DNA of 64,000 bases, taken from positions 96,001 to 160,000 of the forward strand of contig JAEOSU010000051.1 of the NCBI GenBank assembly GCA_016840165.1. Reading direction: 5' to 3'. This stretch comes from Promethearchaeota archaeon (GTDB lineage Archaea > Asgardarchaeota > Lokiarchaeia > Sigyniarchaeales > SOKP01). Positions 1 to 64,000 of this stretch are shown here, in pieces (positions within the stretch are counted from its first letter, which is position 1; each line of letters starts with the position of its first letter). The notes under the pieces are model-generated. The model saw only the letters and a program-made list of their open reading frames with translations. It was not told where the DNA came from and searched no databases. Made by a program: the position numbers and the translations under genes.

Positions 1-150
1 ACTTAATTAGAAAATATTCTAAATCTATATAAAAAGCTTATTACTTAATATAAAAATAAAGGTTGTTTTCCTAGTTTTTTCCTTCTTAGGATTCTATGGG
101 CAATTTTTAATTTTTTACTTACAGCACTTCAGTTTTTCTGATATTGATAA

Positions 151-312
151 TTATAATTTCCTTGCTGTTTTCTTGCTGAGATCTCTCTTTAGAATTGAAA
201 TGAACTCTTTGGTGTCTGGAAAAATGTAGGTTATTTCCCCATCGTCATTATCAATAGTGATTTCTTTATAAAAACTTCCTTTAACTTTGGTATTTAAATC
301 ATTATATCGCAT
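151..312 (-). CDS. possible small hypothetical protein (53 aa, MRYNDLNTKVKGSFYKEITIDNDDGEITYIFPDTKEFISILKRDLSKKTARKL)
   Basis: Manually read ATG(312)..TAA(151) ORF below the track cutoff; protein-like composition, no recognised motif. Confidence 0.3.
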   Translation of the reverse strand: MRYNDLNTKVKGSFYKEITIDNDDGEITYIFPDTKEFISILKRDLSKKTARKL

Positions 313-492
313 ATTTCATTAGATCGAACTCAGTACTCAAAAAGCCTCATAATATGGATATAATATCTCATTTATTTTTCTCCGTATATAGTAAAATGAT
401 TACTTATTTTTCATAATACAATAGTATTAAAGTAAAATCAACACTTATAGTAGCTCAGAACTACTTAAAATTTTTAATAAATTAGAGATTGA

Positions 493-1602
493 TTGTTAAT
501 GAATGACGAAATTGTTTATTTAGATGCAAAAACTCTCCAAAACTTCATGAGAGATGTCTTTATAGGATTGAGTTTACCAAAAGAAGATGCTGAAATCATT
601 TCAGAAGTTTTAATTGCTTCAGATCTTAGAGGTATCGATACTCATGGAATTCAGCGTTGCAAGATGTATTATGATCGTATAAAGCAAGGTATTTATGAAG
701 TCAAGACAAAAATTGATATTATTAAGGATGATCAAGCTACTGCCTTATGGGATGGTAATTGTGGAATGGGTCACGTAATTGCTTATAAAGCAATGAAGAC
801 TGCAATAGAGAAAGCTAAAAAGTATGGTCTTGGGGCGGTTGCCGTTCGCAATTCAACCCATTTCGGTATTGCAGGCTATTATTCTTTAATGGCAATTAAA
901 GAGGGGATGATTGGATTAGCGGTAACAAACGCCCGGCCATCGATCCCCCCTACTTTCGGAGTTGAACCCATGCTTGGTACTAATCCATTAACTGTTGGAG
1001 CTCCCACCGATGAGAAATTCCCGTTTTTAATAGACTGTGCTACCAGTATCATTCAAAGGGGTAAAGTAGAATTATACAGTAGAGTTGATAAACCTATGCC
1101 AGAAAATACCGTAGTGGGGGATGATGGGAACTTTCTCCGAGATCCTAATGAAATACTCGATTTAATGCTCCAACGGAAAGCAGCACTTCTACCACTAGGA
1201 GGAAAAGGAGAGGAAACTGCGGGTTATAAGGGTTATGGATATGCCACGGTTGTTGAATTATTATCTGCTGCATTACAAGAGGGCATATTTTTACGAGATA
1301 CTCTTGGAATCGAAGAGAATGGGCAAAAACGGTTAAAAGTTGGACACTTTTTCTTAGCGATAAATACGGAATTTTTTGCGGGATTGGATGCTTTTAAATT
1401 AACAGCAGGGAATATTATGAGAAGTCTTAGAAGTGCGAAGAAAGATCCAAATGCTGAAAGAATCTATACCGCAGGTGAAAAAGAATACATGGCTGAACTT
1501 GAACGAGGAACCAAAGGGATTCCTCTAAATCAAAGCCTTCAAGAGGACATAAAAGTAATGAAAGAAGAGCTTGGGTTAGATAGTTACAAATTTCCCTTCT
1601 AA
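493..1602 (+). CDS. Ldh2/Mdh2-family NAD(P)-dependent oxidoreductase (ComC/AllD-like 2-hydroxyacid dehydrogenase)
   Basis: Motifs DLRGIDTHG, RNSTHFGIAGYY, GTNPL, LLPLGG..GYKGYG; true start may be ATG 499. Confidence 0.9.
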   Translation: MLMNDEIVYLDAKTLQNFMRDVFIGLSLPKEDAEIISEVLIASDLRGIDTHGIQRCKMYYDRIKQGIYEVKTKIDIIKDDQATALWDGNCGMGHVIAYKAMKTAIEKAKKYGLGAVAVRNSTHFGIAGYYSLMAIKEGMIGLAVTNARPSIPPTFGVEPMLGTNPLTVGAPTDEKFPFLIDCATSIIQRGKVELYSRVDKPMPENTVVGDDGNFLRDPNEILDLMLQRKAALLPLGGKGEETAGYKGYGYATVVELLSAALQEGIFLRDTLGIEENGQKRLKVGHFFLAINTEFFAGLDAFKLTAGNIMRSLRSAKKDPNAERIYTAGEKEYMAELERGTKGIPLNQSLQEDIKVMKEELGLDSYKFPF

Positions 1603-1728
1603 AACCATTTTTTTAAATTAATTGTTTTTAGTCTCTTTCTCTCTTCTATAGAAATTTAAAACTCAAAGATTTATATACGCTTTTTCTTATATACATAATA
1701 ATTCTCTAAAATTTATAAGGAGAGAATA

Positions 1729-2931
1729 ATGAGGCGAAAGAAAAGGATATTTAAATATATTCTAATTTGGACTTTAATATTTGAAATATTATTTACCAAT
1801 GGAGCTAATTTATTTATTTCAGATGGTTTTTCTAATAGTAATAATACCGTCAGGGTATATGAAGTGGGAGATTTTGTAAATTCTGTTGCTATATCATACA
1901 ATGGAGAATATATAGTAGTGGGAAGTAAAGATAATTATGTGTATCTTTTTAATAATACCAGCAACACACCTATATGGAACTATGATACATTAGGAGAAGT
2001 ACAGAAAGTGTCAATGTCATTTAATGGAGATTTTATTACAGTAGGAAGTATAAATGGAAGAGTATATCTCTTCGAAAAAAACCATTCAACACCTTTATGG
2101 TATTATTGTTGTGCGCAGGGACCAATTATTTCGGATGATGGACAATATATTATTACAGGAGGATACTTTGATGATCAACTCTATTTTTTGAATAAAACAA
2201 GCAATGAACCTCTTTGGAACTATACAACAGCAAGTACCTGGCCATTTGGGACTCTATCATCGAATGGACAGTATATCGTCATCGGAGATTATAAAAATGT
2301 CAGTCTATTCGATAAAACAAATCCTATACCTTTATGGTCTTATGAAACAGAAGATGAAGTCAATGATATTGCCATTTCCTCCGATGGTCTATATATTGTT
2401 TCAGCCAGTTGGCATGGTAATGTTTACTTTTTCAATAGATCAAGTCCTAATCCTTTATGGACATTTTCACCTGAAGGAAATTCAAGATGGGTATCTATCT
2501 CATCTGATGGAAGATATGTCGTTGCTGCTGATCTTTATAATATATATCTATTCAATAGCTCAAATTCTAATCCATTATGGTCTCGTTCTATTGAAGTATA
2601 TGTGAGAGATATATCAATCTCCTCCGATGGTCAGTATATCGCTGTTGGAACCAACGGGGGGAAAGTATATCTTTTTAATAATACAAGTAGTATTCCTATT
2701 TGGAGTTTTTCTGTAGGGGATTATGTTCGTTCATTAGAAATTTCATCAAATGGTCAATACATTACTGCTGGAACTGCGAATAAAGTCTATCTGATACCTA
2801 GATCTTATAAACCACCACCCGATTATTCCTTGGTATGGATAATAATAATTTCAAGTATTAGTATTGGTGCCCTCGCTGTTGTGATCTACTTATTATACAA
2901 TATAGTGCATAGACGTAGAGTAAATGATTAA
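1729..2931 (+). CDS. membrane-anchored WD40/PQQ-like beta-propeller surface protein
   Basis: About 8 repeats of ISSDGQYIV.G....VYLF.....PLW; N-terminal signal/TM; C-terminal TM plus basic tail; many N-x-S/T sequons; AGGAG upstream of ATG. Confidence 0.85.
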   Translation: MRRKKRIFKYILIWTLIFEILFTNGANLFISDGFSNSNNTVRVYEVGDFVNSVAISYNGEYIVVGSKDNYVYLFNNTSNTPIWNYDTLGEVQKVSMSFNGDFITVGSINGRVYLFEKNHSTPLWYYCCAQGPIISDDGQYIITGGYFDDQLYFLNKTSNEPLWNYTTASTWPFGTLSSNGQYIVIGDYKNVSLFDKTNPIPLWSYETEDEVNDIAISSDGLYIVSASWHGNVYFFNRSSPNPLWTFSPEGNSRWVSISSDGRYVVAADLYNIYLFNSSNSNPLWSRSIEVYVRDISISSDGQYIAVGTNGGKVYLFNNTSSIPIWSFSVGDYVRSLEISSNGQYITAGTANKVYLIPRSYKPPPDYSLVWIIIISSISIGALAVVIYLLYNIVHRRRVND

Positions 2932-3062
2932 AATTTAAGTTAATTTTAACATTTTCATTTTTTTATTAAAAATAAGTATTCATTAAGGTTTTTTGTATAT
3001 AGTTTCTCCCCTTATTATTGTCTCTAAAACTCCAATCTTCTTTACTTGCCGTTAACAATGCA

Positions 3063-3206
3063 AGGATATACACAGCTGGAGAAAAAGAATTTTTGGCTGA
3101 ACTCGAACGAGGAACTAAAGGGATTCCTCTAAATAGAAGTCTTCAAGAGGATATTAAAGTAATGAAAAAAGAGCTTGGCTTAGGTAATTATAAATTTCCT
3201 TTTTAA
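3063..3206 (+). pseudogene. orphan 3' fragment (47 codons + stop) of an Ldh2-family gene; diverged direct repeat of 1459-1602
   Basis: RIYTAGEKEFLAELERGTKGIPLNRSLQEDIKVMKKELGLGNYKFPF matches the C-terminus of 493-1602 at 41/47 aa; no 5' part of the gene upstream. Confidence 0.85.
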
Positions 3207-3221
3207 ATCCATTTTTTTATA

Positions 3222-4328
3222 TTACTTGTTTTTTAACTTTTTCCTCTCTTCTATAATTTTTTGGTGCAATTCCTCTACAGTTAAAGGAGGCACATTTTGT
3301 TGCTGTTTTCTATGCAAGTTTATTGCTTCCGAAGGACAGCTTATAACACAATTTCCACATCCAATGCATCTTTTTAAATTAACTGAAGAAATATCATTTT
3401 CAAGTGAAATTGCTTCCATTTGACATCTATCTTCGCAAATACCACATCCAATACATAAATCTTCATTAATTACTGCATAATAATTACTTGTTGTAAAATC
3501 CGCCGGATTTGGGAGCCTTTTAAGATTAGCTATGGTTCCACAACAACAATAACAACAACTACATACAAAATCCATTTTCTGGGTGTTCCCAGGTCGAAAA
3601 ATTAATCCCTCCTCTTCGTTTTGACGTAAATAACCAACTGCTTCTTGCTTTGAGATTTCTCTACCCCATCCTTGTTCTATATACATTTTTGCTAAATCGC
3701 CAAACGCCATACATACTTCTCTGCGATCAGTCATTCTGCATGGATCACCAAGTAAATCTTGTGTTTGACGACAAACACAGTTGGTTATTAAAAATGGGCC
3801 CTCTGATTCTTGAAATAGTTTTTTAATATTATCATAACTCAATATTTCATTACTGTAATCTACTTCAATACCCACTGGTATCATGCGCATTTGGGGGATA
3901 TCAATATCCCTATTGGCGGGTCCCCAACCTTCTTGTAGATATTGCTCAAAATCCTCTAAAAATCCTTTGCTTAATTTATTTACTTGTAATTCATATATAC
4001 CAAGTATTAACAAGGCGTTAGCATATGATTTAATACCATTTACTATAGCACCCATTATCGCCCCTTTTTTTACCATATTATCCAAATACTTTTTTAGTTC
4101 CTTTAATGAATATCCTAAATCTTTCACATAGCTATGAATTTCATTCAAGGACATGAAATTAGTATATGACCCGAAATGTCCACATTTCAAAAATAGAGCG
4201 ATTTCAGCTTCTTGTGGACTGAATAGCCGCTTTAATAATCGAATTTCAACTCCTGATTCAGTGGGAGGAAATCCTAAAGGAAAGCTGTCAAAATGTTGCT
4301 GTAGTTTTCTATAGATTTCTTCAGACAT
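3222..4328 (-). CDS. 4Fe-4S dicluster (ferredoxin-domain) protein with Cys-rich middle domain
   Basis: CIGCGICEDRC and CIGCGNCVISCP; CVCR and CSCCYCCC; paralog of 39347-40477. Confidence 0.85.
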   Translation of the reverse strand: MSEEIYRKLQQHFDSFPLGFPPTESGVEIRLLKRLFSPQEAEIALFLKCGHFGSYTNFMSLNEIHSYVKDLGYSLKELKKYLDNMVKKGAIMGAIVNGIKSYANALLILGIYELQVNKLSKGFLEDFEQYLQEGWGPANRDIDIPQMRMIPVGIEVDYSNEILSYDNIKKLFQESEGPFLITNCVCRQTQDLLGDPCRMTDRREVCMAFGDLAKMYIEQGWGREISKQEAVGYLRQNEEEGLIFRPGNTQKMDFVCSCCYCCCGTIANLKRLPNPADFTTSNYYAVINEDLCIGCGICEDRCQMEAISLENDISSVNLKRCIGCGNCVISCPSEAINLHRKQQQNVPPLTVEELHQKIIEERKKLKNK

Positions 4329-4548
4329 TAGATTCTTTCTCCTTAACTTTATTTAATTTAAAGTTAATTTGGTTAAAAAAATATTTTAAAATTATTTATT
4401 CAATATAAAAAAAGGTCTTAAATTGAGGATTTAAATATTTATCACTAATTTTCACATTCTATTAATTAGGAATTAATTAAAATAGATAGCTTTCTAATTA
4501 AACCTAATTCAATGTTTTAACATTCTGTCTATGAAAAATAAATCATGA

Positions 4549-5697
4549 TTGAATATGACCGAAACCGAGCCTGATGAAGAGACTAGAAAACTCCATTCAA
4601 ATGAAATCATTCATGTAAAACCTGAACTCTTAAATAACTTTATGATTGACACCTTTAAAGGATTAGGAGTTCCGAAAAAGGATGCAAAAATCTTGGCTGA
4701 TGTACTCCTCACTTCAGATCTTAGAGGAATTGATACTCATGGAACACAACGCTTAAAGATGTACTATGATCGTATACGAAATGGTATTTATAACAAAAGA
4801 ACCAAAATTGAAATAATAAAAGAAACCCCTACCACAGCGGTGATAGATGGTAATTTTGGGTTAGGTCCCGTGATTGCTTATAAATCTATGAAATTAGCTA
4901 TAAAGAAGGCAAAAACATATGGAATTGGTTCAGTTGCCACCCGAAATTCCACACATTTTGGTATTGCGGGTTATTACTCTCTTATGGCAATTAAAGAGGG
5001 GATGATCGGAATAACAACCACTAACACCCGACCGATGGTACCTCCTACATTTGGAGTTGAACCTCTACTTGGAACCAATCCTTTGGCTATGGGAGCTCCT
5101 AGCGATGAAGTTTTTCCGTTTATTATCGACTGTGCAACAAGTATAATTCAAAGGGGAAAAGTAGAAGTATATAATAGACTAAATCAGCCTGTCCCAGAGG
5201 GATTAATTATAACAAAAAGTGGTAAATCTGAAAACAATCCTGGAAATGTTTTACATGATTTAAATGCTTCTTCCGCAGCTCTACTTCCCTTAGGGGGAAA
5301 AGGAGAAAATACATCGGGACATAAAGGGTACGGATATGCCACCTTTATAGAGATCCTTTCTTCTGCTCTACAAGAAGGAGTTTTCTTAAGAGATACTGCT
5401 GGTATTTATGTAAATGGAAATAAGAAGTTGCCAGTGGGACACTTTTTCTTAGCAATGAATTTAGAAAATTTTATAGGTTTAGATTCTTTTAAGCATACTA
5501 CTGGAAGGATTCTACGCACACTAAGAAATTCAAAAAAAGAACCTGGAGCGAAAAGGATATATACGGCTGGAGAAAAAGAATATTATTTTGAAATCGAAAG
5601 GAAAGAAAAGGGTATTCCTATTAATAGCAGTCTTCAAAAAGATATAAAAGCAATTCAAGAAGATTTAGGTTTGGATAAATATAATTTTCCATTTTAA
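4549..5697 (+). CDS. second Ldh2/Mdh2-family oxidoreductase
   Basis: Same motifs as 493-1602 (DLRGIDTHG, NSTHFG, GTNPL, GHKGYG). Confidence 0.9.
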   Translation: MNMTETEPDEETRKLHSNEIIHVKPELLNNFMIDTFKGLGVPKKDAKILADVLLTSDLRGIDTHGTQRLKMYYDRIRNGIYNKRTKIEIIKETPTTAVIDGNFGLGPVIAYKSMKLAIKKAKTYGIGSVATRNSTHFGIAGYYSLMAIKEGMIGITTTNTRPMVPPTFGVEPLLGTNPLAMGAPSDEVFPFIIDCATSIIQRGKVEVYNRLNQPVPEGLIITKSGKSENNPGNVLHDLNASSAALLPLGGKGENTSGHKGYGYATFIEILSSALQEGVFLRDTAGIYVNGNKKLPVGHFFLAMNLENFIGLDSFKHTTGRILRTLRNSKKEPGAKRIYTAGEKEYYFEIERKEKGIPINSSLQKDIKAIQEDLGLDKYNFPF

Positions 5698-5712
5698 CTT
5701 TAACTGACTAAT

Positions 5713-7137
5713 TTAATACTCATTATTTACTGGTTCTGAATGAATAATAATTTCTTTTAGATTTTCTAAAAATAGATTCTTTTTTAGTTTTTGTTCAATA
5801 TCCGAAATTAAATCATGAACTTTACTAATATTAAGGTTTCCATCAAATAACACATGTAATTCCAAGATACATGATCCTAACGCATTCCAAACTTCTATTT
5901 TATGATAATCTTTGACTTCTGGGATGGTTTTTAAGATTTTTCCAATTTCTTCCTTTATATGAGTCAAAGCTTCGGGTTCAAGGCTAGTACAAATTAATTC
6001 ACTTCTTGGTATTTGATTAAGCGGTTTTGCTTCTATATGGGTAATAATTCTCGAAATCCTGGGTACTTGTTCCTTTAAAAGCGTCTCAAATTTATGACAC
6101 ACATTATGTGCTTCTGCTAATGTAAGATTTTCATCTACGACAATAGAGAGAGAAACGTAATAATCTTGTTCAATTCTAAAGATATTTAAATCTTTTACAT
6201 CACTGATCTCAGAAAATTCACTCTTAATGGTATATAGCAAGTTTATTATAGTATCGCTCAAGGAGGCTTCGCTAGAAAGAGGATTCATTTCAATTATTGC
6301 TTCTACGTTATAAATCGGAAAATAAGATCTCCCTAATTCTCTAACAAATTTGGATATCTCATTTGCATGAACAATAGAGATATGATCTTCGACTAATAAA
6401 CTCAACTCTAAGAAAAGATTCTTATTACTTGCCCTTACTTTTAGATCCTCAACAGAAATAACGTGTTCTAATTCATTTATCTCACTTTTCATGCTTTCTA
6501 AGATTTGCATATCTATAGGATTTACATCGATTAAATTTTTAACACCTTCTCTTGATAACTTAAATGCACTAAAAATGATCCAGATTGACAAGGCTATACT
6601 GAAGTATGTATCGAAAATCTTAAGATCAAAGAACAACACCAAAAAAAAATTTATTATAACAATAACTGCTCTCATTGCGTCTTGGAATAAATTTAATCCT
6701 TGGACTCTTAAGGCTAAACTCTCTTTTTTTTTTCCTTGAAATATTAAGTATCTTGAGAAAGCAAGATTAATACCAAAAGATATTAATATTAGAAAAAATC
6801 CAATATCCGCATTAACCACTTCGTAAGACTGCGAAATAATTGAATTTATCGCATTAACGATTAAAAGAACGTAGATATTAATGAGGATAATTCCTTGAAT
6901 CATGGCTCCTACTGAATCAATCTTGGAATGACCATACATATGCTCAAAATCAGGAGGCTTTTGACTCTGGTAAAGTGCAAATATCGTTAAAGAGACAAAA
7001 AAGATATCAGTAAGAGTATCAACAGTTTCAGATAGGAAGCTAAGACTGCCTGTTATTAGGACTCCTATTAACTTTATGGAAGACTGAATTAAAATTATAA
7101 TTAACGCAAGAAAACCAAATTTTACTATAGTATTCAT
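5713..7137 (-). CDS. cation diffusion facilitator (CDF) transporter with three C-terminal ZT_dimer-like domains
   Basis: 6-TM N-terminal domain with KPPDFEHMYGHSK; three C-terminal repeats ending IEMNP, IITHIEA and IIIHSEP. Confidence 0.85.
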   Translation of the reverse strand: MNTIVKFGFLALIIILIQSSIKLIGVLITGSLSFLSETVDTLTDIFFVSLTIFALYQSQKPPDFEHMYGHSKIDSVGAMIQGIILINIYVLLIVNAINSIISQSYEVVNADIGFFLILISFGINLAFSRYLIFQGKKKESLALRVQGLNLFQDAMRAVIVIINFFLVLFFDLKIFDTYFSIALSIWIIFSAFKLSREGVKNLIDVNPIDMQILESMKSEINELEHVISVEDLKVRASNKNLFLELSLLVEDHISIVHANEISKFVRELGRSYFPIYNVEAIIEMNPLSSEASLSDTIINLLYTIKSEFSEISDVKDLNIFRIEQDYYVSLSIVVDENLTLAEAHNVCHKFETLLKEQVPRISRIITHIEAKPLNQIPRSELICTSLEPEALTHIKEEIGKILKTIPEVKDYHKIEVWNALGSCILELHVLFDGNLNISKVHDLISDIEQKLKKNLFLENLKEIIIHSEPVNNEY

Positions 7138-7249
7138 ATCATAGGAACGAAGTATTTGAATTCGTTAAAGGAACTAAAGATATAAAATAAAATAAATTTT
7201 TGTTAAAGATTCTATGACTAGAAACTAAATAAAGTGAAAAAAAAATAAA

Positions 7250-8482
7250 TTATTGATCTTTAGGCACTTTAATTTCAATATCAGAAAGAGGGTAAGAACT
7301 ACAAGGATGAATATATCCATATTTTTTGTCCGCGGCTCGCCTCCAATCCGAAATCGGGTTGACGAAGACTTCACCGGAAATTAATTGCGATCGGCAAAAC
7401 CCACACTCACCTGAGCGACATTTTGAAGGAGGCGCAAACTTTGCTCTTTCCATTGCGACAATTAAAGATTCTGTAGCTAATGCGGGGATTTCTTCTGTCA
7501 ATTCCCCCATATGAACAATCATCTTAAAGGATTTTTCAGCAAGTTCTTGGGGATATCCAGGAAGTCCAACCACATCCTTAACTTCTCCAAAAGCTTCTCT
7601 TCTAATACGTCTTAATGCAAGATTAAATTGTTCTAATTCCTTCTCAACGAAATTGTACATAATCTGTGGACCACATAAGAAAATAGAACTATTATCGATA
7701 TTGCAATGCTTTCTAATAATATCAGCAGTGATAAACCCTTGTTCACAACCTTCTAATGAAACCACTTCACAGCTTAAAATGTATATTATCTTGAATTTCT
7801 CTGGATATTTTTTTTCTAACGCTTTAAGTTCGTCGTAGTAAATAATATCATCCTCATTACTACTGCCATATAATAAGGTTAATTTCGCGTCAATTGTATT
7901 CTCAATAATCGCTTTTGCGATTGAACGAAAGGGAGTAATCCCCGAGCCACCTGCTATACCTACAATTTGTTTGGAATCTCTTAAGCGATCAAAGTAGAAA
8001 AAGCCTTCAGGCCCAGAACTTTCAATCTGCGTACCAACTTCCCAATGATCCCAAATATAAGATGTTAAAAATCCAGCTTCTTCCTTTCTAATGGTCAATT
8101 CATAAAAACCCTTAAGCGCATCATTAGGAGAAGATGCAATTGAATAAGGTCTCGTTATTTCTGTTCCATTTACATTAACTTTCAAGCTTAAATATTGCCC
8201 TGGCCTGAAGTAAGCGAGCTCAGTTGTACCCAAATCTTTATTTGGTATCAATTTAAAAGTTTTTGTGCTCTTTGTCTCATTTTTTATGCTCTTAATAATT
8301 AAAAATTGTCGAATAGGATGAAGCTTAGTAGCTAATTCATTCATAGGATCTGTTGTGATAGGTTCACTAGATGCTTTTTCAAAACGTTTCTTTCTACTTG
8401 TAGATAATTTCATAAAGGCAAGTAAATCGCGTGAAGTGCTTTTAATAGTAACATCCAATCTTTTATTATCTTCTTGATTCAT
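7250..8482 (-). CDS. FAD/NAD(P)-binding reductase with C-terminal 2Fe-2S domain (PaaE/Hcr-like), copy 1
   Basis: RPYS (FAD), GGSGITPF (NAD), LCGP, CRSGECGFC..C; 4-nt ATGA overlap with upstream gene. Confidence 0.9.
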   Translation of the reverse strand: MNQEDNKRLDVTIKSTSRDLLAFMKLSTSRKKRFEKASSEPITTDPMNELATKLHPIRQFLIIKSIKNETKSTKTFKLIPNKDLGTTELAYFRPGQYLSLKVNVNGTEITRPYSIASSPNDALKGFYELTIRKEEAGFLTSYIWDHWEVGTQIESSGPEGFFYFDRLRDSKQIVGIAGGSGITPFRSIAKAIIENTIDAKLTLLYGSSNEDDIIYYDELKALEKKYPEKFKIIYILSCEVVSLEGCEQGFITADIIRKHCNIDNSSIFLCGPQIMYNFVEKELEQFNLALRRIRREAFGEVKDVVGLPGYPQELAEKSFKMIVHMGELTEEIPALATESLIVAMERAKFAPPSKCRSGECGFCRSQLISGEVFVNPISDWRRAADKKYGYIHPCSSYPLSDIEIKVPKDQ

Positions 8483-10050
8483 TCAATAACCCCCTCTTTT
8501 ATTAGTGATTGTATAGTAAACAAGGCGGCTGTTTCCCCATCCTTTAATGAACTACTATAACCATGTCCTCGTAATCCAAAGCCTCCACAGAATTCTAATC
8601 CTTTAATATGCTTTTCATCATTCATATTTTGAAGCCGTGGTACGACTGAATCCCAGGAGTCTAATTCATAGCCATAAATTACCCCATTATATGTTCCAGT
8701 AAATCTTGAAAACGTTTCTGGTGTAGCAATTTCAATTTCTTCGATATGATCTCGTATTTGAGCACCAGTTGCGTTTTCGAAATTTTTAATTAATCCTTCA
8801 GCAAATTTCGTTTTAAGGTCAAAATATTCCTCGGGCTTAACATTATCCCAAGCTCCTGGACGAAACGCAGATGTGATCGAGATGATGCATGTTCCCGGTG
8901 GTGAACAATTAGGGATTGCTTTATTAAGGCATATTGATGCTTGAACTTTAGGTACTTCTAAATCAATAAGAGAATCATAAAGTTGATCTGTATCCATAGT
9001 ATCACATATAAAATAACTATAATCATTAAGTCCCAATTCATCTGCGGTGGTGTCTAATCCCATATATACCACTATAGTTGTAATACCATGTGTACGAGCA
9101 TTAATCTCCTTAAATGCAATTTCAGGAACTTCTGACTTTGGATGAATTAACTTATTATAAGTTAGTGTCTTGGATGCATTGCATATTAAATGATTTGTAT
9201 TAATCACTTCCCCATTTTGAGTTTCAATTCCCCATACTTGTCCATCTTTTACTAAAATCTTTTCTACTTTCGTATTATATTCAATTTTACCACCATATTC
9301 TCTAATTTTTGCTTCAATTGCAGAGGTATATTCATGAGATCGCATTTTTGGAATATAACCTCCTTTTAAAACATATCCATACACCATCGATGCAAAAACA
9401 GTAGTATTTGCTCTACTTGTGGGAACTCCTAAATACAACCAGTATGCATTTAATAACGCTCTTGCTTTTTTAGGAATATTAAGTGCATCTTGGACGTCAT
9501 CAATAGGATATGCAGCAGTCCTTAAAAAATTCGTATGTTCCCGTAATAGTACGTCCTGGTCAGGGTTGCCTCTCATTCTACCTACATAATTTGTAGCCTC
9601 ATCAATTTCTTTTCCTAATTGGAAAAAATTTTTTATTGATTGTTTGGATCCTGGGACTTGTCTCTCAATAGCCTCAATAAAATCCTCAATACCGAAAGGT
9701 AATACAGCATCAATTTTCTCTTCTGGATTAGTCACTATCAAGCGATAAGCCTCAGGTACGGGTACAAATTCTGTATCTATTTGTAATTTATCTTGAAGAA
9801 GTCTCCGAATCCCTCCATTCTGTTCTGGCGTCCCATAATCATATAATTCGTGCAAAGATGTCTCAAATTCGAATCTTCCTCTCACATAACTCGATGCGAA
9901 GCCACCAGGTAGATTATGTTGTTCAAGTAGAAGAACTTTTGCTCCCTTCATCGCAACACGAGCCGCTGCAACCAAACCCCCATTTCCTGCCCCGATTACG
10001 ATGACATCATAAGTTCTATTATCTTTTCCTTTATTATTTTGTTCATTCAT
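8479..10050 (-). CDS. phytoene desaturase/retinol saturase (CrtI/RetSat)-family FAD oxidoreductase, copy 1
   Basis: IGAGNGGL dinucleotide fold, EQHNLPGG, RGRFEFE, ATPETF, GVIYG. Confidence 0.85.
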   Translation of the reverse strand: MNEQNNKGKDNRTYDVIVIGAGNGGLVAAARVAMKGAKVLLLEQHNLPGGFASSYVRGRFEFETSLHELYDYGTPEQNGGIRRLLQDKLQIDTEFVPVPEAYRLIVTNPEEKIDAVLPFGIEDFIEAIERQVPGSKQSIKNFFQLGKEIDEATNYVGRMRGNPDQDVLLREHTNFLRTAAYPIDDVQDALNIPKKARALLNAYWLYLGVPTSRANTTVFASMVYGYVLKGGYIPKMRSHEYTSAIEAKIREYGGKIEYNTKVEKILVKDGQVWGIETQNGEVINTNHLICNASKTLTYNKLIHPKSEVPEIAFKEINARTHGITTIVVYMGLDTTADELGLNDYSYFICDTMDTDQLYDSLIDLEVPKVQASICLNKAIPNCSPPGTCIISITSAFRPGAWDNVKPEEYFDLKTKFAEGLIKNFENATGAQIRDHIEEIEIATPETFSRFTGTYNGVIYGYELDSWDSVVPRLQNMNDEKHIKGLEFCGGFGLRGHGYSSSLKDGETAALFTIQSLIKEGVIE

Positions 10051-10234
10051 TAAATCTAACCTTTTAGAAAGATAAATTAATAGAAATTATTTCAATAAAT
10101 CTTTTTCTTAATTAATACATTATTTTTCTAAGAAGTAGAAAATATTAATAAACTAAAAGATCATAAATCTATAATTAAATAGCAATAATTCAAATTAAAA
10201 AAAAGAATATAGTTAATTTTTAGGTGAAAATAAG

Positions 10235-13201
10235 TTGAAAACATTAACTGTTGATGAAAAGATTGAGGACTTTAAAAGTCAACTAAATTTGCTGGCTATG
10301 ATATTTGATACCCGCAGAAAAATGCGTAGAGAGATCCAAAATGAGAAAACGGGTTTTACTTTTAATGCAAAATATCAATTTAAAACGAAAGATGATAAAG
10401 TTAATCTTTATGTTATTTTTAAAGATGGTAAAATGACAGTTTATGATGGTAAAATTGATGATCCAAACATTACCATCTATTACAAAGATAAAGAAACCTT
10501 GGCAAACCTTTATGATAAGAGTGCTGATGAATCTCTTGATTATCTCTTAACAAATGAAATGGGTTATGATGGTAATATGTCCTATCTTACCAAGTTCTCT
10601 TATCTTACTTCACTTGTCATGGGTGCCAAAATTAAAGATTATAAAGGACCAGAAAATCGATTAATGTACCCCATTGAAGACATTGATAAAGGAGAGAAGA
10701 GTAGGAAGATTAAAAATGAAAGTCTGAATTATAAAGTCGATAATGTTAAGGCATTGGATGATCCTTATTTAGCAAAATACACTTTAGATGACTTTCCTCG
10801 CTTAAAATATTTAAAAAATAGACGATTTGCCTTAAAACCAGCAATTTGCGTCGAAAGGGCAAAGTTAGTAACTGAATATCATCAGGAGAATGGATTTGAA
10901 ACAGATAAATCTGGAAAACCTTTTGATCCAGAACTAAGACAGGCGGGAGCAGTAAATTATATTATGACTCATAAAGAACCAATTATTCATGATCATCATT
11001 TAATTGCAGGATCTACAACTTCAAAAGAAGTGGGTATCCCTATGTATCCCGAATTAATTGCAACTGCAATCTGGCCTGAACTAAAAACAATCTGTGATCG
11101 CGAACTTAATCCTAACGATATTTCTGATAAAGATGCAGATATTTTAAGCTTAGAAGTGTTCCCCTATTGGATGGAGCGAAATGTCAGAGAGCATTGTAGA
11201 AATAAATTCAACAATCCTAAATCACAAAAGTTGGAGGAAGGATGGGTTTTCTATTTTATGATGAAGACCAACGCAATAAGCCATACGGTTCCCGGTTTTC
11301 CAATGGTTCTCAACGAGGGATTATTGAGTGTTAAACAAAAAGCCGCTAATTTGGAGCAGAAAGCTACATCCTCTGAAGAGAAGAATTTTTATAATGCTAT
11401 ACAGATAACCATTGATGGAGTTATTACGTATTCAAATCATTTAAGTGACCATGCTTTAAAGCTTGCTGAAACATTAGACCCTAATGATCCAAAACAAGAG
11501 GTACGCATAGAAGAATTAAAACAAATCTCTAAGATCTGTAAAAAGGTACCAGCCCATCCTGCTGAGACGTTACATGAAGCTATTCAATCAATATGGACAA
11601 GCTTTGTTTGCTTACATTGTGAAAATGCGAATTCTGCACTGTCCATAGGGCGATTAGATCAAATGTTACAGCCATTTTTCCTTAAAGAGATACAAAAAGC
11701 TTCAAATGACAGGGAAAGAGAAGATGTAGTGAAAAAGGCAATCGAACTTGTAGGATCACTATTTGTTAGAATAAATGATCATGATCCATTAATGCCAAAC
11801 GTAGGATGGAAGCTATTTGGCGGTAGTTCTTCGGATGATACTGTAACCGTCGGTGGAGTCGATAAAAACGGTGATAATGCGGTAAATGATATGACTTACA
11901 TTATTTTAAAAACAAATGAGATGTTAGGATTCCAAGATCCCAATATGAATGCCCGATACCATTCAGGGATTAATTCAAAAGAATATCTGCGTCGCTTATG
12001 CGAAGTAAACGTTAATATGGGTGCCTCACCTAGCATCCATAACGATAAAACAATGATCGAAGCATTAATCCATGAGGGATTTTCACTTGAGGATGCTCGA
12101 GGTTGGGCTGCTACAGGTTGTGTAGAGCCTACGATTGTAGGCAAACATTACGGTCACACAAATTGTATGTTATTAAATTTAGTTGCCCCACTCGAAATGG
12201 CATTAAACAATGGTGCTATTCCCTTAACAGGGGATTTAATAGGTCCAGCGACAGGAGACACAAGATCTGCGTTTTCTACCTTTCAAGATTTCTACGATGC
12301 TTACAAAACTCAACTAAAATATTTAGCTGAACAATCCATAGAGATTAATAACTACCTTGGAGAATCACATAAATATGTACATCCTACTCCTTTATTATCA
12401 GCATTTTATGAGGGACCTTTAGAAAAGGGAAAAGATCTAATTCACGGCGGCGCCATTTATAACACTTCTGGGGTTGCTCTTGTAGCCTTAACAGATGTTG
12501 TTGATAGCTTGTTAGTGATCAAGGATCTAGTCTATGAAAAGAAAGAATTTGATTTTGCAACCTTAATGGATGCTATCGAACATAATTTTGAAAATGAATA
12601 TGAATCTATTTTGAAAAAAATAGAAAATGTACCAAAATTCGGCAGCGGTGAGGATGGTACCATTGAACTCGCTCAAGATTTGATTGATTACTGCTATGAA
12701 ATATATAATTCTGCTAAAAATTATAGAGGTGGGAAATATTTAGTGGGTTATTGGTCTATTAGCTATCATACTGGTTTTGGAATGCTTACTGGGGCATTGC
12801 CTTCTGGAAGGAAAAAAGGAAAAGCCTTAACTCCTGGCTTAACACCTGCCCCAGGAACTACTGATATCTTACTTCCGAGTATTCGAAGTGTTGGTAGTTT
12901 AAATCATTTAAAGATGGCCAACAATGCTTCTTATAATGTAAAATTAGTCCCCCATCCTGGTGATTCACATAAAGAAACTCTTGACCTATTTAATAGTTAT
13001 GTTCAAAGCTTTTTCGATCTAGGAGGCATGCAGTGGCAATTTAATGTAATTAAAACAGAAACTCTTAGAAATGCAATGGAGCATCCGATGGATTATCGTT
13101 GGTTACTAGTAAGAGTGTCGGGCTATAATGCTTACTTTACGAAACTCAATAAAAATATGCAATTAGAAATAATTGAACGACATGAGTATCAATCAAAATA
13201 A
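10235..13201 (+). CDS. glycyl radical enzyme (PFL2/dehydratase class) with N-terminal SCP2-like domain
   Basis: SIGRLDQ, single-Cys loop GCVEP, Gly loop LLVRVSGY; N-terminal ~130 aa has an SCP2 pattern; TTG start preceded by AGGTGA. Confidence 0.88.
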   Translation: MKTLTVDEKIEDFKSQLNLLAMIFDTRRKMRREIQNEKTGFTFNAKYQFKTKDDKVNLYVIFKDGKMTVYDGKIDDPNITIYYKDKETLANLYDKSADESLDYLLTNEMGYDGNMSYLTKFSYLTSLVMGAKIKDYKGPENRLMYPIEDIDKGEKSRKIKNESLNYKVDNVKALDDPYLAKYTLDDFPRLKYLKNRRFALKPAICVERAKLVTEYHQENGFETDKSGKPFDPELRQAGAVNYIMTHKEPIIHDHHLIAGSTTSKEVGIPMYPELIATAIWPELKTICDRELNPNDISDKDADILSLEVFPYWMERNVREHCRNKFNNPKSQKLEEGWVFYFMMKTNAISHTVPGFPMVLNEGLLSVKQKAANLEQKATSSEEKNFYNAIQITIDGVITYSNHLSDHALKLAETLDPNDPKQEVRIEELKQISKICKKVPAHPAETLHEAIQSIWTSFVCLHCENANSALSIGRLDQMLQPFFLKEIQKASNDREREDVVKKAIELVGSLFVRINDHDPLMPNVGWKLFGGSSSDDTVTVGGVDKNGDNAVNDMTYIILKTNEMLGFQDPNMNARYHSGINSKEYLRRLCEVNVNMGASPSIHNDKTMIEALIHEGFSLEDARGWAATGCVEPTIVGKHYGHTNCMLLNLVAPLEMALNNGAIPLTGDLIGPATGDTRSAFSTFQDFYDAYKTQLKYLAEQSIEINNYLGESHKYVHPTPLLSAFYEGPLEKGKDLIHGGAIYNTSGVALVALTDVVDSLLVIKDLVYEKKEFDFATLMDAIEHNFENEYESILKKIENVPKFGSGEDGTIELAQDLIDYCYEIYNSAKNYRGGKYLVGYWSISYHTGFGMLTGALPSGRKKGKALTPGLTPAPGTTDILLPSIRSVGSLNHLKMANNASYNVKLVPHPGDSHKETLDLFNSYVQSFFDLGGMQWQFNVIKTETLRNAMEHPMDYRWLLVRVSGYNAYFTKLNKNMQLEIIERHEYQSK

Positions 13202-13241
13202 ATAATTTTTATTTTTTAATTTTTAAAATTTTAGAATGTAA

Positions 13242-14138
13242 ATGAAAATTAAACCTTTAGTAGTAGATATTAAGAGAAATGCCTTAGATGATGGTCCGGG
13301 GATAAGAACATTAATCTTTTTCAAAGGCTGTCCATTATCTTGTGCTTGGTGTCAAAATCCAGAAGCTAAATCTCCAACAAAAGAGCTATATTTTGATCGC
13401 GATAAATGTATTGAATGCGAGATGTGCTTAACGAGATGTGAACAGAATGCTATAGATTTTGAATATGAATATCGTATTCATCGAAATCTGTGCAATTTAT
13501 GCGGTGCTTGTATTAATATCTGCCCAAACGATGCTTTAAAATTTGTAGGTAAAGAATACAGCATTGATGAATTAGTAAAGATTATATTAAAGGATAAAGT
13601 CTTTTTTGATAATTCTAATGGAGGGGTAACCCTTTCGGGAGGAGAACCGCTTTACCATATTGATTATGTCCATGATTTATTAATTAAATTAAAAAAAAAT
13701 AAGATTCATACCTGTATAGAGACATGTGGACTCTATAATCAGTCAGAATTTAATGAACTTATTTTACCATACATAGATTTAATCTATTTTGATTTGAAGA
13801 TTTTTAATCCAGAATTACATGCTCAATATTGTCAAGTCTCAAATCAAAAAATTCTTGAAAATTTCGAAGATTTAATTAAGAAACATAAAGAACTACTGCC
13901 ACGGATTCCGCTAATTCCTAATATAACCGATACCCCTCAAAATTTAACGGATTTAGCAAAATATTTAAAATCATTAAATATCAAAACTATTGGACTACTC
14001 CCTTATAATCCATTATGGATCTCAAAATCCGAGAAAATTGGAATAAGGCCAATGTATAATTATTCTCGGTGGTTAAACAAAGATGAGAAAGAAAAAATTA
14101 AACTCATTTTTTCTGAATTTGAATTTAAAGATTTTTAA
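13242..14138 (+). CDS. glycyl-radical activating enzyme (radical SAM with ferredoxin insert)
   Basis: DGPGIRT, GCPLSCAWCQNPE, two CxxCxxCxxxC motifs, GGVTLSGGEP. Confidence 0.93.
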   Translation: MKIKPLVVDIKRNALDDGPGIRTLIFFKGCPLSCAWCQNPEAKSPTKELYFDRDKCIECEMCLTRCEQNAIDFEYEYRIHRNLCNLCGACINICPNDALKFVGKEYSIDELVKIILKDKVFFDNSNGGVTLSGGEPLYHIDYVHDLLIKLKKNKIHTCIETCGLYNQSEFNELILPYIDLIYFDLKIFNPELHAQYCQVSNQKILENFEDLIKKHKELLPRIPLIPNITDTPQNLTDLAKYLKSLNIKTIGLLPYNPLWISKSEKIGIRPMYNYSRWLNKDEKEKIKLIFSEFEFKDF

Positions 14139-14262
14139 ATCTTTAGGAGATTTTTTTGAAGTTTATACCCTCTTAAAATAAGATATCCTCTCTTTTTTTT
14201 AATATTTATATAGTTTTAAAGTCTAAAAAATATTAATGACAAAATATTAGGAGATAAATTAT

Positions 14263-16050
14263 ATGGGAAAAATCTTAAGAATTGATTTAGGATCTAAGAA
14301 CTTTACCACAGAAGATGTAGATCCTGAATTAGAAGAAAAATATATTGGTGGAGCGGGAGTTGCAGCTGCAATCTTCATCAAGGAAGTTCCTCCAAATATA
14401 GATCCATATGATCCTCAAAACCTCCTTATCTTTTCTGTTGGTCCAATTTGTGGAACTGCAATCCCCTACTGTGGTAGACATTTTGTTATGGCAAAATCTC
14501 CCTTAACTAGAATTCTAGGTGAATCTTCTGCTGGTGGATTTTTTGGAAATGAATTAAGAAGAACGGGGTATGATCATATTATCATTAGCGGAGTGAGTGA
14601 GAGCCCTGTCTACTTATGGATTTATGACGATAATGTTGAAATTCGAGACGCTACAAAGCTATGGGGTAAAGGAACTAGAGAGACAGAGGATCTTCTATGC
14701 GCAGAAATTGATGATGATAAAGCAAAGATTGCATCAATTGGTCCTGCTGGAGAAAATCTTGTGAAATTTTCCTCAATTATGAATGAGAAAGGTCATGCTG
14801 CAGGACGTTGCGGGATGGGTGCTGTAATGGGCAGTAAAAATTTAAAAGCAATAGTTGTGCGTGGTACTAAAGATGTACCCATCGATAATAGAGATAAATT
14901 AATGGATTCAGCCCGAAAAATAAGAACAATTGGAAAAATTTTCCCCCTTGCTGTAGCAACGCAAGAATTAGGTACCCCTGGACATATGGATAATTATGTA
15001 AGTGCAGGAGATGTACCGATCAAGAATTTTACTCTAAGTAGATGGAAAGGAACAAAAAATATTGGATATTATGCACTAAAAGACAACTATGAAATAAAAC
15101 ATTATTCATGTTTTAATTGTGGGACTGCTTGTAGAGGAAATATAAATTTCAATAATGATTGGGTTGAGTGGCCAGAATATGAATTCTTAGCAATGTTGGG
15201 TTCTAACTTACTTGTGGATGATTTAGATGCCTTAGTAAGATGGAATATTATGGTTAATGATTATGGAATGGATTGCATTTCTCTTGGTGGTATTCTCGCT
15301 GTTTTTCTTGAAGCAATAGAGAGAAAGTTAATTGACATAAATTATGAGGAACTTGGTTTCGAAAAGGATCCTGAATCGGATGAATATATCATATGGAGTG
15401 CTATTTCAGCAATTGAGAATTTAATCACATTAACTGCATTTCGAAAGGAGATTGGCGATGATTTAGCTGATGGAGTACGACTCTTTTGTCAAAAATACAG
15501 TTTACCAGATGATCTTAATATTCAGGGAAAAGGTCTTGAGGTTCCTGCTCATGAACCTCGCTCAAATAATATGACTGCTTTAGATCTCGCTACATCTTCT
15601 CGTGGGGCATATCATGGTTTTGAACCTCTTCATTTATCATTTGCCGCCAATTTAAAAAAGGAAATAGGCCTTACAGAGCGAATTGATCCTTATAATACTA
15701 TTGAATCTGTAAGCGCAGTAAAGAAAATCCAAGATGCGTCTGAGGCTTATACTGCAACTGGTGGTTGCATTTTTGGGTTTTGGTATTCATCAGAGATTAC
15801 ACCATGGGTGGATGCTGTAAATGCAATTACTGGAAGATCCTACACAGTTGAAGATTGGGTCCAGATTGGAGAAAACTTATTTAATATGAAACGGAATTAT
15901 AATGAAAAATGCGGAATTACGAAAAAAGATGATTCACTTGGTTCAAGATTCTCTATACCTATTCCAAAAGGAGGAACTAAGAAAAACGTCCCTCCACTTA
16001 AAGAAATGCTTCAGAATTATTATTCTCTTAGAGGATGGAATATGGATTGA
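14263..16050 (+). CDS. aor: tungsten-dependent aldehyde:ferredoxin oxidoreductase (AOR family)
   Basis: KSPLT, IGPAGENLV, GRCGMGAVMGSKNLKA, CFNCGTAC, PEYE, DYGMDCIS. Confidence 0.88.
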   Translation: MGKILRIDLGSKNFTTEDVDPELEEKYIGGAGVAAAIFIKEVPPNIDPYDPQNLLIFSVGPICGTAIPYCGRHFVMAKSPLTRILGESSAGGFFGNELRRTGYDHIIISGVSESPVYLWIYDDNVEIRDATKLWGKGTRETEDLLCAEIDDDKAKIASIGPAGENLVKFSSIMNEKGHAAGRCGMGAVMGSKNLKAIVVRGTKDVPIDNRDKLMDSARKIRTIGKIFPLAVATQELGTPGHMDNYVSAGDVPIKNFTLSRWKGTKNIGYYALKDNYEIKHYSCFNCGTACRGNINFNNDWVEWPEYEFLAMLGSNLLVDDLDALVRWNIMVNDYGMDCISLGGILAVFLEAIERKLIDINYEELGFEKDPESDEYIIWSAISAIENLITLTAFRKEIGDDLADGVRLFCQKYSLPDDLNIQGKGLEVPAHEPRSNNMTALDLATSSRGAYHGFEPLHLSFAANLKKEIGLTERIDPYNTIESVSAVKKIQDASEAYTATGGCIFGFWYSSEITPWVDAVNAITGRSYTVEDWVQIGENLFNMKRNYNEKCGITKKDDSLGSRFSIPIPKGGTKKNVPPLKEMLQNYYSLRGWNMD

Positions 16051-16083
16051 TAAAAGTAAAATAAATTACTTTTTTTTATTTAA

Positions 16084-17313
16084 TTAGCTTCTTGGTATTT
16101 CCATCTCAAGATTGCTTAATGGATATGAGGAACAAGGGTGAAAGTATTTCAATATTTTATCGGCTGTTCTCCTCCCATCATTTTTTGGATTTACAAATAT
16201 CTCACCAGAAATTAATTCCGAACGGCAAAAACCACATTGGCCGGATCGACATACCGAGGGAGGAGCCAATTTGGCTCGTTCCATTGCTACTAATACACTT
16301 TCATGTGCGTTAGCGGGGATATCTTTTGATAAATTTCCTATCCTTACTTTGATTTTAAATGATTTTTCTGCCATTTTCTTTGGATAATTAGGTAAAGAAA
16401 CTATATCCTTCACTTCTCCATACACTTCTTTTCGAATACGATTCGTTGGTAAGTTAAATTTACTCAATTCCTTATCAATAAAATCATACATTACTTGAGG
16501 GCCACAAATAAAGACGGAACTATTACTAAAGTCACAATATTTTTCAATTATACCTGCGGTAATAAATCCCTGTTCACAACCGTCTAAGCTAACCTCCTCA
16601 CAACTTAAAACATGGACAATTTTAATTTTCTCAGGATCTCTACTTTCATATTCCTTAAATTCATCATAAAATAGAATATCATCCTCTTCACTACTACCAT
16701 AAAGTAGAGTTAAACTGATATTTAATTTACCCTCCATAATCTCTTTTGCCATTGATCTAAATGGGGTTATCCCCGAACCGCCCGCTATTCCGATGACTTC
16801 TTTTAAGTCTCGAATGGGATCATAATAAAAATAACCATTAGGTCCAGAACTCTTTATTTTAGTATTTTTCTCCCAATTCTCCCATACATATTCTGTAAGG
16901 AATCCGTGGTCTTCTTTTCGAATCGTAATCTCATAAAAACCTCTTAACGCATCTGAAGGAGATGAAGATATAGAGTATGGACGTGTGATTGGAGTTCCAT
17001 CTACATCAACTTTTAAACTGAGGAACTGCCCCGCTCTGAAATAAGCAACTTTATCCGTACTTGAATCTGGATCGGGAATAAGCCTGTAGGTTTTAGCAGA
17101 TTTAGTTTCTTCTTTTATTTCACTAATCATTAAATTTTGAATTGAAGGATGTAGAAGTTGAGCTAGATTATTTACAGGATCAGATTTTATAAACTCCTCA
17201 GATGCTTTGTCAATATTTTTTCTACGTTGTGAAGTCAAATTTTTAAATGCTAATAAATCTCGAATATTTCCCTTTACTGATACCTTCAATTTCTGCTTTT
17301 GATCTTCTTTCAC
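16084..17313 (-). CDS. FAD/NAD(P)-binding reductase with C-terminal 2Fe-2S domain, copy 2
   Basis: RPYS, GGSGITPF, ICGP, CRSGQCGFC; collinear paralog of 7250-8482; GTGA overlap with upstream gene. Confidence 0.9.
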   Translation of the reverse strand: MKEDQKQKLKVSVKGNIRDLLAFKNLTSQRRKNIDKASEEFIKSDPVNNLAQLLHPSIQNLMISEIKEETKSAKTYRLIPDPDSSTDKVAYFRAGQFLSLKVDVDGTPITRPYSISSSPSDALRGFYEITIRKEDHGFLTEYVWENWEKNTKIKSSGPNGYFYYDPIRDLKEVIGIAGGSGITPFRSMAKEIMEGKLNISLTLLYGSSEEDDILFYDEFKEYESRDPEKIKIVHVLSCEEVSLDGCEQGFITAGIIEKYCDFSNSSVFICGPQVMYDFIDKELSKFNLPTNRIRKEVYGEVKDIVSLPNYPKKMAEKSFKIKVRIGNLSKDIPANAHESVLVAMERAKLAPPSVCRSGQCGFCRSELISGEIFVNPKNDGRRTADKILKYFHPCSSYPLSNLEMEIPRS

Positions 17314-18890
17314 TCAGAATCACCTGTTTCATTTAATTCTTGTAAAGTTAAAAAGGCGGCTATTTGACCAGAGAGTAAAGCATTTGTATAACTCTGGCAA
17401 TTTGCAGAAAAGCCTCCACAAAATTCTAGACCTTTAATATATTTTTCATTGTTCATTTCCATTAATCTGGGCATAAAAGAATCCCAAGGGTCTGTTTCAT
17501 ATCCGTATGCCGAACCTCCGAATGTTCCCGTATATCTTGCTAATGTTTGGGGCGTAGCAATTTCAATCTCTTCAATGTGTTCTCTTATAGAGGTTTTCGT
17601 TGCAAATTCAAAGGTATTTATTAAATGTCGAGCGATTTTATTTTTCAAATTAAAATAATCTTCAGAGCTTACATCCTTCCATGCTTCGGGAAGAAAAAAA
17701 GCTGTAATTGTAAGAATACATGTACCTGGTGGAGAGCAATCAGGGTTTACTTTATTTAAGCATATTGTTGCCTGAGCTTTAGGAGGATTTAATGTTTTAA
17801 AGGATTCATAAATTTCTTCAGTATTAGTTGTATCATAAATATGGTAACTATAATTTTCAATTCCTAATTCTTCAGCACTCGCATTCAAACCCAAATATAC
17901 AACAAAACAACTGATTGCATGTCGTCGGGCATTCATGGTTTTTAAAGCTTGTTTCGGTACCTCATTTTTAGGAAATATTAAATTATTATAAACTAATGTA
18001 GGGGATGCATTTGAAATCACGTGGTTTGTCTTAATTTTATCTCCTTGATTAGTTTCTACGCCTATAACTTGCCTATCTTTAACAATTACTTTATTTACTT
18101 TCGTGTTATAAAGGATTTTACCCCCTTTTTCTCTAATCAAGGATTCTAGGGCCGCAGTATATCCGTGGGAGCGATATTTTGGGACATATGCTTTTCGGAT
18201 TAAAAAATAATAATGCATAGCAGCATAAAAAGTAAAGTTAGCCCTGCTCGTTGGAATGCCAATATAGCACCAATAGGCATCTAAAATGTTTTGAGCCTTT
18301 TTAGGAATCTTTAATGCGTCATTTACCTCATCTAAAGTATATGGTGCCGTTTTTAAAAAGTTCTTATAATTTGCAATAAGTATATCTTTTTCTGGATTTC
18401 CTTCCGATTCAGTAATATAGCTAATTGCATTGGTAATTTCTTCTGAAAGTAATATATAATTTCGAATAGATTCCTCACTTCCAGGAACTTCTCTTTCCAT
18501 CATAGTTATATATTCTTCTCTTCCAAATGGAACAAGAACGTCTAATTTTTCATTTGGGTCATTAATAATTAATCGAAATGCTTCAGGAATCTCTACGAAC
18601 TCGATATTTAATCCCAAATCTTCCTCAAAAAGCTTCCTTATGGCTCCTTTATTTGATTTAGGGCCATAATCGCACAACTCATGCAATGTGCCCTCAAACT
18701 CAAATCGTCCTCGAACAAAACTAGTTGCAAATCCTCCAAGTAAATTATGTTGTTCGCAGAGCACAACTTTAGCACCTTCGATTGCCAATTGGGCTGCAGC
18801 AATCAATCCTCCATTTCCTCCCCCTATTACAACCGCATCAAAATCCTCCTTTAAAATCTGATCACTGATTTCTTCCACCATATAAGACAC
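17310..18890 (-). CDS. CrtI/RetSat-family FAD oxidoreductase, copy 2
   Basis: IGGGNGGL, EQHNLLGG, RGRFEFE, ATPQT; collinear paralog of 8479-10050. Confidence 0.85.
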   Translation of the reverse strand: MSYMVEEISDQILKEDFDAVVIGGGNGGLIAAAQLAIEGAKVVLCEQHNLLGGFATSFVRGRFEFEGTLHELCDYGPKSNKGAIRKLFEEDLGLNIEFVEIPEAFRLIINDPNEKLDVLVPFGREEYITMMEREVPGSEESIRNYILLSEEITNAISYITESEGNPEKDILIANYKNFLKTAPYTLDEVNDALKIPKKAQNILDAYWCYIGIPTSRANFTFYAAMHYYFLIRKAYVPKYRSHGYTAALESLIREKGGKILYNTKVNKVIVKDRQVIGVETNQGDKIKTNHVISNASPTLVYNNLIFPKNEVPKQALKTMNARRHAISCFVVYLGLNASAEELGIENYSYHIYDTTNTEEIYESFKTLNPPKAQATICLNKVNPDCSPPGTCILTITAFFLPEAWKDVSSEDYFNLKNKIARHLINTFEFATKTSIREHIEEIEIATPQTLARYTGTFGGSAYGYETDPWDSFMPRLMEMNNEKYIKGLEFCGGFSANCQSYTNALLSGQIAAFLTLQELNETGDSE

Positions 18891-18976
18891 CCCAAACTAT
18901 CCAATAATTTAAAATATTATTACAATAAATTTTTGAGATAATTAATATCTTTTTTTCTTCTTTTTATGAAAAGATT

Positions 18977-19867
18977 TCACTTTTTCGCAGGTGATGCATA
19001 ACAATATGCACAATTATGTTTACAACGAAATATTCCTGTATATCCTCCAATATCCTTTGATTTATAACAACCACAATACTTTCTCTGACCGGTATCTCTA
19101 ACCTTTTCTATTGGTTCGCCAATTATGGTTTCAATCTTATTAGCATCAATACAATGAGCCTGTGAAATGCCTTTCATTGATAAAAGTTCTGGTTGACAAC
19201 ATGCTTTCATTTTTATTCCTCTCATACAACAAATTTCTATTAATTCGGTTAAGATTTTTTGTTTTTCTTCTGTGTTCAATTCGATTGGGATAAATCCCCT
19301 ATAATTCATTCTAGATTGTACCTTATTGTAAATCGTTGCGAAAGAGAAAATTAATTCATTTATCCCGTACTTAGAAAGGTGTTCTAAAATATACTCAAAT
19401 TTATCTAAATTATTTTTAAGCTCATCATTTCCTTTTTTTTTATAAAAAATAATTGGATCGAATCTAAAACTAAGTGCTGAGATACCAAAGGTATCAATTA
19501 GCCATTTGGATTGTTTGAAACGCTCTTCTAGAGATACTGAAATGCCTTTCTCTAATTCTGAAGGAGAATTAATGGTAAATTGGAATAAATGGCCCTTATA
19601 GGCATTAAATAGAGATTTGTTCGCTTGATAGACTTTAATCCACTCATGAAAGTTTTTACTCCACCATACCCATGCTTTTACATGTTTAGGTGATAATGTG
19701 ACTCGTGATATTTGTTTTCTATTAAATGGGTTAACAACGTCAACATAACCCGCCTTAATTTTACTGATTACCCAATCCATTAAAAAGGCAGGTATATCAG
19801 TTCTTCTAGAACATGAAATTATTTCTGATTTAATTAATTTAAGTTTATATTCTGAAATGTTTACCAT
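18977..19867 (-). CDS. DUF1848-family protein
   Basis: IISCSRRTDIPAF, V.NPFN, RFDPI, C-terminal CGC..SKDIG...CKHNCAYCYA. Confidence 0.85.
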   Translation of the reverse strand: MVNISEYKLKLIKSEIISCSRRTDIPAFLMDWVISKIKAGYVDVVNPFNRKQISRVTLSPKHVKAWVWWSKNFHEWIKVYQANKSLFNAYKGHLFQFTINSPSELEKGISVSLEERFKQSKWLIDTFGISALSFRFDPIIFYKKKGNDELKNNLDKFEYILEHLSKYGINELIFSFATIYNKVQSRMNYRGFIPIELNTEEKQKILTELIEICCMRGIKMKACCQPELLSMKGISQAHCIDANKIETIIGEPIEKVRDTGQRKYCGCYKSKDIGGYTGIFRCKHNCAYCYASPAKK

Positions 19868-19884
19868 ACCAACTCTATTAATTT

Positions 19885-21462
19885 TTAGTTTAAATATGCC
19901 AACATTGATAAAATGAATAATTCTTCGGTAATATCTTCCGAAGATTTACGCTTGAGCTCTTCCTTTAGGTGATTATAGATCATTAAATGTGGATTAAAAA
20001 ACGCAAAACCTTGATTGATATCTTCTTCTAATACTTCTCGAAAATGAGGATTTAGCCATATTTCAAATGGCCCTGAACTATGCTCGGCTTTATATTGAAT
20101 TTGAAACTCTTTTTTTAGTATGAAAATAACCTCATAGACTGTTTTACAAATCTGGAGTAATTTTTCAGAATTTTCCCTATAGAAATAATGAATTGGGACA
20201 GGTAGACGCATATGAAGAAGTAATCCCTTTCCCTTGCGAAAATTAATGTGACCATATCCGAAAATAACTTTATGAAAACCACTTTTCGTGAAAATAGAAT
20301 TGATAGTATTTATGATATCGGGTAAAAATTTAGGTTGGCTTAAGATGTCTTCAAATCCTGGAAATGCAATATGATTAGTATCATCTTCAGAAGTTTGAAC
20401 TAATATGGCAAATGAAGACCTTTCTTGCATATATTTTTGGTATTCTTCCTCGGTCAGTTTAGTCCAATAACATGCACATTCACCTATCATGGTTTTAATA
20501 AAATTACTAACAATATTCCTCCTTCCTTTAATTAAAACGGCCCAATTTACTTTAAAATCCTCGGATTGCTTCTTAGCTGGGGCTAATTTACCAAACTCTC
20601 CTGGTAATTTTATCGGTGAAGTTACAAATTCACTCACGAGGGGGAGTATCCTAGCATCTAATACTTTTTGTAATCCATTAAATGCTGAAGTTAAATCCTC
20701 ACCAAATAATATTGCCTCTTCTAAGTTTACATCTGGCTGATATAATCTGAAGTTTGCACTTAATACGATTCCATAAAAACCATTACCACCTACAATCTTT
20801 TCAAATAACGAATCATTTCTATCAATTGCGATAATCTCACCATTTGGGAGCATAACTCTCATATCAATAATCCATTCAATTGCTGCTCCTAATTTACCTG
20901 ATGTTATGCCACTAGCATTTGATGCAATTAATCCTCCAACGCGAACTGGTAATTTGAAAGAACTTGCTGGTTGAACTGGAAAAATATATCTTCCTTTTGA
21001 TTCGAAGTTCACCACCTTTATCAAATCGGATACTAAGGTGCTCTGTTCTGCATAAACCTTCTTTTGTGATAGATCAAGTATAATTTGCTCGGAATCGGAA
21101 TGCATAGCCTCAAGATCAACTAAAGCACCGAAATTTGCGAAACCTCCTGATAGACCCGTTTTTCCAGACGCAAAAGTTATCGGTATTTTAAAGCTTTGTG
21201 ATTGAATTACAAAATCTCGTAGTTGATCTTCATTTCTTGGACGAAAAATTATATAAGGTTTTAAACTCAAAAGTGATGGGTCTCTGATTGTACCTGAGCT
21301 AATATCATTATCGACTATAATTATTTTCCCAGAATTTAACAAATTTTTTTCGGTAGTAGTGAGGGATTTAGCAAATTGAAATCCTTTTTTTACCATAACA
21401 TCTATAAACGCCTGCCAAGGTAATTTTTTTTGTAACTCTTCGGAGATACTCAGCATCAACAT
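19885..21462 (-). CDS. FAD-linked oxidoreductase (GlcD/D-lactate dehydrogenase-like, divergent)
   Basis: GKTGLSGG, VGGLIASNASG, GGNGFYGIV, C-terminal AEH. Confidence 0.75.
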   Translation of the reverse strand: MLMLSISEELQKKLPWQAFIDVMVKKGFQFAKSLTTTEKNLLNSGKIIIVDNDISSGTIRDPSLLSLKPYIIFRPRNEDQLRDFVIQSQSFKIPITFASGKTGLSGGFANFGALVDLEAMHSDSEQIILDLSQKKVYAEQSTLVSDLIKVVNFESKGRYIFPVQPASSFKLPVRVGGLIASNASGITSGKLGAAIEWIIDMRVMLPNGEIIAIDRNDSLFEKIVGGNGFYGIVLSANFRLYQPDVNLEEAILFGEDLTSAFNGLQKVLDARILPLVSEFVTSPIKLPGEFGKLAPAKKQSEDFKVNWAVLIKGRRNIVSNFIKTMIGECACYWTKLTEEEYQKYMQERSSFAILVQTSEDDTNHIAFPGFEDILSQPKFLPDIINTINSIFTKSGFHKVIFGYGHINFRKGKGLLLHMRLPVPIHYFYRENSEKLLQICKTVYEVIFILKKEFQIQYKAEHSSGPFEIWLNPHFREVLEEDINQGFAFFNPHLMIYNHLKEELKRKSSEDITEELFILSMLAYLN

Positions 21463-21476
21463 CCCTATTTTCTTAA

Positions 21477-22346
21477 TTAAAGGTCTTTTAGGAGATTATA
21501 CATATTTTGAAGGCTTTTTTTAGATATATTCTCTTTATTTCTTAATACATGTGTTTCAAGGCAGAAATATCCTTTATAATCAAAATCAATTGCTTGTTTA
21601 AATAGTGATTCATAATCAATTTTTCCATCTCCCACCACAGTAAATATGCCCGTTATGCCTGGAATCATATATTTGGGATCTTTTACATGAATATGTTTAA
21701 CCAGATCTTTTTCATAGAAGTAACTGTAGGCTTCTGGTGTTGTTGGATCTCCTTCCATATAGTAATTACCTGGATCTAAAATCAATTTTAGTGCTTCTGA
21801 ATTAAATTCTTCAAAAAACAGTTTTGTGTTTTCTATATTAGCAACCATCAGTAAATAATCATTCTCCAGTAGCAAAGTTTTTCCTAACTCCTCAGCTCTT
21901 TTAACATGAGGCGTGAGTAACTCAATCATTTCTTGCCATTTCTCTTTTACCTTATTCTTTCTCTTTTGGAAGAAGGAAAAGATCCTAATATTGGGGGTTT
22001 CAAAAAAGTCTGAGATCTCTATGATTCGTTCAAATAATCCCAAGTTGAATTTGGGATTTCTTAATAGATTTTTCTTTTTGCTTGTAGAAAATCTTGAACT
22101 CGGAAGAACACACCTTCCAAAAGGACTAGTGATAACATTTACATGCATATTTCTTTCTTCTAAAGCTCTCTTCATCTTGAGTAATTCATTCTCATTTAAT
22201 AAGGCAATATTCTTATTCCATAAAGTTCTTACATCAATAGCTGTAATATTATATTCAGCAGCTACATCTAAGGCATGCTCAAAATCTTGGCTTATTTCAT
22301 CAGTGACAACTGAGATCTGATTTGTATGATTCATAATAAATTCCAA
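21477..22346 (-). CDS. sugar phosphate isomerase/epimerase (AP-endonuclease-2 TIM barrel)
   Basis: TDEISQD, IRIFSF, LLENDY, DPGN, HIHVKD, GDGKIDY, LETH. Confidence 0.85.
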   Translation of the reverse strand: MEFIMNHTNQISVVTDEISQDFEHALDVAAEYNITAIDVRTLWNKNIALLNENELLKMKRALEERNMHVNVITSPFGRCVLPSSRFSTSKKKNLLRNPKFNLGLFERIIEISDFFETPNIRIFSFFQKRKNKVKEKWQEMIELLTPHVKRAEELGKTLLLENDYLLMVANIENTKLFFEEFNSEALKLILDPGNYYMEGDPTTPEAYSYFYEKDLVKHIHVKDPKYMIPGITGIFTVVGDGKIDYESLFKQAIDFDYKGYFCLETHVLRNKENISKKSLQNMYNLLKDL

Positions 22347-22451
22347 CTTTTTTTAATAAATTAGGACATTAATATTTAATTATTTAATTTCATCAATCTG
22401 GGCTTATCCCAGACATTTATTATTTTATATTGATAAAAATCCTCCATTTCT

Positions 22452-24941
22452 TTAAACTTCAATTATGAAACCTGATTCGAATAAATCCCATTTATACTTT
22501 CCAATAGATCTTTCATTTATAATAATTTCAACAGGATCCTTTGGAGGGTCTCTCGCTTTAATTATCACTTTCTTCTTTCCTGGAATTAATTCTAATGAGA
22601 TTTTAACAATGTTCTCTTCAAATTGAAATTGCTTCATTAAGATTCCATCAATTCCAAATACAAATTCTCTTCTGAAATCAATAAATAAATCACCAAAATC
22701 TTTCTTGGTGTATGCAGTTGCCATAGCAGCGGTTCCAACACCCCAATCGAATGTAATTTGCCCTGGGACCCTATAATCACTTCCCGTATGACCATAATTT
22801 TCATACATAGCACCTCGATCGACACTATCTATTGTTCTTATATCTTTAATATTTCCTGGACTTATCTTTTCATATTCTTTAAGTAATTGTAGAGCCCAGC
22901 TAGCCCGTAGTGCTGCAATACCTCTTTCCATATACTCTTCATTATCGGTATGAAGATAATATTCCATATATGTTCTTACAAATAATGCTTGTCGGGCATC
23001 ACCTAATTCCACATCAGCATTTTGTACTCCAAAACCCCCAAAAGTATTGTAACTGATATAAGGCATATTCCATACTTGTTGAAATAAAGATAATACTGCT
23101 AATGCCTGCTCGCCATATTTTAAATATTCTCTTTCTTTTGTAATTTTAGCCAATTCCTTGAATCCTTCAGCACACCAATATATGCACAATGTATTCATAA
23201 CATGATTGTTTGTATAATTATCAAAAAAATCAAGAGGGAGCATAGTACAACTGAAAAAGGGTTCAAAGTCATGCCATTTATTGTTTGGAAGTATTTCATT
23301 TTGAATGAAATTACCAATTCTTTTAGCTAATGCTAATAACTCCTTATTCGGATAAACCTTATATAGTTCAGTCAGAAACATTAATACTGCTCCGGAACTA
23401 GCAGAATTTAATAAAGTATAATTTATTTCTATCTTTTCATCTTTCACCCCAATAAAGGTGGGAATAGCCCCATTTTCTTGTTCAAGTTTTTTAATAAGCT
23501 TTAATAGTTCTTTGCTCCTTTCTATAATTTTATCATTCTTTTTGAAATGCTCATACTGTTTTAAAGCCCAATATATCGTTAAGCAGGCATCAACTACGTT
23601 ATATTCATTACTATATAAACCTGCTTTTACACCATTTATGTATGAAATTATATCCGAATTTAACCCTGCAGGAAATATGATACTTGGAAAAATCCCAGAA
23701 TTTCTTGGTAAGTTTAAGGTTGTATTCAAAATACGTTCTGCCTTTTCCTTTAATCTAAATTCCTTCATTTCTTTCTCAAAATATTTTAACCCATATGCTG
23801 TTCTTATATTGAGAAACCAAGCATTATTCCAAACCTCAGCTGTCCTTGGTGAAAAAGCATGTCGTTGGGTATATTTATCAAACCATATCACTTTCTCTGG
23901 ATCGAAAATCATGTCATTTAACTGTTTATTAACTCCTACATTAGAACTGACTACCTCAGTTGAATTTCGTTCTCTATGAAGCGAAAGCTTTTCTGGGGTT
24001 ATGAAAGTTATCTCTTTTTTTTTGCTTCCTGCCCAGGATCTTTGCCAAATCCCGCCACATTCTTGATTATTTATAATAAAATTACCCCAAAATTTATGTC
24101 TATCGAAAATTGCCTTGAAACCTTCATAAACGTTAGAATTATATGGTAGGACTTGTGGCTCTAAACTCTCGTAGAGGTTTCTTCTTAAATATTTTTCCCA
24201 GAAAAACCGATTAATTGATTGGAGGATCTCAAGCCGACTATTATTTTTAAAAACAATGATATAAAATCGAAAAGTTAAATCAGTATCCTTAGGAATCTCC
24301 CAGAAATGAGTATCTTCATGTTTAAAAAAAGTATGTTCAGTAGGTACATAATTTCCGAATCCATAGAAGATTTGGGGATGATCATCTAAATCAGATTTCA
24401 TATCAAAATCCATAAAAGTTTGATATGGGCGATTATTTCTCAATGTCTTTAAATCAGGGATAAACGCTAATGCAAGATCTCCTTTCTTATAGATAATTAC
24501 TGGCGATCTGAAAACATGATCTCCAATGGCATACCCTTCTTTTGGTCGTAAGTGAGGTGCCCAAACAAAATCAGGGTTCTTATCCAAGAGAACTGCATAA
24601 TTGACACCTAATTTCGAGAATTCCAGTACTTGATTATTTGATAATTGATATCTGATATGGAGAACATTACTCTCTTCAAGACAGTAATCTAATTTTAAAA
24701 GAAAATCATTATCATTTAACTGATAATAAATTTTTTTCTTCTTGCTTTTTAGAAAGTTCAACGTTTTAGTTAAACGATTTTTACCTTTCCAATAGTTTAA
24801 CGTACTAAAACCTTTATTACTGCCAAGAATTGGGATCCACAAGTCATTATATCTAACCTCAATTACCTCAGAAGTAAAATTTTCCCATTCTTCAATTCTT
24901 ATTCGAATAAGTTCTTTTTCAAGAGTTTTTTGGCTCTTCAT
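22452..24941 (-). CDS. large hypothetical protein, probable (alpha/alpha)6 glycosidase-like C-terminal domain
   Basis: 829-aa ORF; aromatic-rich helical repeats, WHDFEPFFSC, YENYGH, FDWGVG; next to a sugar isomerase gene. Confidence 0.5.
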   Translation of the reverse strand: MKSQKTLEKELIRIRIEEWENFTSEVIEVRYNDLWIPILGSNKGFSTLNYWKGKNRLTKTLNFLKSKKKKIYYQLNDNDFLLKLDYCLEESNVLHIRYQLSNNQVLEFSKLGVNYAVLLDKNPDFVWAPHLRPKEGYAIGDHVFRSPVIIYKKGDLALAFIPDLKTLRNNRPYQTFMDFDMKSDLDDHPQIFYGFGNYVPTEHTFFKHEDTHFWEIPKDTDLTFRFYIIVFKNNSRLEILQSINRFFWEKYLRRNLYESLEPQVLPYNSNVYEGFKAIFDRHKFWGNFIINNQECGGIWQRSWAGSKKKEITFITPEKLSLHRERNSTEVVSSNVGVNKQLNDMIFDPEKVIWFDKYTQRHAFSPRTAEVWNNAWFLNIRTAYGLKYFEKEMKEFRLKEKAERILNTTLNLPRNSGIFPSIIFPAGLNSDIISYINGVKAGLYSNEYNVVDACLTIYWALKQYEHFKKNDKIIERSKELLKLIKKLEQENGAIPTFIGVKDEKIEINYTLLNSASSGAVLMFLTELYKVYPNKELLALAKRIGNFIQNEILPNNKWHDFEPFFSCTMLPLDFFDNYTNNHVMNTLCIYWCAEGFKELAKITKEREYLKYGEQALAVLSLFQQVWNMPYISYNTFGGFGVQNADVELGDARQALFVRTYMEYYLHTDNEEYMERGIAALRASWALQLLKEYEKISPGNIKDIRTIDSVDRGAMYENYGHTGSDYRVPGQITFDWGVGTAAMATAYTKKDFGDLFIDFRREFVFGIDGILMKQFQFEENIVKISLELIPGKKKVIIKARDPPKDPVEIIINERSIGKYKWDLFESGFIIEV

Positions 24942-25036
24942 TGATCATGTTTTGTTTTCTTGCTGACTTAGATAAGATCTAAAAGAACTAAAAGATTTTT
25001 CTTTAAAATAAAAAAAGAGTAAATTAAAATAATGTA

Positions 25037-25444
25037 TTAAAATCGTTCCCACGCAGCGTGAACACCCTTTCCAGTCATTTCAATAACCGGTTTCATTTTA
25101 TCTAAAGGTGCCAACCCCGCTTCTAGAGCGATCTTCATTATTGATGCATGACTCACATATACTTTTCCATTTTCCTCATAAACCACAAAGCTACAAGGAA
25201 AGATTAACCCTACTTGTTTCGACACATCAAGAGCAGCTTTCGCATATTGTGGAGCACAAGCAAGTATTATTGTATATCTATCATAATCGATTCCTAACTT
25301 ATTTTTAAAAATTTGATCAATAGATTTCGTGAGCATATGACTGAAACCTTCTTCTACAATAATCTTTTCAACGTGCGCGACAGCATCATCAAAGCTCATA
25401 TCTAATTCTTTTTTGAGTATATTAACCATTCTATTCACCTTCAA
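25037..25444 (-). CDS. DUF302-domain protein
   Basis: F..KLG.DY..Y.IILAC.P..A..AL.....GL..PCS.VVYE pattern. Confidence 0.85.
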   Translation of the reverse strand: MKVNRMVNILKKELDMSFDDAVAHVEKIIVEEGFSHMLTKSIDQIFKNKLGIDYDRYTIILACAPQYAKAALDVSKQVGLIFPCSFVVYEENGKVYVSHASIMKIALEAGLAPLDKMKPVIEMTGKGVHAAWERF

Positions 25445-25455
25445 TTGGATTAAAT

Positions 25456-25800
25456 TTATTTTTCAAAATCATCTAATGCTTTCAATACATAATTTGTGAA
25501 CATTAGTGCAGGTCCACCACCTAATGTCCCAGCTACCATACTTGCTTCAATTATTTCTTCACGAGTTGCTCCAGCTTCTAATGCATATTTTACATGCCAT
25601 GCAACACAGAATTTGCATTGTTTAGCAATTGATAGTGCAATACCTATTAACTCTTTAACTTTCCGTGACAATGCTCCATCTTTCTTTATATTCCCCATAA
25701 ATTCTTGAAATCCTTTCATCGCATTAGGATATGATTTTCCTAGGGTTTGGAGTGCATGTGCTGCTTGATTAAAATATTTTTTTGCCTCATACTCATCCAT
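25456..25800 (-). CDS. carboxymuconolactone decarboxylase/AhpD-family protein
   Basis: GALSRKVKELI, CKFCVAWH, GATREEI, GGGPA. Confidence 0.88.
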   Translation of the reverse strand: MDEYEAKKYFNQAAHALQTLGKSYPNAMKGFQEFMGNIKKDGALSRKVKELIGIALSIAKQCKFCVAWHVKYALEAGATREEIIEASMVAGTLGGGPALMFTNYVLKALDDFEK

Positions 25801-25950
25801 AAATTATTCACCATAAATATTGAATTACTAATTTATCTATTATCTCTGAGATAATAAAAATTATCATTATGAACTAAAAATAGATATTGCTCTATGAATT
25901 TAAATTAAAAAGAAAAAAGAAAAAGGCTAATAAATTAAAAATTCATAGGC

Positions 25951-27324
25951 TCATTTTACAATGGGATAATTGGCTTTATACCATGCTTTCATGCTTCCTA
26001 AAACATTCATACTTTCAAATCCATGTTTTTTCAAAATGCTCGCCGCCATACTAGCACGAGCCCCATTTCCACAGACCGTCACTATAGGAACATTCTTAGG
26101 TATTTCCTCAATCTTATCTTGAATTTCCCCTACATAAATATTCTTAGCGTGTTCTATATAGCCTTCCTTTAGTTCTGGGGGACTTCGAACATCGATTAAG
26201 AAAATATCCTCTTTATTATCCAATTTACGCTTCAACGCATCTACTGTAATTGTTCCTATAGTTTCTGTAGGAAAATGGTTACTATACCAGGCAACAATCC
26301 CTCCAACCAAATACCCTTTAATATTATCATACCCTACCCGTAACAGATATTTGTAAACTTTCTTAAGATTTGTAAAATTTTCTACAACGAGTAATAAAGG
26401 CTTATCATAAGGCAATATCCAACCCGCATGAGAAGGTAATCCTTTTAACCAAATATTATATGACCCTTTTATATGAGCTGAACCAAAAGAAGTAGGATTT
26501 CTTGTATCTACCACGATAGCCCCTTCTTCTAATTGCTTCTTAAATTTTCCTGGGAGTAAGGGTTTAAAACGGGGTACATCCTTTAGTAAGGGAGGTCCAT
26601 TTAAATTATATTCCTCCATTTTCTTGAAATAAGGAGCATAATAATGATGTTCGCTTAATTTGAACTGTACAAAGTTGTTTTTATCCTTCAACTGTAAAGC
26701 ATGATTTTGCATTCTTTCTAATCCGATTGTACTTAACTCTCTCTCATTAATCTCAGCTCCACACACTGATCCAGCTCCATGGGCAGGAAGGATAATACAT
26801 TGGTCTCCTAACGGTATAAGTTTATTAAAAATGCTATTATAAAGATTAGTTGCATTTTTTTCTGAAAGTTGTGGTCCATACATATCAATTCTTCCTGTAT
26901 CTCCTACAAAAAGTGCATCACCCGTAAAAACCATGACTGCTTCTATCCCAGTTGACGTATCGTATACAGCATAACTAGTGCTTTCATCTGTATGACCTGG
27001 CGTATGAATAGCTTTAACTTTTAAAACTCCTAAATTAAATTCTTGACCATCTTTTAAAGTATTGCCATATTTCCAATCTAATCCTGGTCCATGATAAATC
27101 TCTACATTAGTCACATCCGCGATTTCTCTAGATCCAATCACATAATCTTCATTACGATGCGTTTCGAAAACATATTTCAAATCGGCTTCAGCGTCCCAAG
27201 CTAGTTTTAAAAAAGTTTTTGCATCCCTTCGTGGGTCAACAACACATGCTTCGTTACCTGAAGCTAAAAAGTATGAAAGAGAGGCAATTCCTTCACTTTT
27301 TATTTTCTTTAAAATCAATTTCAT
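25951..27324 (-). CDS. MBL-fold hydrolase fused to two rhodanese domains (CstB-like sulfur-handling protein)
   Basis: ETHRNEDY, HTPGHT, FTGDALFVGDTGR, PAHGAGSVCG; second rhodanese has active-site CGNGAR. Confidence 0.88.
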   Translation of the reverse strand: MKLILKKIKSEGIASLSYFLASGNEACVVDPRRDAKTFLKLAWDAEADLKYVFETHRNEDYVIGSREIADVTNVEIYHGPGLDWKYGNTLKDGQEFNLGVLKVKAIHTPGHTDESTSYAVYDTSTGIEAVMVFTGDALFVGDTGRIDMYGPQLSEKNATNLYNSIFNKLIPLGDQCIILPAHGAGSVCGAEINERELSTIGLERMQNHALQLKDKNNFVQFKLSEHHYYAPYFKKMEEYNLNGPPLLKDVPRFKPLLPGKFKKQLEEGAIVVDTRNPTSFGSAHIKGSYNIWLKGLPSHAGWILPYDKPLLLVVENFTNLKKVYKYLLRVGYDNIKGYLVGGIVAWYSNHFPTETIGTITVDALKRKLDNKEDIFLIDVRSPPELKEGYIEHAKNIYVGEIQDKIEEIPKNVPIVTVCGNGARASMAASILKKHGFESMNVLGSMKAWYKANYPIVK

Positions 27325-27453
27325 TCCCTAAATATTACTATTTAATCTCAAAATATATCTTAACGTCTTTTTATAATAACTTAATCCCTATAAACTAAAA
27401 ATATAAGCATTAATCGCAAATTTTAATAGTTTCGCATCCATTTAATCTATATT

Positions 27454-28473
27454 ATGCTCCCCTCAATTGAATGGAAAAATTCTAAAGTATATATGATAGA
27501 TCAAACTCTGCTTCCTTTTGAATTAAAACATTTAGAATTAGATAATTTTCGAGATGTCGCAACTTCAATTAAAGTAATGAATATTAGGGGCGCTCCTGCC
27601 ATCGGAGTTGCTGCGGCAATGGGTATGGCTTTAGCATCAATAGAATATAAAGAACTTCCTAAAGAAAAGTTTCTGGAGAAAATGGAAGAAGCTGCAAATA
27701 TCATTAAAAGCACTAGACCAACAGCTTCTAATTTATTCTGGGCTGTTAATCGGATCTGGAATATTGTAAGTACTTATCCTGACCATCCAACCATCATTTC
27801 TGATTTAGTAATCGAAGAGGCTAAATTGATGGCTCAAGAGGATATTAATGTTAATAAAAACATTGGAAAGCATGGTGCATCCTTATTAAGTAATGATGAT
27901 GTTGTATTGACTCATTGTAATGCGGGATCCTTAGCTACTGTGCAATATGGTACTGCATTAGCCCCTGTGAGGGCTGCAATCGAAGAGGGTAAGCAAATAA
28001 AGGTTATTGCCGATGAGACTCGGCCTCGGTTGCAAGGGGCAAGACTGACAGCTTATGAACTCCAGTATGATAAGATTCCTGTGAAGGTGATCTCGGATAC
28101 ATCTTCAGGTTTATTGATGTATTTAGGATTAATAAATAAAGTCATTGTTGGAACGGATAGAGTTACATCAGATGCAGTATTTAATAAAATTGGGACGTAC
28201 TTAGTAGCACTTGCAGCGAAAGAGAACAATATTCCGTTTTACGTTGCTGCTCCAACATCTACTTTATCTTTGAATGAAAATGTAAGAGATGTAACTATAG
28301 AGCAGAGAGATTCTAGGGAAGTTAGTCATGTTTTAGGGAAACTGCAGATTGTTCCAGATGGAGTGGATTGCTTAAATTATGCGTTTGATATTACTCCATT
28401 TAAACTAGTTACTGGAATCATTACTGAGGATGGAGTTTTCAATCCAAAAGAATTAATTAAAAGATATAAATAA
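27454..28473 (+). CDS. mtnA: S-methyl-5-thioribose-1-phosphate isomerase
   Basis: IRGAPAIG, RPTASNL, HCNAGSLAT, ETRPRLQGARLT, NKIGTY, FDITP. Confidence 0.88.
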   Translation: MLPSIEWKNSKVYMIDQTLLPFELKHLELDNFRDVATSIKVMNIRGAPAIGVAAAMGMALASIEYKELPKEKFLEKMEEAANIIKSTRPTASNLFWAVNRIWNIVSTYPDHPTIISDLVIEEAKLMAQEDINVNKNIGKHGASLLSNDDVVLTHCNAGSLATVQYGTALAPVRAAIEEGKQIKVIADETRPRLQGARLTAYELQYDKIPVKVISDTSSGLLMYLGLINKVIVGTDRVTSDAVFNKIGTYLVALAAKENNIPFYVAAPTSTLSLNENVRDVTIEQRDSREVSHVLGKLQIVPDGVDCLNYAFDITPFKLVTGIITEDGVFNPKELIKRYK

Positions 28474-28493
28474 ATTTTTGAGATGATAAGATT

Positions 28494-28778
28494 ATGTCAA
28501 TTGAATTTGCGAAGGAAAGTCACAAAAATAAAAAAAGACAGGCACTCTTTAGAGTTTTTATCTTTGCTGTTGTTGAATTCACCTGTGTGAATCTCTATTA
28601 TCTTATTTCTGGTCTGACTGGTGATTTTGATTGGACCATTGAGCGGTTAACAACTACCACTGAAGGAGTGATTATTCAAATATTAGCATTACTCGGAACT
28701 ATCTTCGGGATTCTTATATTTCTTTACATTATTATCTATATTGGTTTGTTAATAACAGGTCCCAGTAGTTCTAATTAG
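28494..28778 (+). CDS. small two-TM membrane protein
   Basis: Two hydrophobic segments; follows mtnA. Confidence 0.6.
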   Translation: MSIEFAKESHKNKKRQALFRVFIFAVVEFTCVNLYYLISGLTGDFDWTIERLTTTTEGVIIQILALLGTIFGILIFLYIIIYIGLLITGPSSSN

Positions 28779-29770
28779 TTTGAATAAATTTCTTTAAGAT
28801 TATTTTTTAACTCTTCTAATGATCTTGAATTTGATATTTTTAATCTAATTTTTTTTGAATCTTTGATATGCCTTGTGAACCAAATTGCATTTCTTTTTAG
28901 TTCACTGAACTTTATCTGATCAATTGTCTTATTATTAAAAGAAAAAGCACTATAATCGATCTCATCAATAATGTCTTCATAAAAAAGTAGGTGTTTTCGC
29001 ATTCTTTCAAGGTTGTTTTCAATTGGTAGATATGACATATCTTGAAGAACACTCGCGATATGAGTAAATATCTTTGGGTTTCCCATAGATGCTCTACCAA
29101 TCATTAAACCATCTACTTTTGTATAATCCATAACTTCTTTTGCTTTCTGAGGCGTAAAGATATCACCATTACCAATAACTGGAATTAATACATTTTCTTT
29201 CAACAATTTTAATGATTCGATATCAAATTTTGAATCATCATAGCGATCTTTTACCGTTCTGCTATGAATAGTTATTAAATCAACTCCAGATGATTCGATA
29301 ACCTTAATAATATCAATTAAGTTTTTTGATGAACTAAATCCCGTTCGAATTTTAACTGTTACGGGCTTTGAAGAAAATTTAATAGCAACATCAAGAATAT
29401 CTTGTAGTTTTTCTAAGTTTTTCAATAAATAACCTCCTTCTTGAGCTCGTATAGCCCTTTTAGAAGGACAGCCAGCGTTTATATCTAAAAAATCAAAATT
29501 ATAACTCGATAAAAAGTCAATTGATTTCCTTAAAGCATTAATATCTCCTCCTATTAATTGCACACTTATAGGACGTTCTTCCTCAATTTTATAGAGGTCA
29601 ATGAGAATTGATTTAGAATTTTTTTCTATTCTCTTAGTGTAAATCATTGGAACGCATACGAGGCCAATAGTATTGAATTTCCGACTGAATCTCCGATAAG
29701 GAGCTGTGGTTACATTTTGCATAGGAGCTAATATCAAATTATTCTCCAATTGAATTGTAGCGATTCTCAT
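28775..29770 (-). CDS. dus: tRNA-dihydrouridine synthase family protein
   Basis: LAPMQNVT, DINAGCP, VKIRTG, IHSRT, GNGDI, MIGRA. Confidence 0.9.
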   Translation of the reverse strand: MRIATIQLENNLILAPMQNVTTAPYRRFSRKFNTIGLVCVPMIYTKRIEKNSKSILIDLYKIEEERPISVQLIGGDINALRKSIDFLSSYNFDFLDINAGCPSKRAIRAQEGGYLLKNLEKLQDILDVAIKFSSKPVTVKIRTGFSSSKNLIDIIKVIESSGVDLITIHSRTVKDRYDDSKFDIESLKLLKENVLIPVIGNGDIFTPQKAKEVMDYTKVDGLMIGRASMGNPKIFTHIASVLQDMSYLPIENNLERMRKHLLFYEDIIDEIDYSAFSFNNKTIDQIKFSELKRNAIWFTRHIKDSKKIRLKISNSRSLEELKNNLKEIYSN

Positions 29771-29880
29771 ATTGTTGATTTTATTGTTTTTTACAATCTA
29801 TAAACATGAAATTTTTATTATAACCACATTTTATTGTAATTAATAAAATTCACCTTATTGATGAATTTAATAATACTAAA

Positions 29881-30402
29881 GTGAAAAAATTTATTATGTC
29901 ACTATACCTCGATAAATTTAAATTTACAAATATGCCTATTGAGTTAAATTATGTTGATGGAGACCCCTTAAATCTCAATAATCAATTCAACTTTTTCCAT
30001 AATAAAAACAAATTCAGGAAGGATTTAAATCGACTCCAATATATCTTTAAAGAATTCACAGGAAATTCTCTGGTTGCTTCAGGGATAAGGGATACTTACA
30101 TTAACAAAGAATTTACTGAAAATCATTTACTTGTTTTATTTACCGACAACAAGGTGGTAAAAACCGCGAATAATATACTTCAAGCTAATTTAAAAAGAGA
30201 TATAACTTCTGGATGTTATTATTTGACAGCTACTTCGGAATATCTACTTTTATTGGCAAAAGATATGAAAGGTTTAATTTCAGGAATAGATTTAATGGAA
30301 GAATTATTCGTACAGGTTTTTGAACATTACATGAAGCAAAAAAAATTCGATGAATTTGTAAAAATTCGTCAATTTAATGCATTTGGATGCTCAAATTCCT
30401 AA
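29881..30402 (+). CDS. hypothetical protein resembling a stand-alone GH20 N-terminal (domain 2) module
   Basis: GCYYLTATSEYLLLLAKDMKGLISGIDLMEEL resembles the GH20 domain-2 EGY.L......I.A....GL.YG..TL.QL pattern. Confidence 0.5.
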   Translation: MKKFIMSLYLDKFKFTNMPIELNYVDGDPLNLNNQFNFFHNKNKFRKDLNRLQYIFKEFTGNSLVASGIRDTYINKEFTENHLLVLFTDNKVVKTANNILQANLKRDITSGCYYLTATSEYLLLLAKDMKGLISGIDLMEELFVQVFEHYMKQKKFDEFVKIRQFNAFGCSNS

Positions 30403-30418
30403 TCTAATCCTTTATTTT

Positions 30419-32140
30419 TCACTTTATGAATTTCCAAGGTTTCTGTTTAACTAATTTATATGCTTTTTTTGAATATTCCTCAACCATACGATGAGTATTG
30501 AAAAACGCTGCTAATGAAATAGCATTTTTACATTTAAATAACCACTCATCATGGTTCATCCATATAGGGATAATCTTATCTTCTAAAATATCATATATTG
30601 CCTTGGAATCGATTTCCCAATCGTTTGAAACCCCAGGATCATTTGGATTGGTGTCATCAGGTCCTATTGACCATCCTGCGGTAGGATTTCTACGATATCC
30701 TTCTAACCACCATCCATCTTGAACGCTTAAATTTAATACGCCATTTAAAGCTGCTTTCATTCCGCTCGTTCCACTCGCTTCGCGATATCGTTCAGGAGTA
30801 TTAAGCCATACATCTACCCCAGACAAAAGCATGTGAGCCAGGTCAATATTATAATTTTCCATAAGAACCACTTTAACCCCATAGTTGTCATATAGATATT
30901 CGCCCGACTCATAGATTTTTTTAATATAATCTTTACCCATTAAATCTTTCGGATGGGCTTTACCGGCGAAAATAAATTGAACTTTACTTTGACAAATTTT
31001 GCCAAGTCGATCAATATCATGAAAAATCAAAACTGCTCGCTTATATGTGGCAAATCTTCGGGCAAATCCTATTGTTATAAGCTCCTCATCTAATAAATTC
31101 CAACTATGACCCTTTTGATAATTAATTAGATTAAACTTATTTTCGATATGCGCATCAAATAAGTCTAAATCATCGATTTCGATTGCATTCTGTAATACTG
31201 ATGGTTTGGATTTCCAATTAGGCCACTTTCTATCAAAAATCTGTTTTATAGGTTTTGATATCCAAAATGGTAAATGAATTCCATTGGTAATGTGATCCAC
31301 TTCATACTGAGGAAACATTTTTCTTGTGATTTCGCCATGTTTTTTAGCGACTGCATTTCTATATCGTGAAAGGCCCATACCAAGAAAAGTCATGTTAAAA
31401 TTGCCGTTATCCTCTGCAATTTTCTTAATAGGTTCGGGCATTCTCTTTTCAAAAACTTTATTAACCAATTCTTTATCAAATCTGTCATGACCAGCGGGTA
31501 CTGGAGTATGTGTAGTAAAAACAACTTTTTCTTTCACGTTATCTAGATTTTTTCCAAGTAAATTATATAATTCAACGGTTGCAAAAGAACCATGTCCCTC
31601 ATTGAGATGGTAGGTTTGTAAATTATTATATCCTAATGAATGTAAAAGTCTTACACCACCAATCCCTAAAATAATTTCTTGGACAATACGATTCCATCGA
31701 GATGTTGAATCATACAAGGATCCTGTCATTTTTTTCATCCATTCCTCATTACCATCAACATCTGTGGTTAATAAATAGATTGGTAAGATATGCCCTGATT
31801 GTCCTATAACTCGATATAGCCATGCGGATACTAACACTTCTTTATTCTCAATCATTAATTTGATTGGTTTATCCACTTTATCAAACTCATAGAAGAAGTT
31901 CCACTCTACTTCTTTTTCTTTTTGTTCCCCCATTTCATTGAAGAGTTGATAAAAATATCCTGAACTATAGCAAAGACAGATAGCCACCATAGGGATTTCT
32001 AAATCCGCAGCGGATCGTACAGTATCTCCCGATAAAACTCCTAACCCTCCACTATATGTAGGAATATTAGAATCCATCCCTATTTCCATTGAAATATACG
32101 CTACAGAGGTGTTATTCTTAAATTCATCACTAATTTCCAT
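30419..32140 (-). CDS. glgP: alpha-glucan (glycogen/maltodextrin) phosphorylase
   Basis: YSGGLGVLSGD, HLNEGH, FTTHTPVPAGHD, ARRFATYKR, PLP site EASGTSGMKA. Confidence 0.92.
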   Translation of the reverse strand: MEISDEFKNNTSVAYISMEIGMDSNIPTYSGGLGVLSGDTVRSAADLEIPMVAICLCYSSGYFYQLFNEMGEQKEKEVEWNFFYEFDKVDKPIKLMIENKEVLVSAWLYRVIGQSGHILPIYLLTTDVDGNEEWMKKMTGSLYDSTSRWNRIVQEIILGIGGVRLLHSLGYNNLQTYHLNEGHGSFATVELYNLLGKNLDNVKEKVVFTTHTPVPAGHDRFDKELVNKVFEKRMPEPIKKIAEDNGNFNMTFLGMGLSRYRNAVAKKHGEITRKMFPQYEVDHITNGIHLPFWISKPIKQIFDRKWPNWKSKPSVLQNAIEIDDLDLFDAHIENKFNLINYQKGHSWNLLDEELITIGFARRFATYKRAVLIFHDIDRLGKICQSKVQFIFAGKAHPKDLMGKDYIKKIYESGEYLYDNYGVKVVLMENYNIDLAHMLLSGVDVWLNTPERYREASGTSGMKAALNGVLNLSVQDGWWLEGYRRNPTAGWSIGPDDTNPNDPGVSNDWEIDSKAIYDILEDKIIPIWMNHDEWLFKCKNAISLAAFFNTHRMVEEYSKKAYKLVKQKPWKFIK

Positions 32141-32228
32141 AATAATATCCTCAATTAAATATCAAGAAAATACTAACTTGAATTATTATATATAAAGTCT
32201 AAATTCATATTTTAAAATCTTATGTGAA

Positions 32229-32882
32229 TTAAATGTTAAGATCTTTATTCGTCAAAATCTCTACTGAGATATTTGAATTCTTTTTATGAAGTATTTTTTC
32301 ATACTCATCAAGTTCCACATCCCAATTATGCATTGGAATCACTATTCTCGGATTAATATCAACTGCTGCATCGGTAGATTCCTCAAAATCCATCGTATAT
32401 GTCCCACCGCAAGGTAACATCGCCACATCAATCTCTTTTAAAGCTAATTTTTTCATCTCAGGGATTCTTTCACTATCTCCTGCATGATATATTTTTTTTC
32501 CATCCGCCTCTAACAAAATACCTGCCCAATTTCGCTCTTTAGGATGAAATGGTTGATTTTTGCTCCTCATTCGTTTTATATTATAAGCAGGAAATAATTC
32601 AATAGTAACATTTTCGATTTCATATGGTTCATATAGGGAAAGACCTTTCCCGTCAAATTTCTCTAATTTTGAAGAAATACTTTTAGGACCTAATAGAACA
32701 GTTGATTCTTTACTAATCTTAGAAATTGAATCCTCGTCAAAATGATCGCCATGTTCATGGCTACATATGATAATATCTGCTTTCTCTTCTTCTTTTGATA
32801 ATTGGTAGGGATCTAAATAGATTATTTTTTTGTCTTCAGTTTCAATTTTAAAAGCAGCATGTTTTAGCCAACTAATTTTCAT
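32229..32882 (-). CDS. MBL-fold metallo-hydrolase (UPF0173/UlaG-like)
   Basis: SHEHGDH, YHAGDS, GGTYTM, IPMHN. Confidence 0.85.
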   Translation of the reverse strand: MKISWLKHAAFKIETEDKKIIYLDPYQLSKEEEKADIIICSHEHGDHFDEDSISKISKESTVLLGPKSISSKLEKFDGKGLSLYEPYEIENVTIELFPAYNIKRMRSKNQPFHPKERNWAGILLEADGKKIYHAGDSERIPEMKKLALKEIDVAMLPCGGTYTMDFEESTDAAVDINPRIVIPMHNWDVELDEYEKILHKKNSNISVEILTNKDLNI

Positions 32883-32988
32883 AAATTTTCCACCTTAATT
32901 ATTGCTCTTGATTTAAAAGACTCTTTTGAATTTTTTAATAATATATTTAATTTAAAAATATGCTCACTAGATTTAGAATGATAATTAA

Positions 32989-33360
32989 TCAGTCCTTAGG
33001 CTCTAAATCCAGCTCTGGTTTCTTAAGCTCTACCTTCTTTAAAATATTAAATTTATCTAAATGATTTAAGCTATAATGATCCAGTTTTTCCAAGAGGGTA
33101 TTATTTTGAAACCTCCTCTTGATGATTGTATTTGGTTTAGGTAACGATCTCGTAAATATCGGTTGGGGAAATTTTTTTCTATTCATTAAATTATTTTCAA
33201 ATTCATTTTTGAGAGTTAAATGCTTTTTGAAGGAGGGATTCTCAGCTTTCAAATAATTAGTGAAATCTTTTCTTAAATTAGCTGAAATGGGAGGGATGCT
33301 TACTCTATCAATACGACATGTTGGGCATTCGCTTTCTTCAAATCCATGAATACATCGCAT
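32989..33360 (-). CDS. hypothetical protein with N-terminal CxH-x6-CxxC putative zinc site
   Basis: MRCIHGFEESECPTC. Confidence 0.6.
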   Translation of the reverse strand: MRCIHGFEESECPTCRIDRVSIPPISANLRKDFTNYLKAENPSFKKHLTLKNEFENNLMNRKKFPQPIFTRSLPKPNTIIKRRFQNNTLLEKLDHYSLNHLDKFNILKKVELKKPELDLEPKD

Positions 33361-33436
33361 ACAAATTCACACTTTTTTTTAACGTTTCTGAGTTCTTTAA
33401 ATTAATTTTATTTTATATTTTTTTTTATTATTATTT

Positions 33437-34555
33437 ATGAATAAATTTCTTTCCGAAATTAAATCACAACCTCAAGCACTCCAAGATACCTTTAATTATA
33501 TCCTCAATGAAGGAAAAAAACAATTCTTAATCATTAAGGATTTCATTAAAAAAGGAGGGATCACGAAATTAATTTTTACGGGTATGGGTTCTAGTTATAT
33601 TAGTTGCTACTTACCATATTATATTCTTAACCAATATGGTATTGCTGTGGAGATGCGCGAAGCAGGAGAATTCTTATTCAATACCTTTCCAATAACAAAG
33701 CAAAATTGTTTTTCAGATACAGGAATCATATTTATTTCACAATCAGGTGAATCAGGAGAAATAAGAGAGCTCTTAAGGAAAGTCAATTCCATCCCTATAG
33801 ATGATAAACCATTGACCATTGGAATCACTAACAATCCTGATAGTTATTTAGCTTATATGACGGAATTACAAATTTTATTGAATTTTGATGATGAGGTTTC
33901 TGTTACCTCGAAAAGTTATGTTTGCACTTTATTGATCCTTTATGTCATGGCAAAAACTATCATCGGTGAATTTTTCATGGATGAGAAGGAATCAGAAAAA
34001 GTGAAGGATTTAATAAAAGAATTAGAAAAATTATTCATGAATGAGGATGAAATCGCTCAAATATGGGAAGACCTATTTACAAAATTCGGTTATGAGTTTG
34101 ATTTTCTAGAAATATTAGCAAGAGGCGCCTCTCTCACCACGGCGCATCAAGCTGCCTTGAATTTTAAAGAAATAGTTAAGAGTTATTCCGAAGCTAATTC
34201 TATCTCCTCTTTTAGGCATGGGGGTATTGAATGCCTTAATGATAAAACTCAATTACTCCTTCTAACGTCAGATCCTAAGAATTTAAAGCTCAATGTAAAA
34301 TTTATAGAAAATTTAATGACGAACTGGAAATGTGGAAAAGTGTTACACTTAACAAATCAAAATTTCGATAATAAAATAGACAAATTACATAAAGATCCAA
34401 AATTAATTTTATATCGACATCAGATTACCGACCCTTTCTTAGCTCCAATCATGGAAATTGCAATCATTCAATTACTTTTTTATAGAATAGCCGAAAAGAA
34501 AGGGTTAGACCCTGGTCTCTTTCAGTTTTCCAAAAAAGTAACAGATGATATTTAA
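33437..34555 (+). CDS. double SIS-domain sugar-phosphate isomerase/deaminase (GlmS C-terminal-like)
   Basis: EIKSQP, GMGSS, SQSGESGE, TNNPDS, TSKSY, FRHGG; no glutaminase domain. Confidence 0.85.
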   Translation: MNKFLSEIKSQPQALQDTFNYILNEGKKQFLIIKDFIKKGGITKLIFTGMGSSYISCYLPYYILNQYGIAVEMREAGEFLFNTFPITKQNCFSDTGIIFISQSGESGEIRELLRKVNSIPIDDKPLTIGITNNPDSYLAYMTELQILLNFDDEVSVTSKSYVCTLLILYVMAKTIIGEFFMDEKESEKVKDLIKELEKLFMNEDEIAQIWEDLFTKFGYEFDFLEILARGASLTTAHQAALNFKEIVKSYSEANSISSFRHGGIECLNDKTQLLLLTSDPKNLKLNVKFIENLMTNWKCGKVLHLTNQNFDNKIDKLHKDPKLILYRHQITDPFLAPIMEIAIIQLLFYRIAEKKGLDPGLFQFSKKVTDDI

Positions 34556-34717
34556 AAAATCTTTTTTGTCCAAAATCTTTAGCTATTTCTAATTAAACGT
34601 TAAAGAAAGACAGAAGAAAATTCATTAATATAACATTTATAAAGTAAAACTAATTTTCTTTATTGTTTGCATAACAATATTAAAATCATAATAATAAACG
34701 AGTAATTAAAAATAAAA

Positions 34718-36496
34718 GTGAATAAAATGGCAAAATGGCATTTAGATGAAAATAAAGCATGGTTCAAAAAGTGGTGGCCTGAAATTGCACCCAAAAACAT
34801 TGACTTTCCCGAGATTTCTCTAGGAGAATTCTTTGAAGAACAGAGGAAAAAATATGCTGCTGATAATATAATGTGGTTTTTAGAATCATGGATGACTTAC
34901 GAAGAAGCTGGTAAAGCAATGGATTCGTTTGCAACTGCCTTACATAATCTTGGAATAAAGCAAGGTGATGTCGTTGCTTTGCTTTTACCAAATAGTTTTC
35001 AATATGTGATAGCATTTTATGCTGCTGCGAAAATTGGAGCGATCCCTACCGGAATAAATACAACATATAAGCCGTTGGAAGTACTCCACCACCTTGAAAT
35101 TACTGAAGCAAAATCATTAATCGTATTAGATGCATTATATGGTGAATCAGTAAAACCTATTGTTGATAAAACAGATCTTGAATTAGTAATTTATACTAAT
35201 GTTGCTGATCTTGCATCTGGACTTTCAGGAGCCATAAAGTTTATTGGAAGACTGATCGGAAAGATTCCCAAAGGAAAAGTTGATTTTAAACCATCATATA
35301 AGTTCTTAGAGTTATTAGAAACCGAACCAAATCTTCCGCAAGTAAAGTTTGACCCAACTACACATCCGGCAACATATATTATGACGGGAGGAACGACTGG
35401 GGTCCCAAAAGCAACCGTTTTAACCCATTTCAATCTTGTGTCCAATGTAAAACAATGTGTTGCTATACTTGGGGGAGAGCAACCTGGTTTGGGCGATATT
35501 GGCGCCTTACCATTATTTCATTCATTCGCAATGACTGCTGTTATGAATGTTGGCATTGGAATGGGAGGTTGGATGATGCTATTTCCACGTCCACCCCCAA
35601 CTGAAGAATTTCTAAAAGACATAAATGAAATTGATGCTCCGAAAGGTTTTGCATATACTGGAGCAGAAATCTTATTTAAGCGAATTGCTGATTTCCCTCA
35701 TTTAGAAAAGTTTCCAGGTATAATGGGTAAACTCAAGCTCAATATTTCTGGAGCTGGTCCGTTACATGCGCCTGTTAGGGATGCATTTGAGAAAAATACT
35801 GGTGGTAGGATTGTGGAGGGTTATGGTCTTTCGGAGGCTACTCCTGTTGTAAGTGCTGGAAACTTATTTGGTGAAAGTCCTATTGGTACTATTGGTATGC
35901 CCTTACCAGGAACAGATTGGGGAATCTGGGATGCTGCTGCTCCAACTTTGGATGCTGGTCCAATTGCTATTGGATTGCCCGGATCAAAATATGGTGAGGA
36001 ACATTCGGGAGAATTATGTGTTTACGGACCGCAAGTAATGAAAGCATACTTGAATCAACCTGAAGAAACCGCAGAAACCTTGCAAAAATGGGATGGTCGA
36101 ATCTGGTTAAGAACGGGTGATATTGGATTTATGAACGAAGATGGCACAGTTGCTCTAAGAGACCGTAAAAAACAACTTATAAAAGTAGCTGGTCACTCTG
36201 TCTTTCCTACAGAGGTAGAAACTATGTTGATGAAGAATGAAGCAGTTAGTGAAGCCGCTGTAGCTGGATTACCGGATCCAGAAGGTAAAGTTGGAGAAAT
36301 TACAAAGGCATGGGTTACTCTTAAACCAGAATATAAAGGTAAAATCACTGAAGAAGAATTAAAAGCTTGGACTGAAGAGAATATGACCAGATGGAAATGT
36401 CCCGCTTTAATTGAGTTCATTGATGAAGTTCCGAAAAATGTACTTGGTAAAGTACAACGTAGAATCTTGCAAGAGGCAGATCCTCTTTACAAATAG
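34718..36496 (+). CDS. long-chain acyl-CoA ligase (AMP-binding)
   Basis: MTGGTTGVPK, EGYGLSEA, RTGDIG, DRKKQLIK, PKNVLGK; likely start ATG 34727. Confidence 0.9.
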   Translation: MNKMAKWHLDENKAWFKKWWPEIAPKNIDFPEISLGEFFEEQRKKYAADNIMWFLESWMTYEEAGKAMDSFATALHNLGIKQGDVVALLLPNSFQYVIAFYAAAKIGAIPTGINTTYKPLEVLHHLEITEAKSLIVLDALYGESVKPIVDKTDLELVIYTNVADLASGLSGAIKFIGRLIGKIPKGKVDFKPSYKFLELLETEPNLPQVKFDPTTHPATYIMTGGTTGVPKATVLTHFNLVSNVKQCVAILGGEQPGLGDIGALPLFHSFAMTAVMNVGIGMGGWMMLFPRPPPTEEFLKDINEIDAPKGFAYTGAEILFKRIADFPHLEKFPGIMGKLKLNISGAGPLHAPVRDAFEKNTGGRIVEGYGLSEATPVVSAGNLFGESPIGTIGMPLPGTDWGIWDAAAPTLDAGPIAIGLPGSKYGEEHSGELCVYGPQVMKAYLNQPEETAETLQKWDGRIWLRTGDIGFMNEDGTVALRDRKKQLIKVAGHSVFPTEVETMLMKNEAVSEAAVAGLPDPEGKVGEITKAWVTLKPEYKGKITEEELKAWTEENMTRWKCPALIEFIDEVPKNVLGKVQRRILQEADPLYK

Positions 36497-36645
36497 TAAT
36501 TTTTTTTCCTAATTTTTCTTTTCTAAATTTACTTCCTAACTTTTTTTAAAAAGCATTATTTAGATTTTATCGGCATTGAATTAGAATCTTTTATTGAAAG
36601 CTAAATTTTTTATAATAAGTACTAATTTGATTATTGTATTGACTT

Positions 36646-37797
36646 TTGAGCAGACTTAAAATGACTAAGGGAATTATATTGTCAGGTGGTTACGGGACGC
36701 GTCTTAGACCACTTTCGTGTTCAATACCGAAATCACTCATGCCAGTGGTAAATAAACCGGTTATTGAACGACAGATAATGCTATTAAAAGCTGCTGGTGT
36801 AAATGAGATTGTTCTTGCTGTCAGTGTAATGTCGGATGTAGTAAAGCATTACTTTGGTGATGGAAAACGATTGAATATAAAGATACACTATACTAACGAA
36901 AAGTATCCTATGGGAACTGCAGGAGCGATTAGATTAGCACAGGAATATTTAAAAGATGATAATTTTTTCATGCTAAACGGAGATGTTATAATGGATTTTA
37001 AGTTTAGTGATATGTTGAAGCACCATCAAAAATGTGGTGGAATTGGTACTATCGCAAGTAGGGTTGTTGAAGATCCCTCGCGATATGGAGTTTTAATCGT
37101 TGATGACCAAACTCATCAATTACATAAGTTTCTTGAAAAGGAAGAATATCATCCTCCCGCAGGAAAAATTAAACCAATGCCAATAAATGCGGGGGTTTAT
37201 ATTCTTGAACCGGATATTTTCTCATATATTCAGCCTAAAAAAAAAGTATCCATTGAAAGAGAGGTATTTCCGCATGTAGCGGATGATGGTAAATTGTTTA
37301 ACTATTCCATATCTGGTATTTGGAAAGATATTGGAAAACCACTAGATTTACTTGAAGCAAATATCCTTTTAATGACTGATATTATTGATTCTTTAGAGGG
37401 AGAAGTGAAGAATCTAATTGATGATTCTGTTAATATTGATCCAACCACTAACATCCATTCCCCATGTACCATCGGGAAAAATGTAATAATTCGGAAGAAT
37501 TGTACTATAGGACCCAATGTTATAATTGGAGATGATGTATACATAGATGAAAATACAAAAATTAACGATTCAATGATATATAACGAATCTTATATCTCTA
37601 AGAATGTATCAATTAATAACGCTATCATATCTGATAACTGTCTCATTGAGAAAAATGTCCAACTAACTGGAACTGACGAAAATCTAATAATTTTAGCTTC
37701 ATTCGTAAAAGTTAATAAAGATGTTAAGCTCCTTTCTAAAAATAATCAATCAATTTCATATTGTCATCATGAAGTAGTTAAAGAAAGTGTAAATTAG
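36646..37797 (+). CDS. NDP-sugar synthase (mannose-1-phosphate guanylyltransferase-like) with hexapeptide-repeat domain
   Basis: LSGGYGTRLRPL, PMGTAGAI, NGDV, WKDIGKP, C-terminal left-handed beta-helix repeats; likely start ATG 36661. Confidence 0.88.
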   Translation: MSRLKMTKGIILSGGYGTRLRPLSCSIPKSLMPVVNKPVIERQIMLLKAAGVNEIVLAVSVMSDVVKHYFGDGKRLNIKIHYTNEKYPMGTAGAIRLAQEYLKDDNFFMLNGDVIMDFKFSDMLKHHQKCGGIGTIASRVVEDPSRYGVLIVDDQTHQLHKFLEKEEYHPPAGKIKPMPINAGVYILEPDIFSYIQPKKKVSIEREVFPHVADDGKLFNYSISGIWKDIGKPLDLLEANILLMTDIIDSLEGEVKNLIDDSVNIDPTTNIHSPCTIGKNVIIRKNCTIGPNVIIGDDVYIDENTKINDSMIYNESYISKNVSINNAIISDNCLIEKNVQLTGTDENLIILASFVKVNKDVKLLSKNNQSISYCHHEVVKESVN

Positions 37798-37815
37798 AAA
37801 AAAAGGAAAATGTAA

Positions 37816-39039
37816 TTGCCAATAATAACTCCTCAGGATATCGCCCATAATTTTTTAAATAAGAAAATATCAAAAAACGAAGCGCTTAAAAGTTTAGAAT
37901 TATTAATCAATGAAAGTTTTGCGCCCGAAGTTCGAGCTGATACTATAAACATTCTTGAACATCTTGCTATTTTTAATCAATCGGTTTATGATCTTTTGGA
38001 AAAATGTTTAATTACAGATGAATCAGATCTCGTAAGATTTACTGCAGCAAGAGTATTAATACAGAATTTCGAAATTTCTGAGGATACTCCCCTATTTTAC
38101 GCTTTAGAAAATGAGCAATCGATTTTTTTTCTTAGGAACTTATTACAGGTCAACCTTAATTCAGAAACTCTTCAAAAACTCCAAACTTTAATTAAAAAAA
38201 AAATTTCTAATTTTTACAATCTTAATCCTGCAGATGCTCAATTCATATTAGATATTGAATACTTGGACTATCTCAAATTTAAAAAAAATTTTAATGAATT
38301 CATTAATAAATTTGATATCCAAGAGAATGAGAAACAAGAATATTTACGAGAAAAGGCAAGATTGGGCTATAAGGGATTAGGAAGAGTGATTAAGAGTGAA
38401 AATGGTTTCATAACTGGATTAAAGTTACATGATTTCGACAAAATACCCAATTCTATCAAAAATTTAAAAAATTTGGAATACTTGGAAATTAAACGATCAA
38501 ATTTGAGCAATTTAGACGAAAACTATGATAATTTACTTAATTTGAAATACTTAATTTTGAGTAATAATAAGTTGGATAAAGTGCACAATTGGATATATGA
38601 GTTTGCACAAAATAGGGATTATGCTGCTAAATACATCAAAAATGGCGTCTCTTATTCTGAAGCTATTATATTAGGATTGCTAGAACTCCTTTTAGGACAA
38701 GCACTTGTAAAATTAGATCAAAATGAATCGTTTAATCAGTCTTTATTATACTACTTTAAAATGAATCAGAATGGTAATCTTATTGGAATCAATATCTCTT
38801 CAGACTTAAATAAAATTGGAATTTTTCCGGAAACGATTTGTTCATTAGTATATCTAAAAGAATTATATTTGCCCAATCAAAACATTAGAATGATTCCGTC
38901 TTGTATTTCTAAATTACAATATTTAGAAACTCTTGATTTAAGTTATAATGAATTAGTTGAACTTCCATCAACAATTAATGATTTAAAGAATCTAAAATAT
39001 TTAAGATTAGAAGGAAATGATATAAAAACTAATAATTAA
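37816..39039 (+). CDS. HEAT-like repeat plus leucine-rich repeat protein
   Basis: N-terminal DESDLVRFTAARVL; LxxLxLxxNxL repeats (LKYLILSNNKL, LETLDLSYNEL, LKYLRLEGNDI). Confidence 0.8.
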   Translation: MPIITPQDIAHNFLNKKISKNEALKSLELLINESFAPEVRADTINILEHLAIFNQSVYDLLEKCLITDESDLVRFTAARVLIQNFEISEDTPLFYALENEQSIFFLRNLLQVNLNSETLQKLQTLIKKKISNFYNLNPADAQFILDIEYLDYLKFKKNFNEFINKFDIQENEKQEYLREKARLGYKGLGRVIKSENGFITGLKLHDFDKIPNSIKNLKNLEYLEIKRSNLSNLDENYDNLLNLKYLILSNNKLDKVHNWIYEFAQNRDYAAKYIKNGVSYSEAIILGLLELLLGQALVKLDQNESFNQSLLYYFKMNQNGNLIGINISSDLNKIGIFPETICSLVYLKELYLPNQNIRMIPSCISKLQYLETLDLSYNELVELPSTINDLKNLKYLRLEGNDIKTNN

Positions 39040-39058
39040 AAAAATCTTAATCATTATT

Positions 39059-39337
39059 ATGGAAAATCTAAAAGAACTAAGCTTAAAAATATACGGGGCA
39101 ATGTTCGAGAATAAGAAAAAAGTCGAACTTGAAGAGCATGAGTATTCTTTTCAGAAATTTTCGAGTGGAGTAAAATATCTAGATTATTTTGGCTATAGAT
39201 TTATCGAGCAAAATCGTCACAAGAAATCAGAATGGGGCAAGAAAGCAAGAGAAGGTCATAAGATTATGTGGGTTATCAAAGGGAGAAGATATCTTTCCCA
39301 GATCTTTGATGGAAAATACAAAGAACTAAAGAAATAG
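39059..39337 (+). CDS. small basic hypothetical protein
   Basis: 92-aa ORF, ATG start, co-oriented with the LRR gene. Confidence 0.65.
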   Translation: MENLKELSLKIYGAMFENKKKVELEEHEYSFQKFSSGVKYLDYFGYRFIEQNRHKKSEWGKKAREGHKIMWVIKGRRYLSQIFDGKYKELKK

Positions 39338-39346
39338 AATTTAAAC

Positions 39347-40477
39347 TTACTTGTTCCCCCTTAACTGTAACTTTTTTTGCCCTATTTTCTTATAAAGATC
39401 ATCCATCGTTAAAGGAGGATCAATTTTCTCTTCTTTACTTTTCAGTTTTATCGCATTTTCTTGGCAAACTAAAACACAACTTCCACATCCTATGCACCGC
39501 TTCGAATTTACCTTAGCAATTTCTTTTACCAATTTAATAGCATCTATTTGACATCGATCAATACATTCTCCACATCCATTACATAATTCACGATCGATCT
39601 CGGCAAGATAATTAGTGGATACAAAATCAACTGGACGTGGAAATCGTTTCAATCCTGCTAAAGAAACACAACAACATCCACAACAACTACAGAAAAAATG
39701 AGGATTTAATGAATTTGCCGCTTGAAGAACTAAACCTTCTTCTTCACTTTTTCTTAAGATTTCCAGTGCTTCATTCTTATTTATCTGACGCCCTTTTCCT
39801 TGATCTATATATATTTGGGCTAAGTGTCCAAAACCAAGATGAGTTTCACGTCTGTCTGTCATTTTACATGGGCGGTTTAACAAATCAGTAGCCTGACGAC
39901 ATAAGCAGTTAGCAACCATAATAGGTTCTTCAGCATTTTTAATCACCTCTCTTGCATAATCATAGGATGGTAATACATTATCGATTTCAATGCTTTCTTC
40001 TACTGGAACCGTACGAAATTGTGGAATTTTAGTTCCATATGATTCCATACCAAAAGCTTCTACCATATACTTTACCGCAGTTTTAAGAAAATCTTTTGAG
40101 AGATTATCTACTTGCAATTCATACATCCCATACATGAATTGAGAATTAGCATAATATTTCTGTTTTCCTTCCTTTTTAGAATGAATCGTACCCTTATGCG
40201 TCATATGATCTAATATTTCTTCTAATTCTTGCTTTGACAATTTGATATCTTTAATACGTTCGTATATAGTTTCCAAAGATTCAAGATTCTCAGACCAAGT
40301 AAAATTTAATTTTGTTGCGATTTTTGCCTCTAAGGGAGTAAATAGGTATTTTAAAACCTCAATTTCAACACCAGACTTAGTTACGGGAAAACCTATCGGA
40401 AAACTGTCGAAATGTTGTTGTAACTTCCTATAGACCTCGAAATCATTCTGTGTCATATGGTTTTGATTATTTATCAT
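39347..40477 (-). CDS. 4Fe-4S dicluster protein, paralog of 3222-4328
   Basis: YRKLQQHFDSFP.GFP.T.SGVEI shared N-terminus; CSCCGCCC; CNGCGECIDRC; CIGCGSCVLVC. Confidence 0.85.
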   Translation of the reverse strand: MINNQNHMTQNDFEVYRKLQQHFDSFPIGFPVTKSGVEIEVLKYLFTPLEAKIATKLNFTWSENLESLETIYERIKDIKLSKQELEEILDHMTHKGTIHSKKEGKQKYYANSQFMYGMYELQVDNLSKDFLKTAVKYMVEAFGMESYGTKIPQFRTVPVEESIEIDNVLPSYDYAREVIKNAEEPIMVANCLCRQATDLLNRPCKMTDRRETHLGFGHLAQIYIDQGKGRQINKNEALEILRKSEEEGLVLQAANSLNPHFFCSCCGCCCVSLAGLKRFPRPVDFVSTNYLAEIDRELCNGCGECIDRCQIDAIKLVKEIAKVNSKRCIGCGSCVLVCQENAIKLKSKEEKIDPPLTMDDLYKKIGQKKLQLRGNK

Positions 40478-40620
40478 TCATTAAAAAATTAATTAGATTT
40501 GCTTGTAAATAATTGCTATATCTATATTAAAATATTGGACTCCAAATAATTTATTATTATGATTATCGATATCAAATATAGGAAGTAGTTAAATACACCA
40601 TATTGAGTTGAGAAATTAAG

Positions 40621-40809
40621 ATGGAAGTGAAAATAGAACTAGATTTGGGTTATTATGAATTTCTAAAATTAGTTAACGTTATCAGTGTAAACAATAAGTC
40701 TATTCAAAATGAAAATGTGAATTTAACTTTTAAAAACTATGATTTAAATAGAATAAAATTTCATTTGGATAAAGAAATTGAAAAATTTAATAAAGCCTTA
40801 AGAAAATGA
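40621..40809 (+). CDS. small hypothetical protein
   Basis: 62-aa ATG ORF filling an otherwise empty gap. Confidence 0.4.
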   Translation: MEVKIELDLGYYEFLKLVNVISVNNKSIQNENVNLTFKNYDLNRIKFHLDKEIEKFNKALRK

Positions 40810-40877
40810 ATCTCAATTTTTAGATATTACTTTAGAACTTCTATCTTAGCGATTTTGCTGAATTTTGTTATAATTTT

Positions 40878-41495
40878 TTATTTTTTTTTTAATATCAATT
40901 CTAAATAAGACTCCCGGATTGAATCATATTTACTGTAGCCAAATAAGGAAAGAAAGTTGAATAGCAAATCTCTTTTTTCTTCAAGTTGTTCTATTGATTC
41001 TGCGATTAATTCAACCTCTAAAAAATAAGTCTTAAGAATAGGCAAGTAATCAATAAGGGCTTCAATTATATTATTTTTATATTCGAACTCATATAGCTCT
41101 CTTTCTTTTTTCACAGTAAAGATTTCACGAAAACCTAAAACAGAAAGGATTTCTTTTAGACTCTCAGCATCATCAAATACAACTTCAACTTCTTTGCGTG
41201 ATTTCGAAACTTTATCAACTTTTTTTCCTTTATAGGTAAAATAGCATATTGAAGATTTAGTTCTTTTCTTTTCCTCCTTACTAAATTCAATTGAATTACG
41301 AATTCTTAATGCTTCATCCGTAAATGCTAAATTACGTAAACCTTTAGGCATATTATAATATGTATCTTCATGAATTAGAGATAACTTATAGATTCCGCCT
41401 TGCTTTTCAAATTCTTGCCGCAATGAAGATGGATCTGAAATCTGAACTTTTACTTCTACTTCTATCAAGATAAGATTCTTTTTTATTGCTAACAA
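40878..41495 (-). CDS. cyaB: CYTH-domain protein (class IV adenylate cyclase/triphosphate tunnel metalloenzyme)
   Basis: EVEVK, EDTYY, DEALRIR, TYKG, VKKERE, FLEVE; true start probably a few codons downstream. Confidence 0.85.
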   Translation of the reverse strand: MLAIKKNLILIEVEVKVQISDPSSLRQEFEKQGGIYKLSLIHEDTYYNMPKGLRNLAFTDEALRIRNSIEFSKEEKKRTKSSICYFTYKGKKVDKVSKSRKEVEVVFDDAESLKEILSVLGFREIFTVKKERELYEFEYKNNIIEALIDYLPILKTYFLEVELIAESIEQLEEKRDLLFNFLSLFGYSKYDSIRESYLELILKKK

Positions 41496-41579
41496 TTATA
41501 ATTTAATATTTTATATAATTATTAATAAAATCGAATGAGCTGAGTGTAAATTTCTCAATATTCTGAGAATGTTCTGAAA

Positions 41580-42515
41580 TTGGCGAATAAATATGGATAC
41601 TTGCCTTATATGATTCATAGGTATATTCAATTTTTAGGACTAAAACAAACAGAGCAACTCTTAATCGCCAATGATAAACCTTTAAAACCATATATTCGGG
41701 TAAATACGTTAAAGATTAAACCACAAATACTAAAAGATAGGTTAGAAAAGAAAGGATTTCAATTAAAGCCAAGTAAGTGGTTTTCTTATTCATTCGAAGT
41801 ACATGAAGCTCCATTTAATCTTGGTGCAACTCATGAATTTCTTTTAGGATATTATTATTTGCAGAATTTAGCCTCAATGCTTCCTGCATCAATCTTAAAT
41901 CCTCAAAAGCATGATATTGTTATTGATATGTGTGCTGCTCCAGGAAGTAAAGCCACTCAACTAGCTCAGATTATGAGGAACCAAGGAAATTTAATTTTAA
42001 TTGAAAAGAATGCTCTTCGAATTCCTGCTTTAACAATTAATGTTCGAAGATTAGGGATTATTAACTCTACAATTTTAAATTTCGATGCTACTAAGTTAAG
42101 CAATTATGGAATAATGGGGGATAAAATTTTATTGGATGCTCCTTGTACTGGTGAGGGATTAGTAAGAGAAGATCCAACAAGGAAAAAAAGTAGAACTATC
42201 AATGATTTGAAAAGTTTAGCTAAAGTGCAAAAAAAATTATTAAAAGCAGGTTTGAATTCATTAAAAACTGAAGGTATGTTATTATATAGCACATGCTCCA
42301 TTGCGCCTGAGGAAAATGAATTGGTTGTTAATGATGTGTTGAAAGAGTTAGAGAATTTTGCTGTAGTAAAGATTTCTAACGCTTATGGTATACCAGGATT
42401 GATTCAAGTTTATGGGAAATCTTTAAGAGAAGATTTAAAGTTTTCAAATCGGCTTTATCCTCACATCCATGATACTATTGGGTTTTATTTATGTCTTATT
42501 AAAAGAATAGAATAG
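41580..42515 (+). CDS. RsmB/NOP2-family RNA m5C methyltransferase
   Basis: IRVNTLK, DMCAAPGSK, LLDAPCTGEG, YSTCSI..EENE; in-frame TAA at 41547, so the start is TTG/ATT or internal. Confidence 0.9.
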   Translation: MANKYGYLPYMIHRYIQFLGLKQTEQLLIANDKPLKPYIRVNTLKIKPQILKDRLEKKGFQLKPSKWFSYSFEVHEAPFNLGATHEFLLGYYYLQNLASMLPASILNPQKHDIVIDMCAAPGSKATQLAQIMRNQGNLILIEKNALRIPALTINVRRLGIINSTILNFDATKLSNYGIMGDKILLDAPCTGEGLVREDPTRKKSRTINDLKSLAKVQKKLLKAGLNSLKTEGMLLYSTCSIAPEENELVVNDVLKELENFAVVKISNAYGIPGLIQVYGKSLREDLKFSNRLYPHIHDTIGFYLCLIKRIE

Positions 42516-42635
42516 AATTTTCTAACAAAGAAGATTTAAATCTATAAAACTTAATAAATTATTATTGGAATTAGGTTATTGGATAATATATAAATCGATT
42601 TCTTCAAAACTTAAATAGACATAGATTCTTCTAAA

Positions 42636-43340
42636 ATGAAACCAAAAATCATAAAGTCTATTGGATTAGAACATCCATCCGTAAGAAGAGTAATAGAGAT
42701 AGCTGAAGAAATCATGGATAAAAATAAAGTCTTAAATATTGACACTCTATATAATGTTTCTAAAAAAGAATTAAAGATCCCTAGAAATGGGCTTTTATTT
42801 ATAATCCAATTTCTAATAAATAATAAGATTCTGATTGAAGGTTCAAAATTCTCTAAAAAAACAGTATTATCAAATCCAATTAGGTATGCAATATATCGAT
42901 TTATTGATTTAAATCCAGGAGTACACTTTTCTGAATTGAGAAAAAGAAGTATTTCAGGTGAAAATATGAGTTCAGGACAACTTATTTGGCATTTAGGCAT
43001 GTTAATGAAATTTAATTTTATAAGGAAAATTAAAGTCGGAAATTATTCAGTTTTTATTCCGTATGGAATGGATGAAGAAAATGGGAAAATTTTTTTTCTT
43101 ATAAGGGATCGTATTATCTATAAACTATTAACATTATTGATTGAGAGAGAAGTATTAGTAAAGGCTGAAATCTATAAAATTTTAGATGAAAAGAGAGAAA
43201 AGGTATATTATCGAGTTAAAAATTTAATGGATTTAGATATAATTGCTATGAATAAAGATTCGGACAGAGAAATCGTTTTTAGATCTAATAAAAAGAAATC
43301 TATCATAAAAATTTTGAAATCCCCAAAAATATATTTCTGA
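42636..43340 (+). CDS. tandem winged-helix DNA-binding protein (ArsR/MarR-like)
   Basis: R..IY.FI..NPG.HFSEL.......GQL.WHL..L pattern plus a second HTH (REKVYYRVKNL). Confidence 0.75.
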   Translation: MKPKIIKSIGLEHPSVRRVIEIAEEIMDKNKVLNIDTLYNVSKKELKIPRNGLLFIIQFLINNKILIEGSKFSKKTVLSNPIRYAIYRFIDLNPGVHFSELRKRSISGENMSSGQLIWHLGMLMKFNFIRKIKVGNYSVFIPYGMDEENGKIFFLIRDRIIYKLLTLLIEREVLVKAEIYKILDEKREKVYYRVKNLMDLDIIAMNKDSDREIVFRSNKKKSIIKILKSPKIYF

Positions 43341-43364
43341 AAAAACAAAAGAAGGTGTAGAGTC

Positions 43365-44669
43365 ATGTTGATGTTAAATTGGAATATTGAAGTAATTATC
43401 GATTTTATTGGTGCTTTTGTCGGGATTATACTTACATTGATTAGCTATTATACACCAAAAGCGAAAAAAATTAAATCACTATTTTTTATTAGGTTAGGTT
43501 TTATCTTCTTTTGGATTTTTATGTTTATGGACGGGTTATCATTTTTATATTTAAATGAAATTATTGGATTGATAAGTGGTTTTTTTGTTGTTTTTGCTAC
43601 AATATTTATAATCATTGGTGTAAATTATACTATAAATGAGAATTTCAATTCTTTCGGACTTCAAATTGTTATCGCATTAGCGGTCTTATTTTTGTATTTA
43701 GGATTTCAACCAGGTGCTATTGAGGTAAAATTTCAATCGGGTTATTTTAGGGTAAGTTGGGGAGGATTATTTGGTATTTTAGGAATGGCGTTTACTGGCA
43801 TCGCAATGCTATATCTATTTTACTGGGGGTTAAGAACATGGCTAAATGCCCCCTTTTTAATAAAAAAAGAAGCATCTATTTTTTTATTTGGTATTTTGAT
43901 AATTTTTCCTTTCAGTTTTATATTTTATATTTTGTATCTTTTTGAGCCGATTTTTCTGCTTATTTGTGATGTAACTGTCGCAATAGGGGCTTTTATTGTT
44001 TCTTTAGTTGTTCTCCGAGAGCCAAAATTATTATACATATTACCATTTACGATTTATAGAATAATTGTAAAAAGTAAAAGAGGAGACCCACTTTATTACC
44101 ATGATTGGTCTGAATCTACTCTGAATGAAACAATTTTTACAGGTTTTTTGAATGCTGTACAACTTATGAGTAAAGAAGTAATAAATATAGGCGGATTATT
44201 AGATATTAATTTAGAAAATGGGATCTTAATTTTAAAAGAATCTAAAAATATAACAGTAGGGCTTGTTGCATCAAAATCGTCGAAACTGTTAAGAGATTCA
44301 GTTATTAAATTTACTGTAGATTTTGAGAGAAAGTTCGAATATCAATTAAAAAAGTCAATTACTGATATGGCTCAATATGAAACTGCATTTGAATTAATCG
44401 AAAAATATTTTTCTAACTTTCCTTATAATATAATCCAGAGTAAAAAACAAGAATTGTACTTAACGGGGAAATATTTAAAGATTCCCTTAGAATTAGAGAA
44501 CAAATTAAGAAAAATCTTCACAGATGAAGAGGAATACCAGACAATTAAAGCAGAGTTGATTCGATCCCCTCTTTCTTTCACTTCTGAATTCATTAGACTT
44601 CATGACGAATTGAACAATGAGATAAAGAAAATTTCCGATGAAGATGTCAAATTGATTGATGAAAAATAA
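43365..44669 (+). CDS. multi-pass (about 7 TM) membrane protein with cytoplasmic longin/roadblock-like domain
   Basis: About 7 hydrophobic helices in aa 1-220, then IIVKSKRGDPLYYHDW...FTGFLNAVQLMSKEV...GILIL...VGLVAS, a longin-like pattern. Confidence 0.65.
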   Translation: MLMLNWNIEVIIDFIGAFVGIILTLISYYTPKAKKIKSLFFIRLGFIFFWIFMFMDGLSFLYLNEIIGLISGFFVVFATIFIIIGVNYTINENFNSFGLQIVIALAVLFLYLGFQPGAIEVKFQSGYFRVSWGGLFGILGMAFTGIAMLYLFYWGLRTWLNAPFLIKKEASIFLFGILIIFPFSFIFYILYLFEPIFLLICDVTVAIGAFIVSLVVLREPKLLYILPFTIYRIIVKSKRGDPLYYHDWSESTLNETIFTGFLNAVQLMSKEVINIGGLLDINLENGILILKESKNITVGLVASKSSKLLRDSVIKFTVDFERKFEYQLKKSITDMAQYETAFELIEKYFSNFPYNIIQSKKQELYLTGKYLKIPLELENKLRKIFTDEEEYQTIKAELIRSPLSFTSEFIRLHDELNNEIKKISDEDVKLIDEK

Positions 44670-44921
44670 GACCTCTTCTATATTTTTTAATAATAATCAA
44701 GAAAAAAAATTTTGTAAAAATTTGGTCCTATTGCCTTTAAATATTAACTAGATAATTTAATTTATAATTTCTATATTTTTAACTTTTTAAGGGAGATTAT
44801 GAGGGCGTCATCCTCCCTTTATACTAATATTCAAACCTTTACTTGTATAAAATCGGTCTTTATGACTTTATATTATAGTAAAATTATCTTAGTTATAAGC
44901 ATATCTTTGATAATCTAAGAT

Positions 44922-47564
44922 ATGAGAAATTCAGCAACAATTCTGAATAATTTAGGTGAAATTATTTTGAAAAATTTTACTAAGAAATTTTATGCAATTT
45001 TAGGTATTTTCTTTATTCTATGGTCTTTTTCTATAATCTTTATTCGATTACCAGGAAATCAGCTAAACTATCACACTATAGTTGAATTTCCAAAAACTAG
45101 TCAATCATTAGATATTATAACTCCTGAAAATAAAACCTACCTTGAACCAATGGACGGTTATTTTCCAGGTACATTTGGTTTTGAAAATGATAAACTTAAT
45201 GAATATCAACCAATGTTATTTAGTAATATTTATGAAGGAGATTGTAATGGGAGTGTAATTGAAGAGTTAGATGGCCATAAGAAGGTATTCAATATATCTG
45301 ATGATGAACTTGTTGGTTCAGCTATAATATTGCAAAAATTTAGCGATGCAGGGTTTGAAAATCAAACATATGGAACAATAGAATTTTGGTTTAGAGTACA
45401 ACCAGGAAGAAGCCTTAAAAATACTGAAATTCGATTACATTGGGATCATAACCCCACATCGGCCGCGATTAATATAAGAGTGTATGGTGCCCTCCAACAA
45501 TGGCAATTCTGGAATGGAACATGGACTCAAATTCCAAATATTCACGATCCAAGTAATAATACATGGCATCATATTAGAATACAATTTCGATGCCTTGGGG
45601 CTGGCTCTTATCTTGGATTGAATGAGAATGAATTCCAAGTCGTAATCGATGGAATAAGCAGTGGAGCTCTTAACTTTTTTCAATCTGCAACGGAGATAGC
45701 GATGTTCGAACCTACCCATACTCAAGCTGCTGGATATAAGGACAATTATGCCTATATTGATGCCATTGGATACTCATGGGATCCATATTATAATATTGGA
45801 GATAATTTGAATGAAGGACTATTAATAAATTTTGAAACGGATATAAATTTTGATTGGATAGGATATTCCTTAGATAAAAATACCAATAAAACCATATTAG
45901 GGAATACAACAATATGCTATCCTACGAATGGATTACATTCAATACAAGTATTTGAAAATAACTCAGTAGGAACCATATATTCCTCGGGACTTAGATACTT
46001 TTCAATACAGGAACCAATTATACTTTTAACACCTGAGAATAAAACTTATAGTGCACCCATGAGTGGATATTATCCAGCGACCTATGGATTTGAAGATGAT
46101 GAAGATGGGCAACCACCTAAAGATTGGGTAATCCAAAATAACGCAGGAAAAATTGAAGTTATTTCAGATTTATATAATTCTAAAAAAGTACTAAGATTAT
46201 ATGATAACCATGGGAGCATTCCATCAAGAATTTATAATAGTTTTAGTGCAAAAGATAATGGAACAATTGAATTATGGATACAACAAAATTTACTAGACGA
46301 TGATGGTAATCGAGGGCAAATCTCAGGTTATGGAAATGGCATGATGATTTTTCGGGTGAAAATGGTAGGACCATTAAGTGGGGGTTCAGCTAAATGGCAG
46401 GCAAGAGATAATGAAACAGACGTTGATATTGTCGGAGCACCAACTCCCCAAATACATACGTGGTATCATGTTCAGATTGATTTTGAACACACTCTAGGAG
46501 CATATCAAGGACTTGGTCAAAATGAATACTTTGTATATATAAATGGATTACGCTATGGTCCATATAATTTCACTTCTGATGAACCATTAGATGAAATACA
46601 TCTACACACGTATAGTTATGGAGAAGATTATGATACTTATTACGATGCTGTAGGATACTCATGGGATTCGGATTATAATATTGGTGATAATTTAGAAGAG
46701 GGCTTATTAATTAGCTTTGAAAATAATACCAATTTAGATTGGATAGGTTATTCAATAGATGGGCAGATGAATAAAACAATATCTGGGAACTCAACCATAA
46801 AATTTCCTAATGAAGGTTTACATAAAATACAACTTTTCTGCAATAATACTCTTGGTGAGACCTATCAATCAGCTATTCGTTATTTCTTAATTGATAGCAC
46901 TATGCCAACTTTAAATATTCTGTCTCCTATCGATGATGTATTTTTTGCCGACTCTCCTCCCAATTACCAGATTTCGTATACTGAAGATAATTTAGATTCA
47001 ACATGGTATTATTTAGGTCCAGGAACAAATATTGTGATGTTTATTGGAACTGAGGGAACGATTAATCAAACAGAGTGGGATAAATTAGGAAGTGGATTAG
47101 TTTCGATAAGATTTTATATAAATGATACAGGAGGATTAGAGAGTTATGACGAGGTCTTTATACAAAAAGACGTAACTCCGCCTACTTCAAGCATAGTCTA
47201 TACACCATATATCAATCCAAATTATGTGAGTATTTCTACAACATTTTCATTTTCTTATAATGATGGGACGGGTTCTGGCGTTTCTGTTGTACGGTATAAA
47301 ATTAATGATTCTATTTGGTATGATTATACTGATCCTTTTGACTTATCTGCTTATGCTTACGGTGATTATCTTATCACATATCAAGCAATTGATGAAATGG
47401 GAAATGTTGAATCAGAAAACACACTTTTAGTCATATTAACGGAGATTATTACTGAGCCACAACCAGGCATACCAGGATATAATTTATTACTTGTATTGAG
47501 TTTAATAAGTTTATTGTCAGTCTTACTAATTAGAAAATATACTAAGAATCAATCAAAATTTTAA
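44922..47564 (+). CDS. large secreted/surface protein with duplicated lectin-like modules, Ig-like domains and a C-terminal IPGY-TM sorting signal
   Basis: N-terminal TM; two ~290-aa repeats; C-terminal PGIPGYNLLLVLSLISLLSVLLIRKY; likely start TTG 44967 after AGGTGA. Confidence 0.8.
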   Translation: MRNSATILNNLGEIILKNFTKKFYAILGIFFILWSFSIIFIRLPGNQLNYHTIVEFPKTSQSLDIITPENKTYLEPMDGYFPGTFGFENDKLNEYQPMLFSNIYEGDCNGSVIEELDGHKKVFNISDDELVGSAIILQKFSDAGFENQTYGTIEFWFRVQPGRSLKNTEIRLHWDHNPTSAAINIRVYGALQQWQFWNGTWTQIPNIHDPSNNTWHHIRIQFRCLGAGSYLGLNENEFQVVIDGISSGALNFFQSATEIAMFEPTHTQAAGYKDNYAYIDAIGYSWDPYYNIGDNLNEGLLINFETDINFDWIGYSLDKNTNKTILGNTTICYPTNGLHSIQVFENNSVGTIYSSGLRYFSIQEPIILLTPENKTYSAPMSGYYPATYGFEDDEDGQPPKDWVIQNNAGKIEVISDLYNSKKVLRLYDNHGSIPSRIYNSFSAKDNGTIELWIQQNLLDDDGNRGQISGYGNGMMIFRVKMVGPLSGGSAKWQARDNETDVDIVGAPTPQIHTWYHVQIDFEHTLGAYQGLGQNEYFVYINGLRYGPYNFTSDEPLDEIHLHTYSYGEDYDTYYDAVGYSWDSDYNIGDNLEEGLLISFENNTNLDWIGYSIDGQMNKTISGNSTIKFPNEGLHKIQLFCNNTLGETYQSAIRYFLIDSTMPTLNILSPIDDVFFADSPPNYQISYTEDNLDSTWYYLGPGTNIVMFIGTEGTINQTEWDKLGSGLVSIRFYINDTGGLESYDEVFIQKDVTPPTSSIVYTPYINPNYVSISTTFSFSYNDGTGSGVSVVRYKINDSIWYDYTDPFDLSAYAYGDYLITYQAIDEMGNVESENTLLVILTEIITEPQPGIPGYNLLLVLSLISLLSVLLIRKYTKNQSKF
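45114..46892 (+). repeat. intragenic tandem duplication (about 45114-46006 and 46023-46892)
   Basis: Both units: TPENKTY..PM.GY.P.T.GFE.D ... GTIE.W ... WHH/WYH ... DA.GYSWD..YNIGDNL.EGLLI.FE ... DWIGYS.D...NKTI.GN.TI..P..GLH.IQ ... RYF. Confidence 0.85.
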
Positions 47565-47576
47565 ATTCTTTTTTTT

Positions 47577-48149
47577 TTATTGTTTTACTCTTAGATAATA
47601 ACCTTTATCACGTAAATTTATAGCAATAACGTCTTTAGCTTTGAGTTGCGAAATTTGCGTGCTTTCAACTTTAGAATACGCTAAAGCTAGAATTTCATTC
47701 ATTTCATTCATTATGAGCAAAATATCTTTATTATGGAGAGAAGGGGATACTTTATGAACCATCTCCTTTAATATATTATTCCCATACAACACAGATTTTT
47801 CACCTTTCTTATTAACTTGAATGAAATTTTCTTTCATAAGGTAATGATTTTTATAAAGAAATTCTGCTCCTTCGATGCTTATAAAAAAATTACCTTTATT
47901 AATATATCCGAAGTAAAGTCCAATTTCGTGAATTTTAGCATATAATTCTTTAAATTCTTGAATATAGGATTGGTTAGAGGTAATTAAATAAATTTTATAA
48001 GTATTTTTCAGTGAATCAAAAAGCAAATAAAAGTTATAGTGCCCTTCTTCAAAGATAGAATTTATATTTAAACTAATTTTTGAGAGAGAATTGATTATAA
48101 TTGATTTCTCATAATTATTAACAAGCCTAAACTTTTTTGAAGCACTCAT
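47577..48149 (-). CDS. nip7: NIP7-like ribosome biogenesis protein (PUA domain)
   Basis: IGLYFG......F..SIEGA, V...GEKSVLYGNNILK, C-terminal DKGYYLR. Confidence 0.75.
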   Translation of the reverse strand: MSASKKFRLVNNYEKSIIINSLSKISLNINSIFEEGHYNFYLLFDSLKNTYKIYLITSNQSYIQEFKELYAKIHEIGLYFGYINKGNFFISIEGAEFLYKNHYLMKENFIQVNKKGEKSVLYGNNILKEMVHKVSPSLHNKDILLIMNEMNEILALAYSKVESTQISQLKAKDVIAINLRDKGYYLRVKQ

Positions 48150-48603
48150 TTTTAACTCTCATATTTGCTTATTAATATATTCTCTTAAAGGATTTAAAAT
48201 GTTGATAGATAATGAATAGTATATACTTATATGTAAAAAATACTTAAATTCAATTAATTTTATCTAAAATATCTTTCTTAAATTTTCTTTTTTAGAAAAC
48301 CATATTCTTATTCAGAGTTATATGGATGAAGAATAAAATTACTACTTTTTTGAAAAAGTTAGAACATGGTTATGAAATAAAAAGAAGAAATATCATTATT
48401 AATGAAGGTAATTCATAACAATTAAATTAAAAAAATATTATTATATTATAAGAGTAAATAAATCAAATTAAATATTAGAATAAATTTATATATTATAGAA
48501 AAAATCTGGTTAAGAAAGGAGTTCTATTATATAGTTAGGAATAATTATATTAAAGATTCTATAATTAATCATTTAAGGTATTAAAAAATAGTGCTAAGTA
48601 AAA

Positions 48604-49320
48604 ATGGGAATTCGTAAAATAGAAGACGAGATTGATTTAAGAGAGGCAATGAAAAAAAAGGCGGCTGAATTAAAGATTAAAGATATTCAAGCTAAGGCAG
48701 CCACAGAAAACTTCACGAAGGAAAAATTAAATGAATTGGCTAAAAGACACGGGATTATTTTAGCTTTAACTCCTGAACTCAAGGAAGAGGTAAAAAATCT
48801 GCAGAAAAAATATAATATACCGTCATCTAAAATCATTACAGAGCAAATTACCGAAAACGATGTGCTTGTTAAATTTTCAAAAATTGATCATGAAAAGCTA
48901 GGTATGCTCGCTTATCAACGAGTTCTGATGCAGAAAGAAGAGATAGGAGTTGGATTACTTCCTTTAACGGAGGTCTTTGATTTAATAAACACAGGAATTT
49001 TAAGAGGAATTGTGGACATAAAAGATTTACACAAGGCACTGAAAATTTTAAAAAAATCACATGTAATTGATGATCTTAAAGAATTAGAATCAGGTATTAT
49101 CATGGTAAGATTCTTTCCAGTAGAATACACCAGTGATCAAGTAAAAGTAATTGGCATTGCTAAGGACAAAGGTTTTATTTCCCTTGAAGATGTATGCGTT
49201 GAACTTAATTGGTCTCAGGATCGCGCTTTAGAGACTCTGAAATCACTTGAAGAAACAGGTGTCGCAAAATTTAGAGAATCCTTACTTAAAGGAAAACAAT
49301 GGTTTTTCCCTTCAATCTAG
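48604..49320 (+). CDS. ESCRT-II Vps22/Vps36 (EAP30)-like protein
   Basis: Tandem winged helices, P.E.TSDQ.KV......G.......L.W...RA...L..L...G, GKQWFFP; located in the ESCRT cluster. Confidence 0.8.
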   Translation: MGIRKIEDEIDLREAMKKKAAELKIKDIQAKAATENFTKEKLNELAKRHGIILALTPELKEEVKNLQKKYNIPSSKIITEQITENDVLVKFSKIDHEKLGMLAYQRVLMQKEEIGVGLLPLTEVFDLINTGILRGIVDIKDLHKALKILKKSHVIDDLKELESGIIMVRFFPVEYTSDQVKVIGIAKDKGFISLEDVCVELNWSQDRALETLKSLEETGVAKFRESLLKGKQWFFPSI

Positions 49321-49322
49321 AA

Positions 49323-50228
49323 TTATTCAACTATTATTTTAAATGAGATTTGCCCATTTTCAGCTTTAATAATTACTCCTTTCTTATCTTTTTCAAGCAT
49401 TTTGAATATTTTAATAATATCCTTTTTAGGCAAATTACTAAATTCCTTATTTGATTCTCTAATTTCGAAGATCAAAATTGGTTCTAAAGGTGAGATTTCT
49501 ACTGCCCACTCATATATTTCTTGAGCCCAATTATCAAGGGACTTCCAATACACTCGCAACTTTTCTTTGCTCTTAGATAACCATTCTGCTTGCTCTCTTT
49601 CAACTAATTCTTCGGCAATTTCCTTTAATGCGTCTGCTCGATCTTCAAATTTAGAAAATGGTTTCTGAGATTCTAATTGTCTTAAATATAAAATATGCAA
49701 TATGGCATATCGGGCATAATCAAATAGAACTTTAGACCACTCCTTTTTCCATGATTCAAAATCTTTCAAATCCTGCTTTTTATTAGGCAGAGTATACATA
49801 AAGATATAGCGTTTTTCTTCTAACCATGGATAATCATTTACTAAGAGTTCATAAGTAGAAACTTCTTTAGATATAACACCTTTTTCACCTACAATCTCTC
49901 GTTCAATTAATTTAAGCTCCTGCTCTACTTCTTCGGCATTTTGCTCATATGCCTTTATGTCTACTTCCCCCAGCTTCGATGTTAAAAAGTCTTCGATCTT
50001 ATCTAATCTTGCTTCAATATCTTGGCTTTTTGCTGCTGAAACAACATCATCTTCCACACTTTCTCCGTGTTCTACTTCAGACTCTTCCTCTTTTTTTCGT
50101 TCTAATTCTTTTTGTTTTTTCAGTTCTTTTAATCTTGCTAATTCTTTTCTTAAATCCTCTAATTCTTTCTCAGGTTTTTCCTTTTCTTCTTTAGTTATTT
50201 CCTTAGGTCTCTCTCTCTGACGTTCCAT
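49323..50228 (-). CDS. vps25: ESCRT-II Vps25-like protein with long acidic coiled-coil N-terminus
   Basis: MYTLP...ESWKKEWSKVLFDY and AEW......VYWKSLDNWAQEIYEW match Vps25 winged-helix motifs. Confidence 0.8.
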   Translation of the reverse strand: MERQRERPKEITKEEKEKPEKELEDLRKELARLKELKKQKELERKKEEESEVEHGESVEDDVVSAAKSQDIEARLDKIEDFLTSKLGEVDIKAYEQNAEEVEQELKLIEREIVGEKGVISKEVSTYELLVNDYPWLEEKRYIFMYTLPNKKQDLKDFESWKKEWSKVLFDYARYAILHILYLRQLESQKPFSKFEDRADALKEIAEELVEREQAEWLSKSKEKLRVYWKSLDNWAQEIYEWAVEISPLEPILIFEIRESNKEFSNLPKKDIIKIFKMLEKDKKGVIIKAENGQISFKIIVE

Positions 50229-50250
50229 GATATTTCATCAATTAATTATA

Positions 50251-51468
50251 TTAATATTCTCCATATTCTTCTGCCCAGTCTTCATACTTATTCAATTCAC
50301 GCCCAGTTGTCATCGGTTTAACCTTTTTAAGTGTTTTTACAAAATCTTTTAATGTTATATCCCTTACTACTACTTCTTTATCTGAATCTTCAAGTAGACC
50401 TCCCATATCCAATTCTCGGATAGGAATCATAATTACTTCTCGACAGACATTCGAGATATCTCTTCCCGAATATCCCTCTGATCTGACTGCTAATTCAATA
50501 TAATCCTCATCAGTCAAATCTGAGTTAATCCCTGCTGTATGTATTTTAAAGATACCCGCTCTCGCTGGCATATCTGGAAGCGGAACATAGACCTTTTTCT
50601 CAAAACGACTAAGCATAGCAGTATCTATATCCCATGGTCGATTAGTGGCCCCTAATACTAATAATGGTCTGTCGTGTGTTGATTTCATTCCTTGAATTTC
50701 ACTGAGAAGTTGAGTTTTAACTCTTCGCTCACCACCACCTTCATGGCCCTCTCCTCTCCTAGTAGCAACTGAATCTATTTCATCCATAAAAATTAAACTA
50801 GGAGCTTTAATACGAGCTACCTTAAATAATGAGCTTATTAGCTTTTCACTTTCCCCTAACCATTTACTTAACATGTCAGCAGACGAAACGCTAAAAAAAG
50901 TAGCTTTGCATTCAGTAGCTGCTGCTTTTGCCAATAAAGTTTTACCACATCCTGGTGGACCAAACAAAAGTATTCCTGACCAAGGCTTTCTTGCACCCGT
51001 AAACAGTTCTGGCTTCATGATAGGTAAAACAATTGCTTCTCGTAATGATTGCTTACAGTCTTCTAAACCTGCAATGTCCATCCATTTTACATTTGGAGAT
51101 TCGGTTAGTATTGTTCCTGAAATAGAGTCAATAAGTTCCTGTTCTTCAGCAGAATAAGCACCTTCCGTATCTGAAGATGCTTCTCCTTTTGCTTCACTCG
51201 AAGCACGCGGGGGTATTGAGCCTCTTCTCCTTGGTCCACTTAAATGAGCTTTAAGTGCCTGTGCTCTACCGACATATTGCTCAATTTGCTCTTGGCAGCG
51301 TCTAATCATAATTGGATTTTTATTATACTTTACAAATTGTATTAAAATTTCGGCAGCTCGTTGGTATTTATTTATTGCTTGTCTATACCTTCCACCCTCG
51401 TCTAATCTTACAGCTGCTTGTGCTTCTTCCACCGCATACTGATAAAGCTTACTATCAACACTTGACAT
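50251..51468 (-). CDS. vps4: Vps4-like AAA+ ATPase with N-terminal MIT domain
   Basis: MIT (AVRLDEGGRYRQAINKY..RAQALK), GPPGCGKT, SKWLGESEK, FMDEID, ATNRPW. Confidence 0.92.
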   Translation of the reverse strand: MSSVDSKLYQYAVEEAQAAVRLDEGGRYRQAINKYQRAAEILIQFVKYNKNPIMIRRCQEQIEQYVGRAQALKAHLSGPRRRGSIPPRASSEAKGEASSDTEGAYSAEEQELIDSISGTILTESPNVKWMDIAGLEDCKQSLREAIVLPIMKPELFTGARKPWSGILLFGPPGCGKTLLAKAAATECKATFFSVSSADMLSKWLGESEKLISSLFKVARIKAPSLIFMDEIDSVATRRGEGHEGGGERRVKTQLLSEIQGMKSTHDRPLLVLGATNRPWDIDTAMLSRFEKKVYVPLPDMPARAGIFKIHTAGINSDLTDEDYIELAVRSEGYSGRDISNVCREVIMIPIRELDMGGLLEDSDKEVVVRDITLKDFVKTLKKVKPMTTGRELNKYEDWAEEYGEY

Positions 51469-51677
51469 CCTAAATAACCTTTAAAACTAATTATTAATTT
51501 TATACAAATCTTACTATTTATAGGTAATCTAGTTCGGTATTTGTTTAAATATTTAATATATTTACATTTATCAAATTTTCTTTTATCTCATGTGTGGTAA
51601 TAATTGGTCTACAAAAAATTATATAATTGCGAACTTTTATATAATATATAAAAACAATTAAAATTTGATGTTTTAAT

Positions 51678-52304
51678 ATGGGTTTTCTCAAAGATATGAG
51701 TAAATGGCTTTCTGGGGGAAAAAAGAAAGATACTGTTCGTTCCGCCACCGTAAAATTAAAAGTATTTAACAAGCGATTGATGCGACAAACCAAGAAAATG
51801 GAAATGACTGCGAAACTAGCGAGAGATAAAGCGGTGAATTTACGCAAAAGTGGTGATATGGACGGCTCTGCTTTTCATGCAAGAAACTATCTTCAAGTAA
51901 AGAAACAATCAAGAGCAATAGACCACTTTAGAACCAATTTAGAAGGGATGGTCTTTAAATTGGAGCAAGCTACGGCTGTCAAAGATGTAGCTGATGTTAT
52001 GCATGGCATTGCCGCAAGTCTAAGTGCTTTAAAGAGTCAATTATCTATACCACAGCTTACTGACCTTATGGATAATATCGGAATCGACATGGAAGATTTT
52101 GATCTTACACAAGAAATAACCTCGGATGGAATTAGTGATATACAAATGGATTCTGCAGTCACTGACGATCAAGTTCGAGAAGTCTTAGGAGAGATTGATG
52201 CCGAGATTGGAGCTGAAATTGGAGGGGCCCTTCCCACAGTTGATCCCGATGGGAAAGTCAAAGAACTCGAAGAAGAACTAAATAAATTGAAATCAAGAGA
52301 TTAG
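51678..52304 (+). CDS. ESCRT-III (Snf7 domain; Vps2/24/46-like) protein
   Basis: Basic N-terminal helical hairpin, acidic C-terminal half, MIM1-like end ELEEELNKLKSRD; divergent from vps4. Confidence 0.85.
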   Translation: MGFLKDMSKWLSGGKKKDTVRSATVKLKVFNKRLMRQTKKMEMTAKLARDKAVNLRKSGDMDGSAFHARNYLQVKKQSRAIDHFRTNLEGMVFKLEQATAVKDVADVMHGIAASLSALKSQLSIPQLTDLMDNIGIDMEDFDLTQEITSDGISDIQMDSAVTDDQVREVLGEIDAEIGAEIGGALPTVDPDGKVKELEEELNKLKSRD

Positions 52305-52380
52305 TCTTTTTTTAATAGAGCTCTCTTTTTTATAATATTTTGAAATTAGTTAGTCATTATATGATCTACAAATAATAATA

Positions 52381-52472
52381 AAATAAAGTTGATTTGGTTA
52401 AGTGTGGCTAACTTTTATGGATAAAATATCCTCTTTTTTTCCATCCTATCCATTCCAAATCATTATTTATTT
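52381..52472 (-). promoter_or_regulatory. 3'-UTR stem-loop, candidate SECIS-like element (or terminator)
   Basis: On the minus-strand RNA, AUGGAUAGGAU (52453-52443) pairs with AUUUUAUCCAU (52427-52417) around an A-rich loop, enclosed by UGAUUUGG/CCAAAUCA. Confidence 0.45.
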
Positions 52473-52945
52473 ATCTTTCTTAATTCAGCCAAAATATCCT
52501 CGTTTTTGGGGAGGTCTTTCATACTATCACTGTAATAGGCATATCGAATGATTCCTTGTTTATCGATGATTAATAATCCTGGCATCCTTCCTCCTTTCCA
52601 TATTCTTACTTGTTGTTTCAAAAGTTTCGGTATTTTTTTCGATGGATCATAAAAAATTGGATACTTGCGAGCATATTTTTGTTCCATCTTTTGAGCGTTT
52701 TTTTCATTATCAGCTAAAATGGGATATAAAAAAGCATCCAGTTCTTCAAATTTTTCAAGGTCTCTCCTTAACTCTGCTGCGTGCCATCTACAATATGGTC
52801 AATGAATATCCCTAAATAAAATTAGGATAACATTTTTGCTATTTTCGAACTCTCGGATATTTACTGTATTTCCTCTTGAATTTGGCAATTCAAATTCAGC
52901 GATTTTTGTACCAACTAATTGGAATTTATCTTTAATGATAATCAC
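52463..52945 (-). CDS. AhpC/TSA peroxiredoxin-like probable selenoprotein (UxxC), about 160 aa
   Basis: Frame from GTG 52945 reads ...VGTKIAEFELPNSRGNTVNIREFENSKNVILILFRDIH-TGA(52799-52801)-PYCRWHAAEL... directly into track ORF 52463-52687. Confidence 0.8.
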
Positions 52946-53156
52946 ATTAAAATTGTGTCTTATTAAAAAAAAAGATACTTTTTCCTTTAAATAATTGAGT
53001 TTTATAATCCAAAATTTTTTAATAGCTACATTTTTATAAATAAGTTACCAAATTCTCCTTTCACTAAATCATCTTTTCTCTACATAAAATTATTATATCC
53101 TAAACACTATTCTTAATTTATTTGGAAAATCTTAAAATTATATATTAGTGGTTTAA

Positions 53157-54170
53157 TTGAATCCAGAGTTAATTACTATTGGAAGTTGTACACTCGATTG
53201 TATCATTCAAGTGAAAGATATTCTTCGCTTTGAACTATTTGATAAAGATGTTGTTAAAAAATATACTGCTATCGAATATAGTAGAAAACTGAATGTAGAA
53301 GATATCCGATTTGTTCCCGGTGGTTCAGGGGCAAATATTGCCGCAGATTGTGCTATGTTAGGGATTAAATCAACTTATATAGGGGTTATTGGAAAAGACT
53401 TTTCCGCTGAAATCTGTTTAGAAGATTTAAAAAAGAGAAATGTGGATATTTCACAGATCTACCAGACTGAAGAAGATAATACAGCGTTTTCTGTAATCTT
53501 AAAAACAGAATGGGGAAAAGATAGAAGTATATTGGCATACAAGGGCGCAAATAATTTACTTACACCCGATCATGTTAAAGAAAAACTTTTTAGTAATATT
53601 AAAGCTTTTGCGTGGAGTTCCCTTACTACAGAAAATGGTTGTAAGGCAATCGAAAAAGCGATAAGACTAACTAAAGATAATGGTGGTATGGTATTTGCAG
53701 CTCCTAGTATGTCTATTCTGAAAAATAATCCAAAATGGGCAAAAACTTTGATTACAAACTCCGATGTTGTGTCAATGAATGCAGAAGAAGCAGAAGAGTT
53801 CACTAAAGAACCCGAACGCTACTATGCGGTTAAAAAGATGATTGATCTTGGCCCTAAATTGGTATCAATCACAGATGGCGCTCGTGGTTCATTAGTGACA
53901 GATGGAGAAAAAATAATCAAGAGTGGTATATATAATGTTAATGTAATAGACACAACAGGTGCGGGAGATGCGTTTCTTAGTGGGATACTCCTATCAAAGT
54001 TAAATGGTTATTCATTAGAGAAAATGACACAAATTTCAACAGCAATGTCTTCCTTAGAATCTATGGAGATTGGGGTAAGAGAAGGATTACCAAGTAATCT
54101 TAGTGATATCGAAAAATTCATGTCGAAAAATAATCTTCAACAGAACGTTTCTTCATTGGCGGATTATTAA
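53157..54170 (+). CDS. PfkB/ribokinase-family carbohydrate kinase
   Basis: PGGSGANIA, NAEEA, ITDGARGS, DTTGAGDAF. Confidence 0.9.
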   Translation: MNPELITIGSCTLDCIIQVKDILRFELFDKDVVKKYTAIEYSRKLNVEDIRFVPGGSGANIAADCAMLGIKSTYIGVIGKDFSAEICLEDLKKRNVDISQIYQTEEDNTAFSVILKTEWGKDRSILAYKGANNLLTPDHVKEKLFSNIKAFAWSSLTTENGCKAIEKAIRLTKDNGGMVFAAPSMSILKNNPKWAKTLITNSDVVSMNAEEAEEFTKEPERYYAVKKMIDLGPKLVSITDGARGSLVTDGEKIIKSGIYNVNVIDTTGAGDAFLSGILLSKLNGYSLEKMTQISTAMSSLESMEIGVREGLPSNLSDIEKFMSKNNLQQNVSSLADY

Positions 54171-54189
54171 TAGATAAAATTAAATAAGA

Positions 54190-54291
54190 TGCGCCGCCCG
54201 GGAGTTTCAAATTGTGTCGAAGTTACACAATTTATTGAACCCGGGTCGCCAAGTTGGCAACCTGGCATACTGACCACTATACTAGCAGCGC
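54190..54291 (-). tRNA. tRNA-Gly(GCC) with 30-nt intron at position 59/60 (54204-54233)
   Basis: Acceptor GCGCTGC/GCGGCGC+A; anticodon arm CCAGG-TTGCCAA-CTTGG; T-arm CCGGG-TTCAAT|T-CCCGG interrupted by a BHB intron; CCA not encoded. Confidence 0.93.
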
Positions 54292-54428
54292 AGAATTTAG
54301 TAGAAATATGATATTTAATTCACATTTTTCTATATATCATAATATATTATAAAAAATTAAAATTTATTGATTTCAATTAAGTAATTTTTAATTGAAAATT
54401 TTGGATCTCTTAACTAGAGATAAATATT

Positions 54429-55622
54429 TCATAGATACTCCTTTTTTACTCGTGTGAAAAGGGTAAATATTAGAATAGCGACTCCAATAAACAGAAATAT
54501 GTAAAAAGTGTTTATTGTTCCTATCATCGCTATTATAAAAAACATTATTGCCATAAAAAAGCTTCGAAACATATTTATTGTGCTCAAAACTGTTGCTCGT
54601 TCCTCTGCTTCTATTTGTTTATTGATACCATGAACATAGATCAAATATCGTGGATAACCAAATGCTACAATCATCAATATGAGAAATATCCCAAGGAATG
54701 GATTAGTATTGAGACCCATGATAACAAAAGTGATCCCATTTATTAAATCAATAACGATTAAAAATATTAACTTATTTCTGACTTTTTTAAGTATCCTAGG
54801 GATACTAAAACTAAAAATGGCATTAGTAATGTTCATACCAGCAGAAATAAATCCCCACCATACAAAGGGAATTCCAAGAGCTTGAAGATAAGGCTGATAT
54901 GTCCAAAATAGTAAAAAAATTAAACTATTAATAAACAATCGGTCAATGCACAAAATAGTCAAGATCTTGTTATGCTTTAATTCTATAAATCCTTGTTTGA
55001 TGATTTTTAAATAACTTTTCTTTTCATCTTCTTTTCTCCGAAAAGGAGGTTCTTTAAATGTAAGTGCTACAATTAGACTACCTATGAATATAAATGCCAG
55101 ACATGTCATGGTAAATTGAAGTGAGATATACTCCGCAATAATAGAACCAAGCGGAGCAGATAAAGTCAAAGCAATCAAATTGATTGTTTGATTATTCCCT
55201 AAGACTTTAGAAATCTTGTGTTCAGCTTTATAACTTTTTAGAGAACTATATAAAAATGCCTCGTCTGTTCCAGAGGATAAAGCAATACTTAGAGCCCATA
55301 AAGTTTCTGCTAAATAGAAAAGTAGGATATAAGGATAAATACTATAAGCAAATGCAGCTCCAATTACGCAAAAGGAAGAAAGAATAAGAGCCCTTTTCCT
55401 CCCAACAAAATCTGCTATCGCACCGGAAGGGATTTCAAAGATAAAAATAATAAACATGAAATAACTTTGTAACGCCAGTATTTGGAATAAATCTAAACCC
55501 CCCCACTCAGTCATATAGGCAAAATAAACTCCCCTAACAGTATGAATTCCAAAAATGAATTGGTAGATATAATATTTATAAATGTTTGACTTAAAGCTGG
55601 GAGTTTTATGCTCGTCAGACAT
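54429..55622 (-). CDS. MFS transporter
   Basis: About 12 TM; FEIPSGAIADFVGRKRAL, SGTDEA, ERATVLS. Confidence 0.88.
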   Translation of the reverse strand: MSDEHKTPSFKSNIYKYYIYQFIFGIHTVRGVYFAYMTEWGGLDLFQILALQSYFMFIIFIFEIPSGAIADFVGRKRALILSSFCVIGAAFAYSIYPYILLFYLAETLWALSIALSSGTDEAFLYSSLKSYKAEHKISKVLGNNQTINLIALTLSAPLGSIIAEYISLQFTMTCLAFIFIGSLIVALTFKEPPFRRKEDEKKSYLKIIKQGFIELKHNKILTILCIDRLFINSLIFLLFWTYQPYLQALGIPFVWWGFISAGMNITNAIFSFSIPRILKKVRNKLIFLIVIDLINGITFVIMGLNTNPFLGIFLILMIVAFGYPRYLIYVHGINKQIEAEERATVLSTINMFRSFFMAIMFFIIAMIGTINTFYIFLFIGVAILIFTLFTRVKKEYL

Positions 55623-55782
55623 CGGTGTTCTTTCGAATATTTAATTATATTATACTATTTTCCATAATTTATATAGAAATCTCTTTGAAGTATTACTGAT
55701 TTATTGAAGTAGAAAAATTGGGAGAGTTTGGAGGATTAGTAAAAGATATAATGAAACTTCAATTTATTAAAATTACAAAGTT

Positions 55783-56286
55783 ATGACAAACATTAGAAAA
55801 CTAGTTATTTCTCTTACATTACCGATATTAGTGACTATTATCATACCGTTAGTGATTCTTTTATTATTTGATCGAACTTTTATTACACGATTATATAAAT
55901 TGCATATACTCCAAATTATTTTTGGTATATTTTTTATGATAATTGGACTTATCTTACTAATTTGGTGTATATCTCTCTTTTTCTCATCTGGAAATGGCAC
56001 CTTAATGCCAATTTCAAAATTAGAAACCCAAAAATTAGTGATAAAAGGACCATATAGATATATCCGACATCCTATGATTCTTGGAGTAATTATTATTCTT
56101 TTAGGAGAGTCGGTTTTATTTGGATCTTGGTGGCTATTAGGATTTAGCATATTTTTTTTCATTTTAAACCTTATATACCTTCCGCTGGTCGAAGAAAAAG
56201 GATTAGAAAAAAGGTTTGGTGATGAATATTTACAGTATAAAGCTAAAGTTCATGGTTGGTTGCCAATAAAAAAGTATGAATCATGA
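55783..56286 (+). CDS. isoprenylcysteine carboxyl methyltransferase/PEMT-family membrane protein
   Basis: G.GT..P, LVIKGPYRYIRHPM, EEKGLEKRFGDEY..Y. Confidence 0.85.
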   Translation: MTNIRKLVISLTLPILVTIIIPLVILLLFDRTFITRLYKLHILQIIFGIFFMIIGLILLIWCISLFFSSGNGTLMPISKLETQKLVIKGPYRYIRHPMILGVIIILLGESVLFGSWWLLGFSIFFFILNLIYLPLVEEKGLEKRFGDEYLQYKAKVHGWLPIKKYES

Positions 56287-56345
56287 AGACAAGTGCAAAA
56301 ATTGACCTCCTAAATATTTAATACATTCTCAAAATTGTATCTAAT

Positions 56346-57596
56346 GTGAATATCATGTCCTATTTAAATTTGATTGAATTATTACAAAAAATGGGATTAT
56401 CTCCGAAAGATCTTTCAGGAGAGGTCGCTCTTATCACGGGAGGCGGTCAAGGTATTGGAAAAGAACTATCAAGAGCTTTAGCATGGTTAGGAGCAAAAGT
56501 TGTTATTGCTGAAATTGCTGATACTGGTAAAGATGTTGAAGATTTAATCAAATCAGAAGGTGGAGAAGCAGTTTTCATAAAAACAGATGTATCAAGTGAG
56601 AAGAGTATGAGAGAATTATTTAAAAAAAGCCATCAGATCTATGGTAAAGTAGACATTCTCATCAATAACGCGATTATTTATACTATCGGGTCAATTAAAG
56701 ACCAACCAATTGACAATTGGATAAAAGTGTTAAATGTTAATTTGTTTGGTGCAGTACTTGGTATAAAATTATTTTTACCGGAAATGCTTAATAGGAAGCG
56801 AGGTGTCATAGTAACTATAACCTCAGATGAGGGGACTGCTTATTTGGCTCCCTATTCGGCTTCAAAATCAGCTCTACAATCTTTAGGATATTCTCTGGCT
56901 AGTGAATTAGGAGAAAATAGTGGTATCTCCACTTTCATTTTTGGACCTGGATTAGTTGACACTCCAGGGGGGAAATATGCATTTGAAAAATTAGCCCCTC
57001 TCTATAAAGTTAGTTTTGACGAATTTATAAAACTGGGAAGTGCAGGAGGATTTGATGGGATGATGCCTGTACAATATTGTGCCTCTGGCTTTGCCTATGC
57101 GATTGTTCATGCTCAAGAATATCATGGACAAATTATTGACCCTTTTAGACCTTTGGGTAAATTTGGCCTATTACCTAAAATAAATGACCAGAAAAGTGAA
57201 GAATCTCTTTCCATAACATCAATGTCATCCGCATTAGAAGCTGCAATAGGGTTAAAGAAAGTTTTAAACGCTGTTAAAAAAGAAACTGGAGAATTGAATT
57301 TTTTTGCAAGAAAATGGATGGAAAAAGTCTATGCTAAAAGAACAAGTTTATCCATCCAAGATTGGCTTGATACTATTGATGATGTTATCAAACTTTTTAA
57401 AAATAAAGATTTGGATACATTCTCCACAAAACACGAGTGGTTACTATCGATTTTAAGGAAACTTGAGAAAAACTTTGAACAGACCAAAAATGATGCGAAA
57501 GGTTATATAAAGGACGAAGAAAATTTGAAAGAAGCATTGCAAGTTATTGAATATCGAAGAAAGTCCGTTGAAATCTTGTTAAATGAACTATCTTAG
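56346..57596 (+). CDS. short-chain dehydrogenase/reductase with helical C-terminal extension
   Basis: TGGGQGIG, DILINNA, YSASK, PGLVDT; about 140-aa extra C-terminal domain. Confidence 0.85.
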   Translation: MNIMSYLNLIELLQKMGLSPKDLSGEVALITGGGQGIGKELSRALAWLGAKVVIAEIADTGKDVEDLIKSEGGEAVFIKTDVSSEKSMRELFKKSHQIYGKVDILINNAIIYTIGSIKDQPIDNWIKVLNVNLFGAVLGIKLFLPEMLNRKRGVIVTITSDEGTAYLAPYSASKSALQSLGYSLASELGENSGISTFIFGPGLVDTPGGKYAFEKLAPLYKVSFDEFIKLGSAGGFDGMMPVQYCASGFAYAIVHAQEYHGQIIDPFRPLGKFGLLPKINDQKSEESLSITSMSSALEAAIGLKKVLNAVKKETGELNFFARKWMEKVYAKRTSLSIQDWLDTIDDVIKLFKNKDLDTFSTKHEWLLSILRKLEKNFEQTKNDAKGYIKDEENLKEALQVIEYRRKSVEILLNELS

Positions 57597-57607
57597 ATGG
57601 GTTTTTC

Positions 57608-57631
57608 TTCGTGAAATCCACCTTTCACGAA
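57608..57631. terminator. perfect 9-bp hairpin between convergent genes
   Basis: TTCGTGAAA-TCCACC-TTTCACGAA, followed by a T-rich tract. Confidence 0.5.
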
Positions 57632-57679
57632 TATTACTTTTTCTTTATAATAAAATTAAAATTAAAAAAAAAATGAAAA

Positions 57680-59386
57680 TTATTCTTTTTTTCTTTTGAA
57701 CTTAAAGAGAATAGGTTCTTTCAATCCATAGTGGAGCGCAAAAAAGCCTATACATAATATAAATAGTGAAATTCCAGGCCATAAAGCTGCCCATGGTGAA
57801 TTAACTATGTGTGATCTCGCAAATAAGACACTAGTCCCTAAATGGAAAAATAGTAATGGATCAATAGGACCTAAGAAATATAATGCCTCAATAAACAATA
57901 TTGAAAATCCCATGAACAATGGAATATATGTTATAACTTTCTTTATAAGAGATTTTAAGTCAAATTCGCCTCTCCCAAACAGAATACTAAATCCCGGAAT
58001 TAAGAAGAGCCCCACCAGTGCTACAAACATAAGCGTATCTATTCCAATAATCTCAATCAAGGATATCAATAGGATAATAATCGGTACAGAAAAAATAAGC
58101 GTTAATATTGCTAGAATCACTGCCTTTATTAATCTATGAAGTCGGGATAAAAATCCAAAAATTAACCCTCCTAATATTCCAATCAATACTGGTAGGATTC
58201 CTGTTATTAAAGCAATCTTAGTTCCATATACTATTAATGCTAAAACATCTCGACCCATAAAGCTCTGCCCCAAAGGATGCTCAGGAGAAGGGGGATCGTA
58301 TGCACCAGATATTGGTGTAGAGAGTTGTTCATATGAAAAAGGGGTTAATATCATTGGAAATATTGATATTATTATTGCAAATCCTACAATAACTAAGCCT
58401 ATAACTGTAAGTGGTGATTTTAAGCGTTTGATTAAAAAATCTTTTAAATCTTTACCAAAAGTCCTCTCATTACGATTATCTTCACCCCAATACTCTTCAT
58501 TTAATTCAGTAAAATGTACTAGATCCTTCCATTTTGTATCCTCAATTAAAAAACCATATACTGTGAAGCTTAAGGTAGAAATGAGTACTGGTATCAATAT
58601 AAGAAATAACATTATTGATATGGTTGTTCTGAAAACATAGTAATCTTGATTATAAATTGATGTAAAGAGGATGTTTCCTAAGCCATTAAGATTAAAAACT
58701 GCTTCGAGAACTAAACTGGCTGCAAAAATCAAATTAATATTAAAGCACAACTTTAACACATTTGAAGGGAGATAATGTCTCTCCTTTATATCAACAAAAT
58801 TTGAACGAAATTGTCGTGTCATTAGTAATGTTGTAATTATAAATAAAATTATGCCTGGAAGGACGGGATCCATCGTCGTAGGGAATAGATCTAATATATG
58901 TCCAAGAACTAGCTGGGAAGATAACCCAATATAAAAAATCGGTACTGAAATTCCTAATATTATCAGAATTTGAAAAATAATTTTAACGAATTTATACCTA
59001 ATTTTTACGGAAAGTATTCCAAGAAGCAATCCTACGACAATTCCGAAGATTATTGGCCAGACGGTAAAATCAAGACTCCTTACTATTCTTGGGATCACCA
59101 TTTCATAGACGGACATGCCTTTTACTATAGTATCTGAGAGCCCCCAATCCCAGGATAGCATTTGAAGAATAAATCTTAAAAACTGAAAAATTAGTGGATC
59201 ATTGAACCCTAACATTTGTTTCGCGGCATCATATTGTTCTTGTGTAAATGTTGATGGAAGGTATGCTAAAACGGGATCCGCTGGAAAAATTGTCATAACC
59301 AGGAAAATAACATACAATCCTACAAAAACCATAGCTAAAGGAACGAAAATACTATATACTAAATTTTTAACTATTTTTGGAATCAA
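57680..59386 (-). CDS. fused DppB-DppC (peptide/nickel ABC-type) permease, orphan, with EAA loops missing
   Basis: DppB half: PADP..LG.NDPL..Q...DWGLS, EAVFNLNGLG..DY; DppC half: PPSPEHPLGQSFMGRDV, PWAALWPG. Confidence 0.8.
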   Translation of the reverse strand: MIPKIVKNLVYSIFVPLAMVFVGLYVIFLVMTIFPADPVLAYLPSTFTQEQYDAAKQMLGFNDPLIFQFLRFILQMLSWDWGLSDTIVKGMSVYEMVIPRIVRSLDFTVWPIIFGIVVGLLLGILSVKIRYKFVKIIFQILIILGISVPIFYIGLSSQLVLGHILDLFPTTMDPVLPGIILFIITTLLMTRQFRSNFVDIKERHYLPSNVLKLCFNINLIFAASLVLEAVFNLNGLGNILFTSIYNQDYYVFRTTISIMLFLILIPVLISTLSFTVYGFLIEDTKWKDLVHFTELNEEYWGEDNRNERTFGKDLKDFLIKRLKSPLTVIGLVIVGFAIIISIFPMILTPFSYEQLSTPISGAYDPPSPEHPLGQSFMGRDVLALIVYGTKIALITGILPVLIGILGGLIFGFLSRLHRLIKAVILAILTLIFSVPIIILLISLIEIIGIDTLMFVALVGLFLIPGFSILFGRGEFDLKSLIKKVITYIPLFMGFSILFIEALYFLGPIDPLLFFHLGTSVLFARSHIVNSPWAALWPGISLFILCIGFFALHYGLKEPILFKFKRKKE

Positions 59387-59462
59387 AGTTTTTCGCCAAT
59401 AATTTTATTGTAATAAAATTCATTAATAATTAAGATGTTTCTTTATATAAAGCTTAGGACTT

Positions 59463-60317
59463 TTACAATGTCCCAAGGAAATTTGAGATTTCGGAAGTCT
59501 TTGGAATCTCCACCTTGAAATAGTTCTCTACTATTTCATATAAAAATTCCAAATATGGCATTGAGACTTTAACGTTATGTTTTTTCTCTAATTCTTCTAT
59601 TATTTGGCGAGAAAATACTTTTTTCCCTTTTTCAAGCTTTTGAATTATCTCCACGGTTGAATTAGACAATTCGAAAGTTTTTTTGAGTTCATTCTTTAAA
59701 ATAATTATACTCGAGGTAGGGTCATACTCACTTATAAATCGTTGAGCAATTGCCTTCTCAACATTCAACTTCTTTTTATTAAAAAGCTTGAGTGGATCAC
59801 TTAACACCTCGCTTCCCTTTAAAATTACCCTATCCTTATAATTTTCCTTTTGAAAATGACTTTTTTTCGCAAATTGAATATTGAGTTCATAAGAATCTTT
59901 AGTGATATAACTAAAAAACTCTTTAAATTTCTCAAATAAAAAGTCCTGGTCTGAAATAAATAGAATTTTACTATTATAAATCATTGCATGAAAAATATAG
60001 GCAAGGTTTGTAACAGTTAGGTTCAATTTGATTAAACTTACATCAATTAAATCGGTTAATGATTTATCTACCCCCTCTTCTTCTTTTGATTCAACAACTG
60101 GTAATTCAATCTGAAAGTCGGCGGTATATGTATCACGGACAGTTAAGTTTTTATCCACGTATGCAATAAAAGAATGTGAGCATACAATTCCCTCTGTGAT
60201 ATTAACCGCAAATAGACCTCTGGTACTACTTTTTACTTCCTCTTCTGAAACCTCTATTTTCCCTCTCTTTGAACAAGTTGGGCATCGAATCTCAAGTTTG
60301 ACCATAATCTTCCCCAC
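59463..60317 (-). CDS. hypothetical protein with N-terminal zinc-ribbon-like domain
   Basis: CPTC...CSHSFIAYVDKN followed by a helical domain. Confidence 0.65.
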   Translation of the reverse strand: MGKIMVKLEIRCPTCSKRGKIEVSEEEVKSSTRGLFAVNITEGIVCSHSFIAYVDKNLTVRDTYTADFQIELPVVESKEEEGVDKSLTDLIDVSLIKLNLTVTNLAYIFHAMIYNSKILFISDQDFLFEKFKEFFSYITKDSYELNIQFAKKSHFQKENYKDRVILKGSEVLSDPLKLFNKKKLNVEKAIAQRFISEYDPTSSIIILKNELKKTFELSNSTVEIIQKLEKGKKVFSRQIIEELEKKHNVKVSMPYLEFLYEIVENYFKVEIPKTSEISNFLGTL

Positions 60318-60417
60318 TATCGAACAGCTAATGAACTGTTATGATTTTAAAATTGATATAATATTTAGATTATGATATAACTAACTTAATTCAACTATAT
60401 AAATTTTAATTATAGCT

Positions 60418-60918
60418 TTAATATCTTCTTACTCTTCCATATCGTTTTTCAATTAAATTAGCGATTAGTAAACATATTACTGTTGCGAAAACTTCTCCTA
60501 CTAAAAACGATGTTGCCTTATCTAAAAAAGTAGCGCTAAAGAAGTAAGAGATAAAAAACAATGCCATAAAAATTGAAAACATAATGAGTAATGGTCTTAC
60601 AACAGGAAAATATAAGAATCGTTGGAATTTTGAGGAAATTCCTTGAGACTTTTGAAACCGAGTCTTCAATTTTCGGTTTCTCTCCACCTGGGCATAGGAT
60701 TCAAACACGATCATTGAACCAAACAATAAGCCAATTGTAACTCCCAAAGGAATCAAAGTAACTACGAATAGATTCCCAACATTTAGAAGATATTGAGCAA
60801 TAAATATGAATAATACTTGAAATACTCCACATGCTCCTAAAAGCATCATCGCGAATGGAAAATATTTTTTCGTTGTCCAGCGAACTCGAATTGGCATAAT
60901 TTTATAACTCGTATACAA
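60418..60918 (-). CDS. four-TM membrane protein
   Basis: Four hydrophobic helices; likely start ATG 60897 (MPIRVRW). Confidence 0.7.
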   Translation of the reverse strand: MYTSYKIMPIRVRWTTKKYFPFAMMLLGACGVFQVLFIFIAQYLLNVGNLFVVTLIPLGVTIGLLFGSMIVFESYAQVERNRKLKTRFQKSQGISSKFQRFLYFPVVRPLLIMFSIFMALFFISYFFSATFLDKATSFLVGEVFATVICLLIANLIEKRYGRVRRY

Positions 60919-60940
60919 TTTTATTATTTATTTTATATAA

Positions 60941-61014
60941 TGGGCCCGGCGTGAGTTGAACACGCGACCTTCCGCACGTCAAGCGGACGTCATACCAGGC
61001 TAGACCACGGGCCC
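60941..61014 (-). tRNA. tRNA-Val(GAC)
   Basis: GGGCCCG/CGGGCCC+A acceptor; TCCGC-TTGACGT-GCGGA anticodon arm; GCGTG-TTCAACT-CACGC T-arm; no intron. Confidence 0.95.
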
Positions 61015-61222
61015 ATAATTTTAAATCTATCTGTTATAATAACTATCGAAATTTACGATAAGTAATTTATTTTATGAAAAAATAAATATTTTACGAGTCT
61101 TTTTATGCATCTAATCTATTTTTCCACTTTGTTATTCTATATTTGAAACTAATAAAACTTATTTGAAGATTAAGGAAAATAAGTTATGATTTTAAATCTT
61201 TTTAAAAAAAAGTAGAAAAAAA

Positions 61223-62446
61223 TTAAAGTTTTTTCTCACGTAGCGCTTTTATCATAGGCAAATCCTTTCCAGAAAGAATTTCGAGCATGGCTCCCCCCGC
61301 AGTGGATATAAACGATACTTGATCAGCTAAACCTGCCATCGAGGCAGCAGCTCCCATTTCTCCACCACCTATAATTGTAAGAGCATTCTTATCATGAGTA
61401 GCCTTTACCATGGCTTCTACCATATCATATGTGCCCTTTCTAAACACTTCCTTTTCAAAAATGCCAGGTGGACCATTTGCTATTATTGTTTTGCATTTTA
61501 ACAATACTTCTTTGAAATGCTCTATTGTTTTTGGACCAATATCTCCTGTGGTAGTATTATAGGTTCCTGCTTCATCAGTGTTTATGACTTTTCTATTCCC
61601 ATTGTCGTCAATTACCAAATCTTCTGGTAATATAATTTCCTCTTTATATTTCTGGTAGGTACTTAATATCATATCTTTGTTTTGTTCCAAATCCTCTGCA
61701 ATAATTTTATAATTTGGTTCCCCCATATTTTTTCCCATTGCTTCAAAAATCAGGATAGCAGTTAGACCAGAACAAAGAGCGTAATTTAATTTATCTTCCT
61801 CAAAGTTGTACTTCATTGCTTTGAACTTATCTATCGCTTTTGCCCCACCTATTAGCATTGCCATGGGTTTTTTGGGGTCTTCGAGCACCTTCTTTAGATT
61901 GGCTAATTCTTCATCTGTTATAGGACCGGCTAACATTTTTGGCCAACCTACAATAGAAGCGTGAGCACGATGAGCTGCTCCAAAAGCGTCTACGATAACA
62001 TAATCTACTAGTGGAAAGAGTGTTTTAACCATTTCAGTATTTTCAGCTTCAGAGAAATCTTTATAATTTTTCATTTCACCTTCAAATTTTCGTACATTAT
62101 TGAGCATCAATACTTCTCCTGGTTTAAGATCTTTAATTGCTTTTACTGCTAATTCTCCGTAAATATCTTTGACAAATTTTACAGGTCGTCCAAGATATTT
62201 CTCAAGTTCTTTTGCATGTATATCTAAATCGGTAAAATCATCACTTCCAGGCCTTGATTGATGAGCTAAAAGAATCACAGCACTTTTTTTGAAATGTTCA
62301 TTAAGTGCAGGTGCTAATGCTCGAATTCTTGGAGAGTCTCTAATTTCCATCTTCTCTGTATCGATATTAGAGTTTATATCTACACGGATTAATATTTTTT
62401 TACCTTTCAATTTAACATCCTTATAGGATGTGTAATCTATTTTCAT
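61223..62446 (-). CDS. pgk: phosphoglycerate kinase
   Basis: RVDINS, AHQSRPG, DAFGAAHRAHAS, GGAK, DIGPKT, NGPPGIFE, STAGGA. Confidence 0.93.
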   Translation of the reverse strand: MKIDYTSYKDVKLKGKKILIRVDINSNIDTEKMEIRDSPRIRALAPALNEHFKKSAVILLAHQSRPGSDDFTDLDIHAKELEKYLGRPVKFVKDIYGELAVKAIKDLKPGEVLMLNNVRKFEGEMKNYKDFSEAENTEMVKTLFPLVDYVIVDAFGAAHRAHASIVGWPKMLAGPITDEELANLKKVLEDPKKPMAMLIGGAKAIDKFKAMKYNFEEDKLNYALCSGLTAILIFEAMGKNMGEPNYKIIAEDLEQNKDMILSTYQKYKEEIILPEDLVIDDNGNRKVINTDEAGTYNTTTGDIGPKTIEHFKEVLLKCKTIIANGPPGIFEKEVFRKGTYDMVEAMVKATHDKNALTIIGGGEMGAAASMAGLADQVSFISTAGGAMLEILSGKDLPMIKALREKKL

Positions 62447-62613
62447 TTATTTTATCACTTTGGATAATAATTTAATTTTATGTATTTGTCTAATTTATTT
62501 TAGATATCGAATTAAGATCATTTAATTTAAGATTGGTTAATATTTTTTTCTTATCAAGAACATAAAAATTAATGTTATCAAATATTAATAACAACTGTAG
62601 AAGATGAGTAAAT

Positions 62614-63393
62614 ATGGAGAATATAAGAGATGTACTAAATAAATTAATAGAAAAAAAATGTTCCGTTGAAGAGGCAGAAAAGTTATTAAAAGCCAATTTA
62701 ATCGAGGAAGTGGGAGATCTAGCTAAATTGGACGTGTTTCGAAAACTTCGAACTGGAATTGTGGAAGTTATATATGCTGAAAATAAATCACCTGACGTGT
62801 TAATTGAAATAATAAAATCATTTTTGAAAAGAAATAAATTTGCGATAATTTCTCGCTATAAAGAGGATCAGTTACAATTAATCGAGAAGACTTACCTTAA
62901 CAATCAGCAATACGAGATGGATATTAATGATCAAGCTAAAACAATGATAATTAAATCAGATAAATTCCAATTTCAAAAAAAAGGAGGAATTATAGGAATT
63001 ATCACTGCTGGAAGCTCAGATATTCATGTTGCTGAAGAGGCAAAAGTTATTGCTCAAGCAATGGGCTGTCAAGTGCTAACGAGTTATGATTTAGGGATTG
63101 CGGGAGTCCATAGGATTTTTCAACCATTGAGTGACATGATAAAAAAAGGGGTTCAAGTGTTAATTGTTTGTGCGGGGATGGAAGGGACACTACCTGGGGT
63201 AGTTGCCGCTTTAATTGATATACCGGTGATTGGAGTTCCAGTATCAAGTGGCTATGGTTTAGGAGAAAAGGGAATTGGTGCTCTCACCACAATGCTTCAG
63301 TCCTGTTCTCCTGGTTTGTTAGTTGTCAATATTGATAATGGATTTGGAGCAGGCGCTTCAGCAGCATTAATAGCCAATAAAATTGCCAAGTAA
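62614..63393 (+). CDS. larB: nickel-pincer cofactor biosynthesis protein LarB (PurE-like)
   Basis: R..RTG..EVIYAENK, TAGSSD, D.GIAGVHR, AGMEGTLP, VPVSSGYG, VNIDNGFGA. Confidence 0.88.
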   Translation: MENIRDVLNKLIEKKCSVEEAEKLLKANLIEEVGDLAKLDVFRKLRTGIVEVIYAENKSPDVLIEIIKSFLKRNKFAIISRYKEDQLQLIEKTYLNNQQYEMDINDQAKTMIIKSDKFQFQKKGGIIGIITAGSSDIHVAEEAKVIAQAMGCQVLTSYDLGIAGVHRIFQPLSDMIKKGVQVLIVCAGMEGTLPGVVAALIDIPVIGVPVSSGYGLGEKGIGALTTMLQSCSPGLLVVNIDNGFGAGASAALIANKIAK

Positions 63394-63522
63394 TAAGCAT
63401 TAACTTCTTTTCGATTTTGTAATTATTGATTGGAATATAATTAATTATAAATACAAATAGAATCGAAATTTACTCATAAAAACTATATATTTAAAATTAA
63501 TTACAAATTAAGAGTTTTTAAA

Positions 63523-64000
63523 ATGACACCCACACCAGCTTCTTTAGAAGCCTTAAGTAAGCTCAGAATATTAAATGAAGATTTTGGTTGGTATATTATT
63601 CCAATATTAGCAATAGTTCTTTATATTTATGGTGTAGAAATAAAGAGAGCACGTGAAACTGGAAACTGGAGCACAATTTTTGCTGGATTAACAGTATTAG
63701 GATTAGATTTCATAAATGAAATATGGAATGCCTTAGTTTTTGCTTTTAGTGGTTATTCTGCATTTTGGACGACTCCCGGAGCTAGTGCATATATTATATT
63801 AATTGGCTGGAACATTGAGATTGTTTTTATGTTTTCTATAGCGGGAATCATCTTTGCAAAGTTTCTACCAGAAGATAGAGGCAAAAAGATTCTTGGATTA
63901 CCAAATCGATGGGCAATGGCCGCAGGATTTGCTCTATTTTGTGTAATTGTTGAAATTTTGCTAAATTGGGGTAATTATCTGATTTGGGAATATGTATGGT
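63523..64000 (+). CDS. multi-pass membrane protein, truncated by the window end
   Basis: Open frame from ATG 63523 (MTPTPASLEALSKLR...DFINEIWN...IGWNIEIVFMF...) runs off the window; absent from the track. Confidence 0.8.
   Translation, partial: MTPTPASLEALSKLRILNEDFGWYIIPILAIVLYIYGVEIKRARETGNWSTIFAGLTVLGLDFINEIWNALVFAFSGYSAFWTTPGASAYIILIGWNIEIVFMFSIAGIIFAKFLPEDRGKKILGLPNRWAMAAGFALFCVIVEILLNWGNYLIWEYVW

What the first reader, a model, noticed from the sequence alone, without database searches (positions are those of the whole stretch)
7250..18890. Candidate undescribed anaerobic lipid/isoprenoid-processing system: SCP2-GRE + activase + AOR, bracketed by twin CrtI-like/reductase cassettes
Seen: [reductase<-CrtI-like] then [SCP2-GRE->activase->AOR] then [reductase<-CrtI-like]. 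The GRE unit is divergent from cassette 1 across about 185 bp and convergent with cassette 2. Established: GCVEP-type GREs (glycerol/diol dehydratase, CutC, IslA) release aldehydes; AOR oxidises aldehydes to acids; CrtI/RetSat flavoproteins act on C=C bonds of long hydrophobic chains; SCP2 domains bind lipids and acyl chains. Inference: a pathway that saturates or isomerises a hydrophobic substrate, radically eliminates a hydroxyl or head group to an aldehyde, and oxidises it to an acid for beta-oxidation (an acyl-CoA ligase is at 34.7 kb). I know of no characterised pathway with this combination. The substrate cannot be determined from sequence.
Basis: partly seen in the sequence, partly recalled or inferred. 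Interest (0 to 1): 0.85.

Follow-up and report, generated by a model that had tools for sequence, protein, structure and literature searches.

The report
Lipid-domain glycyl radical enzyme operon
An Asgard archaeon carries an untested oxygen-sensitive radical enzyme fused to a lipid-carrier domain, kept with its activator and an aldehyde oxidiser, which probably turns a fatty alcohol-type compound into an acid without oxygen; the two flanking flavoenzyme pairs are real two-protein enzymes but only lineage-specific neighbours.

Summary
The N-terminal extension of the glycyl radical enzyme (GRE) has an SCP2 fold in a predicted model, although Pfam misses its cut-off.

The conserved unit is GRE, activase and aldehyde:ferredoxin oxidoreductase (AOR). 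Among 42 related loci with 4 kb or more on both sides, an activase lies within 4 kb in 30 and an AOR in 18. The AORs belong to six different subgroups, in archaea and bacteria. Bacterial operons add an acyl-CoA ligase, an enoyl-CoA hydratase and an acyl-CoA dehydrogenase.

The active site keeps the Cys-x-Glu motif and the His of 1,2-eliminases. It fails every named equivalog model (HypD, CutC and others). It also lacks the marks of alkylsuccinate synthases.

The CrtI-like/reductase pairs are predicted to bind each other (ipSAE 0.94, best control 0.00). They adjoin the GRE in only one Asgard subclade, which also shares unrelated synteny. They are often present without the GRE, and bacteria lack them.

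So this is an uncharacterised lipid-directed GRE-AOR module, not a proven seven-gene system. The substrate is unknown.

This scan has met the same SCP2-GRE family before in other genomes (e1-5114056, e1-916754, e1-4189036). No paper I could search describes it.

The parts
10235..13201 (+). SCP2-fused glycyl radical enzyme, 988 aa, with a TTG start and a GGTGA 7 nt upstream. It carries the catalytic Cys629-Val-Glu631 (CXE motif), His350, and Gly963 in RVSGY.
   Evidence: Domains from Pfam and NCBIfam. Homologues cover 100% of its length at 62-96% identity. H350, C629, E631, H641-T642-N643 and G963 are invariant in 21 family members. Residue mapping rests on PDB alignments. Start region read.
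10235..10624 (+). SCP2-fold domain, residues about 1-130 of the GRE.
   Evidence: AF2 model, core pLDDT 84-94. The top 40 or so Foldseek PDB hits are all SCP2-fold proteins. Pfam SCP2 falls just below its cut-off. Stand-alone homologues sit between a GRE and its activase in other loci.
10625..10798 (+). Conserved linker between the SCP2 domain and the catalytic barrel, residues about 131-188.
   Evidence: Conserved in sequence across the family but modelled with low confidence.
13242..14138 (+). Radical-SAM GRE-activating enzyme with two extra ferredoxin-like cluster motifs.
   Evidence: TIGR02494, 297.7 bits against a cut-off of 174.35. It lies directly downstream of the GRE in 50 of 80 loci, and in 30 of the 42 loci with full flanks.
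14263..16050 (+). Tungsten-type aldehyde:ferredoxin oxidoreductase.
   Evidence: AFOR_N and AFOR_C cover the full length. Best PDB matches are AOR 9mqx and 1aor, E 2e-116 and 1e-112. An AOR neighbours the GRE in 28 of 80 loci.
8479..10050 (-). CrtI/CrtISO-like FAD protein, cassette 1, divergent from the GRE.
   Evidence: Pfam Amino_oxidase and NAD_binding_8. TIGR02734 scores 91 bits against a cut-off of 238. Best PDB match is 4rep.
7250..8482 (-). FNR-type FAD/NAD(P)H reductase with a C-terminal 2Fe-2S domain and a family-less N-terminal arm of about 55 aa, cassette 1.
   Evidence: Domains. It is predicted to bind the flavoprotein mainly through residues 9-55.
17310..18890 (-). CrtI-like FAD protein, cassette 2, 56% identical to cassette 1.
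16084..17313 (-). FNR/2Fe-2S reductase, cassette 2, 62% identical to cassette 1. It is convergent with the AOR.

Best explanation
The functional unit is the three-gene plus-strand operon at 10235-16050.

Proposed mechanism:
1. The activase puts a radical on Gly963 of the GRE.
2. Cys629 carries that radical to the carbinol carbon of a water-insoluble, lipid-like substrate, which the fused SCP2 domain holds or hands over.
3. Glu631 takes the hydroxyl proton, and His350 protonates a leaving group on the neighbouring carbon. This is a 1,2-elimination, as in glycerol and propanediol dehydratases.
4. The product is a hydrophobic aldehyde.
5. The AOR oxidises the aldehyde to the acid and reduces ferredoxin.
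6. The acid is then activated to a CoA ester and beta-oxidised.

The two CrtI-like/reductase pairs are genuine two-component NAD(P)H-linked flavoenzymes typical of Asgard archaea. They probably also work on hydrophobic chains. They are lineage-specific neighbours, not obligate parts of the GRE module.

Shown here: the domain content, the SCP2 fold in a predicted model, the conserved residues, the gene linkage, and the predicted crt-red binding.

Inferred: the chemistry, the hydrophobic nature of the substrate, the aldehyde product and the direction of flow.
For: - SCP2 fold of residues 1-130.
- The same domain occurs as a separate 153-155-aa gene between a GRE and its activase. Fused and split forms in different genomes argue that the two parts work together.
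- The CXE motif and the His matching GD His164 / PD His166 are invariant. The 2026 GRE review ties CXE to 1,2-eliminases and isomerases, and assigns the Glu and His roles in GD (PMC13450708).
- Neighbourhoods of 80 species-level loci: activase in 50, AOR in 28, enoyl-CoA hydratase in 12, TetR in 8 bacterial loci, AMP-ligase in 5.
- AOR adjacency occurs in all three GRE clades, involves six AOR subgroups at 50% identity, and appears in both orientations.
- A Desulfobacterales operon reads GRE2, acyl-CoA ligase, ECH, AOR, ACAD, SCP2-GRE. ECH-ACAD-GRE occurs in Desulfosudaceae.
- Host taxa are fatty-acid and hydrocarbon degraders: Desulfatibacillum, Syntrophomonadaceae, Desulfosudaceae.
- The crt1-red1 complex model gives ipSAE 0.94 against a best control of 0.00. 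That mark was reached by 58 of 80 solved complexes and 2 of 110 mismatched pairs. The three runs agree in at least 98% of contacts, and the partner pLDDT is at least 88.
- A third crt/red pair in the same genome sits among thiolase/DUF35, ECH, Fe-ADH, acyl-CoA ligase and two stand-alone SCP2 genes.
Against: - No substrate, product or activity has been measured for any member of the family.
- Pfam SCP2 is below its cut-off.
- No lipid-binding cavity could be inspected. The full-length model was poor.
- The position of GD Asp447 (Cys+14) is an invariant Asn here, so the chemistry may differ from diol dehydration.
- Many loci, including Desulfatibacillum, show the GRE alone.
- The genome has six GREs but only two activases, so this activase may serve others too.
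- AOR genes are numerous in these genomes: about nine AOR-family loci in this one.
- SCP2 domains can also bind acyl-CoA or act as structural modules.
Confidence: 0.55

Rival explanations
1. All seven genes form one pathway in which the CrtI-like/reductase pairs saturate or isomerise the hydrophobic substrate before or after the GRE step.
For: - The first cassette and the GRE are divergently arranged across 184 bp, an arrangement kept in 15 loci.
- Within the archaeal family, 21 of 24 genomes with the GRE also hold a crt1/2-type gene, against 13 of about 45 without the GRE.
- In a sister genus the two co-occur although unlinked: 5 of 5 genomes with the GRE against 2 of 17 without it.
- A paralogous pair lies in a beta-oxidation/SCP2 cluster.
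Against: - Adjacency has a single origin, in a subclade that also shares the unrelated cation-efflux (CDF) and Ldh_2 genes.
- The pair is absent from all bacterial loci, and from seven Asgard loci that keep GRE-activase-AOR.
- At least 13 genomes have the pair without the GRE, and 7 have the GRE without the pair.
- Within the window's own genus the association is weak (13/2 against 8/5).
- The counts are not corrected for phylogeny.
- Unlinked pairs have their own conserved neighbours, a polyferredoxin-like gene and an MBL-fold gene.
- The intergenic region shows no conserved operator.
Confidence: 0.2
2. The GRE is a small-molecule eliminase, for example of a diol or an amino alcohol. The SCP2-like domain serves oligomerisation, membrane tethering or regulation rather than lipid delivery.
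For: - All characterised GRE eliminases act on small polar molecules (PMC13450708).
- Sequence similarity to SCP2 is marginal.
- Some relatives stand alone, with no lipid genes nearby.
Against: - The SCP2 fold match is consistent and specific.
- The GRE is repeatedly joined to ECH, ACAD, acyl-CoA ligase and TetR genes.
- No microcompartment genes were seen next to it.
- All named equivalog models fail.
Confidence: 0.15
3. The GRE is an alkyl- or benzylsuccinate synthase. Database names for some members say so, and a paper has called other Asgard GREs by that name.
For: - Members of this family are deposited as 'benzylsuccinate synthase alpha subunit', for example OQC53467.1 in the reference set of PMC8163825 (suppl. 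file 30).
- Host taxa include hydrocarbon degraders.
Against: - Genuine AssA1 has Ser at Cys+2 and the fumarate-binding Arg at Cys+15 (PMC12358834). The window enzyme has Glu631 and Cys644 at those positions.
- No small-subunit genes fit in the 40-bp and 124-bp gaps.
- PDB scores are 345-382 bits to eliminases, against 221 bits to MasD and 179 bits to TutD.
- An AOR partner has no role in fumarate addition.
Confidence: 0.03

Closest known systems
B12-independent glycerol dehydratase (C. butyricum, PDB 1R8W) and 1,2-propanediol dehydratase (R. inulinivorans, 5I2A), the GRE C-O 1,2-eliminases
   Same: - The same ten-stranded barrel, Gly loop (RVSGY) and Cys loop (GCVEP).
- Glu at Cys+2, and a His aligned with GD His164 / PD His166.
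- A dedicated activase with extra Fe-S motifs.
- An aldehyde is the expected product.
   Different: - About 30% identity. NCBIfam PFL2-3 scores 551 bits, below its 678 cut-off.
- A 188-residue N-terminal SCP2 domain plus linker is added.
- Asn stands in place of GD Asp447.
- The partner is an AOR rather than a CoA-acylating aldehyde dehydrogenase or a 1,3-propanediol dehydrogenase.
- No microcompartment genes are present.
- The neighbours are beta-oxidation genes.
Archaeoglobus fulgidus PFL2/PflD (PDB 2F3O), an archaeal GRE of debated function
   Same: It is the best-scoring solved structure (382 bits). It is archaeal, has GCVE, and is uncharacterised (PMC13450708).
   Different: It has no SCP2 domain. 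It keeps Asp at Cys+14 where this family has Asn. Identity is only about 33-38%.
Enzymes with an SCP2 domain: alkylsulfatase SdsA1 (2CFU), peroxisomal MFE-2 SCP2L (1IKT), UbiJ (6H6P)
   Same: An SCP2 fold is attached to, or works with, an enzyme that handles long alkyl, acyl or isoprenoid chains. All three are among the top fold matches.
   Different: In those proteins the domain is C-terminal or free, and the catalytic partner is a hydrolase, a dehydrogenase/hydratase or a hydroxylase complex. None is a radical enzyme.
CrtI / CrtISO / CrtN-type FAD oxidoreductases (PDB 4DGK, 4REP)
   Same: A Rossmann FAD fold and an Amino_oxidase domain. The family is known for acting on C=C bonds of long isoprenoid chains.
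   Different: - Scores are far below every NCBIfam cut-off.
- The gene is translationally coupled to, and the protein is predicted to bind, a dedicated FNR/2Fe-2S reductase. Classical CrtI does not have such a partner.
- The host is an anaerobe.

Membership tests
Glycyl radical enzyme superfamily (PFL-like) | PFL-like barrel plus a C-terminal glycyl radical domain with RVxG[FWY] | tested here: met
   PF02901 scores 534 bits and PF01228 82 bits. RVSGY with Gly963 is invariant in the family.
Glycyl radical enzyme superfamily (PFL-like) | A cognate radical-SAM activase | tested here: met
   TIGR02494 is above its cut-off. The activase gene is directly downstream in 50 of 80 loci.
GRE 1,2-eliminases (and isomerases) | [quoted passage not shown] | tested here: met
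   C629-V-E631 is invariant. The motif is defined in PMC13450708.
GRE 1,2-eliminases (and isomerases) | General acid His equivalent to GD His164 | tested here: met
   His350 aligns with PD His166 in GVGHV, and with the His of HypD and PFL2. CutC has Asp at this position.
GRE 1,2-eliminases (and isomerases) | Membership of a characterised subfamily: HypD, CutC, HpsG, HpfG, PFL2-3/GD | tested here: not met
   Scores against cut-offs: HypD 434 / 1100, CutC 422 / 1050, HpsG 378 / 1000, HpfG 363 / 1000, PFL2-3 551 / 678.
GRE 1,2-eliminases (and isomerases) | Catalyses elimination to a carbonyl product | not testable with these tools
   The only evidence is indirect: AOR adjacency.
X-succinate synthases (Ass/Mas/Bss) | Fumarate-binding Arg at Cys+15 and no Glu at Cys+2 | tested here: not met
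   AssA1 reads C-M-S...R at Cys+15. BSS has C493/R508 and MASS has C477/R492. The window enzyme has Glu631 and Cys644.
X-succinate synthases (Ass/Mas/Bss) | Small accessory subunit genes next to the catalytic subunit | tested here: not met
   The gaps are 40 bp and 124 bp, with no small ORF between the GRE, activase and AOR genes.
SCP2 sterol-carrier family | Pfam PF02036 at its gathering score | tested here: not met
   20.1 bits against 21.3 on the isolated N-terminus. No hit is reported on the whole protein.
SCP2 sterol-carrier family | SCP2 alpha/beta fold | tested here: met
   This rests on a predicted model, not a solved structure. Foldseek gives probability 1.00 and TM by target 0.6-0.7 to UbiJ-SCP2, AF1534, SCP2L and insect SCP2.
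SCP2 sterol-carrier family | Binds a lipid in a hydrophobic tunnel | not testable with these tools
   Model coordinates cannot be inspected, and there is no assay.
Aldehyde:ferredoxin oxidoreductase family | AFOR_N and AFOR_C domains over the full length, and close to biochemically defined AORs | tested here: met
   274 and 268 bits. PDB 9mqx and 1aor match at E 2e-116 and 1e-112.
CrtI/phytoene desaturase family | NCBIfam TIGR02734 subfamily cut-off | tested here: not met
   91 and 90 bits against a cut-off of 238. Only the generic Amino_oxidase and FAD domains pass.

The most novel reading that the evidence does not exclude
The SCP2-GRE could be an anaerobic ether-lipid lyase.

Proposed route:
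1. The enzyme abstracts the C1 hydrogen of a glycerol ether core lipid (archaeol or 1-O-alkylglycerol). It eliminates the vicinal alkoxy or hydroxy group, giving a 3-alkoxypropanal.
2. The AOR oxidises this to 3-alkoxypropionate.
3. A ligase makes the CoA ester.
4. The neighbouring crotonase releases the second alcohol by retro-Michael elimination.

This would be the first oxygen-independent route for breaking glycerol ether bonds. It would explain why Asgard archaea, sulfate reducers and syntrophs in sediments share the enzyme. Nothing found here excludes this reading, and nothing tests it directly.
Probability: 0.1. Interest if true: 0.9.

Novelty: new variant of a known kind. Interest (0 to 1): 0.62.

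Why it matters
- Every GRE eliminase characterised so far acts on a small polar molecule. According to a 2026 review (PMC13450708), every PFL-like GRE with a known function is bacterial.
- This family carries a lipid-carrier domain. It is conserved at 47-96% identity across Asgard archaea, Desulfobacterota and Syntrophomonadaceae, and is wired to AOR and beta-oxidation genes. It would extend glycyl-radical chemistry to hydrophobic substrates and give the first functional handle on an archaeal GRE.
- It bears on what Asgard archaea eat in anoxic sediments, and on how long-chain diols or ether lipids are broken down without oxygen.
- It corrects database names. Members are filed as formate acetyltransferase or benzylsuccinate synthase, and those names feed hydrocarbon-degradation claims.
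- The CrtI-like/reductase pair is itself an undescribed two-component flavoenzyme that is common in Asgard genomes.

Tried and rejected
- **Full-length AF2 model of the GRE.** Made from a 21-row alignment, it came out at mean pLDDT 59. It was unusable for docking the SCP2 domain or reading the pocket.
- **Shared operator.** Aligning the crt1-GRE intergenic regions of 15 loci showed no convincing shared operator.
- **XSS comparison within Desulfatibacillum.** I looked for an XSS in the D. alkenivorans DSM 16219 genome. Its CVY-type GREs (L099, L101) turned out not to be XSSs. I used the AssA1 sequence from a paper supplement instead.
- **Hermodarchaeota 'Ass/Bss'.** I checked whether the Hermodarchaeota 'Ass/Bss' proteins of PMC8163825 belong to this family. 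They do not: their Cys loops read CVT, CVEPAVPGRSFTSSD and CLENTM. Only that paper's reference set holds members of this family.
- **The acyl-CoA ligase at 34.7 kb.** It is not syntenic with the cluster. Homologous ligases do adjoin the GRE in a few other loci.
- **Calcineurin-like phosphoesterases.** They recur near the GRE in only one Asgard clade, in Desulfatibacillum and in one split-form locus. This is too patchy to build on.
- **The genes upstream of cassette 2.** The 829-aa protein, TIM-barrel, FAD_binding_4 and DUF1848 genes look carbohydrate-related or are unknown. They gave no clue to the substrate.
- **Literature.** Searches for SCP2 or sterol carrier together with glycyl radical found nothing relevant.

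Full report
**Observation**

Pfam and NCBIfam give the stated domains.
- There are two pairs of an FNR-type FAD/NAD(P)H reductase carrying a C-terminal 2Fe-2S domain and a CrtI/CrtISO-like flavoprotein. Within each pair the genes overlap by 4 nt.
- Between the pairs lie a 988-aa glycyl radical enzyme (GRE), its radical-SAM activase and an aldehyde:ferredoxin oxidoreductase (AOR).
- The divergent gap is 184 bp and the convergent gap is 33 bp.
- The two cassettes are old paralogues, 62% and 56% identical. A third pair, 34-36% identical, lies on another contig.
- The window comes from a 3.6-Mb Asgard genome of about 32% GC.

**The SCP2 claim**

Pfam does not report SCP2 on the whole protein. On the isolated N-terminus it gives 20.1 bits, just under the 21.3 cut-off. 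I therefore modelled residues 1-195 with a 49-row alignment. The core, residues about 10-130, is confident. The best 40 or so Foldseek matches in the PDB are all SCP2-fold proteins: UbiJ-SCP2, AF1534, the SCP2 domain of alkylsulfatases, MFE-2 SCP2L, and insect and yeast SCP2. The fold is confirmed in a model. Lipid binding is not tested.

A profile of this domain finds 313 cluster representatives among 1.84 billion. They include full-length GREs of about 1000 aa and many stand-alone proteins of about 150 aa. Two of three such small proteins that I looked up are encoded between an 815-aa GRE and a radical-SAM activase; the third lay on a 1.3-kb contig too short to show neighbours. The same module therefore occurs both fused and split, which argues that it works with the GRE.

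**What kind of GRE**

The family is well conserved. Its 988-aa members are 62-96% identical in Asgard archaea and in Desulfatibacillum and Desulfomonilia. A further clade at 47-53% identity occurs in Bacillota, Syntrophomonadaceae and some Asgard archaea.

Invariant residues include Gly963 (RVSGY), Cys629-Val-Glu631, His350 and His641-Thr-Asn643.

Alignments to solved structures give three mappings:
- His350 falls on PD His166 and GD His164.
- Glu631 falls on the CXE glutamate.
- Asn643 falls on the position of GD Asp447.

The 2026 review states that all 1,2-eliminases and the GRE isomerases keep CXE. It also states that in GD the Glu deprotonates the C1 hydroxyl while His164 protonates the leaving hydroxyl (PMC13450708).

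Every named equivalog model fails by a wide margin, whereas another GRE in the same genome passes the HypD model (1273 bits against 1100). The enzyme is therefore eliminase-like but belongs to no characterised subfamily.

It is not an X-succinate synthase.
- Genuine AssA1 has Ser at Cys+2 and the fumarate-binding Arg at Cys+15. Here these positions are Glu and Cys.
- There are no small-subunit genes.
- PDB scores favour eliminases.

Public names for members are only generic or wrong: 'formate acetyltransferase', and in one reference set 'benzylsuccinate synthase'.

**Is it a system?**

I fetched 80 species-level loci that all carry the N-domain, clustered their neighbours and annotated the recurrent ones.

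| Neighbour | Loci of 80 |
|---|---|
| Activase | 50 |
| AOR | 28 |
| Enoyl-CoA hydratase | 12 |
| TetR (bacteria only, directly upstream) | 8 |
| AMP-ligase | 5 |
| Long acyl-CoA dehydrogenase abutting the GRE | 3 |

Among the 42 loci with 4 kb or more on both sides, 30 have the activase and 18 the AOR within 4 kb.

On a tree of 71 full-length GREs, AOR adjacency appears in all three clades. The AORs fall into six groups at 50% identity and occur in both orientations. That means repeated recruitment rather than one inherited arrangement. For scale, this genome has about nine AOR-family loci in 3.6 Mb, so I roughly estimate chance adjacency at a few per cent at most.

A Desulfobacterales operon reads V4R regulator, second GRE, acyl-CoA ligase, ECH, AOR, ACAD, SCP2-GRE.

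**The cassettes**

The CrtI-like/reductase pair is next to the GRE in 15-16 loci. All of them are in one Asgard subclade that also shares the unrelated cation-efflux (CDF) transporter and Ldh_2 genes. A second cassette occurs in only two other loci. Seven closely related Asgard loci read AlaRS-GRE-activase-AOR with no cassette. No bacterial locus has one.

In a sample of 301 genomes of the phylum, the GRE N-domain is found in 33 and a crt1/2-type gene in about 36.
- Within the family: 21 genomes have both, 3 only the GRE, 13 only the pair.
- In the window's own genus the association is weak.
- In a sister genus the two co-occur while unlinked.
- These counts are not corrected for phylogeny.

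Unlinked pairs keep their own neighbours. The third pair in this genome lies among thiolase/DUF35, ECH, Fe-ADH, acyl-CoA ligase and two stand-alone SCP2 genes, which fits a hydrophobic substrate for the flavoenzyme family.

A controlled complex prediction supports binding of crt1 to red1.
- ipSAE was 0.94 against a best control of 0.00. That mark was reached by 58 of 80 solved complexes and 2 of 110 mismatched pairs.
- The three runs agree in at least 98% of contacts, and the partner pLDDT is at least 88.
- My own alignments were used, so the calibration counts hold only roughly.
- The interface is made mainly by the reductase's N-terminal arm, which matches no family.

The pairs are thus real two-component enzymes, but a functional tie to the GRE remains possible rather than shown.

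**Mechanism and rivals**

The best reading (confidence about 0.55) is this. The activase generates the glycyl radical. The thiyl radical abstracts the carbinol hydrogen of a lipid-like alcohol presented by the SCP2 domain. Glu631 and His350 drive a 1,2-elimination to a hydrophobic aldehyde. The AOR oxidises the aldehyde and reduces ferredoxin. The acid then enters beta-oxidation.

The rivals are:
- the full seven-gene pathway (0.2);
- a small-molecule eliminase with a non-lipid role for the domain (0.15);
- an X-succinate synthase (0.03).

The most novel reading not excluded is anaerobic cleavage of glycerol ether lipids, in which the neighbouring crotonase would release the second alcohol from a 3-alkoxypropionyl-CoA. 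I put this at about 0.1.

**Known or new**

No paper in the searchable library links a GRE with an SCP2 domain. The 2026 review lists no such enzyme and notes that archaeal GREs lack assigned functions.

Earlier notes of this scan had already met the same family in other genomes, with a TetR and an AOR, with an aminotransferase/acyl-ACP-reductase fusion, and with a separate SCP2 partner. I confirmed the AOR link and the split form independently here.

I rate it a new variant of a known kind. The biochemical class is established. The fused lipid-carrier domain, the AOR and beta-oxidation wiring and the archaeal host are undescribed.

Noticed in passing
G000 contig C27:31503-33857 (locus L005:1087-3465, minus strand): The same Asgard genome encodes a GRE that passes NCBI's equivalog model for trans-4-hydroxy-L-proline dehydratase (1273 bits against a cut-off of 1100). 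The genome holds six GREs in all but only two activases. A 2026 review says that all PFL-like GREs of known function are bacterial.
   Followed up: partly
G000 contig C54:122000-142000 (locus L095): The third CrtI-like/reductase pair sits in a cluster with three thiolases and their DUF35 (ChsH2-like) partners, two enoyl-CoA hydratases, an Fe-alcohol dehydrogenase, two stand-alone SCP2 proteins and two acyl-CoA ligases. No acyl-CoA dehydrogenase is obvious. This is a candidate lipid or isoprenoid beta-oxidation cluster.
   Followed up: partly
window 18977-24941, minus strand: The genes directly upstream of cassette 2 are closely spaced on the same strand (gaps of 14-105 bp). They encode an 829-aa protein with no Pfam family (its language-model neighbours are GH127/GH76-like hypothetical proteins), a xylose-isomerase-like TIM barrel, a 525-aa FAD_binding_4 flavoprotein and DUF1848. 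DUF1848 and the flavoprotein recur downstream of the GRE in 9-13 related Asgard loci. DUF1848 also sits directly after the GRE in a Desulfosudaceae locus (L051).
   Followed up: partly
window 3222-4328 (-), 39347-40477 (-), and paralogues elsewhere in the genome: A family of proteins of about 365 aa has an unannotated N-terminal 280 residues and two C-terminal 4Fe-4S motifs. It has eight or more copies in the genome. A homologue, followed by an MBL-fold gene, flanks every unlinked crt/red operon that I examined (L091-L093, L096).
   Followed up: no
L098 and L100 (Desulfatibacillum alkenivorans DSM 16219); protein P0122: D. alkenivorans DSM 16219 has about ten GRE genes, two of them paralogues of this SCP2-GRE family (1002 and 1034 aa open frames). 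The copy on a 6.5-Mb Desulfatibacillum aliphaticivorans contig is recorded as only 493 aa, so it is possibly truncated.
   Followed up: no
PMC8163825, supplementary files 12 and 30: The five Hermodarchaeota 'Ass/Bss' proteins lack the AssA Cys-loop pattern (C-M-S ... Arg at Cys+15). One has CVEP followed by Asp at Cys+14, like A. fulgidus PFL2. Others have CVT or CLE loops, and the CLENTM loop resembles that of the GRE on contig C36 of this genome (L010). The published hydrocarbon-activation call may need revisiting.
   Followed up: partly
window 493-1602 and 4549-5697: Two Ldh_2-family (sulfolactate/malate dehydrogenase-like) paralogues, 65% identical, flank a WD40 beta-propeller gene and a polyferredoxin-like gene. 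Both copies are kept in the synteny block upstream of the GRE in related Asgard loci.
   Followed up: no

What the first reader, a model, noticed from the sequence alone, without database searches (positions are those of the whole stretch)
10235..13201. Glycyl radical enzyme with N-terminal SCP2-like (sterol carrier) domain
Seen: 988 aa versus roughly 800-850 for typical GREs. The extra N-terminus (FNAKYQFKTKDDKVNLYVIFKDGKMTVYDGKIDDPNITIYY...DYLLTNEMGYDGNMSYL) follows the SCP2 strand/helix pattern. The catalytic loop has one Cys (GCVEP), so this is not a true PFL (CC). Inference: the domain delivers a hydrophobic substrate or targets membranes. Automated annotation would likely miscall it formate acetyltransferase.
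Basis: partly seen in the sequence, partly recalled or inferred. Interest (0 to 1): 0.75.

Follow-up and report, generated by a model that had tools for sequence, protein, structure and literature searches.

The report
Glycyl radical enzyme with SCP2-like module
An Asgard archaeon from marine sediment encodes an oxygen-sensitive radical enzyme that carries a built-in relative of the sterol-carrier (SCP2) lipid-binding domain, which suggests an unstudied oxygen-free way of cutting the polar end of a greasy molecule into an aldehyde; the substrate is unknown.

Summary
Window 10235-13201 (+) is a 988-aa glycyl radical enzyme (GRE). It has a complete core (aa 190-969), a single-Cys GCVEP loop and an extra N-terminus of about 185 aa.

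That N-terminus is a divergent SCP2 relative:
- Pfam scores it just below threshold.
- A profile of 72 fused N-domains aligns to 7 certified SCP2 proteins of the same genome at 95.3% probability. The 21 controls all scored 0.7% or less.

The core has the eliminase set (Cys629-x-Glu631, His350) but matches no characterised GRE. All NCBIfam equivalogs fall far below cut-off.

The family is conserved at full length in Asgard archaea and in Desulfatibacillum (62% identity). It sits next to an activase and often next to an aldehyde:ferredoxin oxidoreductase. In a sister clade the SCP2-like module is a separate 161-196-aa gene between GRE and activase.

Best reading: a radical eliminase that takes an amphiphilic substrate presented by the SCP2 module and makes an aldehyde. 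The substrate is unknown.

The scan has reported this family before, on other genomes. I found no paper describing it.

The parts
10222..10227 (+). Shine-Dalgarno-like AGGTGA, 7 nt before the TTG start at 10235
   Evidence: Read directly from the sequence.
10235..13201 (+). Whole gene: 988-aa SCP2-like/glycyl radical enzyme fusion (stop codon included)
   Evidence: ORF list and translation. Full-length homologues of 982-1003 aa.
10235..10639 (+). SCP2-like N-terminal module, aa 1-135. The core homologous to SCP2 is aa 43-131 (nt 10361-10627), with the GN motif at aa 113-114.
   Evidence: Pfam SCP2 matches aa 44-123. hhalign gives 95.3% over aa 43-131, with controls. G113 is invariant and N114 nearly invariant in relatives.
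10640..10759 (+). Charged, poorly conserved linker of variable length, aa 136-175
   Evidence: Gappy, unconserved columns in alignment A2. Composition is rich in K, E, D and N.
10760..10819 (+). Conserved junction motif DPYLAKYTLDDFPRLKYLKN (aa 176-195) leading into the GRE core
   Evidence: P177, L179, L184, F187, P188 and R189 are invariant or nearly invariant in 20 fused N-termini.
10802..12781 (+). PFL-like ten-stranded barrel domain, aa 190-849
   Evidence: PF02901, E 7e-160.
11282..11284 (+). His350 (ISHTVPG), which aligns with His166 of propanediol dehydratase
   Evidence: Pairwise alignment to 5i2a. Conserved in 189 of 190 fused-family sequences.
11834..11839 (+). Asp534-Asp535 in GGSSSDDTVTVGG. 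Asp534 sits where propanediol dehydratase has Phe344.
   Evidence: Alignment. Conserved in 187 and 181 of 190 sequences.
12116..12130 (+). Cys loop GCVEP: catalytic Cys629 and Glu631
   Evidence: Translation. Each conserved in 189 of 190 sequences.
12830..13141 (+). Glycyl radical domain, aa 866-969, with RVSGY (Gly963 at nt 13121-13123)
   Evidence: PF01228, E 4.7e-23. Gly963 is present in 185 of 190 sequences; the other 5 are gaps.
13242..14138 (+). GRE-activating radical SAM enzyme with a ferredoxin-like insert
   Evidence: TIGR02494 scores 297.7 bits, above its cut-off of 174. Pfam Radical_SAM and Fer4. Adjacent in 25 of 29 fused loci that have at least 3.5 kb on both flanks.
14263..16050 (+). 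Tungsten-type aldehyde:ferredoxin oxidoreductase
   Evidence: AFOR_N and AFOR_C. Closest solved structures are 9mqx (2e-116) and P. furiosus AOR 1aor (1.2e-112). Within 8 kb in 19 of the same 29 loci.
7250..10050 (-). Divergent upstream pair: CrtI/carotenoid-isomerase-family FAD oxidoreductase (8479-10050) and FNR-type reductase with a 2Fe-2S domain (7250-8482). A possible partner cassette seen in Asgard loci only.
   Evidence: Within 3 kb in 10 of 18 low-GC loci and 0 of 11 high-GC loci.
16084..18890 (-). Second copy of the same pair: FNR/2Fe-2S (16084-17313) and CrtI-family (17310-18890)

Best explanation
The gene encodes a glycyl radical enzyme of the 1,2-eliminase (dehydratase/lyase) type. 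A divergent SCP2-like domain is tethered to its N-terminus by a flexible linker of about 40 residues.

Shown here:
- A complete GRE core with Gly963 and the Cys629-x-Glu631 plus His350 set.
- An adjacent activase.
- Homology of the N-domain to SCP2.
- Conservation of the whole architecture in Asgard archaea and in sulfate-reducing Desulfobacterota.
- A sister clade in which the same module is a separate small gene placed between GRE and activase.

Inferred mechanism:
1. The activase installs the glycyl radical, which generates the Cys629 thiyl radical.
2. The thiyl radical abstracts hydrogen from a carbinol carbon of the substrate's polar head.
3. Glu631 deprotonates the hydroxyl. The vicinal leaving group (hydroxyl, alkoxy or amine) departs, helped by His350 and the conserved polar pocket (Asp534, Asp535, His638, His641, Asn643, Tyr844, His845).
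4. The product is an aldehyde, which the neighbouring aldehyde:ferredoxin oxidoreductase oxidises to an acid.

The SCP2-like module is proposed to hold the hydrophobic tail and to present or gate the amphiphilic substrate at the channel mouth. This would resemble the way UbiJ/UbiT-type SCP2 proteins present isoprenoid lipids, or the way BSS-beta gates a GRE channel.

Candidate substrates are all untested: alkyl- or acyl-glycerols, long-chain 1,2-diols, sphingoid amino alcohols, archaeol-type or hopanepolyol-type lipids.
For: - GRE core and motifs.
- The eliminase-class set Cys-x-Glu plus His aligns to propanediol dehydratase Cys438, Glu440 and His166. Each is conserved in 189 of 190 family members.
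- Closest solved relatives are eliminases and A. fulgidus PFL2 (E 1e-98 to 7e-113). BSS scores 1e-51, MasD 2e-64 and PFL 4e-23.
- SCP2 homology. In addition, the fused-domain HMM hits Pfam-certified C-terminal SCP2 domains (34.6 and 48.3 bits) at 2.4e-9 and 2.2e-7. SCP2 structures are the top non-GRE PDB hits, in the same register.
- Split form: 8 of 8 c11 genes (one cut short by a contig end) lie beside or at the GRE match and match the fused-domain HMM, 7 of them at 1e-15 to 6e-20. They are 31-65% identical to the roughly 150-aa stand-alone hits.
- On the core tree the fused clade is monophyletic (0.96) and the split clade is monophyletic (0.835). Both are separate from the genome's other five GREs.
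- Synteny in 29 fused loci with at least 3.5 kb on both flanks: activase in 25, AOR within 8 kb in 19. AOR is present in both low-GC (14 of 18) and high-GC (5 of 11) loci.
- Enoyl-CoA hydratase lies in 8 loci.
Against:
- The SCP2 Pfam score is below the curated cut-off for the whole protein (16.5 against 21.3 bits).
- Only 7 of 20 fused and 11 of 40 mainly stand-alone relatives hit SCP2 at E <= 0.01.
- PDB SCP2 hits are not significant (E 0.14).
- AOR is missing within 8 kb in 10 of the 29 loci and the activase is missing within 3 kb in 4 of 29.
- The loci are related to one another, so these counts are not independent.
- The active-site pocket is polar and does not itself indicate a lipid.
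- CrtI-type neighbours occur only in low-GC loci.
- Six stand-alone SCP2-like ORFs in other Asgard genomes have no GRE nearby. The module family is therefore not GRE-specific.
- Residue roles are taken from pairwise alignments and from recalled literature numbering for GDH, PD, HypD and CutC.
Confidence: 0.55

Rival explanations
1. The SCP2-like module is an accessory or regulatory part with no lipid role. Like BSS-beta or MASS-delta, it would clamp the glycyl radical domain, gate the channel or manage activase access. The substrate would then be a small soluble diol, amino alcohol or similar.
For: - Accessory subunits that gate or stabilise GREs are known (passages of PMC12358834).
- The module exists as a separate subunit gene in a sister clade.
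- The conserved pocket residues are polar.
- Nothing here shows lipid binding.
Against: - The module is homologous to a domain family whose known members bind lipids.
- Conserved positions are mainly aromatic or hydrophobic: F49, F62, F83, Y117, F121.
- Enoyl-CoA hydratase neighbours in 8 loci suit an acyl-chain product, as do the V4R/TetR regulators.
Confidence: 0.25
2. It is an alkyl- or benzyl-succinate synthase-type enzyme, as proposed in print for Hermodarchaeota GREs. The SCP2 module would feed hydrocarbons to a fumarate-adding active site.
For: - Zhang et al. 2021 (PMC8163825, passages read) assign single-Cys Asgard GREs with 33-38% identity to A. fulgidus PflD to Ass/Bss.
- Relatives here carry Hermodarchaeota labels.
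- A full-length orthologue lives in the alkane/alkene degrader Desulfatibacillum.
- An SCP2 module could carry alkanes.
Against: - Similarity to solved BSS (1e-51) and MasD (2e-64) is far weaker than to eliminases (about 1e-100).
- Glu631 and His350 are conserved as in dehydratases.
- The fumarate-binding Arg sits 15 residues after the catalytic Cys in BSS and MASS (PMC12358834). The residue at that offset here is Cys644: Cys in 170, Ser in 12 and Ala in 7 of 190. This is an offset count only, not a structural alignment.
- The conserved neighbour is an aldehyde oxidoreductase, which fumarate-addition pathways do not need.
Confidence: 0.1
3. It is a pyruvate or 2-oxoacid formate-lyase, as the database names say, with an unrelated N-terminal add-on.
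For: Source names are 'formate acetyltransferase' and 'pyruvate formate lyase family protein'.
Against: - It has a single Cys instead of the Cys-Cys pair.
- TIGR01255 scores 107.5 bits against a cut-off of 994, and PRK09983 scores 394 against 1109.
- E. coli PFL scores only 4e-23.
Confidence: 0.02

Closest known systems
B12-independent glycerol dehydratase and 1,2-propanediol dehydratase (GRE C-O eliminases; PDB 1r8w, 5i2a)
   Same: - Same barrel and glycyl radical domain.
- GCVEP-type loop with Cys and Glu.
- The His aligned with PD His166 is present.
- Dedicated ferredoxin-type activase.
- An aldehyde product is expected.
- E 3e-98 and 4e-104.
   Different: - An extra SCP2-like module of about 185 aa.
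- At aligned positions PD His283/Ser284 become Ser467/Ala468, PD Phe344 becomes Asp534, and PD Val696 becomes Ile842.
- The residue roles are recalled, not tested here.
- The neighbour is a tungsten AOR.
Archaeoglobus fulgidus PFL2/PflD (PDB 2f3o)
   Same: - Best solved match, E 6.6e-113 over aa 201-982.
- Archaeal, single-Cys GCVE loop.
- Function still debated, according to passages of a 2026 review (PMC13450708).
   Different: - 776 aa, with no N-terminal module.
- Pocket residues differ, for example QENYEQAI against CENANSAL.
Trans-4-hydroxy-L-proline dehydratase HypD and choline TMA-lyase CutC
   Same: Same eliminase subfamily, E 2e-106 and about 1e-101.
   Different: - The NCBIfam equivalogs are not met: 433.6 against 1100 and 422 against 1050 bits.
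- The same genome has a true HypD elsewhere, at 1273 bits.
- The long N-terminus of the 1150-aa CutC (9f3w) did not match the module profile: its only hit (E 0.33) falls on the GRE-core part of the profile.
SCP2 domain proteins (PF02036; sterol carrier protein 2, and the SCP2 domains of UbiJ/UbiT and alkylsulfatases)
   Same: - Homologous over about 87 residues, including the G-N motif before the last helix.
- Used as a lipid-presenting add-on to enzymes in other systems (recalled knowledge).
   Different: - Too divergent for the Pfam cut-off.
- Carries an extra N-terminal helical stretch of about 40 aa.
- I found no paper describing it attached to a radical enzyme.
GRE accessory subunits (BSS beta/gamma, MASS beta/gamma/delta, HPAD gamma)
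   Same: In the sister clade the module is a small separate gene next to the catalytic subunit and the activase. That is the layout of an accessory subunit.
   Different: - It is not tied by any search here to the accessory subunits described in PMC12358834.
- No Fe-S or rubredoxin family is detected in it.

Membership tests
Glycyl radical enzyme superfamily | PFL-like barrel plus C-terminal glycyl radical domain with the RVxG motif | tested here: met
   PF02901 7e-160; PF01228 4.7e-23; RVSGY at aa 960-964.
Glycyl radical enzyme superfamily | Catalytic Cys on the Cys loop | tested here: met
   Cys629 in GCVEP, conserved in 189 of 190 sequences.
Glycyl radical enzyme superfamily | Cognate radical SAM activase | tested here: met
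   The gene at 13242-14138 scores 297.7 bits on TIGR02494, cut-off 174.
GRE 1,2-eliminases (dehydratase/lyase class) | Cys-x-Glu on the Cys loop | tested here: met
   Cys629-Val-Glu631 aligns to PD Cys438 and Glu440. That this motif defines the class is recalled knowledge.
GRE 1,2-eliminases (dehydratase/lyase class) | General acid His, at the position of GDH His164 / PD His166 | tested here: met
   His350 aligns to PD His166 and is conserved in 189 of 190 sequences.
GRE 1,2-eliminases (dehydratase/lyase class) | Elimination activity that gives a carbonyl product | not testable with these tools
   Support is contextual only: AOR within 8 kb in 19 of 29 loci.
Characterised GRE equivalogs (HypD, CutC, HpsG, HpfG, indoleacetate and 4-HPA decarboxylases) | NCBIfam equivalog score above the curated cut-off | tested here: not met
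   Best scores are 433.6 against 1100 (HypD), 422 against 1050 (CutC) and 378 against 1000 (HpsG). Positive control: a paralogue in the same genome scores 1273 for HypD.
Pyruvate formate-lyase | Adjacent Cys-Cys pair and the TIGR01255 equivalog | tested here: not met
   The loop is G-C-V-E. TIGR01255 scores 107.5 bits against 994.
X-succinate synthases (BSS/MASS) | Fumarate-binding Arg 15 residues after the catalytic Cys (BSS Arg508, MASS Arg492; PMC12358834) | tested here: inconclusive
   By offset the residue is Cys644, with no Arg in 190 sequences. The check was by offset, not by alignment to BSS.
X-succinate synthases (BSS/MASS) | Small beta/gamma accessory subunits encoded alongside | not tested
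   My ORF calls used a 90-aa minimum, so subunits of 60-80 aa would have been missed.
SCP2 (PF02036) | Pfam gathering score of 21.3 bits | tested here: inconclusive
   16.5 bits for the whole protein and 20.3 bits for aa 1-188. 21.1 bits in the six-frame scan, or 21.5 with neighbours in frame.
SCP2 (PF02036) | Profile-level homology to certified members | tested here: met
   hhalign 95.3%, E 2.4e-8, against at most 0.7% in 21 controls. HMM hits to certified SCP2 domains.
SCP2 (PF02036) | Alpha/beta SCP2 fold with a hydrophobic cavity, and lipid binding | not testable with these tools

The most novel reading that the evidence does not exclude
SCP2-like proteins are a new class of GRE partner, either fused or free-standing. 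They would extract a membrane or sediment lipid and feed its polar head into a radical eliminase. Together with a tungsten AOR, and in Asgard archaea with CrtI-type reductase cassettes, this would form an oxygen-free pathway for degrading ether, sphingoid or polyol lipids. The pathway would be shared by horizontal transfer between Asgard archaea and sulfate reducers.
Probability: 0.35. Interest if true: 0.85.

Novelty: new variant of a known kind. Interest (0 to 1): 0.66.

Why it matters
According to passages of a 2026 review (PMC13450708), every PFL-like GRE with a characterised function is bacterial, and archaeal clades lack validation. This family is a well-defined target:
- It is conserved and has a distinctive architecture.
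- It occurs in Asgard archaea, where 33 of 301 sampled genomes have a strong hit.
- It has a 62%-identical full-length orthologue in cultured Desulfatibacillum strains (WP_051327068.1, WP_073471989.1). The function can therefore be tested in a laboratory organism.

If the module really presents lipids, three things would follow:
- It would add a new kind of GRE accessory part.
- It would reveal an anaerobic route for breaking down amphiphilic lipids in marine sediments.
- It would correct both the database name 'formate acetyltransferase' and the published 'alkylsuccinate synthase' reading of such Asgard genes.

Tried and rejected
- **Structure.** The ESM Atlas does not hold the window's protein. 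For the stored homologue P0110 it has no model, and its feature hits were uninformative (best 0.84, a PFL-like cluster).
- **Context by exact look-up.** I used the search for related loci and the genome search instead.
- **Alignment A2 as a locus query.** It was rejected for lack of conserved stretches. I re-sent the single protein.
- **Module profile against the PDB.** No significant SCP2 hit (one search gave E 0.14-0.3). A certified Asgard SCP2 domain also reaches only E 0.024. I treat this as low sensitivity, not as evidence against homology.
A search with the split-form protein among longer proteins found nothing, which is weak evidence. The C-terminal SCP2 fusions I did find are on OYE/pyridine-nucleotide-disulphide-type enoate reductases, not on GREs.
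- **Stand-alone SCP2-like ORFs in six regions of other Asgard genomes.** None has a GRE, activase or AOR in the fetched region.
- **Other neighbours in high-GC loci.** These include a histidine kinase, subtilase, Dus, MFS, AIR-synthase-like, HAD, DUF362, GlpD-like and FAD-linked oxidase genes. They are not conserved across loci, so I did not use them.
- **Expression.** No RNA holder was listed.
- **Literature.** Searches 'glycyl radical enzyme'+'SCP2', 'glycyl radical'+'sterol carrier protein', 'SCP2'+'Asgard', 'glycyl radical'+'ether lipid' and 'glycyl radical'+'aldehyde ferredoxin oxidoreductase' returned no paper describing this architecture. The Hermodarchaeota paper's supplementary tables may list members of this family.
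- **Pyruvate formate-lyase reading.** Rejected (see rivals).


Full report
**What is there**

Window 10235-13201 (+) is one open frame of 988 aa. It starts at a TTG that has AGGTGA 7 nt upstream. Full-length homologues align from the first residues, so the start and the N-terminus are real.

Pfam finds a PFL-like domain at aa 190-849 (7e-160) and a glycyl radical domain at aa 866-969 (4.7e-23). Solved GREs align only from residue 186-201 onward. About 185 residues are therefore extra. They divide as follows:
- a module at aa 1-135;
- a charged, variable linker at aa 136-175;
- a conserved junction motif, DPYLAKYTLDDFPRLKYLKN, at aa 176-195.

For comparison, the other five GREs of this genome are 786-861 aa.

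**Is the module SCP2-like?**

Direct Pfam evidence is borderline. PF02036 matches aa 44-123 to profile positions 20-98 of 101. It scores 16.5 bits for the whole protein, 20.3 bits for aa 1-188 alone and 21.1 bits in a six-frame genome scan, against a cut-off of 21.3. Among relatives, 7 of 20 fused N-termini and 11 of 40 mainly stand-alone relatives hit SCP2 at E <= 0.01. The best E-values were 1.2e-5 and 1.1e-5.

I then made an independent test. The same genome encodes seven ORFs of 123-154 aa that pass the SCP2 cut-off. A profile of 72 non-redundant fused N-domains aligns to a profile of those seven at 95.3% probability, E 2.4e-8, over 87 columns (aa 43-131), with score 51.3. One reversed and twenty column-shuffled templates gave at most 0.7% and score 15.4.

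Two further results agree:
- An HMM of the fused N-domains finds the C-terminal domains of two enoate-reductase-like proteins of about 800 aa in other Asgard genomes, at 2.4e-9 and 2.2e-7. Pfam certifies those domains as SCP2, at 34.6 and 48.3 bits.
- Against the PDB, the top non-GRE hits of the module profile are SCP2 structures (1c44, 2c0l, 1qnd, 4uei) in the same register. They are not significant (E 0.14-0.3). A certified Asgard SCP2 domain reaches only E 0.024 against the same entries.

I conclude that the module is a divergent SCP2 homologue.

**What kind of GRE is it?**

The Cys loop is GCVEP (Cys629, Glu631) and the radical motif is RVSGY (Gly963).
- In the printed alignment to propanediol dehydratase (5i2a), Cys629 and Glu631 fall on Cys438 and Glu440, and His350 falls on His166.
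- That Cys-x-Glu plus His marks the eliminase/dehydratase class is established knowledge that I recall. It was not computed here.
- At other aligned pocket positions the protein differs: PD His283/Ser284 become Ser467/Ala468, PD Phe344 becomes Asp534, and PD Val696 becomes Ile842.

NCBIfam places it only in the broad PFL2-3 subfamily, at 551 bits, which is below that model's cut-off of 678. Every equivalog is far below threshold: HypD 434 against 1100, CutC 422 against 1050, HpsG 378 against 1000, PFL 107 against 994. As a positive control, a paralogue in the same genome scores 1273 bits for HypD.

Solved relatives rank as follows:

| Structure | E-value |
|---|---|
| A. fulgidus PFL2 | 6.6e-113 |
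| HypD | 2e-106 |
| Propanediol dehydratase (PD) | 4e-104 |
| CutC | about 1e-101 |
| Glycerol dehydratase (GDH) | 3e-98 |
| MasD | 2e-64 |
| BSS | 1e-51 |
| PFL | 4e-23 |

Across 190 family sequences the pocket is strongly conserved:

| Residue | Conserved in (of 190) |
|---|---|
| His350 | 189 |
| Cys629 | 189 |
| Glu631 | 189 |
| Asp534 | 187 |
| Asp535 | 181 |
| His638 | 189 |
| His641 | 186 |
| Asn643 | 186 |
| Tyr844 | 176 |
| His845 | 188 |

These 190 sequences are related and overlap between sources, so the counts show constraint, not independent events.

**The family and its split form**

Full-length relatives of 982-1003 aa, at 62-100% identity, carry Asgard labels: Lokiarchaeota, Promethearchaeota, Hermodarchaeota, Thorarchaeota and Freyarchaeota/Jordarchaeia. 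Others come from Desulfatibacillum aliphaticivorans and D. alkenivorans (62%) and from Desulfomonilia. All are named formate acetyltransferase or PFL family protein.

In 301 sampled genomes of the phylum, 69 have a hit to the 188-aa N-terminus at E <= 1e-3, but many of these are ordinary small SCP2 genes. Thirty-three genomes have a hit at E <= 1e-20. Where complete, those hits lie in frames of about 980-1020 aa, and they are concentrated in the window's own family. They include a second fused paralogue clade at 33-39% N-domain identity.

A metagenome scan with the Desulfatibacillum protein returned 75 loci.
- In seven of them (L096-L099, L101, L102, L109), a GRE 40-42% identical to P0110 lacks the N-module. 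It is complete at 812-841 aa in L096, L098, L099, L101 and L109.
- That GRE is followed directly by a 161-196-aa gene, and then by the activase where the contig reaches it (six of the seven).
- In L100 only a 102-aa piece of the small gene was called, just after the GRE match.
- All eight small genes match the fused-domain HMM. Seven match at 1e-15 to 6e-20; the piece matches at 4e-6.
- They are 31-65% identical to the roughly 150-aa 'hypothetical proteins' of Desulfobacterales, Desulfitobacteriaceae and others that were the stand-alone hits of the exhaustive search.

On a FastTree of 778 core columns, the fused sequences form one clade (support 0.96) and the split ones another (0.835). Both are apart from the five other GREs of this genome, including HypD. 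The tree has no characterised references beyond that HypD, so it does not place the family within the whole superfamily.

**Context**

I clustered ORFs of 103 related loci plus the window. The synteny counts below cover fused-type loci with at least 3.5 kb on both flanks. The window itself has all three neighbours but is not counted.

| Neighbour | All 29 loci | Low-GC (18) | High-GC (11) |
|---|---|---|---|
| Activase within 3 kb | 25 | 18 | 7 |
| AOR within 8 kb | 19 | 14 | 5 |
| CrtI-family oxidoreductase within 3 kb | 10 | 10 | 0 |
| Enoyl-CoA hydratase within 6 kb | 3 | 1 | 2 |

- Over all loci, enoyl-CoA hydratase occurs in 8, a TetR regulator in 5 and a V4R-domain protein in 3.
- The AOR of the window is closest to the canonical broad-range type: 9mqx at 2e-116 and 1aor at 1.2e-112.
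- In the window, the GRE-activase-AOR unit is bracketed by two copies of a CrtI/carotenoid-isomerase-family flavoprotein plus an FNR-type 2Fe-2S reductase.

**How it most likely works**

Shown: a complete, activatable GRE with the eliminase residue set; an SCP2-homologous module that is kept with this GRE clade whether fused or separate; and a recurrent aldehyde oxidoreductase neighbour.

Inferred:
1. The thiyl radical abstracts hydrogen from a carbinol carbon.
2. Glu631 and His350 promote loss of a vicinal leaving group.
3. The aldehyde formed is oxidised by the AOR, with reduction of ferredoxin.
4. In some bacteria the acid then enters CoA-dependent beta-oxidation-like steps.

The polar pocket, together with a lipid-carrier homologue on a flexible tether, suggests an amphiphile. 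Its head would sit in the barrel and its tail in the module. Which amphiphile is not resolved by any result here.

The main rival is that the module is a non-lipid gating or stabilising subunit. Passages of PMC12358834 describe BSS-beta plugging the substrate channel, so that precedent exists.

The published Ass/Bss reading of Asgard GREs (PMC8163825, passages) fits poorly, for the reasons listed under rivals.

**Novelty**

I found no paper describing a GRE with an SCP2 module. A 2025 preprint on Asgard lipid-transfer proteins mentions SCP2 only in passing and does not mention GREs (PMC12139934, passages).

The scan itself has reported the same family on other genomes, with similar conclusions. 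I reached the split-gene result before reading those notes.

I rate it a new variant of a known kind: a known enzyme class and a known domain in an undescribed, conserved partnership.

Noticed in passing
own genome G000: C27:31914-33857 (-), C63:140244-142184 (+), C8:43254-45209 (-), C6:3315-5453 (-), C36:14122-15705 (-): This Asgard genome carries six PFL-like GREs. One is a bona fide trans-4-hydroxy-L-proline dehydratase, at 1273 bits against a cut-off of 1100. The other four match no equivalog.
   Followed up: partly
window 22452-24941 (-): An 829-aa ORF has no Pfam, NCBIfam or PDB sequence match. It has 136 homologues at E <= 1e-10; where labelled, the listed ones are Asgard 'hypothetical proteins' of about 790-840 aa. 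One of them carries PF07944.
   Followed up: partly
window 7250-10050 (-) and 16084-18890 (-): Two paralogous cassettes, each a CrtI/carotenoid-isomerase-family flavoprotein plus an FNR-type FAD/NAD/2Fe-2S reductase, flank the GRE-activase-AOR unit. In related loci the cassette lies next to the GRE in low-GC loci only.
   Followed up: partly
L119:1362-3734 (+) and L120:3176-5587 (-), other Asgard genomes: Proteins of about 800 aa combine Oxidored_FMN, Pyr_redox_2 and a certified C-terminal SCP2 domain, in a 2,4-dienoyl-CoA/enoate-reductase-like layout. This is another case of an SCP2 module attached to a redox enzyme in Asgard archaea. Frames of about 756-821 aa with the same weak match recur in genus g40.
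   Followed up: partly
protein P0214 (985 aa, source unknown): A distant fused-family member reads GGAMQP where the others have GCVEP. It lacks both the catalytic Cys and the Glu, and it has Glu at the His350 column. It may be an inactive or repurposed member.
   Followed up: no
L059:5124-5684 (+) and the same cluster in L017, L018, L024, L026, L027, L062: In two of the seven loci that carry it (L059, L062), a 187-aa Roadblock/LC7-domain gene sits between the activase and the AOR. The other five were not mapped.
   Followed up: no
own genome G000: C54:315740-317666: Three of the genome's seven certified stand-alone SCP2 genes are clustered within 2 kb.
   Followed up: no
L093:14274-17930 (+) (also L046): In one high-GC lineage, a GlpD-like glycerol-3-phosphate-dehydrogenase-type flavoprotein (DAO+DAO_C) and a 572-aa FAD-linked oxidase (FAD_binding_4+FAD-oxidase_C) lie 4-6 kb downstream of the fused GRE. 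A V4R-domain gene lies upstream. This is a hint of glycerol-linked chemistry, but from a single lineage.
   Followed up: no
cluster of P0110: On a 6,517,073-base Desulfatibacillum contig the family member on record is only 493 aa (WP_043808209.1). Two other Desulfatibacillum records hold the full 988 aa. The short one may be a truncated copy in one strain.
   Followed up: no
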